A stretch of DNA of 64,000 nt from Eledone cirrhosa (taxonomy: Eukaryota): positions 4,650,001 through 4,714,000 of the forward strand of contig OZ024755.1 of the NCBI GenBank assembly GCA_964016885.1, read 5' to 3'. The position numbers and the translations under genes were made by a program. Below, piece after piece: positions 1 to 64,000 of this stretch; the first letter of the stretch is position 1, and each line of letters opens with the position of its first letter. The notes under the pieces are model-generated. The model was not told the origin of the DNA, ran no database searches, and saw only the letters and a list, made by a program, of their open reading frames with translations.

Positions 1-166
1 GTATGTATATAAATATATAATTTATGCTTATATCTATCTAGGGCGGGTAAAATTCCCAAGATCCCTGGACGAGTTCTCTCCAGTGGTCTCTGTCCCTCAT
101 CATCGCTGTCATGTCCTTCATCTCAGTATGTGCAAAAAGATTTTGCTACATAAGTATATATATATG

Positions 167-241
<75 letters not shown>

Positions 242-298
242 TACGGTCTTTTTACAAAATGAAAAAAAAAAAACCAGACGTCCTACACAAGTGAAAGT

Positions 299-482
299 AT
301 AAAGAAAAAAGATGAAATCGAAAATTCAACTGGAGTCTTTTTAAGAATATTTATTTGATTCCTTTACCACAAACCCTCCATATCAATTCTACTTTTGAAA
401 AGCACAAGAACTGCGAAACCGGTAAAGGAACCAAATAAATATTCTTAAAGACTCCAGTTGCATTTTCGATTTCATCTTTTTT

Positions 483-488
<6 letters not shown>
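299..488. repeat. Long inverted repeat (~68-bp arms, ~52-nt spacer) within a (TA)n-flanked element
   Basis: 299-368 (..gatgaaatcgaaaattcaactggagtctttttaagaatatttatttgattcctttacc) is nearly the reverse complement of 421-488. Confidence 0.85.
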
Positions 489-521
<33 letters not shown>

Positions 522-694
522 TGTTAGGAAGGGATTCCAGCTGTAAAAAAAAACCTGCCAGAGACACTTCCGTGCCAGCGAGACATGGTCTCCCGACCAT
601 TCCCGCATCAAATGGAACAAAACTGTCTAACCCATACTAGCGTGGAAGATGGACGTTAAACGATGATGATGATGATATATATGTATGTATATGA

Positions 695-725
<31 letters not shown>

Positions 726-879
726 TGTCATCATCATCATTTTTACATCCGCTTTTCCCGTCTAACCCATGCTAACATGGAAGAACGGACGTAAAACGGT
801 GATGATGATTTTTCCCTGCTTGCAAGGATGGGACAATATATCGCAATAACTGCTATATATTTATGTATGTATATATGTA

Positions 880-915
<36 letters not shown>

Positions 916-917
916 TG

Positions 918-957
<40 letters not shown>

Positions 958-1084
958 AAGTCTAAAGTCAAAATATAGACCAGTTTTCTCCATTGTAATC
1001 AACTACACATATCATTTTTATCATTATCTTTTTAATCTTGTGTGCCTGGACTACACATGCCTCGGTTGACAGTTAGGAATTTCA

Positions 1085-1525
1085 CTGCCACCACCACCAC
1101 TACTAGCACCTCCACTACTACCACCACCACTACCGCCTCCACTACTACCACAACCACCACCACCACTACTACTACCACCACCACCACTACTAGCACCTCC
1201 ACTACTACCACCACTACCACCTCCACTACTACCACAACCACCTCCACTACTACCACAACCACCACCACCACTACTACTACTACCACCACCACCACTACTA
1301 GCACCTCCACTACTACTACTACCACCACTACCACCTCCACTACTACCACAACCTGCACCACTTCTACTACTAGCACCTCTACTACCACTACAACCACCAC
1401 CACCACCTCCACTACTACCACCACTACAACCACTACCAGCACCTCTACTACTACTACTACCACCATCACCTCCTCCTCTACTACCACTAACAGCAGCTCT
1501 ATCATCTCCACTACTACTACTACTT
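1085..1525. repeat. (ACC/ACT)n trinucleotide repeat
   Basis: Direct inspection; source of the poly-T/poly-V ORFs. Confidence 0.95.
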
Positions 1526-2120
1526 CATTTGTATATCAAAGCAATAATATATCATTGTATATATACAGTACAACATATACTTGTAGGTGACATAACTACA
1601 CAAAGTAAATACTGTATATACTCAAATATAAGCCAGGGGCCAGTTTATTAAATCGACCCCAGTGCATTACTGGTGCTTTATTTTATCGACCCCCTGAGGA
1701 TGAAAGGTAAAGTTGAACTCAGAACTCAAAGCATGTTGTCCAACGCTCTACCAATCCTGCTAATCCGAACTGGTAATCTATGTAGAACACTCCAGTACTT
1801 ATTCTAACAGAATGGCCATCACCAATCATAACTGACATCTAAACAAGGTAGACTGGCTGTGTTCTTTATACACGGTAGCTTCACAGTTTCTAACACTTAA
1901 TATACACTGGCCACTGTAACATCTATGTCACTTCCTCTTCAATTCTAATGTTCACTAAATGAATCTTATAAACACTGCAAAGGCTGATAGTTCAGACAAT
2001 GCAACCAGTTTTATTTTTTAAAATAATCTTCTGCTTATTAAATAGTGACCCATTTCTTAACTTCTCTGGCTTTTGCACATTTCCTGAACACAATTGTCAT
2101 AGAATTATAAAACTATATTT

Positions 2121-2175
<55 letters not shown>

Positions 2176-3218
2176 GGGGTGGGAGTAGGAAATATTGCAT
2201 TTAAGGGAAATTTAGTCAGAGATTAGGAAAGAAATTATAGTGAACCTTCAAAATATGAGGTTACAGTTGCTACACTATTGTAGGATTTCACTTCATGTTG
2301 TTTATATGGTATCTGGTACCATGTGAATTTGGTAAGACCATCTGGTACTACAATACGGCTTTCTCATCATGTAGTGCAGCATCTGGTATCTGGTACCAAG
2401 TAAATTTAGTACTACAATGTTACAGAATGTCCTTCTTAACTTGTGATAAAGTATTTAAAGTATTTAGATCAAGCCTCTTGATGTTGTAGCTTAAAGCATG
2501 TCCATGTCTTGTAAATAGTAATGCAGGACTTGTCTATGAACTAGTCTTGAAATATTAGGGAGTTTCATAGGTTAGGGATTTTATTGGGTTCAGGTAAGGC
2601 TTTTCCTTTGATCATTGACTGAAATGCTATGACATAAATATATTTTTAAAATCTTTACTTTGTGCTAGTAACTAATTCTGATCTTCCTGAAAAATATTCA
2701 ATAGGTATTATTAATGTGAATATTAAAAATATCAGGCAACAGCTTTTTGCTTAATTATACATAACAGAAATAAAAAATATATAAATGTTATGTATAAAAG
2801 CAAAAAAAGAAAATGAGAGAGAGAGAATACATTAACCTGTATTTGTTGGGTATAGGATCTGACCTGAATATCTAGTTCAACTTCAAAGCTAATGTTTTGT
2901 TTGGAATGAAACCATCAAATACAACAGCTAAATTATTACATAACTTTGAACCTTATCTGATGTGTAAAGAATAGATAATTGAAAATGAGGAGTGTTTTGG
3001 TGGAATGATAACATAAAACTGTAAAAACTTCATTTTTTCTAGTGTTTCTCTCATTACACAACACATCTAATGTGAACTATAATAGTTTCAGATTAATGTG
3101 ACAAACTGTTGTTGTTACTTGATATGCTCTATGTAGCAATCAAATTCCACCAATACATGCCCTGATTATAATATCCCATGCCGTCCTTCCTACAGCTACC
3201 TGTCTCCAACCATAACAA

Positions 3219-3425
3219 TAAGACCAGTCTTAGGTCTATAAAGGACATAGACACTGCTTCTACCCCTTATTTGACCGGCTGAACATCACTCATATCAGTT
3301 AGACCAGTCTTAGGTCTATAAAGGTCATAGACACAGCTTCTACCTCTTATCTGACTGTCTGAACATCACTCATAACAATAAGACCAGTCTTAGGTCTATA
3401 AAGGTCAGACACAGCTTCTACCTCC
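3219..3425. repeat. ~80-bp tandem repeat, ~2.5 copies
   Basis: AGACCAGTCTTAGGTCTATAAAGG occurs three times. Confidence 0.85.
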
Positions 3426-3679
3426 TAACCATAGACAGGCAGCAACAATGTTAGTAAACATTTCAACATAACTTTCGTTTTCCACTAAAAGTGACAGACT
3501 TTCTAACTAGTTAGATATGGTATCAGGAAACTGCTGAAGGAGATACATTTCCCATTTCATTCAAGTAGTAATGAAACATAAAAGTTAGCATCTAGATGTG
3601 GCTATGATTTCTGTGGAAATAAGCCGGAAAAACATTTTTGAACTGAGAGAGCAGAGAACCCGAGCGAATACCATAAAGT

Positions 3680-3900
3680 ATTCTATCTGACGTTCTAACA
3701 ACTCTACATTCTGTCTGACTTTCTAACCACTCTACCATTCTATATGACGTTCTAACAACTCTACCATTCTATCTGATGTTCTAACAACTCTACCATTCTA
3801 TCTGATGTTCTAACCACTCTACCAGACGTTCTAACCACTCTGCCATTCTAGCTGACGTTCTAACCACTCTACCATTCTATCAGACGTTCTAACAACTCTG
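3680..3900. repeat. ~27-bp minisatellite expanded from a SINE 5' end
   Basis: TTCTATCTGACGTTCTAACAACTCTACCA repeated about 8 times inside a reverse SINE head. Confidence 0.8.
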
Positions 3901-4209
3901 CCAATTCAGCGCCTTATGTCATTGACTGATTGTTTTTTTCTTCACCTCATAATTATTTCCATAATGCAGGGAGCAAAAATGGAAAGGAAAAAAAAAATCA
4001 ATTGATTCAAATGAATAGAGGAAAGCATAAGTTCAATGATTAATGAATTGCAATCAATGAACAGGTGAAAGTGTTGGCTCAATGACTAATGTTAATTTAA
4101 TGTGATGTCTTTCTCTCTCTCAGGGATTGTGATTCATATTAATGGCGTCCCAAGGTAATTCCTGTGATAGTTATAACTTACATGAGCACTGTCAGAGGGA
4201 CAGATGAAC

Positions 4210-5790
<1,581 letters not shown>

Positions 5791-5984
5791 CTGGTGATGA
5801 TTGTGATACCGATGATGATGATCTGCCGAGTATGTAAAACTCCACTACTTAACTCAGTACATTATGGCTCATATTTTTAGGGCTTTTGCCACATTAATGA
5901 GATTTAGGATTCACCTGAGAGATTAAGAAGGGTTTGGCTTAATCTTGATACTTGGATTCTAACTGTTAATGTTCTTCTTATAAG

Positions 5985-6574
5985 TGTAAAATTATACTCA
6001 AAATATTGCTTCATATTTACCCACCTGTAGAATTATACTCAAAATATTGCTTCATATTTACCCACCTGTAGAATTATACTCAAAATATTGCTTCATATTT
6101 ACCCACCTGTAGAATTATACTCAAAATATTGCTTCATATTTACCCACCTGTAGAATTATACTCAAAATATTGCTTCATATTTACCCACCTGTAGAATTAT
6201 ACTCAAAATATTGCTTCATATTTACCCACCTGTAGAATTATACTCAAAATATTGCTTCATATATACCCACCTGTAGAATTATACTCAAAATATTGCTTCA
6301 TATTTACCCACCTGTAGAATTATACTCAAAATATTGCTTCATATTTACCCACCTGTAGAATTATACTCAAAATATTGCTTCATATATACCCACCTGTAGA
6401 ATTATACTCAAAATATTGCTTCATATTTACCCACCTGTAGAATTATACTCAAAATATTGCTTCATATTTACCCACCTGTAGAATTATACTCAAAATATTG
6501 CTTCATATTTACCCACCTGTAGAATTATACTCAAGATATTGCTTCATATTTACCCACCTGTAGAATTATACTCA
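5985..6574. repeat. 41-bp minisatellite, ~14 copies
   Basis: Unit GTAGAATTATACTCAAAATATTGCTTCATATTTACCCACCT, nearly invariant. Confidence 0.97.
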
Positions 6575-6692
6575 CGTTAGTGTGTTCAAATATTGTCATT
6601 GATATGATTCCTGTCATTCTATCAATGCCTCCTTTATTTGTTGTTCATTGAACAGCAGACTTGCTACTCATCACTTTTTCTACACCTACCCC

Positions 6693-6806
<114 letters not shown>

Positions 6807-8732
6807 TTATATCACTCTCTCTATCGAGAGAGAGAGATAAAGGTGTGTCTGTCTATATATATATATATATCTTTCAACTAACTTTTTTCATTTCTCTTTT
6901 GTGTTTTCATTGAGTTATTAATTACTCTTCTCTTCCCCTAACCACATTATTTAATGGAATGTAGACGTAACGCTACTTCTACACACATTTCATAATTCCC
7001 AAATGTCGATGCAATTGTGTAATGTTATCCCCATTCAGCTGTTATATAGAATTCGTTAGCCCCACCCTCACCCTCACCACCACCTTTTATGCTGCTGACT
7101 CTTCACTCATTTCTCTCCCCCACTCCTTCCTACTTCACACTCACTGCCATTCTCTCCTCTTCCTCTACCCCTCTTCATTCTTGACTGATCTCTCAACAAT
7201 CACCCACCACCACCACTATTCTCTCCTTCTCTTTCCCCTACCCCTCACCAATCGCCTCCCTCCTCCAGCCCCTTCTTCCCACTACTGTTCTCTCTTTCTC
7301 TATATCCCCCTCTTCACTCTTTCTCTCTTTCTTTCTTTTCTTTCCTTCTTACTCATTTAATTTTCCTATCCGATATTGTTTTGTATTGATAATTTAAAAA
7401 ATAAAAATAATAATTTAAAATGAACACATGGAACTATAAGTTATAGGAGAATACAATTATATATTTCATGAGGGCACTTCCACTATTGACAGACGAGAGA
7501 AAGATTATTATGAGTTTCAGCTTACGTAAGATATTCACTATTTTCAGGTGATATGTTTGCCACTAAAAAAAAATCTTCTGGTATTTTGTGGAGAAGAGTA
7601 ATTTGATTAGTGTTTAATGTCTGTCGTTTCCCTTCCATTCCTTGTTCCCTTCTATAAGAAAGCAATAATTCCAAGTATTGAACTTATTCTGAATTTATTT
7701 ATACAGTTTTCCATGCAAGTAATTGTATGATGTAAACTGTATTTACGACTATATATGGTGAAGTTCAGGAATGTTTAAAGCTACTGCTCAGGATTTAAGC
7801 TCTAAAATTGCTACTTACCCTTTCATGAAATCTTTGACAGCTAGTCTGATAGACATCTTGTCTATCTTTACATCACCATCATCATCATTATCATCGTTTT
7901 TACTGTGGCTTTTCCATGCTGGCATGGGCTGGACAGAATCTTTTTGAGTCAGTGTTTTACAGCTGGATGTTGTTCCTGACACTAATCCCTTTTAGTTACC
8001 TCTTACAACAATCAGAGATATGGTGTACTTAGACTAAAAACCTGGAATACACACAGGTAATCAATCAAGACCCCAGACTTCATTTGCTTAATGAGTGAGG
8101 TAGAACTCATCAAATCAGACCAAGGAAACAATGTTTCCATTGGTCTTTCCATTGCTGATACTTTCTACCAGTCATGACTTCTGGCAGTTAGTTTACATAA
8201 ATACAGCAAAAAACTGATTTAGATTAAATAAAAAAACAATGTTGTCTCTGATCAAGACGAAGCAAGAATGTATTTGAATGCATATTAAAAAGACAGCATT
8301 TAATTGTTTAAACTGTTTTTTAGAAACTATGTTTGCGTTTTAGCAACTGTTATGCATGGAAAGTATTAAGTATATTGTATAGTATTGTAATAATTTTTCA
8401 TGTATGCTTATTTATGTTTTTACTCTTTGTTTTAAGCCAAATAATTTTGACTTAGATCAACTTATCCTGAATATCTCCCCCCCCCCCCGTCCAACCGTTC
8501 CTAGTGGACTGAAAATTATTATTACTGTATATTTATCAGTAAAGCAATCAGTTACACTGGATGGCAGCAAAACAATTTTCACTCCTCTTTTGCTTAAGGT
8601 GTTACAGGAAATGGCACAAAATCTTTCCTGTCCTACTTAATGGGTCACAAAATCTTTCCTGTTCTATGTAGACAGTCAATCGGAAACTGAAAGTAGCTTA
8701 CATTGTTTACACTGTTGTTATCGTATGTAAAG

Positions 8733-9020
8733 GTTCATGGCTTAGTGGTTAGAAGATTGGGCTTACAATCGTGAGGCTGTGAGTTCGATTCTCGGATCAA
8801 GCGGTGTGTTGTTTCCTTGAGAAAGACACTTTATTTCACGTTGCTCCAGTTCACTCAAGCTATATCAGCCTTTACATTTCCCTTGGACAACATCAGTGAC
8901 ATGGAGAGGAGTGGCCGCTATGCATGGGCAACTGCTGGTCTTCCACAAAAACACCTTGTTTGGATTTGTGCCTTGGAAGGGAAGTTTCTAGGTGTGAAAC
9001 CCATGGTCATTGGTGACAGA
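8733..9020 (+). mobile_element. CORE-like tRNA SINE
   Basis: CATGGCTTAGTGGTTAG..GAGTTCGATTCTC..CCTTGAGAAAGACACTT. Confidence 0.8.
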
Positions 9021-9401
9021 TCCTCTACCATCTATTGTATTCTATCACACCAGAATAACCATCATTTAGCGATAGGCATAGCAGTAGTTTCAGTTTATCT
9101 AAATACAATAGATGAGGAACATCAACTGGCAGGGTTAGACCCAGAGGTAGGCAACGAGTGAGGTGGTTGGATAACTTCTATAAGCTCGGTTGGGGATCCA
9201 GTCAGATCATTTGGAGATGGTTGCTTTTCATAGAACCCCCTGGAAAGCCTCCATACCGCTCTCAAGAAGAAGAAGAAGCAGCAGCATAATGTTTCTCGTT
9301 TTTCACCACTGTTTCATGTTCAATAATTGCTTTTGTATTTTCTATCATCTCTGAACCTTATTTTGTTAATGCTGTATGTTTCTTATTGTTATTTGTTTAA
9401 G

Positions 9402-10044
9402 GTCTGCCAGCAACTTGGCATTTTAGAGGTTGACTATTTTGGTCTTCAGTACCAGGGCAATAAAGGAGAACAGCTATGGGTTAATATGCGCAACCGTATA
9501 AACCAACAACTGAACAAACCGCCACCATATCGACTCCAACTGAAGGTTAAATTTTTTGTGCCTCCTCATTCTTTGCAGCAAAACACAACCAGGTACTTTT
9601 TTGTTGTTTATTCATTATGTGTTTAACTCTTCTGATACCAACCTACCTAAAACTGGTTCTGGTCCTAATACCAACCTACCTAAAACTGGTTCTGGTCCTA
9701 ATACCAACCTACCTAAAACTGGTTCTGGTCCTAATACCAACCTACCTAAAACTGGTTCTGATACCAACCTACCTAAAACTGGTTCTGATACCAACCTACC
9801 TAAAACTGGTTCTGATACCAACCTACCTAAAACTGGTTCTGATACAAACCTATCTAAAACTGGTTCTGATACAAACCTATCTAAAACTGGTTCTGATACA
9901 AACCTATCTAAAACTGGTTCTGATTCTGATATCAAACTACCTAAAACCAGTTCTGGTTCTAATAACTTTTAATCATCATCATCATCACCATTATCACCAC
10001 CACCATCATCATCGCCATTATCACCACCACCACCATCATCGCCG

Positions 10045-10077
<33 letters not shown>

Positions 10078-12750
10078 CCACCATTATCATCCTTATTTTA
10101 TTTATATATATATTTGTTTTATTGTTGCAGGCATCAATTTTGTCTTCAAGTTATAAACGATCTCCTGTGTCAGAAACTACAAGTTTCAGACAAAACAACT
10201 TGTATAAACATCTGTGCTTTACTGGCGCAGTTGTCTAAATTAGAACCCAACTCTGCTACTGAATTCACTGACTCAATATATACGACACTTGTGGAAAAGA
10301 TAGGAGGGCGTATAGCTCTTGCTAGTGATGTTTCTGAACAACATAGTAGCATCTCATCTTTGAGTCGTGAACAGGCTGAATACAAGCTGCTGCAAGAAGT
10401 TGCTGAACTTCCAAATTATGGAATGCTATTCCACGAAGCCAAGAACTGTAGTGGAGAAAATGTTCACATTGGGGTTGGACCTGAAGGAATTACCATTTTT
10501 GATGAAAATTTTGCACAACTGGAGACGTAAGCTGTTAATCTTATTCTTGTTGTTGGGATAAAGCAAAAAAATCAGTCATTCATAAATGTTCTTAGTTTGT
10601 CATATATAATGGTTTTTTTTTTTTTTTAATGTAAAATAAAATAATTATTAGATTCTCTAGCTGCTGTATCAATATGAATCACTTACAATAACATTTTGCT
10701 AGAGATAGATTAGCCAAATTTAATAAGCTGGGGAGGGGGTTGGAAAAAATCTGAAAAATTAATAAGCAGAGGAGGTAGGGATGATTATTCAAGACCTGAG
10801 AGTACTCAAATATAATCCGACCCCACTATTTTATGTCTAATGTTACTTTGGGCCATCATAAGATACATGTGGTATATGTTATGATAATATTTTCCCTGTT
10901 CTCATATCATCATCATCATCGTTATAATTTTTATATCAACTTTTCTACGATTGCATGAATAGGGCGAGATATTTTGAGATAGTTTTTTGCAGCTTGATGC
11001 CCATCCTGATTCCAAACCCCTTTTTATTTTTTGCTTCTTACCCCATCCATGCAGGGATACAGTGTATCTATTCTAAAATGTCGGGTTCACACAGGACATG
11101 ATGATGTTTTCTTATTATTTCAGTATTGACTTCCACATGATGCAGAAGGCCTCACTGTCTAACCGTCTCGTCATTGTCCAGCTGATTAATCAGGTCTCAG
11201 AAGATGATGGTAGAACTGTTGACCTGAAACTAGTCAGTGAGAAGGCGGCAAAGGCCCTTTACCGATGTATGACAGAGACCCATTCTTTCTACCGGTGTGA
11301 CACAGTTCGTAGTATTGTATCCACACAATACTCCAGGGATTTCAAAGGGACTTTTGTCTCCCTATTTAACGAGAACACATCATTAGGTAATTTGGATTTA
11401 ATTCCCTCTTGTAGATTTATCATTATCGTTGTCATCATTATTCTTTATTATCATCGTTGTCATCACCATCATATTTTATTGTCATCATCATCATCATTAA
11501 GTGAAATGTGAAAGAAAAGTCAGAAAATAAATTTCTGTATTTTTCTATGATTTCTCACAACAGGACAATCTGTCTAACCCATGCAGTGTGGAAAAATGGA
11601 CATTAAACAGTGGTGATGATGATGATGATAAAGAAATGTCTCCTTTTGTTGAGTTTCTAACAATATTGCTGTTATGTTTTGTAGGTAAAAGTTATATCTT
11701 TGACATTAAGCGAACAAGTCAGGAAGTACACGACCATGTTAGAAGGAAACTTTACAAGATGGGTAATGATGTGACTCCAGAAACAAACTCCACTGAAAAA
11801 GAACCAACAAATGATCCTGAAGAAAATGAAGTAAGACATGATTCTTCTTCCTTTTGAATTCTATTAAATGTACGATATTATATGTACTGTGTGGAGCGTA
11901 CCTTTAGAATTTAGTGTGTTTCTATAGATCCAATTTATATGTATGAAAGAAACACTCATGCTATGAAGCTTTATGACTATCTTAGAAATAAAAAGTAAAA
12001 GACCAGATGTCTCCACTGCTATGGATAGCCAATGGTGGTGAGTAGGGAGGTGGTCCTAGGGCCAAGGACACCAGAAGTCTCCACTGCCACAGGCTCGACT
12101 GCAAACCTGTCGGAGATCAACTATTTGGAGAGTTTAGTCTCAAAGTCTTTCATCATTGGTCACTAACACTTAATTCTACTATACCTCTATATTTAAAAAT
12201 ACATTTTTAGATTTAACCCTTTAACATTTACATTACTCTATATATACTATTGTATATTCATGGTAGACTCTTTACCTCACATAATTATCTCACATAATAT
12301 CAAATCTATGAGATTTTGATATCATTTATGTTGAGAACAATACCTTAACATCAGTATGAGTGACCAGTTATGGCCAATTTGAACAGAAAAAAGTGAGAGA
12401 ATTCTGGCCAGATGTGACCAGTTTAAATGTTAAGGGTTAAATAGAAAATCTTATGTAAACGTTTGATGTTTAATCTTTATTTTATTTAATTATTTATTTT
12501 TCTTATTTTGTTTTAGGTGAACTGTCTTCGAAATAAACTTCAAACTGTAAAAGATTCTGTTATGTGTCGAATCTGCATGAACGCTACAATCACAACAGTC
12601 TTGTGCCCTTGTGGTCATCTTGTCTGCTGCAAAGATTGTGCTCCCTGTATCAAAGAATGTCCCCTATGCAGAGAAAAAATCTTTCAAATTCAAAGAATTT
12701 ACTTGCCTTTCAATAACATTATCTCTCAAAATTCTGATGTAGCCCCGTAA
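9402..12750 (+). CDS. MYLIP: E3 ubiquitin ligase MYLIP/IDOL (FERM + C-terminal RING), 5 exons in window, first coding exon missing
   Basis: Exons 9402-9592, 10131-10526, 11124-11386, 11685-11830, 12517-12750; all AG/GT bounded and phase-compatible (409 aa + TAA). FERM motif VCQQLGILEVDYFGLQY..LWVNMRNRI..LKVKFFVPPH; MYLIP-typical [63 protein letters not shown]; IAP-type RING CRICM..CPCGHLVCCKDC..CPLCR. Confidence 0.95.
9630..9965. repeat. 27/33-bp minisatellite in a MYLIP intron
   Basis: Unit TCTGATACCAACCTACCTAAAACTGGT. Confidence 0.95.
12213..12440. mobile_element. piggyBac-like TTAA MITE
   Basis: Same TIRs and body as 13719-13932. Confidence 0.85.
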
Positions 12751-13718
12751 TGGCGCGATGACCTGCTGTGACTTTTCTTCACACTTCACAAACCATCTTA
12801 TTAAAAAACAATTACAAATGGTTGTTTTTTATTTCTTTTTAATAAACAATTAAAATGACTTATGAAGTAAACACACAGGCACACACAAACAGACACAGAG
12901 AAATACACAACACACACACACACACATAGATACAGAGAGTGTCTGTGTCTGTTTGCAACTGTGGCCATCGAAAGCCTGGTGCATGCTGCTACCAAGTCAT
13001 ACTCGATTGTGAATATTGGCTGAGTAATACATACATGATATTGCTTGGCCTTTAAACCAAACTTAGAAACACTTGTATATAATAATACTTCTTCTTGCTC
13101 TTGCTTGATGAGACTGGGGTCATCTTAGGTCAGCGATCCCAGAGGCATCATTCATCGTACGTTGAGTCGAGATATAATAATACACAGTCGTTATTCTATG
13201 TAAAAATAGAATTTCCAATTTAACAAGAAAGGTATAACAGTTGTCAGCTACTAATTGATGCCTTGTCATGATATTGGGGTTTGATTATATAAGTTCTTTG
13301 ATCACTTAGAACTCCATTACTGCTTTTCTTAACTCATGATTCAACCATTAACTATCACAAACTCAGATCAGGTAAGTTTAAATGATCTAACTCCCACAGA
13401 ACCAGCAGGACACACACATATATATATATATATATATACCTTATATGTCTGACATTGTCTTGTCTAATCCTGGTTCTATACAACATTTATTTGTGCCAAT
13501 CTCTTAGAATAATGATGTTTCATACTTTTTAATCATATATGCTGAAAGATATCTGAGGGACATGTTTTTAGAAAAAAAATTTACTTAGTTTAAATTTTGT
13601 GTAAAGTTAGATTTTTGTTAAATCTTCATAAAAATGGTAATTGGGGCATCACATACTTTACCGTCCAACACATTCCAGCATGGAGAGAATGTTAAATGTT
13701 GATGATGACATATTTCAG

Positions 13719-13932
13719 TTTAACCCTTTAGCATTTACATTACTCTATATTTACTATTATATATTCATGGTAAAGGCTTTACTTCACATAATATCGAATC
13801 TATGATATTTTGATATTATTTATTTTAAGATTACCTTAACATCAGTATGAGTGGCTAGTTACAACCGGTTTGAACAGAAAGAGGTGAAAAACTTCTGGCC
13901 AGATACAGCTGGTTTAAATGTAAAAGGGTTAA
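13719..13932. mobile_element. piggyBac-like MITE (~210-230 bp, TTAA target, TIR CCCTTTAGCATTTA)
   Basis: TTAACCCTTTAGCATTTA...TAAATG(C)TAAAGGGTTAA. Seven copies: 12213-12440, 13719-13932, 20996-21204, 27934-28160, 29757-29986, 51970-52460 (SINE-interrupted), 63396-63624. Confidence 0.85.
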
Positions 13933-15082
13933 ATGAGTTCAAGTTTATATTTCAAAGTTTTCAAGCTGTCCCATGCTCATCATTCTAAGGTTATTGATAA
14001 CACTTTATAGATTTTTCCTTTTACTGGGAGGACCCTAAGTTGTGTCAAAAACATGACACATTCTCCTGAGCACTTGAGAGATAAGACACAGATCCCTGGC
14101 CTGCCTGGGAGATGAGGGGCTCTGCTTCAGTACTGACTTGGTCTGTATGGACCTGTCCAACCCTTGCTAGCAGGGAAAGCAGATGTTAAAATGACGATGA
14201 TGATGATGATAGATGATTTTCTTAGATTTCACCTCATATTGATCTGTCTTCATCTTATATTGATCTCCCTTCATCTTCTTATGGACTTACATAAATATTT
14301 TACCAGAATATTTTAATATAGTTTTGAATCTTAGAAACTGAAAATGGTAAGGAATGCTATTATATTTCAATTCAATTAACTGTGGCAAGTATAAAAGTTA
14401 AGGACTGAAACACTTGCATGAGGGTAGGGGTTCTTCTCTGAAGACTTATTGTCCAGCTCCCCCAAGAGGTTTTTTTTTTTTTACCACTTATGAGAAAGAA
14501 AACTTTTTTTTTTTTTTGTTGTAGTTTCTCAAATTTTGAAACCACAATTTTGGGTGTTGTGCCTTAAAGATTTTATTACCCAAATCTCCTTACTGATATA
14601 TTTAAGCACATAATTTATAAAGTTGTGATTGTTAATTTATACTCTTTGTTCAAAGAGGATAATGATGGTTAGTACTAGCAATGCTGTATCAGTAAAGATA
14701 AATTAATATTTCTTAGTTATCAAAACACCTTTTGGTTGCTTCTATTTTTATTTTGATGAGCATAAATTGTAGTAACTCTAATTCTATACAAAAGCAGAAT
14801 TTGGTTTTTGCTCTAACATAGCAGATACGTAAATGCCTTTGTAAGTTTTATATCGAATAATAATAATATTTGATCCGTTTGCAAGCAAACAGCTTCATTA
14901 CGCTGTTTTTTAGATGACCATTACCATCCTATTGTTCTAGCAGTGACAAAGAGAAACTATTCTAATTTTGTTTTTAATAATTTGCTTGCAATATTATTAT
15001 TATACATTACAAAACTCATGAACACATAATTCTATACAGTTTTATGGTACAAGTCTTAGAATATGACTAGGATACTAAATTT

Positions 15083-15310
15083 TTAATGTAATATCCAGTC
15101 TATCCAGCTGTAGATATGTTCTATATAACATACATCTCATAATTCTTAATGTAATATCCAGTCTATCCAGCTGCAGATATGTTCTATATAACATACATCT
15201 CATAATTCTTAATGTAATATCCAGTCTATCCAGCTGCAGATATGTTCTATATAACGTACATCTGATAATTCTTAATGTAATGTCCAGTCTATCCAGCTGT
15301 AGATGTGTGT
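15083..15310. repeat. 63-bp tandem repeat, ~3.5 copies (probable MYLIP 3' UTR)
   Basis: TTAATGTAATATCCAGTCTATCCAGCTG.. starts at 15083, 15146, 15209 and 15272. Confidence 0.9.
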
Positions 15311-16529
15311 ACTATATGAGACAACTAATTATAATTCTTAATGTATAGATATATACTATATGACATGCATCTCATTTTAGTCAATGAGGACATTGTATAT
15401 ATTAGATGGCTTTAAAGCTATCAATACTGTCTACATATTGTCCAGTTATGACACAGAAAAGACTTGGTGTACTAGCTTGACATGACCTAAATACTTTATT
15501 TATATAGTTAAGCTATGTACATAAAGTTTTATAATAAATCGTGATTTGTTAGATTGTTTATTCCTCAATAAATAATATTGTCAAACGTAAAATAAAAACT
15601 ATCTCTGGAGTTCAGATTATATTACAAAGCCTTCTGGGAAACTTTCTACTGCACAGTTAAATATTAAGTCCGAAGTAAATGGACACAGTTAATAGAGTAT
15701 CTAATCCTAGTACGTCCTTCATAATTTCAGATGTAATAGTCTACACTATCAATGTTTGTTTTTCTGTAGTTGATTGGCTGTACAACACAATACTATCCTT
15801 ATATATTCTCTTTTCTCTACAAATATTGTTCTATTCTTTTGCGGGGATGTGAAGATAGGGAAAGCATCTACTGAGGAACAATAAAACTTAATGCAAATAT
15901 AAATAACCTTCATAGGGTGACACATTTTTTAGCTAATAATTTCCTCAGAAAGTAACTTCCACTGAAGTAAGAATATTTATAATTAAAGTGTGGAAGCACT
16001 ATCACTATGTGATTCCTTCTTCTTCTTCGCCCACTTATTCCTGAGAGGGTCATGGAGCAGAGTCTTTAAAAACTCCTTCCAGTGTGTCCTGTCAGAAGTA
16101 ACCATCTCCAATTGATTCTGCTGGATCCCCAAGCGAGTCCAACCATCTTGCTCAGGGTCTACCTCAGGGTCTCCTGCTGATTGGTTTTTCCCGAACTAAA
16201 ATATTCAATTTTACATTGAAATCTTATTTTAAATGCTTATTTATTCTGATTGAAAAACAATATTTAATTTATAATTTAAAACTATAATACAATTGAAACC
16301 TCTCTGTCTCCATATCTCTTTACCTTTAACCACATTATTTCTAGGCTGGTTAACCTCGGCTAATTGGCGAAGGAGTTCATTTCACAATCACGTGATTTGG
16401 GGGTTGAATCCCACTCCTGGCACCTTGGGCAAGTGTCTTCTATATATAGCCTCAAGTTGACCAAAGCCTCATGAATAAAATAGGGGATGTGGAAACTGTA
16501 GAACCCTGTCATGTGTGTGTATGTAGGTA

Positions 16530-16565
<36 letters not shown>

Positions 16566-19266
16566 GTGTGAAACTAATACTAATATCATTTATACTGCCT
16601 CTGTTTTTTGTTCTCTGTTCATTTATTAAACTATATATATATGTGTGTGCGTGTGTGTGTCATTTTCTGTGTTCACATTTACTATTTGTCTTGTAATTTA
16701 GTGGTTTGACAAACAAAAGTCAATAAAATAAGTACCTTACTCAATCAACACAGTACTAGGGCAATATGATTGATTAGATCTCTTAATCACTGAAACAAGT
16801 AAAATATTAAAAGAATATATGTGTATATTATTATTATGGCAGAATCGGTAGAGGGTCGGGAAATATACTCTGTGGCATATAGATATGTCCCATTACAGTC
16901 TGAGTTTAAATCCCACCAAGGTTAGCTTTACCTTTCATCCTTACGGGATTGATTAAATATAGTACCAGTAATGCACTAGGGTCGATTTAATCGACTTTCC
17001 CTTCCCCTTCAAATTACTGGCCTTGTGCCTAAAGTAGAAACAATTATAAAGATTTAATGCCCTATAGTTAAGCTTCTACTGTTTCAATAGCAAATTTGCT
17101 ATTGAAATAGTACAAACTTAGTTGTAGGGAAAATAACTCTTATGATAATATCTACTCAACTTTCCTGAAGTATGAAATTGAATAATGGTCTGAGATTTTA
17201 TGTTGGAACTAAAATATATTGTGGAAGAGTCATACCATTGTTCTCATTGTTCTGCTACAAAGTGTCAAATAATCTACAATAATTCCACACCATACAAATA
17301 TGATATAAAAGTCATTATAATAGTATGTGTGTTTTTTTAATGGATATCATGACACAATAACCCATGGTAAATTAAGCAAACATTTTGATAGAATACTTAA
17401 GTTTCATGAAGTTAGTATATCAGTAGGTGAGTCCCATTGGAGGTGATTCACTCCTGTACATAGACAGATATTGCCTTGGTGTATTTGACCATTTAATATC
17501 AACATTCTTACACAAACAAATTTATCCAATAGATACTTGACCATTACCATCTATCTCCCCCACCCTACTCACTCCTGAGATAATAAAAATTATAAGTAGT
17601 TCCCAATAAGTTAATTATTTATTTTACTTAGAATGAATTTTATTAAATGCTTTTGATTTTCCTTTCCCAATATTGTATTTTCTCTAATATTCTTAACATG
17701 TAAAAGAAAGAAAAGCAGTACATTTCATAGTTGTATAATATACATTCTTGTTGACATATCTTCTTAGCTCGCCAGTTATCATCTCATTTATTCCTTGGCC
17801 TTCTCTCTAAGCTAGAAGTGCATTTCACAAATATTTATTCTTCATTTTATTTTTATAATTTAATGTTATTGATGTTGAGTATAATAAAGATTCATCAATA
17901 TGAAAAAAAAAAAATGTATTGTTGCTTTTTCAATGTGTTTCTATCTATATATATAGTGTTATTTCTGTTTACCTTTTACATACATATATCTATATAACGA
18001 TGCTAGTGTGGAAGATGGACGTTAAATGATATATATATATATATATATATATATAGGGAGAAAGAAAGAGAGAAGTATTAATGGAAAAATTAGTCCTCTT
18101 TCACCAAAGAATGGTTTTATTCTCTTACAGTTTCGAATGAAATATGACCTTGAAATGTTGCAGAATTTGTTTTGCATCGTTCAACCATAAAAATAGATGT
18201 AATATGATCAGTTCATTCTCATCTGAGAGAAAGTCAATGGTGAAGTTTTATCACAGTTCATTACACACACCACACTCTTTCTCTGCCAAAAGTCGTGATA
18301 TGCACGAAAAATATTTTTTTTTTTTATAAACAATTTATTCATATAACATGCTCTACGTGGAAACTTAAAAATGTAATTATATTTCCTATGAATTGTGACT
18401 TTTGGTCCACCCAGTACTCTGGTGCGTTATGGTCCACCTGGTTCCTTACCACACTTTCTTATATATATATATATATATATCATTAGGATAATTGAAGACG
18501 GAAAACACGACAGAATGTAAAAGATTTTTTGCAATGTCTTATTCAAATCTAATGGGGGAAACTATTAACAGCTTTACTTTCCACAAGGTGCTGACATCAC
18601 AAAATCAGCAGGACCTCAAGACTTCTTGAATTACCTTTAATGCTATAAATTGCTGATGAAAAAACTATTTGGAACAAAGTTACTTCAGTAAACTGGGAAA
18701 AGATCCAACACTGTAGAATAATTAAAGTCGCAAAACTGGCCTTAATGTGTTATCAGTATTACAGAGATTTGCAGCAATTGAATTTATTCATAATTATTTT
18801 TTTAATAAAACACATTTGATCATGAAAAAGAAGCATTTGAAGAAAAATAATCTTTTATTTAAAATATAAAAATATATATAATTATTTCTTTGAGAACAAT
18901 AAAATATATCCATATTTAAATTGAACAATGATTACAAAATAGAGCAAGAAACTATGTACGGAAAATAGATTTTCGATATATTAAAAAAGAGTTATTTCCC
19001 CTTGTTTAAGAATTGTTTCCTCCCTTGAGACGGCGCTGTTGGTCAATCAATGGTAAACATTGATTGTCGGCTCAATTATTTAGAGAAATATAAAAACATA
19101 CTGAATCGAAACCAAACCAAAGAGTGAGTCTGCTTTACTATATTAATATGGCAATACTATAACATGACCCTCCCCAACAATATCTCCCTTGTCATTTATC
19201 TTTGTCAATAATTTAAGAGCCAGTTTGATAGCCTCTACGGAAATAGTAGACAAATATATTTTAGAG

Positions 19267-19453
19267 CAGGCATATCAAACATGCGGCCCTTTACAAGCAC
19301 AACTGCGCCCCGCACAAAGGTTTTTACAGCGCGAGCGCAATATAAAATAAAAAATATTAGTTGTAATGGGGGGCAATTAGTTGTCATGTTTGGCCCTCAG
19401 GCAACACATGTGACCCGTACGGTTCTCGAGCGACCCTCAGTTTGACATACCTG
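19267..19453. mobile_element. hAT (Charlie-like) MITE
   Basis: TIRs CAGGCATATCAAAC / GTTTGACATACCTG; 8-bp TSD TTTTAGAG / TTTTAGCG. Confidence 0.75.
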
Positions 19454-20144
19454 TTTTAGCGCATAAGCGGCGAATTGCCAGAGTCGTTAGAAGTTTTTGC
19501 CGGAATGGTAACTAAAGGGTTAAATAACAACCAGTAGTTTACTCAAGAAATCTAATACGTGTTTGTTAAATCTTTAAAAAATATTTTTAAATAAAATAAA
19601 ATGCTTGTATTTAATTTTATCTGTTCAGTTTCTCCCACTGCATATTTACAAACTCCAAGTATAGATTTTATTAAATGCAAGGTTTCTAGATTATAGTAAC
19701 ACGTGTCTTTATAGCCATCTTGACAAAAGAAATAATTTATTTTTAATAGATAAATGTAATAGCGTTCTTTTTAAGGCAATATGTGTTTGGAAGATATTGT
19801 AGCTTTCGTAATAAGCCAACAAAAGTGGTAAAACAACAGGTTAAATACTTAGCTGTATTTAGCTTTGTCTCTTATGCTGTGTGTTAAATTCACACTACAG
19901 TTACCTTTATCTTTCATCCTTTCAAGGTTGATAGAATAGGTCCAAAGACTATTTTAGAATTTAATTTATTATAACACTCCCTTGGAAAGATTTACCATCT
20001 GTCAAGGGTGGTTTTTCATCATCCTTTTCTTCACACACTTATTCGTGGGTGGACCATGGGTGTGGAGACAAAGTCCTGAAATACTCCTTCCAGTGGATCC
20101 TGTCTCCAACAGTTTTTTAGTTAATTCTTCAATATATCCATTCA

Positions 20145-22293
20145 TCAGAATCTCTCCGAAGTGAACTGTTCAGATGTTTCATCATGGTCAGTGATTGTAA
20201 ATAAATTTGATATGGAATGGTTGGTAATTTCATCAGTGAAAGCAGATTTGCCAAATATTTCATCATAAAAATACCCTTCGTCTGTACCTGTCATTTCAGG
20301 AATATCTGTATCATTTTGGTATTCCGTTTCTTCTTCAAATGATAAACCAACTTGAGATGTTTGACGAGCTCTTTGGTAAGAGTGATTAAACCATGGAAAT
20401 AATCTAAAAATGCAAACATGGAATCAGTTTAGGATTATAATAAGTAATTATTATTAAATAAATAAAGGGCAGTGGATTGGCATTGGAATCGGTAGAGCGT
20501 TGGACAACATGCTTTGTGGCCCTTTATGTTCTGAGTTCACATCCTGCCAAGGTTAGCTTTGCCTTTCATCCTTACGAGGGCGATAAAATAAAGTACCAGT
20601 AACACACTGGGGTCAATTTAATCAAAGAATTGCTGGTCTTGTGCCTATAGTAGAAACCATTATTAAATAATCAAAGTAACTGAGTGTCTTGCTCAAGGAC
20701 AAAATGCATCACCTGGTCCAAGAATCAAACTCACACCCTCAAAAATCACTTGGGGTGGGGCATACTTCTCTAAAGACCTTCTACTGTCCAATACTCCAGA
20801 GAGTTTCTTACCACTAACTCTAAATGTACGATTTTCTATTAATGTAATTATTTTATCTTCACTGGTACAAGAGTAAATAAAGCCACAAGGATCTAGTTTC
20901 TATATGGAAATAACTGGATATAACTTTAACAGTACAATTTTATAATTTTGCTCTTTACCTAAAATTGTAAACCTTACCAATTTATATTAGTATAGTTAAC
21001 CCTTTAGCATTTAAACCGGTCATATCCGACCAGAATTCTCTCATCTTTTTCTGTTTAAACTGACTGTAACCGGCCATTGATGTTAAGGTAGTGTTCTCAA
21101 AATAAAAAATATCAAAATCTCAGATTCGATATTATGTAAGATAGTTGTGTGAGATAAAGTCTTTACCATGAAAATATAGAGTAATGTAAATGCTAAAGGG
21201 TTAATATAACATTAATAAGAATACAAATAATGTAATGGTTCACATCAAAATGGTTGGAACATTATAAAATATGAAGAATACTTACTGTGGTTTAAATTTA
21301 CATAAGAGAACTAAAGTGGCGATCAGGATTAATAGGACCACAGACACAGTAAGACCAACTGAAAAAAAAAAACAATATTACATTTCAAGCTTCATATATC
21401 AAAATATTTGAACAGGTTACTGCAAATTTATGGTGTTATATATTCTACTTCATTTCTTTATATATATCTCATCATCATCATTATCGTTTAACGTCCACCT
21501 TCCATGCTAACATAGGTTAGACGGGTGGTCCTATTTGAGGTAAGTTGGATCAAGTGACCATATCCTGCTCATGCAGAACTGTTTCTGGCTAGATTTCTAT
21601 AGCTGAATGCCCTTCCTAACACCAACCACATTTACAGTGTGTGCTGGGTGCTTTTATATATATATATATATATATATATAGTAATAATAATAATAAATGT
21701 GAAGACTAAAATCCAAAGAGGGCTCGATAAGGATAAATATATATCAAATATATAAGAACCCTAGAGCAAATATTTATTAAAACAACAGATTAAAGTTTAA
21801 GCAAAGAATCGCTGCTTTCACCCTTAACGGGATCTTCTGAAACTAAAAAAAAAAGCGATTCTTTGCTTAAACTTTAATCTGTTATTTTAATATATATATA
21901 TACTTGGTATATTTTGTGTTAGTTAATCAACTGACACTAGTGTACGTAGGATAGACCACTTGTCGAAACATACATGTAGGTCTGTGTACTCTGGAGTATT
22001 GGTATAACAATAAAGTATAAACCTGTATATCTGTTATATTAAGGGGTCACAAGATATACCTGTTATATTAATAGAATACTATAAAATACACCTGTTATAA
22101 ATGATCACTTTTACACACAAAACGATGTCTCAAGTGACCCTTACTCTCATTCAAACCCTAGTGTGAAGAAACACTTATAATATATACCTAATATATATTT
22201 ATGATCCGATAGTGATATAGGTGGCTCAAATGTCGTGAACTGGGTTTTATTCATGGTGGATAACCCGTCATCAAGCTCCAATATGTTGGTCAT
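20145..22293 (-). CDS. Uncharacterised 145-aa single-pass membrane protein (3 coding exons)
   Basis: Exons 22293-22188, 21358-21286, 20403-20145 with canonical splice sites and matching phases. Translation: MTNILELDDGLSTMNKTQFTTFEPPISLSDHKYILVGLTVSVVLLILIATLVLLCKFKPQLFPWFNHSYQRARQTSQVGLSFEEETEYQNDTDIPEMTGTDEGYFYDEIFGKSAFTDEITNHSISNLFTITDHDETSEQFTSERF*. There is an in-frame stop upstream of the ATG, and an acceptor at 22374 implies an upstream non-coding exon (possible donor near 23400). Confidence 0.75.
20996..21204. mobile_element. piggyBac-like TTAA MITE (opposite orientation)
   Basis: TTAACCCTTTAGCATTTA..TAAATGCTAAAGGGTTAA. Confidence 0.85.
21681..21891. mobile_element. ~210-bp (TA)n-embedded hairpin element, copy A
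   Basis: Near-identical inverted copy of 22562-22769; carries an internal inverted repeat. Confidence 0.8.
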
Positions 22294-22531
22294 TGGAAGA
22301 AATTGTGGTATTGTTCACAGACAAACTCCACCAGCAATGGAGAATTACAGAATTATCTTGAATTCCAACAGACCCTGAAAATGAGAAAAAAATAAAATAA
22401 AAAGTAAATAAAATGTATATTCGTGCTGTGTAGTTGTTTAGTCCTAGATTGATCTAGTAGATATTTGATTAAAGCCATTCCAGAACCGATTCATTTATTC
22501 AGGCATTACATATTGAAGACTACATTATCCA

Positions 22532-22561
<30 letters not shown>

Positions 22562-22569
<8 letters not shown>

Positions 22570-22766
22570 TAAAATAACAGATTAAAGTTTAAGCAAAGAA
22601 TCGCTAGTTTCAGAAGATCCCGTTAAGGGTGAAAGCAGCGATTCTTTGCTTAAACTTTAATCTGTTATTTTAATAAATATTTGCTCTACGGTTCTTATAT
22701 ATTTGATATATATTTATCCTTATCGAGCCCTCTTTGGATTTTAGTCTTCAAATTTATTATTATTAC

Positions 22767-22769
<3 letters not shown>
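22562..22769. mobile_element. ~210-bp (TA)n-embedded hairpin element, copy B
   Basis: Perfect 44-bp arms at 22562-22605 and 22637-22680 with a 31-nt loop; inverted relative to copy A. Confidence 0.8.
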
Positions 22770-22800
<31 letters not shown>

Positions 22801-23187
22801 ATTATATATATATATTATTACGTCTAACCCATGCTAGCGTGGAAAATGGACGTTAAACGAAGATGATGATAATATTATATATATAATATATATATATATT
22901 ATATAACAAAGAAAGTGTGGTAAGGAACTAGGTGGACTATAACGCACCAGAGTACTCGATACGTAGGGTAGTAGAGTGGGTAATAAAAGAAGAGTCAGCG
23001 CTGGCTTAGTTCGGATCTAGCTGTCGAAACGGCCAGAGCTCAGCTGTTGGGGTCCTGACTCTTTTTCCTAATATATATATATGTGTGTGTGTGTATGTAT
23101 GTAAAAGGTAAACAGAAATAACATCACAATCGGTACAGTATATGGAAGGGATATATTAGGTTAACGCTTGATATAGCAGGAAGAGGG

Positions 23188-23223
23188 TCTTAACGTTTCG
23201 AACGCTAGTCCTTCATCAGAAGA
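23188..23223 (-). ncRNA. Penelope-type minimal hammerhead ribozyme motif
   Basis: Minus strand TCTT-CTGATGA-AGGACTAGCGTTC-GAAA-CG-TT-AAGA: intact CUGAUGA and GAAA boxes, short stem II, palindromic AACGTT stem III, 4-bp stem I. Confidence 0.5.
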
Positions 23224-25151
23224 AAGAATGAGAAATAAGATAGATTGGGGGGACGGGTGGAAAAAATTGTCTTTAGATAAAAATAACAGGTCCATTCATG
23301 TTGACACCTCATGCAAAACTGTTGGTGCTGGCGTTTTGTGTATGATTTATTTTTTAGAAAAGTGGATGATGGTGCGCGTCTACCTCAATAACTATTACAC
23401 CTGTACAGTCCCATGGAGGGACTGTTTCACTAATTCGCAGCAATGGTCACATTATCCATAGTTCATCAGCAGGCGTTACACACGTGCAGTTTGATAACGT
23501 CTGTCTTCCTCATTTGGTGGCTGTTGCGGTCCGGTTACATATGTTGAATTTAGGAAGACGGGTGGTCCGCGTTTGATATTTATAACTAAATAAAACACTA
23601 TAGAGCGATATAAAGGGAGCTATGTGTGTATATAAGTGGGTCTATAGAGTAATGCTAAGGTGTATTATCACTAGTTAATTGCCAGTCACTCTAAACCTCT
23701 AAACACTTCAAAAGTTTCAATAATCAATGTTGACTGAAAAATAGTTACACTAAGTTATTTCCCTTGAATTTGTTGTCTGCATAAATTTTAAGTTGGAAAT
23801 TTTAAATTTTTAAAGAAATGTCTCAAAATTCGTTTGAAGAATTTTGATGCTTTTCTTTTTTTTTTTTTTTAAATGTCTCAAAATTCGTTTGAAGAATGTT
23901 TATGCTTTTCTTATTCACCTTCAATTGCTTTATTTCCTGTTCGATTTTTAATTATAATTATCAACTTATAATTACTTTCACTTTACGAAGAAAATTATGC
24001 AACAAACGACAGGGTGTATAAAATAATTCTATTTATATAGAAAATTACTTTTAACCTTCTTATACATGTTTAAAAACAGAAGTATTGTGATTTCGTGAGA
24101 ACATCGGATAGAATGCTTTGTGGTATTTGCTCCGACTCTCAGCTTTCTGAGTTCAAATCCACCGAGGTCAACTTTGCCTTTCATCCTTTCGAAGTCATAT
24201 ATTTAAAAAACGTACCAGTCAAGTACTGGAGTCCATTCTTCCTCTATATATCTTTCTAACTTCCACTCTTTCACTTTCTACCTTTCTCTGGAAGAAATCT
24301 GCTGTATTCAGACTTAGAGAGGAAATAGAATCCGCCAGGTTTTAAAAATGCCCTATTTGCAGGTCTCAATCACCTTTGTTGCAATCAGAACTGCACATGG
24401 TCTCTCAGGGACGGGGAGCACCATGAAAAAACGTGCCGCAAAATAGGAAACTTTACATAATGAAAGCTACACCCATTTTCACAAGAAAAGACATCTCTCA
24501 CCCACCCCAAAGTGGGTGGGAGATCTTCCAGTCGGACGGGGAGAGTTAGCAGGTCTCTATACAACAATATGACCCTCCCCAAGTATAACAATATATATAT
24601 ATATATAGTTTTTAAAACATAAGGGAAACACAAACATAAGGACAATTCTCGCTCTTAGCTGTCTGCTCTTCGGGGCTATAACATGAGGAAAATGGTGTAA
24701 TTAGCTGCATAAAATGAGTTTATTTTGGTTGATTTAAACCATTTAGGACCAGATATGCTGTGATATTAGTTGACCTACGATATATAGATACAATATATAC
24801 TGTACCTTACACAATTCGTTAAACACGTCATTATGTTAAATAGTTCGTATCTTACTTCAGACACCAACACAAACATTCCAGTATTTATCGTCTTTATAAA
24901 CAAAACAAAACGTTTAGCAACTCTATATTCCCTTTATAAACAAAACAGTACAAGACAAATAAATCAGTATATGTATGAAATATGTTTGTATAATTATATA
25001 TTATATACAAGCGCTTGTTTAAATATGTTTGTATATATATATATATATATATATCCTGGCGCTGGTATTGAAACAGATCCTCAACTGTATAGTGGTGGCC
25101 ATAACAGGATCTCGAAACCTAAGGTCGCGCAACATGTTAAGTCTATGAAAG

Positions 25152-25183
<32 letters not shown>

Positions 25184-25353
25184 ATTGTTTCTATATATAA
25201 TGATTCCTGATTTAGGCACATGGCCAACAATTTTTGTGGGGAGGGTTAAGTCAATTAAATCGACACCAAAGCATTACTGGTGATTTATTTATTGACCTCG
25301 TCAGGACGAAAGGTAAAGCTAACAATAATAATAATATCTCTCTCTCTATCTAC

Positions 25354-25395
<42 letters not shown>

Positions 25396-26446
25396 TTATG
25401 TATGTATGTATAAGTATGTGTGTATACGTACGTATGTATATATGTGTGTGTATAAACGTATGTACGAACATAATTTCTTTCCAATCAGTACACGTACAAA
25501 CCTGCTTCAACATGACAATAATATAACAAATGGTAATAAATACCTTTTAATGATAAAAGGGGAGCGGCGAAAAAGGCCCAAATAATATAAACTTAATATT
25601 TCCACCAAGATTTTACCTCATATTCGACATTTTACCTTTAAACAGTTCTGAGATTTAGTATCTATGCAACAGGTGGTAGGTGATTTAATCATGTTAGATA
25701 CTTTACTGAAATTTAAAAGTTTTTTATGCGACTAAAGAGTTTGTTTTCTACTTACGTTTTTTAAGCCTTTCATTTACCTTTACACAGGTAAGGAATTAAT
25801 ACGGAATAGGTGTTACCTTTTAAAGACGATCGTAAAATATATATTTAAAAAAACTATTAGATCTTTTGATGATGAGTATAAAACTTAACGTTAATATATG
25901 ATATATAAATAAATAAGAAAATACGACTTGAAAGGAATTTGGACTCATTTATCAGTTCACTCTCGTTAGTGTATGCGGATATGTATATATATATATGTAT
26001 GTATGTATATGTGAATGTAGGTATGTATTTAGGTAAATGGGCAGGTAGATATGTATGATTGTATGTATGTATTTATGTCAATATATATGTATATATGCAT
26101 GTATGTATTTACATCTGATTAACCTACCTGTGCATGAGAGTGAAAGGAAGAAAGAGACAGGGGGAGGAGTAGTAGGGTGGAGTATGTTTTTTTTTTAAAT
26201 ATATAATTGTTTATTTTACGAGTGACAACTACGATCGCCATCGGCGTTCAGTCTTTTATATATTATACAGGATCTAAAACATTTAAAACTTTTCTTCACG
26301 TTTGGTTAAAAATATAATATAATGCTTACAGAACGAAAACACAAACATAATACATACAAATATAAACACAAAAAGAGAGATAAGAAAAGAAAGATTTGGT
26401 TTGTGTACGTTCTGCCTTTTCAAGTGTTTATTATACAGGGTCTAAC

Positions 26447-26766
26447 CAGGGTACGATTTAGATCGGGGGGGGGGGGGGCAGGGCACTTCAGGTTTTGGGA
26501 ACCCCTCATACACAAAAATTAGAATACACAGCACCCCCCACCCACCCACCCCCAATTTTATATATCAAAGTTAGCTAGGTCCAAGTAATCGGAATTGAAA
26601 AGTTATACATACAAGTATTAAATTCAAAAATTTTAATCATCCTAAAACTAAAAAGCCCAGCTGAGGGCACAAATAAATTGCTACAGCCATCGTTGGTGGG
26701 ACCCCCACCCCCACTGCAGGGGCCCGGGGCAATTGCCTTCTTTGCTTCCCATTAAATCCAACCCTG
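26447..26766. mobile_element. Probable hAT-type non-autonomous DNA transposon
   Basis: Imperfect TIRs CAGGGTACGATTTA / TAAATCCAACCCTG with GC-rich ends; no clear TSD. Confidence 0.5.
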
Positions 26767-26804
26767 CTAATATAGATTTGATATGTATAACCTCACCTGA
26801 AGCA

Positions 26805-27160
26805 TCACCAGATATCTCGGTATGGCTGGGTGATGGCGAGACTAAGACATTAAAACAACCAAGTACACCAGATATCTCGGTATGGCTGGGTGATGGCGAG
26901 ACTAAGACATTAAAACAACCAAGTACACCAGATACCTCGGTATGGCTGGGTGATGGCGAGACTAAGACATTAAAACAACCAAGTACACCAGATACCTCGG
27001 TATGGCTGGGTGATGGTGAGACTAAGACATTAAAACAACCAAGTACACCAGATATCTCGGTATGGCTGGGTGATGGCGAGACTAAACAACCAAGTACACC
27101 AGATACCTCGGTATGGTTGGGTGATGGCGAGGCTAAGACGCTGGAACAACCAAGCACCCT
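26805..27160. repeat. 60-bp minisatellite, ~6 copies
   Basis: CACCAGATATCTCGGTATGGCTGGGTGATGGCGAGACTAAGACATTAAAACAACCAAGTA. Confidence 0.95.
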
Positions 27161-27933
27161 CACAGAGTTATTAAACATATTGTATTTAAAACTTCAAGTC
27201 ACTTGTTAACAGATGGACGACAATACATGGCTTTTACATACCCCCACACACACACATACTCATACACACACATATACATACACTCATACACATACACTCA
27301 TACACACACTCGCACACACTCACACACACATACTCACACACACAAACACTCTCACACACACAAACACACTCTCACACACACTCATAGACACAAGATAGTG
27401 AATTCATGTTGGTTTGACCAATACCTGGTGAGTGAAATTAGAGAGAGAGATGAGAGAGAGAGAGAGAGAGAGAGAGAGGGTGAGAGAGAGATGAGAGAGA
27501 GAGAGAGAGAGGGTGAGAGAGAGATGAAAGAGAGGGAGAGAGAAAGAAAGGGGATAGAAAGAAAGAGAGAGGGGGAGAAAGAGAAAGAAGGAGAAAAAGG
27601 GAAAAAAAAGAGAGAAAGGGTATGAGAAAGAAAGAGGTTGGGAGAAAGAAAGAGAGTATATAGTGTGAAGAGATCTGCTTCTGTAATCAGAATAAGTATG
27701 TTTACTATGTCAATCAATCAATTGACACTGTCAGGGGAGAGCTTCTAATTGGTTTGCACATATTTCTATTGATCTTTCTTAAGCCCAACAACACCAAAAG
27801 CAATCACTAGGATATATATATATATTGAACAAGACTTAAACCATTTGATACTTAATTGAAACATCTGGTGATTTGTTACAGGTAAAACTATCCTTCCATT
27901 TGATATATAAACCATTATTCTACATTTTGTTAT

Positions 27934-28160
27934 TTAACCCTTTAGCATTTACATTATTTTATATTTACTATTGTATTTTCACAGTAAAGGCTTTATCTTA
28001 CATAATTATCTCACGTAAAATCGAATCTGTTAGATTTTGATGTTATTTATTTTGAGAACAATACCTTAATGTAGGTATGAGCAGCCAGTTACAGCCGGTT
28101 TGAACAGAAAGAAGTGAGAGAGTTCTGGCCTGATACAGCTGTTTGAATGTTAAAGGGTTA
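27934..28160. mobile_element. piggyBac-like TTAA MITE
   Basis: Same family. Confidence 0.85.
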
Positions 28161-28530
28161 AACTATTATTCCTCCATTTGATATTTAAACCTTTATTCCA
28201 CCATTTGATATATAAACTATTATTCCACCATTTGATATATAAACTATTATTCCTCCATTTGATATTTAAACCTTTATTCCACCATTTGATATATAAACTA
28301 TTATTCCACCATTTGATATATAAACTATTATTCCACCATTTGATATATAAACTATTATTCCACCATTTGATATATAAACTATTATTCAACCATTTGATAT
28401 ATAAACTATTATTCTGCCATTTGATATATAAACCATTAATTCTGCCATTTGATATGTAAACTATTATTCTGCCATTTGATATATAAACTATTATTCTGCC
28501 ATTTGATGTATAAACTATTATTCTGCCATT
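28160..28530. repeat. 27-bp minisatellite, ~14 copies
   Basis: AAACTATTATTCCACCATTTGATATAT. Confidence 0.95.
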
Positions 28531-28544
28531 CTCAGAGCTTTCTT

Positions 28545-28895
28545 TTATATGGTTGTCACTGAAACTGGGATAAGCACAGGCCTGGCAAGCCTCCTGGCTC
28601 GAGGTAGACTTTAATCCTGTGATGGACTTTGTCTTGTACTCTCAGTCACATCACACCACGGAAACCAATATAAGTACTGTCCTGATGAGCCTCCTAGCTT
28701 AAGACAGACTTTAATCCTGTGATGGACTGGTGTTCTGTTGAAGGGGGGAGTCTTGAGCTCTCAGTCACTTAATGACACAAAACTGGGATAAGTACTGGCC
28801 TGATGAGCCAGACTTCAGACATACTTTAATCCTCACTTAATGCCACAAAACTGGAATAAGTACTGTCCTGACAAACCACCAAATTTGAGACACTT
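28545..28895 (+). repeat. Tandemly triplicated SINE tail fragment (Meta-domain-like)
   Basis: Repeated GAAACTGGGATAAG..CCTGATGAGCC..AGACTTTAATCCTGTGATGGACT; single related copy at 52490-52670. Confidence 0.55.
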
Positions 28896-29016
28896 TAATT
28901 AATGTTATCAATTTTCAAGGAAGCCAAGTATTTATTTATTCATTTATTTATTTCAGTTATAAAAGAAGTAATTCCTAGAATTGAAGGCATAGAAAATCTG
29001 AAGAAACTCTTGGAAA

Positions 29017-30023
29017 ATGCCTAAAAAGAAGAAAAAGAAGGAGAAAGTAGCTGATGGATTAACCTTGGCCCAGAGAATAGAATTGAAGAAAAAACAGAAA
29101 GAAGAAGAAAATGTAAATAGCAGTTTTTTTCTTTTTTTCATCCTTCCAGAGTTGATAGAATAAAGTACCAGCTATGTACTGGGGTTGGTTGATGTAATCA
29201 ACTTTCCCCCTTCCCCCAAAATTGTTGGTCATGTGCCTAAACCTAAATCAAAAACCTTTATTTTATTAGATTCCTGCTAAAGTAGAAGCTAAACCCGTTC
29301 AACAAGAGGTTGCCAGCACCAGCGTTGCAGAGGGAAAAGATGAAAAAGATGACTGCAACAAATCCCAGATGTTAAAAGATGTTAGTCATGTTAAAGAAGA
29401 ACCAAGTGTTAAAGAACAAGAGAAAATACCAGAACAAGACTTGAATCAAGAAACATCGAGAGGTTATAGCATCTCTGTTGATATAAGTCACCCAAAAGTA
29501 AACCAAGAAGTTCAGAACCCATATTTCAAGTATGTTTTATTCAACTTAAATATTGTTATAATTGTTATATGTTGTCCTAATATTGCCAAAAATAGTAAAA
29601 CACACTCACTGTTTGGTTCGGTTTTCACTTCAGTATATTTTTATATTTTTATAAATAATTTAGCTGGGAATCAATGTTTATCATTGATTGACCAACAGTT
29701 AAAAATATAAATATAATTTCTCAAAAACCTTGCAAAACAAATACATTACTGCCAACTTAACCCTTTACCATTTACATTATTCTATATTTACTATTGTGTT
29801 TTTGCAGTAAAGGCTTTATCTTACATAATTATCTCACATAATATGGAATCTATGAGATTTTGATATTATTTATTTTAAGAAGAATACCCTTAACATCTGT
29901 ATGAGTGGCCAGTTATGGCTGGTTTGAACAGAAAGAGGTGAGAAAATTCTGGCCAGATACAGCCAGTTTAAATGCTAAAGGGTTAAATGAGTCCAAGTTT
30001 ATATTTCTAAGTTTTCAAGCTGT

Positions 30024-30088
<65 letters not shown>

Positions 30089-31581
30089 GGGGGGAGGGTA
30101 TTTTTAAATGTTCCAATTTGGGTTTAGATGAAACATAAGATATTTGTTGTTTCTTGACAGGCAAAAATCTTTCACTAGAAACGATGAACAGAAAAAAAGC
30201 TTCTTTGATATTCCACAAAAATCAAAAGACAAGAAAGTGGTAAGTTTTCAAACTGAACAGATGATGGCCTAGGGAAATATTTGGTATTTTGTTTAATCAT
30301 GGTTCCTAGCTTGAAATATTGATAAGTAGACTGAAGCAAGTTTAATTTGTAAAACGCAAACATGAATCTAAGGTCAGCAAACATCTTTCAAGGTGTCGAG
30401 TCTTGTCTTACACATTTTAACTCTAATAAGGTGTGGCCTCTACATTTAGTGTCTGAGAAACCAAGTTGTCACTTGAATATGGAAGTGGTTGGTGTTAGGA
30501 AGGGCATCCAGTCATAGAAACTGGCCAAACAAGGGGTTAGGAGGACCCTTTAGTTTATGTCAAAAGACAATTTCTCCTGTGCCCTCAGTTCAGTTTTAAT
30601 GGTTTCTGATTAAGGCATTAGGCCAATAATTTGGGGGTAAGGGAATGTCGATTAAATTCACCCCAGTGCATTACTGGTACTTTATTTTATTGACCCTATA
30701 AGGATGAAAGGCAAAGCTAACCACAGAGATATTTGAACTCAGTATGTAAAGGGATGTAACTAAATGCCACAAAACATTGTGCAACACTCTACCAATACTG
30801 TCAATCATGGAATGATAGTTTTACTATAATCCTTCTCAATGTCCTCATTAGCCTCATTAACACATTCTCAATAATGAACAACTTCATTCCATTCCTAAGA
30901 ACTTTTTATTCTCTTCTTTGTAAATAGTGTATCATACTATTGTTTCCTTTATGCCCCTTTTTTATGTCTTAGACCAGGGGTGTGTAACATATTCCATTGG
31001 TGGGCCACTTTTGAATATTGGAACAACTATTAGGGCCATTAATATTTATCAAGCACTATTCCAAAGATTCACCACAACTTCTTCCCATAACATGGAACTG
31101 GGAATTTATAACACACATAACCCTATCAGTGAAGCCCTTTAGTATAGGTCAACTAACAGAAGTATTATGATTACGAAAAAAATTCTAAATAAACCTACAA
31201 GGTAAAAATTTAAAACGGTCATCGCGGTCCACTCTGGTCCACTGGTCTGGCAGGCCGGATTGTGGCCTGCGGGCCGCCTGTAGCACACCTCTGTCTTAGA
31301 TTTATACACAACTAGTGAAATAAATGATAAGAAGAAAATATTTTCCCAGATTTAATCATAACTCTTTGTTCTGAACACACGTTCTACCAACGTCAACATT
31401 GCCTTTCATACTTCTGTGGTTGATAAAGATAAATAAACTGTCTGGTTTTGTAGCCTTATAGGTATTTTCTATACTTTTGTGTAGTATATTTTTCTAATTT
31501 TCTATTTTGAGTGTTTAACTTATTGTATGGAGGTTCTGATCTAATTCTTGGCTCTTCAATGTTGTCGGGTTTTAACTACTA

Positions 31582-31619
<38 letters not shown>

Positions 31620-33263
31620 ACTACTACTGCTGCTGCTGCTGTTACTACTGGTATTACTACTACTACTAGTACTGCTGCTGCTGCTACTACTACCACTACT
31701 ACTAACTATTACTACTACTACTGCTACCACCACTACTACTACTACCACCACTACCACCACCACCACCACTACTACTACTACTAATTCTACTGCTACCACC
31801 ACTACTACTACCACCACCACCACCACCACCACTACTACTACTACTACTAATTCTACTGCTACCACCACTACTACTACCACCACCACCACCACCACCACCA
31901 CTACTACTAACTACTACTACTACTACTACTACTAATTCTACTGCTACCACCACCACCACCACTACTACTACTACAGTCATACCTTCAGTAAAAGGACAAA
32001 CAAATGTTTTATGATCATTTTCTCTGCTAAAGCAGGGTTTAGACTTGCAGACAGGGAGATTTAGCTGCTATCTTTAGCAGGTCAGTTGACCATACGGTGG
32101 CTCTCTCTCTCTCTGTTAGATTTGTTTATATATTAGAGTTCATAGTTCATTGATCAGGCCTGTCAACTGACTTACAAACATCTGCTGTTATTTCTCAAGG
32201 AAAATAATATTACACGTGATGTCTATTAATGAAATAGTTAGTTAATCGATTTAAACGTCCGTATAGAGCTAGTAAGCCTTGACAGACTTAGGGGAAGTAT
32301 CTAGTACTTCTTACAGTTGAGAAGTAAAAAAACAAAAAAACAAGATAGACAGAGAGAAATGAATATAAAAATCTTCTTCTTCTTCTTCTTGTTCAACTAT
32401 TTATTCCCGAGAGAGGGCAGAGTCCTGAAACGCTCCTTCCAGCAGATCCTGGCAGAAGCAACTATTTCCTACAGAAGTGGTAAGCTATGACTAGGCGAAG
32501 TATCTATTACTTCTTACAGTTGAGAAACAAAAGAACAAGATAGACAGTGATAAGTGAACATAAAAATAAAAATCCAAATTAAAAATTAAATATAATTTAT
32601 AATATAAAATAAAATAAAGAATTTAAATAGGAAATGCCAATGGAAGAGGGGTGAAGTGGGGGCAACATTAGCATAAAAAAATGAAAAGAAGATCACAGTA
32701 ATTAAAGAAAGACATGAATATTTTGTGTTATCATTGCTTTCTTCTAGATAATTATTCTACAACACATATCGACCCCGTAAAGATGAAAGGCAAATTTAAC
32801 CTCGGAGGGATTTGAACTCAGATTGTAAAGGGCCGTAGCTCTATGATGTAAAGCATGGCGTCCAACCCTCTACTTTACCGCCAATCCACTTCCCTAATAA
32901 TAATTATATCTACTTTAGGCACAAGGCCAGCAATTATCCAGTGTATTACTGGTACTTTATTTTATCGACCCCTGTAAGGATGAAAGGCAAAGTTAACCTC
33001 GGAGGGATTTGAACTCAGATTGTAAAGGGGTGTAACTCTATGCTCCAAAGCATGGCCTCCGACCTTCCACCGATACTGTCAATCCACCGCCCTAATAATA
33101 ATGATAATAATAGTGCTTTTAGTTGTTGTTTTTCTGTTGTTTTTAATCTGTGACCTGAATTTAAAGGAGATGAGATCAAAATACACAACAACAGTGTCAA
33201 ATAAAGTGTCAGAGAATATGTGAAGATTTTATCTTTATTGTAAACAATGTCACAAGTAATAAG

Positions 33264-33307
<44 letters not shown>

Positions 33308-34539
33308 GGTGTTGGATGCTTAAAGTGTCCATAGGCTGTATGAGCACTCAATGCTGTCATAGAGCAGAGTATGATATCACAGAAAAAAAGGGAATCAGTG
33401 TTGTGACGAATGGAATTTATTGGACATATTACAATCGTTTCTCTGGTGACCAGCTCGAGGCACGATCGATTTGATGATTGAACCTGACTCTGAAAATCGC
33501 AAGGTCCTCAGATACATCTTGATTCTACGAGGCAGATTTTCCTATATATATATTCTTTTATTCTTTTACCTGTTCCAGCCATCTGGCTGAGGCCATGCTG
33601 GGGCACCGCCCTTGTTGCTACACATTTTATCTCCAGCCTGTATTGGTTGGCCACTGGTGCATGAGGGAGTTCATTGCTCCTGCCCTTAGGTTTCCCTCAT
33701 GATGATATTATATATATATATATATAATATCATCACTATTTAACATCCATTTTTCCATGCTAGCATGGGTTAGACAAGTTGTCCCACTGTGAGACAAACC
33801 AGATCAGATGACAATGTCTTGTTCATACAGAACTGTTTCTGGCTTGGTGTCTATGGCTGGATGCCCTTCCTTATGCCAACCACAATTATAGTGTCGGCTG
33901 GATGTTTATATATATATATGTGTGTGGATCAGTATGTGTGTGTGTATATACATATATGTACATGTGTGTATGTGTATGTGTGTGTGTGTATATACATATA
34001 TGTATGTGTGTGTATGTGTATACATATTATACATATATGTACGTGTATGTGTGTGTGTGTGTGTGTGTATACATATATGATATATATGGCTGGAAACAGG
34101 AAAATGAACAAATACAGAGTCCCATCTCATCAGTCAATGTTGTTCAGTGATGAGATGGGATTGTTGGTATTTGGTCTTCTTCCTGTTTTCACTTTTATAT
34201 ATAGTTTTTATTCATTTGTATAATTTTAGCCATGCAGGATTTTATATATATATATATATATATATAGCTGTATGGGAACCTCCCAAGAGTCAGCTCAAAG
34301 GTGACACAGAAGAGACTGAGGTTAGCTGGACATGCTCACCGACATCCAGAGTTGACATTGTGCTCCTGTGGGAGCCCCTACATGGACACACTGGAAGAGG
34401 AAGACCAAGGTTAATGTATCTTGATGCCCTAAGGACAGACACTGGTCTGTTGGAGACGCAGGACATGGCAGCGATAATGAGGGACAGAGACCGTTGGAGA
34501 GAACTTGTCCATGGATCTCAGGAAATTTACCCGCTCTAG

Positions 34540-34574
<35 letters not shown>

Positions 34575-35686
34575 TCAGATTTTACCAGTTTAAAACTAGT
34601 AAAACCATTATTCAGCAGAGTTTTCAATGCTTGGGATAGTAGAGTGTAAATATATTAGAGAGTCTGGAATTTGCTGTTGGAACGGCAAGAGCTTAGCAAT
34701 CATGCCTTGACTCTCAAACATGTGTGTATATATATATATATATATGTATATAATTGTTTCTACTTTTGGCACAAGGCCAGCAATTATCCCAGTGCATTAC
34801 TGGTGCTTTATTTTATCGACCCCGTCAGGATGAAAGGTAAAGTTAACCTCGGCGGGATTTGAGCTCAGATCATAAAGGGCCGTAACTCTATGCTGTACCG
34901 ATACTGCCAATCCACCATGTATATAGATGTATGTATATAAAATGGCTAAATAGTGAGTCTTGTTACTCTGGAGTTTTACCTGCTTGCTCACTCGGTCTGT
35001 CCTCTATTGTCCTTAATGTTATACTTTATGTCAACCCTTGTGTTTAATAAAGAAAGCCTTATTATTATTATTATTATTAGGGCGGTGAATTGGCAATATC
35101 GGTAGAGGGTCGGACGCCCTGCTTCTAGCATAGTTACGTCCCTTTACAGTCCGAGTTCAAATCCCGCCGAGGTTAACTTTGCCTTTCATCCTTACAGGGT
35201 CGATAAAATAAAGTACCAGTAATGTACTGGGTAATTGCTGGCCTTGTGCCTAAAGTAGAAACAATTATTATTATTATTATTATTCTGACTTGGTGCGTAA
35301 ATTAGAAACAATTATTAATATTATTATTATTAGTTCGTTATTTTCCAGTTTATTAAAATGTTATGATACTAAACAATGTCCTTGTTTTCCAGGACTTTAC
35401 CTATGGCTACCTACCACCAGCTATTTGCCTGCCAGAGCAGACCTACACATCGAGAAGAGCTTACCAAGTGTTCTATCAATACCACCCACATATTGATTCA
35501 ATCAGTCAATTTGTAGAGAATAACCTGAAAAATATAATTGTTATGAACTCACAAAGATACAATGCTGATAATAATCAATGTGTTATGGAAGGAGGAGAGG
35601 ATTTCACTCATCTTCGATCCCTTCAAACATATTTGCTAAGTGAATCAATGCAAACAGAAATGGATAGGTTTCTAGCCGATCTCTGA
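29017..35686 (+). CDS. Uncharacterised Lys/Glu-rich protein, ~242 aa (4 coding exons found)
   Basis: Exons 29017-29112 (MPKKKKKKEKVADGLTLAQRIELKKKQKEEEN), 29270-29529, 30161-30239, 35393-35686 (DFTYGYLPPAICLPEQTYTSRRAYQVFYQYHPHID...MDRFLADL*). All AG/GT bounded with consistent phases. Further small exons in 30240-35392 cannot be excluded. Confidence 0.7.
29757..29986. mobile_element. piggyBac-like TTAA MITE
   Basis: Same family. Confidence 0.85.
30975..31293. mobile_element. hAT (Charlie-like) MITE
   Basis: TIRs CAGGGGTGTG / CACACCTCTG; 8-bp TSD TCTTAGAC / TCTTAGAT; GC-rich subterminal GCGGGCCG. Confidence 0.78.
31574..31975. repeat. (CTA/CTG/CCA)n trinucleotide repeat
   Basis: Direct inspection. 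Confidence 0.95.
34340..34540 (+). mobile_element. RTE-like LINE C-terminal fragment
   Basis: VLLWEPLHGHTGRGRPRLMYLDALRTDTGL..MRDRDRWRELV. Confidence 0.7.
35079..35266 (+). mobile_element. tRNA-derived SINE (Deu/Nin-like core), full length
   Basis: Same family as 52927-53114; flanked by (TTA)n. Confidence 0.88.
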
Positions 35687-35893
35687 GAGAATGTTCTGTA
35701 TGTTGCTATATTGGAATGTAACATTACGCAGGACTAGTAGATGTGGTTGTTGGTGTTAGGAAGGGCATCCAGCTATAGAAACCAAACAAGAAACAGTTCT
35801 ATATGAACAAGACATGGTCATCTGGTATGACTTGCCTCACATCAGGACAACTCCTCTAACCCATGCTTGCATAATGGACGTTAAATAATAATA

Positions 35894-36440
35894 ATTGTTT
35901 CTATTTTTGGCACAAGGCCAGCAATTACCCAGTGTATTACTGGTACTTTATTTTATCGACCCCGTAAGGATGAAAGGCAAAGTTAACCTCGGCAGGATTT
36001 GAACTCAGACTGTAAAGGGATGTAACTATACTAGAAAGCAGGGCGTCCGACCCTCTACCGATACTGCCAATCCACCGAAGAATGATAGGTAATAGGAAAA
36101 TAAATATACACAACACATATTGAACAATAACAAATAAGAATTTATTTGAAGAAATGTCAAAATGTTTAATATAATAAATTATTAATTAATATAATATATA
36201 ATAATATAATATAATAAAATGGTTCAATATAATACAATATAATATAAAATATAATTGTTTCTACCTTTGGCACAAGGCCAGCAATAACCCAGTACATTAC
36301 TGGTACTTTATTTTATCGACCCCGCAAGGATGAAAGGCAAAGTCAACCTCAGCGGGATTTGAACTCAGATCGAAAAGGGACGTAACTATGCTGGAAAGCA
36401 TGGCGTCCGAGCCTCTACCGATACTGCCAATCCACCGCCT
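35894..36440 (-). mobile_element. Two tRNA-derived SINE copies (35894-36077, 36253-36440)
   Basis: Reverse complement of the family consensus. Confidence 0.88.
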
Positions 36441-37587
36441 AATATAATATAAAATATAATGCATTTTTTTTATATTACAAATTAATAATAATAATAATAT
36501 AAAATATAATGTAATATAATAAATTAATAATAAAAGTTAAAGCTATGCTATTCCATTTATTAAATTTCAATTTAAAAAAAAATCAAAACTATTTATGAAA
36601 AAATATTTTTAATAAAAATAAATAATTAAAATAAAATGAAGAAATAATTTAAATGTTTAATGAGGCACCAAGTTTAGTAAATAAAACCTTTGATATTCCT
36701 TTTGAGTTTCTTATTTAATATAGATAGATAATATTTGAATTACAAAAATATTTCATAGTAAAGCACCCGAAGAATTGCATGCATGGTTCTGTAACTCCCA
36801 GAGGGAGTTATAGTGGCACCTTAGTGGCATTCGGCATTTCTAGGACATTTCTTAAAAACCTGGTGGAGCCCATCTCCTCACTGGGTCTGAATATGGCAAA
36901 TTTTTTCCAGAGAAAGATAGAAAGTGAGAGAATGGAAGTGAGAAAGAGATATAAAGGAAGAATCGACCCCAGTACTTGACTGGTACTTTTTTTATCAACC
37001 TCGAATGGGTGAAAGGCAAAGTTGACCTCGGCGGAATTTGAACTCAAAGAACAGAGAGCTGAAATGAATACTACAAAGCATTCTATCTGACATTCTAACG
37101 ACTCTGCAATTTTGCCGCCTTGTTAAGGTGTATATACTTTGACTTAAAATAAAACTACACAAAGGATAAAAAAAAAGGAAGTCAAAGAGTGTCCGAAAAT
37201 ATAAATATAAAACAGCAACAGAAAGTTTTCACCTGTTAATTAAGATTTTTTTATTCTGTATAGGTGAAATTAAGAATTACTTGATGTTATCAACAGTAAA
37301 AGAGGTTTGCGTTGAAATTTAACTTTTCAGTATTTTGAAAGGCAAAGATATGTGATACTGACATATTTGATACTCTTTGTATGTTTTGCGTTAGATTAAT
37401 ATTTCCAAAATGTAGCTTTCCAAGTAAGGCCCTGGCCACATAATTTCATGAACTCTAACAGAAATATGCAAAGGGTAAACATCATAATGAATATTTTGAA
37501 AGGAGATAAATATCAGATATAAATATAAAAATTGTTATTGTAGACCCTGCTTTAGAAGTAAATCAATCAATATGACTATTTTATATG

Positions 37588-37601
37588 GTTGCTATGGTTA
37601 C
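37588..37601. promoter_or_regulatory. Near-consensus 14-bp RFX X-box
   Basis: GTTGCTATGGTTAC (reverse complement GTAACCATAGCAAC). Confidence 0.4.
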
Positions 37602-38356
37602 TGAACAACCAACAGAGTCACTGCATCTGTAGCTGAATGGAATAAAATTCTAAAATACCCCCCTAAAATATTGACAAACCACTCAGCCACACACCTTCAT
37701 TAGCGAATCTAATATAAATAATGCAATAATGCTAAAAATCTTGATATTATGCAAATAACTGTAAGATCTTCAATAAATACAGTGAAACAAATTGACAAAA
37801 ATGCTGTACATGATAGGAAGTTTCAAACATAACATTTTATATAAAGAGTTGCATGTTCATGTGTGGAGATGCCAGAAAGTAGCTTATAAAATAGGGTGGA
37901 GGCCCTTAAAGATGGAAAAAGAACTTACCCTTAGCCGCATTTAATGATACATTAAAAAAAGAAGTTCCTACATTTTCCATTATAAATCTCAAAGCTGCCA
38001 TTTTTAATTATAGGACTCTGAAAAACATGTATGTATGTATATATATATATATACTTCCATACATACATGTATACATACATCACTAGTTCTGATCGATCGA
38101 CAAGATCCCAGACCTCATTCGCTAGCCGAGTGGGTGGACCTCATCAAATCGGACCAGGGAAACAAAGTTTCCATTGGTCTTTCCATTGCCAATACTATCT
38201 ACCAGTCGCAACTCCTGGCAGAAGAAGCAATATGAAATAAAGTGTCTTGCTCAAGGACACAATGCATCACCCAGTCAAAGAATTGAACTCACAACCTCAC
38301 GATTGCAAATCCATCTCTCTAACCACTAAGACACGCGCCTTCACATATACATATAC

Positions 38357-38387
<31 letters not shown>

Positions 38388-38922
38388 AGCGTGAAACTAA
38401 TAAACCTTTGTTTGTACTGCCTCTCTGTTTTGTTCCCGTTCCATTTTTCACTATATATATATATATATGTGTGTGTGTACATCTCTAATAACAGTAATAA
38501 AACCCAGATACACAGAAAAGCTGATTCATGAAAAACCAATTAACAGATCACATCAAAACAGGATCTCAACAACTGCAGGTTCTACAAGAAACCTTAAAGT
38601 GTATCCCCCCTCACCACATACATACCTCCATTTCTGTCTAAGGCCCTACCAGAAATCTTACAGTGTAAACCCCCCCCCCTCCATTTTGTGTGTGTTCCAT
38701 CTTGAATTATAAAACTAATGTTATTGTTAGTGACTTCTGTTAAACAATAATCTATGACAAATTGACAACATCTTGTGTATTAACTAATTAGACTTAAATA
38801 CTCTTTTAGTAAGTTATTACATTACAAAAGTGGAGAGGTTATAGAATGATAAATTAACTCCATTTCAAAATATTCAAAACATATTTAAAGTTCAACCTCT
38901 CTTTCTTTCATAGATCAGTGCC

Positions 38923-40680
38923 CTAAGACTTTCTAGGAACAAATTTTAGGGCACTACTAAATATTCAGTATCGATTTTTACCAACTTCGGGTCCATCATT
39001 CAGGAACTCATGTCCAAGACTTTTGCCACATTTTGCACAAGAAATCTAGCAAATATATGAAAATAAAAACAAGAGAAATTATAACAAAAATACTTTTAAA
39101 TTAACCAAAATTACTATAGTTAATATGAAGCATTGTGAGATATGTAATAAATGACTGATAAGTTTCAGAAAGCTGGTATATTTGAAAAGAGGGGTATAAC
39201 CCTGAAATATCATGTTGAAATATACTGGGTAAAACATTACTTTGTTTTGTTTTATTTGTCATCTTTTGCCCTTTATATATTTCTACCTCATTGTATACTG
39301 GCTTTCTGAAATATTATCTTGAAAATTTAAATATTTTAGAGACACAAAACAATAAACAAGATAGATTTAACCCTGTTAACCAACATTGAATGTATCTAGA
39401 GTAATAGAACTAATGCTGATTAATGAAAAAATGTTGATTCCTTAAACAGACAAAAAAGAAATAAAGTTATTAAACCAACAATTAACTCAAACTCTTCCTG
39501 AGAGATAGAAGTTATTTTGCATTGTTTTGTTGCCTTGAATCCCCACAGTGTGCTCAGACACCACTATTCCAATGATATGAGCCTGGGGACTGTGAGAGGA
39601 GGGTCCCCAGGTGCTGATCACAGCAGACACAATGGAGAAAGTGTTGCCCTAGAGAATGGTGAAAAGGCAGTACTGGATCTACCTATAAGCTAAATAAGCT
39701 ATAGCTTAAAGCCTCACATCCGTAGGACCTAATTTTGTATTGTGAATATTTTCTAAAATAGAAGAGATCTGTTTCTCAAAATGCAAAGAAAAAAAAATGT
39801 CTTTAATTAAATTATAAATACATAAACAATCAAACAAAACTATAATTAATTAGAAAAAGTATTAATTACTTTAATGGCAGAAGAAGATTCTTGGTATCGG
39901 CTGACAAGATCTGGATGGATTAAATTCAAGAAAGCCGGCCATGGAGAAGTGTGTTCATATTTCTTCTTACTATCAAATAATGGTGTGTTACAGTCAGCAC
40001 AATTGTATGTACCTAGCAATTGAAAGGAGAAAGTAAGGAGATAAACGCTATAATTTAATAATTCCTAATTTAGTCACAAGGCCAGCAATTTTACAGAAGG
40101 AAGAGGGAAGTAAGATATATTGACTACCAGTGCTTTATTGGTAATTTATCTTATTGACTTTGTGGAGTGGTGGTGGTGTTATGATATAACACACCCAGTA
40201 CACCTTGTACTAGTGTTAAGATAAAAAACTACTCAGTCAACTCAATAAGGTGATAATACTTGTGCTACGTTAAAAAGAAACGCAGTCTACCCCGCAAAGG
40301 GGTAGTGTTGGCACCATGATATATCACACACAGTCCACCCTGTACTAGTGTTAAGATAAAAAGCACTCAGTCAACCCAATAAAGTGATAATGCTGGCGCT
40401 ACGTTAAAAAGAACACAGTCCACCCTGTAGTGTGATAGTGTTGGTGCCTCTATATAACACACCCAGTCCACCCTGTAAAGTGATATTGCAGGCACCTAGA
40501 TATAATCAAGGTCCCCTCACCTGATCTCTCACAAAGGGACTCTCCGTCCTACTCATGATAGCGTTAAACGATGATGATGATATACATTGGAGGGTTCTTT
40601 ATTAAGTCGCTGACGGAATATAAACAATGAAGTTTACATACAGACATGTGTTACAACACGGACATCTCCATACACACATA

Positions 40681-40742
<62 letters not shown>

Positions 40743-41144
40743 CAGACATATTTACACGTATGTATAAGCGAGTTTTTGGCGATCACCGTACAAGACGGAG
40801 ATAGACACATAGATAGGATATTAATTAAGATATAGAGAATAAGATATTGTTAATAAACTTTCTGACGTGTATTTATGAAAGTGTGGTGGACATGACGATT
40901 AATGAAGTTTCGTCAACAATATTCGGTAATTAAAGGGAACCGGGAGTAGCAGGGTATGTTATGTAACAGTGGCATGGCTTGCGTGTGTTTATATTTCAAA
41001 ACATATATATTTATATATATTTCACAACAAAAACATCTTAATTGCATTACGTAAAACCAGATAAGAAATGGGATTAAGAATTCATTTCTAATCTTCTCAG
41101 GTTATGAAATGTAGTGTACCTGTATTTACTATATTTAGAACGAC

Positions 41145-41208
<64 letters not shown>

Positions 41209-41603
41209 ACCGATAGAGAAATATTAAATTAAATTAATATTATAAACGAAAATCAAAGAAGTTATACCAATGAGAAGAAAAAAGAAGGTAATTAATTTGA
41301 TAATAAAATTTATTGACAATATTATATTATTACATATTATTTTTAAAAGAAACCATTTTTATCATCATATAAGAAATATATATGATTAAATAGAAATAGA
41401 TATTATTAATTATTGCTAGGAACCTTATAAATATACGATCAAAACCGGGGATTAAATATTGATAAAATATCTTGTACCATATAATAAATAGCTCCTGGGC
41501 CATTAAATGAAAAAAGAAAATTATATGAAGTAAATAATAATTCCTTACCATCTTCGAAGTGATCGCGATATTGTTCAGAACCAAACCAACACGAGAAAGA
41601 CAT
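38923..41603 (-). CDS. MSRB1: Methionine-R-sulfoxide reductase B1 (selenoprotein R/X), 106 aa, Sec93 encoded by TGA
   Basis: Exons 41603-41549 ([19 protein letters not shown]), 40012-39870 ([47 protein letters not shown]), 39045-38923 ([40 protein letters not shown]). Two Zn-binding CxxC motifs plus SPWPAF and GHEFLNDGP. Similarity to vertebrate MSRB1 (RFUIFSSSLKFVP) continues past the TGA at 38965-38967. Confidence 0.96.
38965..38967 (-). other. MSRB1: In-frame TGA recoded as selenocysteine (catalytic residue of MSRB1)
   Basis: Minus strand reads CGA TAC TGA ATA TTT AGT AGT GCC CTA AAA TTT GTT CCT; aligns with the catalytic Sec of human MSRB1. Confidence 0.93.
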
Positions 41604-43404
41604 TCTACAAATAAAATAATTTACTTGAGTAAAGGCACAGAAGGATTCCAAATAACTGTAGTTATTTTATGAGAAAATAAAATAAAATAACGAATAAATA
41701 CTATATATATATTGATCTTAACCAAATGGAATAAAAAGGGTACGGGGTAATTGTTGCCGAAATATTTAAAGCGTTTGTCATTTTTTGATAATTCTTAATT
41801 GTTATCTCAGGTAAACTTATATAACGACTGCATAACAAGCAAACATTTCTTCTCGGTCTTACATAAATATATCTACCTGGAATATTACTGAAGATTATTT
41901 TTGTTTTTTCAGATACACATGTAAATATAAATATATATAAACCGCAGAATTCCAATGTATGTGACTGTAAAATCAAAGAAAAAATTAAGAATACGAACTC
42001 GTATAACGACACGGTTTCCCCAAAGCGGATTTCGTTGGCGAATAGAATAAGAAAAAATTGTTTTTTTTTCAAGAGAGGAAATTTGAATTAAGAATTGTTC
42101 GAGTGCGTCATTTAATAGCGAACAACTCCTTAACCTGTTTACAGCTTATTGTTGTTACCGGTTGTGGAACTGATAAATAATAACCAAGTCAGTGGTACTC
42201 TAACGGACCAAGGTGAATGATATTTACTGCAACGATAGTGCCAAACAACATTAATTACGTCCCAGAACAATAAAATAAAATGACAAAAATGCGATTTAAA
42301 ACCGAAAAAGCTGAAAGAATTATTAGATAAGAGCCTTTTCTATATATATTTTTTTTCGGTTTCTATAAAGCTAGTGGCGACCGACATAATTTTGATTAAG
42401 GTTACAGAGACAATCAGTATAATGAAAATATGATTTTATATATTGATAAACTGTTACCAAAACAAAAGATACCTTTAAAATAATTGTTAATAATTTAAGC
42501 TTAATTATGAAATCGTGTCAAAGAAATTTCTTGAAAAAGTCAACGAAAAGCAGAGAGGAAGAGAAAAGATATGAGTTGCTTCCCTTGATAATGTGATAAA
42601 AATAAATCTAAAAGCTATTATTTTCTTTACCGAATAGGGACTTGACAGCTTCCTAGGAATACGACAGCTCCCAGGGACATGACAACTCCTCCAGCTACAT
42701 GATAACTCCCAGGGACATGGCACCCCCAGTGACCTGACAACCCCCCTCCCCCAGTGACCTGACAACTCCCCCCCCCCCCAGTGACCTGACAACTCCCCCT
42801 CCCCCAGTGACCTGACAACTCCCAGGGATACGACAGCGAATATGTCCTTCAAAGCTGTCACCAAAATGACTCGTTTTCTGTCATTCCCCCACCCTAGAAC
42901 TCCATAACGTCCGTTTCAGAGACAGCTGTCATAATAAATATTTACCAAAATTAACAAATACAACCAGCCTAGCATTAAATAGAATAAAGAGGGTGTAGAG
43001 ATGTGTGTGGTTGGCCTTAGGGAGTAAAGGCGGCGGTTTGAAAGAGTCGGGTTGTATGTAAGGACTTTCCTTGTAGTGGCGTCAAGGTAACAGATTTCTT
43101 CCGAATGTTTACCTTTACGTATAGGGGGGGGGGGGGGCTATAAGTGTGTGTGGAAGAGTATCTATTCATGTGTGTGTAAATACGAAACTGAGTCTAAATG
43201 TTTCCAACTCTACTCTGGTATCTTAGCAACACATTCAATTATGATAAACAAATCCTGTTACGTTCTTTAAAAGTCTGCAACTGAAATTATCTAAACTGAC
43301 TTTTACGGAATAACAGACTTACATGCACATACATACACAAACACACTCACACGCATATCGACTCAGTCACACCAGACCAACCATAAGACAACTCCTAATA
43401 TAAA
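41604..43404. promoter_or_regulatory. Putative bidirectional promoter region MSRB1 / CFAP54
   Basis: Divergent ATGs 1.8 kb apart. The region lacks SINEs and is relatively CpG-richer than its flanks. Confidence 0.6.
43218..43230 (+). promoter_or_regulatory. RFX X-box-like motif upstream of CFAP54
   Basis: GTATCTTAGCAAC about 175 bp before the ATG of a motile-cilia gene; fits the GTNNCY-N-RGCAAC X-box pattern. Confidence 0.5.
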
Positions 43405-46400
43405 ATGGCAACAAACATCAGACTAAAAGCTGCTAAATTACTTAATAAACAACATCCAAGTAGTTATTATGATGCAGCCGGGTGTAAAATTAACCCCGTG
43501 TTTGCATCATTTAAAGCAGAAAGGGACGATTTTTTATCAAATTTAAGGAAAAAGTTGACTGATGTAACTTCCATACATGGTCGAAAGTAAGTATTTCTTT
43601 CTTTCAAGAAATGTTTCAACTCTCCCCGTGACACGTTTTCTCTTATGAAAATGGTTATAGCTTTCATTATGTAAAATAAAGTACCAGTAATGCACTGGAT
43701 AATTGCTGGCCTTGTGCCTAAAGTAGAAACAATTATGTAAAATTTCCCCATATCTCTACGTTTTGGAGCACTTTTTTTCATGGTACTCTCCGTTGGGGTT
43801 TTTAGAGGTTGGCAAGTCGTTTATCATGACTGAAATACACTCTATTTTAATTAATTAGTGGATAATTTTGAAGGATTTACTAATTGTTTCATTATTAAGA
43901 TGGTGCCTTAAAATTTGGTTCTTAAACAAAATTACATTGGAAGATTTTAAATTAAATAGGAACTCTTTAAAATGGGTTTTTTTTTTTTTCATAGAACCAG
44001 AGCTGGTTCTGGTCAGGTTGGCTTCAAAAGGGTTAATTGCTTTGTTAGAGGTGGAAGGGCAACACCAAAGACCCACATCAGGATCTCTGAGACTGGGGGA
44101 ACGAAAGAATGTAGTTATTCTTAGACAGACCTGAGGCCTAGCCCTAATATTTATTGCCTTAAAACAACAATAGGCTATCACTAACAATTGAGTATGACTT
44201 GGTAGTATGCACCATGCTTTTGCTAAGGGTTTTAGGTGTCTGTGCATCCGCGAGCAAACACAGACACAATCTTGAACCATCAGAATATCCAAAATGGTTC
44301 TTCATTGGAAAGAAAGAAGACTAGTACTTTCTTTATCGACCCCCCCCCCCCCCCCCCAACAAAAATAATGGAAGGCAATGTAAACCTCAGCAGAATTAGA
44401 ACCCAGAACCCAGAACAAGAAACTCAGAACACAGAGACCTGGAACAAATATCCAATGCTCTAACTACTTTGCTAAATTGACTGCTTTACAAGTTATATAA
44501 TAGTATAAATAAAAACTGAAATTTCTTTTATAGGTCAATGATATTATTTGAAATGTTAAAAAAGTACCGGCATTTACTTCCACAAGAATACTTTTTTAAA
44601 CAGATTTTAAAAATTGGAAGTTTACTCAGAGAAGAGGAGGTAAGTTAATTTTGTAGAGGAATACAGTTTTTAAAAATAAAATCAGTTTCACTCTAACATA
44701 GCAGATACATAAATGCATTTGTGAGTTTTATATGTTCTTAGACATAAAATCGCTCAGTATGCAAATTAGGCTTATCAGCCGATGTATACATATTATATAT
44801 TCTCAAGACTTCTAGTGAGTGACAGAAGAGAGATACACAATCTTGATAAAGGGCAATAACCCAGAAACTATTGTTGATTGTTTCTAGTGTATATTTTAAA
44901 CCTGGCAGAGACTGTCTCTTCTCCAGGTCTGAATACAGCAGATTTCTTCCAGAGAATGATAGAAAGAGTGAGAGAATGGACGTGAGAAGGAGATATAGAG
45001 GAAGAAACAAGCCCCTCCCCAGTACTTGACTGGTACTTTTTTATTGATTTTGAATGGATGATAGGCAAAGTTGACCTCATACTTTTAAACCAAATTCTTG
45101 TATAAAACACTTGAAATCCTTCTTACAACTTATTTTCAGGAATATATTTTGGAATTGTCTTGTTACAATTTTTATTTCCTGGAGTTGAATATGAATGACA
45201 GTACCATCCAAGATTTAAGTAGCTATTCCTCAAGTTACTTTCCTCAAGGAATGAACTCTGATGCAGCTCTTCTGACAGTAAGTATTCAGTAAACTGCTTC
45301 TTATTTTAACAAGGAAGGAATTTCTTGAAGAATTCTTGAGCATGTGGTTAGAATGTCTTGGGAAAGAATTGCTGGACAGATTTTACAGGAAAAAATCAAC
45401 TGGCAGGAGACCCAGGGGTAGACCCCAAGCAAGATGGTTGGATAACATCCATGAGCTTGACTGATGATTTTCGTTGTCTACCTCTACTGCATCTTCCTTC
45501 TACAGGGAGTTCTTGGAACTTCTTTACCCAGCAGTCATCCTCCATGCTCATCACATGTCCATACCAACGCAGTCTTCTCTCCTGCACATCACAACTTATC
45601 CCTCTTATATATATTTATACATGTAATCATCATCATCACCATTTTACTTCCATTCTTCCACGCGAGCATGGGTTAGACGGGTTGTCCTGTTGTGGGCAGT
45701 GCCTGGTTAGCTGACCATGCCTTGCTCATACAGGAACTGATTCTGGCTTGATTTCTACAGCTGGATGCCCTTCCTAACACCAACCTCAGTGAGTGCTGGG
45801 TGCTTTTTTTCTGTTGCGCCTACATGTCCACTTTACAGTGTGGGCTGGGTGCTTTTTTGCCATGGCACCTTCTATGTGTATTAAATGAATTTTTTTTTTC
45901 AATTAACTTTTTAGGTTCAGATTTTGGTTGCAAATTATTTTTGTTTGTACCAAATTGAAAAATTGAAGAACTGTCTGACATGCAATGAAGCAGCTGCTGA
46001 ATGTGAAAAGATTTTATTGTCCTACCAAATGTTGACACAAATTCTCTTATATGAGGATTCATATTATTGGCTGCTTTATAACTGTAAGTTATTTAAGGTA
46101 TTTCTATTTTAAGGGGCTGATAAAAAAAAAACACACAGTCCACACTGTAATGTGGCCATGTAGGTAACATGGTAAAAAGTTTCCAGTCCACACTGTAAAT
46201 GTGGTTGGTGTTAGGAAGGGCATCCAGCTGTAGAAAACCTGCCAGACAGTCCTATATGAGCGAGACACGGTCACCTGACCAATCTTGCCTCAAGTGGGAC
46301 AATTACTATCTAACCCATGCTAACGTGGAAGATAGATGTTAAACGATGATGATGATGTAAAGGGGTTGGTGATAGGAAGGCATCTGGCCTTAGAAAACTT

Positions 46401-47557
46401 GCCAAACAAAGGGTTGAGAGAACCCTTCAGTTTGTAGAATATAATAAAATAGAATTGCGTTATATATCTTCTGAGAATTGTCTTATCAAGTGCCTGTGTT
46501 GATGTTTTCTCTCTCTCACTGCCTTTATCTCCCTTGCTCTTCCCCATCTCTCTATATTATAAGCTATATCTTCTGAGAATTGTCTTATCAAGTGCCTGTG
46601 TTGATGTTCTCTCTCTCTCACTGTCTTTATCTCCCTTGCTCTTCCCCATCTCTCTATATTATAAGCTATATCTTCTGAGAATTGTCTTATCAAGTGCCTG
46701 TGTTGATGTTCTCTCTCTCTCACTGTCTTTATCTCCCTTGCTCTTCCCCATCTCTCTATATTATAAGCTATATCTTCTGAGAATTGTCTTATCAAGTGCC
46801 TGTGTTGATGTTCTCTCTCTCTCACTGTCTTTATCTCCCTTGCTCTTCCCCATCTCTCTATATTATAAGCTATATCTTCTGAGAATTGTCTTATCAAGTG
46901 CCTGTGTTGATGTTCTCTCTCTCTCACTGTCTTTATCTCCCTTGCTCTTCCCCATCTCTCTATATTATAAGCTATATCTTCTGAGAATTGTCTTATCAAG
47001 TGCCTGTGTTGATGTTCTCTCTCTCTCACTGCCTTTATCTCCCTTGCTCTTCCCCATCTCTCTATATTATAAGCAAATGTGAGTCTATGCACTGGCCATC
47101 CCACAACCCTGGCGGACAGAAAAAAGAATGCGTTTCCCCCAGAGGAGGGTGAGGGAGACGAGTTAGAAGACCCATTCCAGTTCGCGAGGCTCACACCTGT
47201 TCCCCCCCCCCCACTTTTTTTTTTCTGTTTTGTTGACTTCCTGTCTATCCCCCTCCCCTTTTTAGTTGACATGACATTATATTGGAATATTAACTAGTAA
47301 AAGTAATGTGAGGAAGGTCATTCAGTCAGTTTAACTAATAAGCTTCTGACAGTTCAAATTTGCAGTCCTTGTGCCTAAATTAAAAATCACTGATTGTTTC
47401 CTATTCCTTCTATGTTTCAGGCACTGTCCATATTTACACCATTTGTCTAGAAATGATGATGGCTGGACATTCTGCAAAGGTGACTTAAATCCTAACATAA
47501 CTTTGATTTTTAATGTATGCACTTATACTAAAAGAAAGAAAATATATATATATATAC

Positions 47558-47626
<69 letters not shown>

Positions 47627-50600
47627 ATACTTTGTTTACAATGTTCATTATATTGATATGGACGGTGGATTGGCAGAATTGGTAGAGCGTTGGATAACAT
47701 GCTTTGCAGCATATAGTTACAGACCTTTAAGTTCTGCCAAGGTTTCCCTTTCATCCTTACGGGGTTGATAAAATAAAGTACCAGTAATTGCACATCCATG
47801 AACTTGGCTGGTCTAGCTTGGAGATCCAGCTGGATCAGTTGGAGATGGTTGCTTTTGACAGGACCTGCTGGAAGGAATGTTTGAGGACTCTGCCCTCACA
47901 ATCCTTTCAGGAATAAGTGGGCTGAGAAGAAGAAGTATTTCAACCAAAACACTCACTTGAGTGGGGTTTCTTCTCCGAAGACCTTTTGATGTCCAGCTCC
48001 TTTGAGTTGATAATTTCAAAAGAGAGAAAACTGCAATAAAATACATTTCATTGGAGCATTGTTGCTATTTTCTTTTAAAAGACATTTCTAAACCTTTCGA
48101 CTCTTATTCATTTTTTTTACCGTTATTCTGTTTTCTCTTTTGTTATATTATTTTTGGCAGATCTTAGAACACTTGCTCTGGGCGTGTATGTGTATTGAGA
48201 ACTCTTCACCTCTGTCTGATATTCAGTACATGTGTTGGAGATGTTCACTGTACACAACAATATGTCAGTGTTACTGGGAATATAAATCAGGAGAACATGC
48301 TGAGGCTTTTGCCAGGAGAGCACTGTGTAAAATGAACGACATCTGGAGTCCGCTAATAAAGCACGAAAATGGTAAAAATAACCAACTGGTATTAATTGTA
48401 CGAGAATGTACTTTGAAGGTATTTTATATATATTTTTGTTGATTTTACTAGTTTATTTCAATTTCTTCTTCTTCTTTTTCTTCTTCTCCTTCCTCTTCCT
48501 CCTAACATGGGTTAGATGAGTTGTCCCATTGTGAGACAAGCCAGGTCAGATGACAATGTCTTGCTCATACAGAACTGTTTCTCGATTTGTTTCTACAGCT
48601 GGATGCCCTTCCTGGCACCGACTACATTTACAGTGTGGACTAGGTTGCTTTTTGTCATGTCATCAACATGACCACTTTACAGGGTTGGCCTTGTGTTTTT
48701 TGTCGTGTCAATTTTCATTCAATTTTCATTAAATATTTTCTCATATAAGAAATTAAATAATTAAATTGTTTTCTGTCTCAAATAATGAAATTATTTTCTT
48801 CTTGAATAGATGGGGTTCATGATCTTTAAACGAGTTGTCTTTGAAACCCGCCGAAAAATGAAAGGAGTTCTACGTGTGAAGAACAGGTTTACTGAAAAGG
48901 ATTTTGCAAATGTTAGTTAATTCTTAAAATTTCATATAAATTCTCTGTTAATTGTTTTGTTACCAATCTGGTCAAAACTGGCTCTAGTTCTATGAAATAA
49001 AGTCACCCATTTTAAAGGTTTCCAATGTATATTAAAATCTTCTAACATAATTTTATATAAGAACCTTACATTAAGTTTCTATCTTAGTAATGAAATAACT
49101 AATAATTTTAGTAAATCCTTCAAAATTCTTCATTAATTAATTGAAATACATGGTTCCAATTTAAATTAAAATCTTCCAACATAAAATAATCATTCTTAGT
49201 TATAAAAAAAATCTAAAATAAGCAATAATGTTTTCTACATTTCATCTGCCTGTCACCCACCTCATGGATTGTCTCTGTCATTCACTGGCTGCTGTTCTCT
49301 GTCCTCTGAGGCATTTTTGCCCATCTCTGTCTTTGACAGCATTTAGCTGTTTTAATGGCTATTCTAGCAATGAGTTTACTCATTTTTATATGAATTTAAA
49401 TACACCCGCGCTTCATCTTGATCAGAGACAACAATGTTTTTCAAATAAATTTTTTTCTATTTTTCCAGATGGTTTGGCCAAGAACTATCACAGAGAAATT
49501 ATTAGCTGAGATGTTTGATAGTGAATCAGCCCAATTCTTGGCCATTTTGGAAAGTCTGAATGACACACATCGACGCCTCTTAACACCAGGTGGTATTTTC
49601 CAAGGAGAAGTCGAGTTAATTGATGTCAGTTTGGAACTGTTAGTTGCTGCCAAAGAAATATTATCAGGTTTGTGAAGTTGTAGTTTTATAATTCTTTGGT
49701 TTAATACATGAATGTAGTGAGTGGTCGGAGGTGGCTAGCAGAGGTCTTGGACTGGTCCATTCCTTCTGATTAAAATGATAAGAATGTAGTGGAAGGGTCA
49801 TGGGGGGCAGAGTCCTCAAACACACCTTCCAGTGGGTCCTGGCTAAAGCAACCGTTTCCAACTGATCCAGCTGGTTCCCCAAGCAAGACCAGCCAAGCTC
49901 GTGGATGTTATCCAACCATCTTTCTCAGGGTCTAGCCTTGGGTCTCCAGCTGGTTCCCCAAGCAAGACCAGCCAAGCTCGTGGATGTTATCCAACCATCT
50001 TTCTCAGGGTCTAGCCTTGGGTCTCCAGCTGGTTCCCCAACCAGTACCAGTCAAGTTCATCCATGTTATCTACCTATCTTGCTCGGTGTAAATATTGCGA
50101 CATTGATTATGCAACATGTTTAATTAAAGCTGAAAAGTTGTATTACTTTTGTAGGAAATGCAGTAAGTAACCGCATGAGAAAAGACTCTCCTAACAATGT
50201 ATTGGCCAATGTTACTCAGATGGAAGATTATTCTCTTCTAGAATTAGCCATAAAAGGTATTCAGATTTTAGTCTATTTTCTTTGTTCACAATATTCATTT
50301 AAAACTACACCACACTACATCACACCACACCACACTGCAACACATCACACCAACTGCAACACACCACACCGCTACACACTACACTACACCACTACATTTC
50401 CTATGCCACACCCGATAAATACACCTCCATAATATTCTTCAAACTCTTTAGTTGAGTTTTTTGTGTTATATTCTTTGTAGGAGAAAGTAAAGTACCTCTA
50501 AAGGCCGTGTTCCGTCTTGCCCTGTTGGCATTCAGTTACGAGCAATGGGAAATCTTTTATTACTTATCAGATGCTTTGCAGGTATTGTTTTTTAAAATCA

Positions 50601-53600
50601 TTTTTTAGAAAGTTATGTCACATTATCTGTTTTTTTAAATATTTTTTAGAAAGTTATGTCTCATTATCTGTTTTTTTAAATATTTTTTTAGAAAGTTATG
50701 ACACATTATCTGTTTTTTTTAATATTTTTTTAGAAAGTTATGACACATTATCTGTTTTTTAAATCATTTTTTAGAAAGTTATGACACATTATCTGTTTTT
50801 TAAATCATTTTTTAGAAAGTTATGACACATTATTTGTTTTTTAAATCATTTTTTAGAAAGTTATGACACATCTGTTTTTTAAATCATTTTTTAGAAAGTT
50901 ATGACACATTATCTGTTTTTTAAATCATTTTTTAGAAAGTTATGACACATTATCTGTTTTTTTAAATCATTTTTTAGAAAGTTATGACACATTATCTGTT
51001 TTTTTAAATCATTTTTTAGAAAGTTATGACACATTATCTGTTTTTTTAAATATTTTTTTAGAAAGTTATGACACTATCTGTTTTTTTTAATATTTTTTTA
51101 GAAAGTTATGACACATTATCTGTTTTTTTAAATCATTTTTTAGAAAGTTATGACACATTATCTGTTTTTTAAATCATTTTTTAGAAAGTTATGACACATT
51201 ATCTGTTTTTTAAATCATTTTTTAGAAAGTTATGACACATTATCTGTTTTTTAAATCATTTTTTTAGAAAGTTATGACATCTGTTTTTTAAATCATTTTT
51301 TAGAAAGTTATGACACATCTGTTTTTTAAAATCATTTTTTAGAAAGTTATGTCACATTATCTGTTTTTTAAATGAATTTTTTCAGGAGATTTTACAGTTT
51401 GACTGTTTTAATGTTGTATTTTTAATAATCAGTGTTTACTTTATTTAAATGTTAACTGGTTTCTTAAACTCTTTTCTTGTTGTTGTTGTTCTCCTCCTTC
51501 TTCTTCTCCTCCCTCCTCTTTCATTCTTTTCTATATTTCATCTGCCTGTCACCCACCTTGTGGATTGTCACTCTCTGTTGACCACTGGCCACTGACCTCT
51601 GTCCTCTGAGGCCTTTTTGCCCATCGCTGTCTTTGACATCATTTAAGCTGTTTTATTTTGTTTTTAAAAAAAAAAAATTTCTTTTTGTTTGTTTCTGATA
51701 CAGAGAGTCAGAGATGAGCAATATGACTGGGATATGAGATGCCTCCAACTTCTTATTTCAATGAAAGAAATTGCACATGGTCGAAAATACAAAAAAGCCC
51801 AGATTTCTAACTCCTCCTCTATTCTAGACTCTGATGATGAAGTTGACTCAGATGACCTTTCTGAAAATATTCCGTCATTACAACCAGGTTATTTCCTAGC
51901 TTTATCTATCTTAACCAGAAACACAGTCTGCATGGGTTTGCATAGTAATATGAACATTTATTTACTAGCTTAACCATTTAGCATTCACATTACTCTATAT
52001 AAACTATTGTAACGGCGCATGGCTTAGTGGTTAGAGCATTGGCCTTGCAACCGAAAGGTTGTGAGTTCAATTCTCGGACCGGGTGATGTGTTGTTTCCTT
52101 GAGCAAGACACTTTATTTCACGTTGCTCCAGTTTACTCAGCTGTAGAAATGAGATGATAGGACTGGGGTCCCTATCATTAAATTACCCAAGACACCTCCT
52201 ACGAGATATACCTTGGAGGAGGCCAGCTAAACCTGCATAGGTGTGAGCTGTCACACACATATATACTATTGTATTTTTGTGGTAAAGGCTTTATCTTACA
52301 TAATTATATCACATAATATCGAATCTATAAGATTTTGATGTTATTTATTTTGAGGACAATACTTTAACATCAGTATGAGTGGTCAGTATTGGCTGGTTTG
52401 GACAGAAAGAGGTAAGAGAATTCTGGCCAGATACGGCCAGTTTAAATGCTAAAGGGTTAAGGATTTATGTTTTGCCAGCATGTCTATAAATCTTGTGATG
52501 GACTGGCATCCTGTCCTGGGTGGAGTCTTGTACTCTTAGTCATTTAATGCTATTGAAACCTTCTTTAGAGGTCCCTAAAATGTAGCACTGATGGAAAAGG
52601 ACATGGATAAGGGCAAGATAACTGGTATAAACACCAGCCTAATGAGCCTCCTGGCTACAGACAGGCAGACAGTTTAACATTCTTAAATTTTCACTGAAAG
52701 TTTAATCATCTTTTCATGTGTTGGCATAAATGTTATAAAATATATAATATAATCTTTATACATTATATATAATATAATCTTTATACATTATATATAATAT
52801 AATCTTTATACATTATATATAATATAATCTTTATACATTATATATAATATAATCTTTATACATTATATATAATATAATCTTTATACATTATATATAATAT
52901 AATCTCTATATATTATATATAATATAAGGCGGTGGATTGGGAGTATTGGTAGAGGGTCGGACGCCATGCTTTCCAGCATAGTTACGTCCCTTTATGATCT
53001 GAGTTCAAATCCCGCCGAGGTTGACTTTGCCTTTCATCCTTACGGGGTCGATAAAATAAAGTACCAGTAATGCACTGGGTGATTGCTGGCCTTGTGCCTA
53101 AAGTAGAAACAATTATATATAATATAATCTTTATATATTATATATAATATAATCTTTATACATTATACATAATATAATCTTTATATATTATATATAATAT
53201 AATCTCTATACATTATATATAATATAATCTCTATATATTATATTGGCAGTATCAGTAGAGCGTCGGACACCCTGCTTTGTAGCATAGAATTACGTCCCTT
53301 TACAGTCTGAGTTCAAATCCCGCCGAGGTTAACTTTGACTTTCATCCTTACAGGGTCGATAAAATAAAGTACCAGTAATGTACTGGGATAATTGCTGGCC
53401 TTGTGCCAAAAGTAGAAACAATTATATATATAATATATAATATAATCCCTCTATATAATATATAATATAATCCCTCTATATAATATATAATATAATCTCT
53501 ATAAAATATATAATATAATCTCTATATAATATATAATATAATCTCTATAAAATGTATAATCTGTGTATATTTGCAGGATATGTTAATGTTGCATTTGTAG

Positions 53601-56600
53601 ATGACTTATTCCACATGTCTGAAGTTCTGAAGTCTGTTTTAACAAGCAACATTTCTGTAAGATTTTATATCATTTGTTTTTCTTTTTTTTATGAAATGGT
53701 TGCTCCATGACCAAAAGAATACGAATGCGAATACAAGCGGCTAAAATGTGGTTCCTCCAAAGACCCTTTGGAGTAATGTTACTCGATAGTGTGCGTAGTT
53801 CAGGGATCAGAGAGTCACTCCAGGTAGCGCCGTTGCTTCTCCAAATTGTGAGATCACAGCTCCGCTACTATGAGCATGTGGAAAACTCACTGGACAGATC
53901 TTATGGACAAAACCAACCAATAGGAGACCCAGAGGTAGACCCTGAGCAAGATGGTTGGATAACATCTATAAGCTTGGTTGGTCTTGCTTGGGGATCCAGC
54001 TGGATTAGTTGGAGACAGTTGCTTGTGACAGGACTCACTGGAAGGAGTGTTTGAGGACACTACACCCACAACCCTCCCAGGATTAGGTGGGCAAAGAAGA
54101 ACACATACACACACCCACACATATATATCATTTTAAAGAATTGACAAATAATATTATATTTTGTTGTTTCATCATCATCATCACCATTTAACGTCCATTT
54201 TTCCATGCTATCATCATCATCATCATTTTACATCTTCTTTTCCCTGCTTGCAAGGGTGGGACGAGTCCTATTCAGCACAGCACCTCTCCACTTGTCACGG
54301 TCCTTCGTCATCTCCTCTGTGAGCTTCAGCAATCTGAGGTCTGCTCTCACCACCTCCGCCCATGTTTTTCATGGTCTTCCTTTTACTGGGATTTCTTGGC
54401 ACTTCTTTACCCAACGGTCATCCTCCATGCACATCACATGTCCATACCAACACAGTCTCCTCTCCCGCACACTATAACTTATCCCTCTTAAACACAGCTT
54501 CTCTCTCAACACATCCATACTCAGTCGTTCACGTACATTGACATTGCACATCCAACGGAGCATGCTTGCTTCATTTCTCTCCAACCGTCGCATATCCTCT
54601 GCAGTTGCTGCCCATGTCTCACTACCATGCAGCATCATGCACCTCACACAGGCATCAGATAACCGGCCTTCCATACGCAGGGAGATACCCTTCTTTGTCA
54701 GCAGAGGAAGCAGCTCCCTAAACATCTTCCAACCCGTCCTTATTATAATAATAATGAAATTATTATGTAAAGTGCTCAGGTGCACTACAACTCGTCAAAG
54801 GTGTATGTATAGTACATAGAATAATACACAAATCTCAGGGAAGTGAATAGTATCATGGTATACATGTGTGTATGTGTATGGAGGGGGAACATTAGGTGTA
54901 GTGTTGGCGGATCTCGGGAAGCATGGAAGCCTTAAAGGATGCAGTGTCTCGACAGCTAACAACTGATGCAGGTAGTTTGTTCCATGCTTCAGCAACTCTG
55001 AGCATGAAAAAATGTTTCCGAAAGTCATGGGAACTGAGCTGTTTTCTTACTTTGTGGGCATGTCCACGTGTGATTCTAGATACTATGTATTTTAAATTCT
55101 TTTTTATTTCATTTTTCCACCAGCCATTGCAAGATGACATGAATATAGTTCTTGACGTTTTGTTTTTCTTGTGGAACCAAAGCAAAGTAATAATACGACG
55201 GTTAAAAATTGGATTTGAGGATAATTTAAAATATTTTCCAAAGAATGAAAATTCATCAAAGGTGTGGCTATTTCTAATCTTTCATTGTTTATATAACCTA
55301 ACACAGACCAGGCTTACTAGTTCTACACGGACGTTCAGATTTCATCATCATCATCTTCATCATCGTTTCACATCTATCTTCCACGCTAGCATGGGTTAGA
55401 CAGGAATTGTTCCACTTGAGGCAAGATTGGTCGGGTGACCGTGTCTCGCTCATATAGGACTATCTGGTAGGCTTTCTACGCCTGGATGCCCTTCCTAACA
55501 CCAACCACATTTACAGTGTGGACTGGGAGCTTTTTACCGTGTTACCTCCACGACCACATTACAGAGTGGACTGTGTGTTTTTTTGTCGTGACACCTACAC
55601 GACCTCATTAGTTTGGACTGGATGTTGTGGTACCAACATAACTTTACAGAGAAAGGGTGGTGATGAATAAATAGTATTTTGTTACTTATGTGTTTTTAAT
55701 GTGTTTTTGTTGTTTTTTTCAGTGGATTTCAATTTTAGATGTGATATTCTCAGTGATGTGTTGGCGTGAAGTTGCCTGCATTGATATAGCAGCTATGAGT
55801 GAGGTTACCCTGCGTTTAGCTTTACTTTTAGAAACTTGTTCCACTTTAACGCAAGGAAAGAAATCATGGAGTAAGGATAGTTTTCTTTAAAATAAACTCT
55901 GAATCTTATAAAATGTATTTCTTTCTAAATAACAGTTTTGTTGGTTGAGAATTTGGGTTGACATTTTGTTAAGAAGAAAAAAAAATCAATACAAAATCTA
56001 ACCCTCTCCCACTTTTCTTCCTTCTCATCCTCTTCTTCTTCTTCCTCTTCTTCCTCCTCCTTTTCCTCCTCCTTCTCCTCCCACTTACCCTTGAGAGGGT
56101 CGTTGGGGGAAGAGTCCTCAAATACTCCTTCCAAAAGGTCCTGTCAGAAGCATTGTTTCTCTCTGGGGACTGTGTTGGAAAATAAACTTTATTTGGTCAT
56201 TCCATGAGAGTATCTTAGTCAGCCTATGAACTTTTCAGCCAACCCTTGTAGTTAACAAATTAAAGTCTATTTTATTAATTTTTTATTTATTTATTTATTT
56301 TGTTTTGTTTTGTTTTGCAGAAGATGTAGAAAAAAAAGAACTGCTTATACTATCAGGAATGCCATTTGGAAAAGAAAAAGACTTTTCAAATTCCAATTCA
56401 AACCATAGTTTGAATTGGATTCCATCAGATGTCAATTTATTGTGTAAAGAAGATTTTCTGATATTATCCAGAAGTGTTCTAACTAAAGGTCTTGCAGATA
56501 TTAACAAGGGACGGAATAGTACTGCAACAAAAGAAAAGGAAATTATCAGAAATGCTTTCTATTTAAAAGTAGGTTTTCTCATCATCGTCATCGTTTAATG

Positions 56601-59600
56601 TCCACTTTCTACGCTAGCATGGGTTAGACAGGTTATCCCATTTGAGGCAAGCTGGGTCAGTTGACCATATCTTGCTCATATGGAACTGTTTCTGGCTAGA
56701 TTTATACTTGTAAGAAATATATTTACAGCAACAACAATAATAAATGCAACTTGTTTACTTGAAAGTTTATTTGTTAAGAAAGAAAATAGTTTTTTTAATC
56801 TAAATCCTCTTCTTCGTTAGTAATGTTCGATATAAGATTTGATCCTTCTTCTTCTTCTCTTAGGTAGAGGGGCCTATTTCACACATATATTTCACACATA
56901 TATTTCACACATATTTCACACACATATAATTCACACAGATATCTCACATACATTTTTCACACACATATTTTACACATATATTTCACACATATATTTCACA
57001 CATATTTCACACATATATTTAATTTTGTGATTGATTTTCTCTAATAGATTCTATGAATTTCTCTATATTAGGAAATAGACAATAAGTTATGTGATGTAGA
57101 AAGTAGTGGGAAGACTGAAGGTGAGAATGTCAATAAAGATGAACTTCTGAACGCTGAGAGTTTCCTCTGCCATTCTATCAGGGATCAACACACAGAATTA
57201 CTATTTCTTTACTATAGAGTATCTTGTAAACTGATAAGTAAGTCACAAAATATTTTCTTTTCACAGATAAATATTTCAGGCTCAATTATTTAAGACTGTT
57301 TTATACTCATGTAAGATGGCTTATTAAATATTAACTCAACCTGTTTTCAGATACAGATTCTTTTCCTATAAAATCAGACACTAAGAAAGATGTTCAACAA
57401 TTGAAAAGAAAAACTAAAAAGGTTTGTACAGTTCCATATTTTCTCTTTACCAACATCGATGGATAATTGAATTGATCAGATGTGAATACAAAATAGATAT
57501 AATAAAACTTTTAATCTGGCTAGTCTTTCTAAGTCATCTCTGCCATTTAGTAAAAATATAATTATTTTTTTAAATGAAAGAAAGAATATGATATATAATT
57601 GTTTCTACTTTTGGCACAAGGCCAGCAATTACCCAGTACATTACTGGTACTTTATTTTATCGACCCCGTAAGGATGACAGGCAAAGTTAACCTCGGCGGG
57701 ATTTGAACTCAGAATGGCAAGGACCGTAACTCTATGTGTCAAAGCATGGCGTCCGATACTGCCAATCCACCATATATAATTGTTTCTATTTTAGGCACAA
57801 GGCCAGCAATAACCCAGTACATTACTGGTACTTTATTTTATCGACCCCCGTCAGGATGAAAGGGAAAGTTAACCTCGGCGGGATTTGAACTCAGATCATA
57901 AAGGGATGTAACTCTATGCTTTAAAGCATGGTGTCCGACTCTCTACCGATACTGCCAAATACTAGATAATAATAGCTTATATTAGCTTTATTATATAGAA
58001 ACTATGTAATATGACAGCTGTAGCAAGATAATGTCTGTCTTCCCCACATGACAACTGTAGCAAGATAATGTCTGTCTTCCCCACATGACAGCTGTAGCAA
58101 GATAATGTCTGTCTTCCCCACATGACAGCTGTAGCAAGATAATGTCTGTCTTCCCCACATGACAACTGTAGCAAGATAATGTCTGTCTTCCCCACATGAC
58201 AGCTGTAGCAAGATAATGTCTGTCTTCCCCACATGACAGCTGTAGCAAGATAATGTCTGTCTTCCCCACATGACAGCTGTAGTAAGATAATGTCTGTCTT
58301 CCCCACATGACAGCTGTAGCAAGATAATGTCTGTCTTCCCCACATGACAGCTGTAGCAAGATAATGTCTGTCTTCCCCACATGACAACTGTAGCAAGATA
58401 ATGTCTGTCTTCCCCACATGATAGGTGTAGCAAGATAATGTCTGTCTTCCCCACATGACAGCTGTAGCAAGATAATGTCTGTCTTCCCCACATGACAACT
58501 GTAGCAAGATAATGTCTGTCTTCCCCACATGATAGCTGTAGCAAGATAATGTCTGTCTTCCCCACATGACAGCTGTAGCAAGATAATGTCTGTCTTCCCC
58601 ACATGACAGCTGTAGCAAGATAATGTCTGTCTTCCCCACATGACAGCTGTAGCAAGATAATGTCTGTCTTCCCCACATGACAGCTGTAGCAAGATAATGT
58701 CTGTCTTCCCCACATGACAGCTGTAGCAAGATAACATCTGTCTTCCCCACATGACAGCTGTAGCAAGATAACATCTGTCTTCCCCACATGACAGCTGTAG
58801 CAAGATAATGTCTGTCTTCCCCACATGACAGCTGTAGCAAGATAACATCTGTCTTCCCCACATGACAGCTGTAGCAAGATAATGTCTGTCTTCCCCACAT
58901 GACAGCTGTAGCAAGATAATGTCTGTCTTCCCCACATGACAGCTGTAGTAAGATAATGTCTGTCTTCCCCCACATGACAGCTGTAGTAAGATAATGTCTG
59001 TCTTCCCCACATGATAGGTGTAGCAAGATAATGTCTGTCTTCCCCACATGACAGCTGTAGCAAGATACTGTCTGTCTTCCCCACATGATAGGTGTAGCAA
59101 GATAATGTCTGTCTTCCCCACATGATAGCTGTAGCAAGATAATGTCTGTCTTCCCCACATGACAGCTGTAGCAAGATACTGTCTGTCTTCCCCACATGAT
59201 AGCTGTAGCAAGATAATGTCTGTCTTCCCCACATGACAGCTGTAGCAAGATACTGTCTGTCTTCCCCACATGATAGGTGTAGCAAGATAATGTCTGTCTT
59301 CCCCACATGATAGCTGTAGCAAGATAATGTCTGTCTTCCCCACATGATAGCTGTAGCAAGATAATGTCTGTCTTCCCCACATGATAGGTGTAGCAAGATA
59401 ATGTCTGTCTTCCCCACATGACAGCTGTAGCAAGATAACATCTGTCTTCCCCATTTGGTGACTGTTGTGTTCTGTGTTCGGTTTGCCAAATTTGGAGGGT
59501 TGGTTGCAGGAGTCATGAGTGCAGGTTGTTGTTTGGTTTAGGGTGTTTGCTAAGTATTTTGTGGACTGATTGGAGCAATAATGGTCTTATTTACATATAT

Positions 59601-60232
59601 GTATTATAGTAAAACTTTCATTGCTATTTTCACATTCCAGAAAAAAGAAGATTCGTCGATGATCGATTATGATACATTATTAAATGATTGTGGTTCCAAT
59701 AATTTGTTGAAAGCTTTCCTGAAAATGCACACAGCCATGATGATGAAGGAATCAAGAAGTGAAATGTTACAGGTGAATCATTCTCTCTATATATGCAATC
59801 AATGGAAACATGTTGTGCTGAGAAAGACCCGTACAACCCATGCAAGCATGGAAAAACAATGATGATGATTTTTCAAGATTAGTAACACTTGGATATGTTT
59901 CTATAAATCAAACTCTATTTTTATTGAAATTTTGCTCTATCTTATGTTGATGCAGTCAGAAGTTTACACATAACTTTCTTTAAATCATTCCTTTCAGCAA
60001 TCTTTGAATTGTATAATGAAGTTCCAGAAAGAAGAGGCCAAAATCTATGAAATGTATAATAAAATCAGTCAGCATGATAAAGAATCTACTGTACCAAAGA
60101 CAGATTTGCCACTGGCTCCGATTCTTTTATGGAGGTCAACATCAACAATAGCATTTAAACCTTCCAAGTTCAACTCATCTTCTGGCGAGAAGGTATAATA
60201 TAAGATGTTCAACTTTTGTACAAACATGTTTT

Positions 60233-60285
<53 letters not shown>

Positions 60286-63200
60286 TGTAAAGTGGTCAAG
60301 TAGGAGTCACGTCAAAACAGCACAGTTCCCGAAAACAGTACAGTTCCCATGACTTTCGGAAACATTTTTTCACGCTCAGAGTTGCTGAAGCATGGAACAA
60401 ACTACCTGCATCAGTTGTTAGCTGTCGAGACACTGCATCCTTTAAGGCCTCCATGCTTCCCGAGATCCGCCAACACTACAGCTAACACATACACACATGT
60501 ACTTCCCTGACATTTGTGTATTATTCTATACATGGCGGTGGATTGGCAGTATCGGTAGAGGGTCGGACGCCATGCTTTCCAGCATAGTTACGTCCCTTTA
60601 CGATCTGAGTTCAAATCCCGCCGAGGTTGACTTTGCCTTTCATCCTTACGGGGTCGATAAAATAAAGTACCAGTAATGCGCTGGGTAATTGCTGGCCTTG
60701 TGCCTAAAGTAGAAACAATTATTCTATACATACACCTTTGACAAGTTGTAGTGCACCTGAGCACTTTACACAATAATTTCATTATTATTATTATTAAAAA
60801 GCACCTAGTCGACACTGTAAATGTGGTTGGCGTTAGGAAGGGCACCCAGCTGTAGAAATCTAGCCAGAAAGAGTGTTGTCTGGGCAGGACATGGTCACCT
60901 GACCCAACTTGCTTCAAATGGGACAACCTGTCTAACCCATGCTAGCATGGAAAATGGACGTTAAACAATGATGATGATGATGATATACACAGAGAAGATA
61001 GATTCTGCCAGGTTTTTAAAAAATGCCCTAGAAATGCTGTGTATCAATATGGCACCGCTACAAATTACTTGGGAGCTACGGGCCCATGTGTGTATTGTTT
61101 TATGGTCATTTGATAACATCTAATGAAACATTTAATTTTAGTTGATACAATCGCCACTTTCTCTTATTTAGACATTAATAGACTTAAACATTAGTATCTA
61201 TTATTTTAGGGAGGGCGGTGGATTGGTAGTATCGGTAGAGAGTCGGACGCCATGCTTTGCAGCAAAGAGTTACGGCCTTTATGGTCTGAGTTCAAATCCC
61301 GTCGAGGTTAACTTTGCCTTTCATCCTTATGGGGTCGATAAAATAAAGTACCAGTAATGTACTGGGCTAATTGCTGGCCTTGTTCCAAAAGTAGAAACAA
61401 TTATTTTAGAGTGGTAGATTGGCAGTGATCAGTAGAACATCGAACATCATGCTTTGTGGCATGTAGTTTCAGCTCTTTACAGGGTCGATAAAATATAGTA
61501 CCAGTAACGCACTGGGGTCGAATTAATCACCACCCCCATCCCCTTTCAAACAAATAAATTGTTGGTCTTGTGCCTAAGTCAGAAATCATTATTTTTAGAA
61601 TTCAACATGTATATTTTTGTCTCTATTCAGGTGTGCTGGTATCGACTGTTTGCTCACATTATATCTACTCATTATGATAAAGTCAGATTAAACGACACCC
61701 CAGTACCTGGAACAGGGAACTTGGTAATATTTTTTTGTATATTTAAAATTTTTAATTAAACTTTCGTCACCTGATGTGACTTGTCTCACAGTTGGACAAC
61801 TCATCTAATCCATGTTCCTCTGGAAAAATATACTTAAAATAGTATAATGATTATGATCATTTGTATATATACAATCTATGTTCAAAACCCATCCAAATTT
61901 TATCTATGAATAATTAAAATATTTCAAAGTTAGAAACATTATTTCACAAATAAAAATCTTGCTATTTTTCAAGACTACAATATTTTATATATTTATTGAG
62001 TTATATTTAACACATCTGTTGCAGATAACAGTTATATCTAACACATATGTTGCAGATAACAGTTATATCTAACACATATGTTGCAGATAACAGTTATATC
62101 TAACACTTTGGTTACAGCTAACAGTTTTATTTAACACATTTGTTACATGCAACAGTTTTATTTAACACATTTGTTGTAGATAACAGTTATATCTAACACT
62201 TTGGTTACAGCTAACAGTTTTATTTAACACATTTGTTACATACAACAGTTATATTTACCACATTTGTTGTAGATAACAGTTATATTTACCACATTTGCTG
62301 TAGATAACAGTTATATTTAATGCATTTGTTACAGATGCTTTATATTTAACATATTTGATGTAGATAACTTTTATATTTAACACATTTGTTACAGATACCA
62401 GCTGACCACAAAGAAATTATAGTGTCTGGTTTGAAGACTAACCAACAATATGTTTTTGCTCTGGCTGCATATTCCTATGATGGTAAACTAATTGGAGACA
62501 GCATAGGAGAAAGTACTGCACCAATTCTTGTGTCTAACTCATTGTCTATACCTTTAACATATCTGTTTCTCTGTCAGGTAAGAGAATATTACACATTATA
62601 ATCTTAATCTTAATATATATGTACTCTTGAACAATAATTTTTAGATATGTTTTTCTCGTTTGTTTTTCAGGTATCCTACCAATTAAGGTATTTCACAATC
62701 TCAGAGCAGATATTTGACTTTTTGTATTCTCATTTTGTAAGCAACCATGATTCTCAATCTCCAACAACAGAAAATATTCCTGCAGTTCAGAAATTTCTTA
62801 AAAAATTTCCCAGGTAAATAAAGACAGAACAGTGTTCCTGTTGAGCACTCTAAGTTATCAATGTATTAACAGGATTGCTGCATGGAAGCACAGAAGCAGC
62901 CATTAAAGGCAACTCACACAAATTCAACATGCTGTAAAAGAATGAATGTCTGACAATGTATGTCATTATATGTTGAAATGTTGGTGATTTACAATGTTGT
63001 TGTTGTTACAGTTCACACCAATGCAGGTTTAGCTGGCCTCCTCCAAGGTATATCTCGTTGGAGGTGTCTTGGGTGATTTAATGATAGGGACCCCAGTCCC
63101 TATCATCTCATTTCTACAGCTGAGTAAACTGGAGCAACGTGAAATAAAGTGTCTTGTCCAAGGAAACAACACATCACCCGGTCCGAGAATTGAACTCACA

Positions 63201-63891
63201 ACCTTTCGATTGCAAGCCCAATGCTCTAACCACTAAGCCATGCACTTTCAATGGAGAACGGAGAATTCTCTTCTCACAGCAAGCTAACATATGCCATTTT
63301 GGACTATGTATGTTTTTACACTGTAACTACACATAAAAACATATCTATCATATGATTAAAAAATAAGCTTAAAAGGTTTACATCTAAAATTTATTTTAAC
63401 CCATTAGCATTTAAACTGGTTGTATCCGGCCAGAATTCTCTCACCTTCTTCTGTTCAAACTGGCTGTAAGCAGCTACTTATACTGATGTTAAGATATTGT
63501 TCTCAAAATAAATAATATCAAAATCTCATAGATTCAATATTATGTGAGATAATTATGTAATATAAAGCCTTCACCACAAAAATACAATAGTATAAAGAGA
63601 GTAATGTAAATGCTAAATGGTTAATATAATTTCACATAGAAGGTCTATCTTACGACTAAAAACAAATGATTGCATTGTGTCTTATCTTTCTATACATGAA
63701 ACAACTGAATGAAAGTTAACCGTTAAACCCTAATGTATTGCAGGATGAATGAGAACGTGAAGATTACAGCCTCTCCCATATTATTAAGACAATTCTTTGC
63801 ATGTATTATGTTGTCTGTAGACATCAACATTCATAGAGAAAAGTTGTTCTGTGATAAAATATGTGATCATGGTCCCTTTAAACCAAGACAA
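43405..63891 (+). CDS. CFAP54: Cilia- and flagella-associated protein 54, 5' part (22 exons, ~1069 codons; continues beyond window)
   Basis: Exons 43405-43586, 44534-44639, 45140-45277, 45915-46083, 47421-47479, 48161-48418, 48810-48911, 49469-49667, 50155-50256, 50481-50581, 51704-51887, 53577-53656, 55723-55870, 56321-56568, 57072-57237, 57351-57421, 59641-59772, 59998-60192, 61631-61723, 62395-62577, 62671-62813, 63744-63891; all phase-consistent. Motifs match human CFAP54 from memory: LEHLLWACMCIE, HAEAFARRAL, MIFKRVVFETRRK, WPRTITEKLLAEMFDSESAQFLAILESL. Confidence 0.93.
45335..45610. mobile_element. Two fused RTE LINE fragments in opposite orientation
   Basis: Minus strand MQERRLRWYGHVMSMEDDCWVKK..GRCSRGRQRK abuts a + strand fragment of the 53695 family. 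Confidence 0.7.
46464..47075. repeat. 102-bp minisatellite, 6 copies (CFAP54 intron)
   Basis: 34-aa periodicity in the overlapping ORFs; near-identical units. Confidence 0.97.
50585..51375. repeat. ~41-bp AT-rich minisatellite, ~19 copies
   Basis: TTTTTTAAATCATTTTTTAGAAAGTTATGACACATTATCTG, starting immediately after the exon donor at 50582. Confidence 0.95.
52014..52260 (+). mobile_element. Second tRNA-derived SINE family (CORE-like CCTTGAGCAAGACACTT), nested in a TTAA MITE
   Basis: GGCGCATGGCTTAGTGGTTAGAG..GAGTTCAATTCTC. TSD ACTATTGTA at 52003-52011 and 52265-52273. Related copies at about 8733-9020(+), 38090-38340(-), 63010-63245(-). Confidence 0.85.
52735..53565. repeat. ~28-bp AT-rich minisatellite interrupted by two SINEs
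   Basis: TATATAATATAATCTTTATACATTA units. Confidence 0.85.
52927..53114 (+). mobile_element. tRNA-derived SINE with Deu/Nin-like core (representative of the dominant family)
   Basis: A-box-like TGG..GTA.TGG, B-box GAGTTCAAATCC, core GCCTTTCATCCTTACGGGGTCGATAAAATAAAGTACCAG. About 20 copies in the window, approximately 1635-1765(-), 16837-17045, 20466-20660, 30600-30805(-), 32770-33090(-, x2), 34752-34915(-), 35079-35266, 35894-36077(-), 36253-36440(-), 53244-53422, 57598-57958(-, x2), 60533-60720, 61213-61402. Confidence 0.9.
53695..54100 (+). mobile_element. Degenerate RTE-type LINE 3' fragment
   Basis: RIQAAKMWFLQR..DSVRSSGIRESLQVAPLLLQIVRSQLRYYEHV; frameshifted. Shorter pieces of its 3' end recur, e.g. 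16020-16190, 47780-47935, 49790-50045. Confidence 0.8.
54215..54740 (-). mobile_element. RTE-clade LINE 3' fragment (post-RT C-terminal region) with (GAT)n tail
   Basis: GWKMFRELLPLL..MLHGSETW..RLERNEASMLRWMCNV..RERRLCWYGHVMCM..GRP. Confidence 0.88.
54740..55075 (-). mobile_element. CR1-like LINE 3' end
   Basis: TRGHAHKV..HDFRKHFFMLRVAEAWNKLPASVV..SFK, a CR1-type C-terminal motif; second copy at 60345-60795(+). Confidence 0.75.
57598..57958 (-). mobile_element. Tandem pair of tRNA-derived SINEs
   Basis: Two consecutive reverse-strand copies of the same family. Confidence 0.88.
58011..59452. repeat. 37-bp minisatellite, ~39 copies (CFAP54 intron)
   Basis: ATGACAGCTGTAGCAAGATAATGTCTGTCTTCCCCAC head-to-tail with no spacers. 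Confidence 0.98.
60533..60720 (+). mobile_element. tRNA-derived SINE inserted into a CR1-like LINE 3' end, with target-site duplication
   Basis: TTATTCTATACAT duplicated on both sides; an uninterrupted copy of the host lies at 54740-55070(-). Confidence 0.88.
60800..60984 (+). mobile_element. Short retro-element with RTE-type (GAT)n tail (abundant family)
   Basis: TGGTTGGCGTTAGGAAGGGCA..CTAACCCATGCTAGCATGGAAAATGGACGTTAAAC(GAT)n. Many copies, e.g. 519-676, 21470-21655(-), 33730-33900(-), 35740-35885, 46130-46357, 55340-55600(-). Confidence 0.75.
61998..62397. repeat. ~30-bp minisatellite ending at a CFAP54 splice acceptor
   Basis: TTATATTTAACACATTTGTTGCAGATAACAG-type units. Confidence 0.9.
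63010..63245 (-). mobile_element. CORE-like tRNA SINE
   Basis: Near-identical reverse complement of 52014-52260. Confidence 0.85.
63396..63624. mobile_element. piggyBac-like TTAA MITE
   Basis: Same family; TIR variant CCCATTAGCATTTA. Confidence 0.8.
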
Positions 63892-64000
63892 GTAAGTAAT
63901 TGGGTTTGTTATATAATTACTCTTCTCTGTATATGTTTAGTAATTTATGTTTGTTACAAATAGTTCCTATGATTTCGAGCTGAAACACTTGTTTAAGGTG

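What the first reader, a model, noticed from the sequence alone, without database searches (positions are those of the whole stretch)
38923..41603. Selenoprotein gene MSRB1 with UGA-Sec recoding, largely missed by the ORF track
Seen: three minus-strand exons splice in frame to a 106-aa MsrB with both CxxC Zn motifs. A TGA at 38965-38967 sits at codon 93 and is followed by 13 more codons ([13 protein letters not shown]) before TAG. Known: vertebrate MSRB1 uses Sec at the equivalent position (RF-U-IFSSSLKFVP) with an N-terminal resolving Cys4. Here the N-terminal Cys is shifted to position 5 (MSFSCWF). Inference: a functional stop-codon-readthrough selenoprotein that automated pipelines would truncate or mis-splice.
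Basis: partly seen in the sequence, partly recalled or inferred. Interest (0 to 1): 0.75.

Follow-up and report, generated by a model that had tools for sequence, protein, structure and literature searches.

The report
Octopod selenoprotein MsrB1, odd recoding signals
This intact, spliced gene in an octopus-type genome belongs to the known protein-repair enzyme family MsrB1, and its internal UGA 'stop' is very likely read as selenocysteine, probably through a slightly non-standard RNA hairpin 1.5 kb downstream; it is an ordinary family member that public octopus records cut short.

Summary
Observation confirmed. Three minus-strand GT/AG exons give 106 codons with TGA at codon 93. The TGA aligns with the catalytic residue of mammalian MsrB1. 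All 36 of 40 related loci holding that exon have TGA followed by IFS. A spliced contig keeps the TGA and joins exon 2 to exon 3. The genome has tRNA-Sec and SepSecS. Octopus and Argonauta records stop at the TGA or splice round it. SelR is already reported from a mollusc, so this is a new member of a known family.

Cys5 is an octopod-wide swap (4 of 38 intact N-termini). No AA-type SECIS lies downstream; the one SECIS-like hairpin (37457-37394) has CA/AG at its apex, and non-AA apexes occur at 8 of 36 relatives' loci. A 10-bp hairpin starts 9 nt after the UGA (z -3.3). The roles of both hairpins are untested. The scan had no earlier MSRB1 note, but it noted non-AA SECIS apexes in other genomes.

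The parts
41817..41833 (-). 3' end of a likely upstream exon with an in-frame ATG (would add 6 residues); weak GT donor at 41816
   Evidence: Reads M-Q-S-L-Y plus a split Lys codon, matching the S-L-Y-K extension of O. vulgaris isoform P0002. An AG acceptor lies just before 41604.
41549..41604 (-). First coding exon (ATG at 41603; Cys5 codon 41591-41589, likely the resolving Cys)
   Evidence: 95% identity to O. vulgaris residues 1-19; the X4 contig length fits a start at 41604.
40013..41548 (-). Intron, 1536 nt, GT..AG, phase 1
39870..40012 (-). Second coding exon: first CxxC (C23, C26) and SPWPAF motif
   Evidence: Pfam SelR 37.5 bits; PDB MsrB1; its end is joined to exon 3 in X4.
39046..39869 (-). 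Intron, 824 nt, GT..AG, phase 0
   Evidence: Absent from X4's spliced contig; its 3' end is read through in X1 and X2 contigs.
38923..39045 (-). Third coding exon: second CxxC (C69, C72), GHEF motif, Arg91, Sec93, Phe95, TAG stop
38965..38967 (-). In-frame TGA, likely selenocysteine 93 (= mouse Sec95)
   Evidence: Aligns with the catalytic Cys/Ser of the MsrB1 mutant structures; TGA in 36 of 36 informative relatives; unchanged in X1, X2, X4.
38917..38955 (-). Predicted hairpin starting 9 nt after the UGA and spanning the true stop (SRE-like; function untested)
   Evidence: 15-nt arms, 87% complementary, 10 contiguous perfect pairs; -18.2 kcal/mol, z -3.3, 2 of 200 shuffles; 21 of 2000 synonymous recodings as stable.
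38453..38922 (-). 3' UTR as far as the spliced contig reaches (ends at a TA microsatellite)
   Evidence: X4 record 25, 792 nt: laid without differences to 38500, with 47 further letters beyond the stretch.
37394..37457 (-). Candidate type II SECIS: AUGAA core at 37449-37445, GGAA at 37406-37403, 10-bp helix 2 with two U-U mismatches, 7-bp helix 1, apex CA/AG instead of AA or CC
   Evidence: Only such core in 38990-35000; 2 of 300 shuffles reach it; best hit of a model built without it, 11.9 bits, E 0.11; single copy in the genome. Not shown to be on the mRNA.

Best explanation
This is the single-copy octopod orthologue of MSRB1 (SelR/SelX), a zinc-binding methionine-R-sulfoxide reductase gene whose spliced message keeps an in-frame UGA that is very likely decoded as catalytic selenocysteine 93, probably directed by a non-standard SECIS hairpin 1.5 kb past the stop. 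Shown here: exon structure, splicing of exon 2 to exon 3 with the UGA kept, the UGA at the catalytic position, both CxxC motifs, Sec-type active-site residues, and Sec machinery in the genome. Inferred from mammalian MsrB1: Sec93 attacks methionine-R-sulfoxide and is left as a selenenic acid, the N-terminal Cys5 (Cys4 in most animals) resolves it as a selenenylsulfide, and thioredoxin reduces that bond. Inferred and untested: the hairpin at 37457-37394 is the working SECIS (about 0.7), and the hairpin 9 nt after the UGA slows termination and aids recoding (about 0.35).
For: Pfam SelR and PDB MsrB1 matches, with TGA at the catalytic residue. TGA followed by IFS in 36 of 40 related loci; the other 4 lack that exon. 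72 of 82 database homologues end at R-F/R-Y just before this position. The post-UGA residues match mammalian records at 8-9 of 13. Glu79 and Phe95 match the Glu81/Phe97 required in Sec-form MsrB1, where Cys forms have Val/Ile and Asn (PMC1278935 passages). Spliced contig with the UGA unchanged, depth 92. Two tRNA-Sec genes with TCA anticodon, SepSecS, and five GPx-family matches with a single TGA inside. The tree places the protein with Octopus (97/85) inside a cephalopod group (100/98) next to Pinctada. The SECIS candidate fits the UGAN/KGAW core, and shares AUGAA-A...U-GGA with 4 of 6 other SECIS-like elements found in this genome.
Against: No protein-level evidence for Sec. No Rfam SECIS hit near the gene, and no AA- or CC-type SECIS of useful stability in 11 kb downstream, although the same scanner finds AA elements at other selenoprotein loci of this genome and in 20 of 36 relatives' loci. 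The candidate's overall fold is unremarkable (z -0.72). Its model score is weak (E 3.2 on the whole window, second of 7 hits). Its lowest-energy fold pairs the apical CAGG rather than leaving it bulged (-10.2 against -9.2 kcal/mol). Transcription past 38453 is not shown. Position 77 is Ser, not the Gly of mouse MsrB1, though not the His of Cys forms. Run X4 is not on record as RNA; that is inferred from its splicing.
Confidence: 0.9

Rival explanations
1. The gene is a Sec-MSRB1, but the working SECIS is elsewhere (for example in a spliced distal 3' exon) and the 37457-37394 hairpin is chance.
For: The candidate lacks AA/CC and scores weakly. Mouse and rat Msrb1 have a 3' UTR intron (PMC3316567 passage). 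Four weak AA-type hits lie further down the minus strand, at 20185, 10859, 7885 and 3922.
Against: A convergent gene ends at 35686, and the 3.2 kb between the two stops holds only this core. The distant hits lie beyond that gene and each needs three mismatches or indels. Closely similar non-AA apexes sit behind MsrB1 in relatives. Chance is about 1% on shuffles, with thresholds set at the observed values.
Confidence: 0.22
2. Translation stops at the UGA; the SECIS has decayed and the gene makes an inactive 92-residue protein or is on its way to a pseudogene.
For: All octopod database proteins lack the region after Y92. The SECIS candidate is non-standard. A Cys-type MsrB paralogue exists in the genome.
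Against: The database ends are gene-caller artefacts shared by 72 of 82 homologues, including vertebrates. The frame stays open and MsrB1-like for 13 codons. The Zn ligands and active site are intact. An N-terminal Cys was kept through a C4S/S5C swap; in mouse that Cys is needed only by the Sec form (PMC1278935).
Confidence: 0.05
3. The UGA is read through without Sec, by A-to-I editing to a Trp codon or by near-cognate readthrough stimulated by the adjacent hairpin.
For: A strong hairpin lies 9 nt after the UGA, and such structures stimulate ordinary readthrough (PMC8704476 passage). Extensive A-to-I editing in coleoids is recalled, not from a call.
Against: The spliced contig shows no other letter at the codon (contigs drop rare variants). 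Trp at the catalytic site would be inactive. Glu79 and Phe95 are the Sec-type set.
Confidence: 0.04

Closest known systems
Mammalian MSRB1 / SelR / SelX (PDB 2kv1, 3mao; Pfam PF01641)
   Same: 61 of 106 aligned residues identical to a mouse-species record; the four Zn cysteines, Trp43, His80, Glu81, Arg93, Sec95 and Phe97 equivalents are all present; UGA at the same site.
   Different: Cys at position 5 instead of 4; Ser at the Gly77 site; two residues shorter before Sec (Sec93) and a shorter C-terminus; stop in the third coding exon (mammals have four or five exons, PMC3316567 passage); candidate SECIS without the AAA of human SelX (PMC2761289 passage).
Invertebrate SelR selenoproteins (Jiang et al. 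2012, PMC3473315)
   Same: That paper lists one or two SelR genes in each of six invertebrates, including the mollusc Lottia (table passage), so a Sec-MsrB1 in a cephalopod is expected.
   Different: No cephalopod is among its six species. It describes invertebrate SECIS as AUGA_AA or GUGA_AA. Its supplement with the SECIS drawings could not be read and may show a non-AA SelR element.
Eukaryotic type II SECIS, including the CC forms of mammalian SelM/SelO and Ciona savignyi DsbA
   Same: UGAN/KGAW core, preceding A, helix 1, internal loop, 10-bp helix 2 and room for a mini-helix. CA fits the 'run of Ms' (A or C) of the SECISaln consensus (PMC2647825).
   Different: Neither AA nor CC at the usual distance, so NTGA_AA_GA and NTGA_CC_GA patterns (PMC2375036 passage) would miss it; three adenines lie on the 3' side of the mini-helix instead.
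Selenocysteine redefinition element (SRE) of SELENON and SELENOT
   Same: A stem-loop a few bases 3' of the UGA-Sec codon (PMC8704476 passage).
   Different: No SRE for MSRB1 was seen in the passages read. Here the 3' arm includes the true stop codon. Only 6 of 28 relatives tested have a hairpin at z <= -2 there.

Membership tests
MSRB1 (SelR) selenoprotein | SelR/MsrB domain closer to MsrB1 than to MsrB2/B3 | tested here: met
   MsrB1 E 1e-16 and 1e-10 against 1e-7 and 1e-5 for the next best.
MSRB1 (SelR) selenoprotein | Two CxxC zinc motifs | tested here: met
   C23/C26 and C69/C72. Zinc binding itself was not measured.
MSRB1 (SelR) selenoprotein | In-frame UGA at the catalytic position, kept in the spliced message | tested here: met
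MSRB1 (SelR) selenoprotein | Sec-type active-site set (Gly77, Glu81, Phe97; not His, Val/Ile, Asn) | tested here: met
   Glu79 and Phe95 present; Ser75 at the Gly77 site, not His. Several UGA-bearing relatives also have Ser there.
MSRB1 (SelR) selenoprotein | N-terminal resolving Cys (Cys4) | tested here: inconclusive
   Cys at 5, Ser at 4; same in 4 of 4 octopod records, Cys4 in 32 of 38 intact N-termini. Whether Cys5 resolves Sec was not testable.
MSRB1 (SelR) selenoprotein | Sec machinery in the genome | tested here: met
   Two tRNA-Sec genes and SepSecS. SBP2, eEFSec and PSTK were not searched.
MSRB1 (SelR) selenoprotein | Sec in the protein and Met-R-O reductase activity | not testable with these tools
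   Needs MS, 75Se or an enzyme assay.
Eukaryotic SECIS (element 37457-37394) | RUGAN/KGAW core with helix 2 and helix 1 | tested here: met
   AUGAA/GGAA; 8 of 10 positions paired in helix 2; 7-bp helix 1.
Eukaryotic SECIS (element 37457-37394) | Unpaired AA (or CC) at the apex, 10-13 nt from the core | tested here: not met
   CA/AG there, paired in the lowest-energy fold. Filed as SECIS-like, not as a canonical SECIS.
Eukaryotic SECIS (element 37457-37394) | Lies in the 3' UTR of the message | tested here: inconclusive
   Right strand and between the two stops; the spliced contig ends at 38453. X4 holds 0.49 of the words of 36000-41800, against 0.14 expected for a short UTR and 0.34 for a long one, but repeats inflate this.
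Eukaryotic SECIS (element 37457-37394) | Rfam SECIS_1 match | tested here: inconclusive
   No match. The genome-wide RF00031 search also found nothing anywhere and had no working control.
Eukaryotic SECIS (element 37457-37394) | SBP2 binding and UGA recoding activity | not testable with these tools
   Needs a reporter assay.
Sec redefinition element (SRE) | Stable stem-loop just 3' of UGA-Sec | tested here: met
Sec redefinition element (SRE) | Conserved structure across related species and a stimulatory effect | not testable with these tools
   No other cephalopod DNA was available; distant relatives are mixed (6 of 28).

The most novel reading that the evidence does not exclude
Octopod MSRB1 runs on a rebuilt recoding and recycling kit: a SECIS that has dropped the apical AA/CC, propped up by a redefinition hairpin that starts 9 nt after the UGA and folds over the true stop codon, with the resolving cysteine moved from position 4 to 5. 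MsrB1 SECIS elements across invertebrates have repeatedly swapped the 'essential' AA for CC, CA, CAC, CU or CAG, which would make this family a natural mutagenesis series for what the apical bulge does.
Probability: 0.3. Interest if true: 0.52.

Novelty: new member of a known kind. Interest (0 to 1): 0.3.

Why it matters
As a gene it matters little: MSRB1 is a known selenoprotein across animals, and the practical gain is a corrected model for octopod records that now lack the catalytic residue. The side findings matter more if they hold. The role of the apical AA in SECIS elements is still described as unknown (PMC3316567 passage). Natural MsrB1 elements without AA or CC would be ready-made test cases, and pattern-based SECIS searches would be missing them. 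The octopod Cys4-to-Cys5 swap is a small natural test of how freely the resolving cysteine can move.

Tried and rejected
Rfam scans of 30000-45000 and 36500-38000 gave only microsatellite and chance hits, no SECIS. The genome-wide RF00031 search rang nowhere and is uninformative. No RNA holder was listed by the run search; X4 turned out to be spliced when laid.

My first idea that MSRB1 is nested in CFAP54 was wrong: CFAP54_N matches start at about 44535 on the + strand, head to head. My guessed + strand exons at about 36740-36910 and 37264-37322 are unsupported: the neighbour's O. vulgaris orthologue ends at 35686.

The idea that non-AA MsrB1 SECIS elements form one clade is not supported; the tree is unresolved there, and 4 of 24 chosen loci, including L015, dropped out of it while L042 was not included. 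A link between non-AA SECIS and the post-UGA hairpin is not supported: L015 and L016 have one, L019, L022 and L042 do not.

A model of canonical SECIS elements was not built because MAFFT misregistered them. The covariation on four non-AA elements (8 of 13 pairs changed on both sides) is inflated, because the elements were picked for their stems and after I had seen the window's element. The protein atlas gave no hit for the neighbour exon. No structure was predicted. Four papers were not held, among them the 2022 MSRB1 review and the original SRE paper, which may already cover the Cys position or an MSRB1 SRE.

Full report
Observation. Exons 2 and 3 each pass the Pfam SelR cut-off. Their best solved relatives are MsrB1 structures, in which the TGA falls on the catalytic residue. 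A search of the own genome finds this exon once, plus an exon of a Cys-type MsrB at two places.

Organism and annotation. The closest proteins are from Octopus vulgaris (89-90% identity), O. bimaculoides (87%) and Argonauta hians (84%). A tree of 35 rows places the window with the two Octopus species (97/85), within a cephalopod group (100/98), next to Pinctada (99/95); bootstrap values are rough. Three of the four octopod records end at Y92. The fourth, an O. vulgaris isoform, leaves the frame four residues earlier, where the window has a weak GT at 38981. In all, 72 of 82 homologues end just before the Sec position. These ends are predictions, not evidence of a short protein.

Transcript. 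Four runs of one study hold the region and none is on record as RNA. Laid on 38500-39200, run X4 has one 792-nt contig that matches 38500-39045 without a difference and continues into the end of exon 2, so it is spliced and keeps the TGA. Its 199 loose letters equal exon 2, exon 1 and one base, which fits the AG acceptor before 41604. Its other end works out at 38453, at a TA repeat. X1 and X2 run from the exon into the intron and confirm the TGA in unspliced contigs; X3 has no cover there. An upstream in-frame ATG at 41833 would give an S-L-Y-K extension like that of O. vulgaris P0002; this exon is inferred.

Evidence for Sec. Of 40 related loci from metagenome contigs, 36 hold the catalytic exon and all 36 have TGA followed by IFS. 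Kim and Gladyshev (PMC1278935, passages) show that Sec-form MsrB1 needs Gly77, Glu81 and Phe97 and uses Cys4 for thioredoxin recycling. The window has Ser75, Glu79 and Phe95 at those sites. The genome holds two tRNA-Sec genes, SepSecS and GPx-family matches with in-frame TGA.

Cys5. Among 38 of 82 homologues with a recognisable N-terminus, 32 have Cys4, 4 have Cys5, 1 has Cys7 and 1 has none. The four are the Octopus and Argonauta records. An unnamed cephalopod-like protein (P0005) keeps Cys4, so the swap is likely octopod. Keeping a Cys through two substitutions suggests selection for the resolving step; this is inference.

SECIS. Rfam found none. A SECISearch-style scan of 38990-28000 gave one AA-type pattern hit with no stable fold. 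The same scanner found AA-type elements behind 6 other selenoprotein loci of this genome (L004, L055, L062, L063, L067, L068); L064, L065 and L066 gave none convincing. With the apical rule dropped, one element remains in 38990-35000: core AUGAA at 37449 and GGAA at 37406, 8 of 10 pairs in helix 2, a 7-bp helix 1, reached by 2 of 300 shuffles at thresholds set to its own values. It is single-copy and lies between the MSRB1 stop and the stop of the convergent neighbour at 35686. Its apex reads CA/AG. Against it: z -0.72 for the whole fold, an apex that pairs in the best fold, and no read evidence that the message reaches it.

Relatives' SECIS. Among the 36 loci, 19 have an AA element, 7 have only a non-AA element (L015 CA; L016, L039, L040, L042 CC; L022 CAC; L028 CU), L019 has both a CAG and an AA element, and 9 gave none or have too little DNA. 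L016, L039 and L040 are one lineage, and some other loci are duplicates. L019's apex resembles the window's closely. A model built from four of these, without the window, ranks the window's element first in 36700-38922 (11.9 bits, E 0.11). On the whole window it is second of 7 (E 3.2); the top and third hits, shown as alignments, lack the stem, and the other four are under 35 nt long. Canonical elements score 12-28 bits with it. The training set was chosen after I saw the window's element, so this is modest support.

Post-UGA hairpin. A stem with 10 contiguous pairs starts 9 nt after the UGA and folds over the TAG: -18.2 kcal/mol, z -3.3, matched by 21 of 2000 synonymous recodings. It is the only such stable window in the coding part of the message, though repeats in the UTR fold as well. 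Six of 28 relatives have z <= -2 at the same place. It resembles the SREs of SELENON and SELENOT (PMC8704476, passages); function is untested.

What is known. SelR is listed for six invertebrates including Lottia (PMC3473315, passages; supplement unreadable), and MSRB1-3 predate vertebrates (PMC13134290, passages). CC apexes are known from SelM, SelO and a Ciona DsbA (PMC3316567, PMC2761289, PMC2874816, passages). SECISaln (PMC2647825, part 1 of 2, the main text) calls only UGA/GA invariable and draws a run of A or C at the apex. PMC3753652, PMC2375036 and PMC6316033 were read as passages for consensus, search patterns and mechanism. PMC3328465, PMC7539508 and PMC4114682 (passages) added nothing used here. 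No held paper has MsrB1, selenoprotein and Octopus together. Searches listed nothing on a non-AA MsrB1 SECIS or an MSRB1 SRE by title, but the key review and the SRE paper were not held, and subscription papers are not searched.

Earlier notes. None on MSRB1 by sequence or place. Notes on other selenoproteins of this genome and on non-AA SECIS apexes in other genomes are unchecked; the latter lower the novelty of the apex.

Verdict. A real, intact Sec-type MSRB1 (0.9), new member of a known family. Interest 0.3, carried by the Cys5 swap, the non-AA SECIS candidate and the post-UGA hairpin rather than by the recoding itself.

Noticed in passing
window 44535-62600 (+): CFAP54 gene (Pfam CFAP54_N matches from 44535 to 55240) starts head to head with MSRB1, about 2.7 kb from the upstream MSRB1 exon; a shared promoter is possible.
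   Followed up: partly
window 29035-35686 (+): Convergent gene for a 234-aa protein without Pfam domain; found only in O. vulgaris (84% on the last exon) and one unnamed record (48%), with a conserved basic N-terminus and C-terminal end.
   Followed up: partly
window 9327-12750 (+): FERM_N, FERM_C and RING exons, the layout of a MYLIP/IDOL-type ubiquitin ligase (name recalled).
   Followed up: no
L019:4369-4431 and L019:4540-4579: One MsrB1 relative has two SECIS-like elements 163 nt apart, one with a CAG apex and one with AA, for a single UGA.
   Followed up: partly
L015, L016, L022, L028, L039, L040, L042 (3' of the MsrB1 match): Well-formed SECIS-like hairpins with CA, CC, CAC or CU in place of AA behind MsrB1 genes of unnamed eukaryotes.
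   Followed up: partly
G000:C23:15059770-15059855 and 15118228-15118313 (L059, L060): Two tRNA-Sec genes with equal scores, 58 kb apart in opposite orientation.
   Followed up: no
G000:C4:126896392 and C347:8826 (L002, L003): The Cys-type MsrB exon appears at two places with equal scores, one on a high-numbered contig; possibly an assembly duplicate.
   Followed up: no
L004, L055, L067, L068: Four of six SECIS-like elements at other selenoprotein loci of this genome share AUGAA-A...U-GGAU around the core, a possible species signature.
   Followed up: partly
window 39108-39178: A high-copy repeat fragment sits in intron 2, about 60 nt from the exon 3 acceptor (depth in the thousands in X1-X3).
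   Followed up: no
P0010, P0066: A sponge MsrB1 record has no N-terminal Cys and an unnamed one has it at position 7, so the resolving Cys varies outside octopods too.
   Followed up: no
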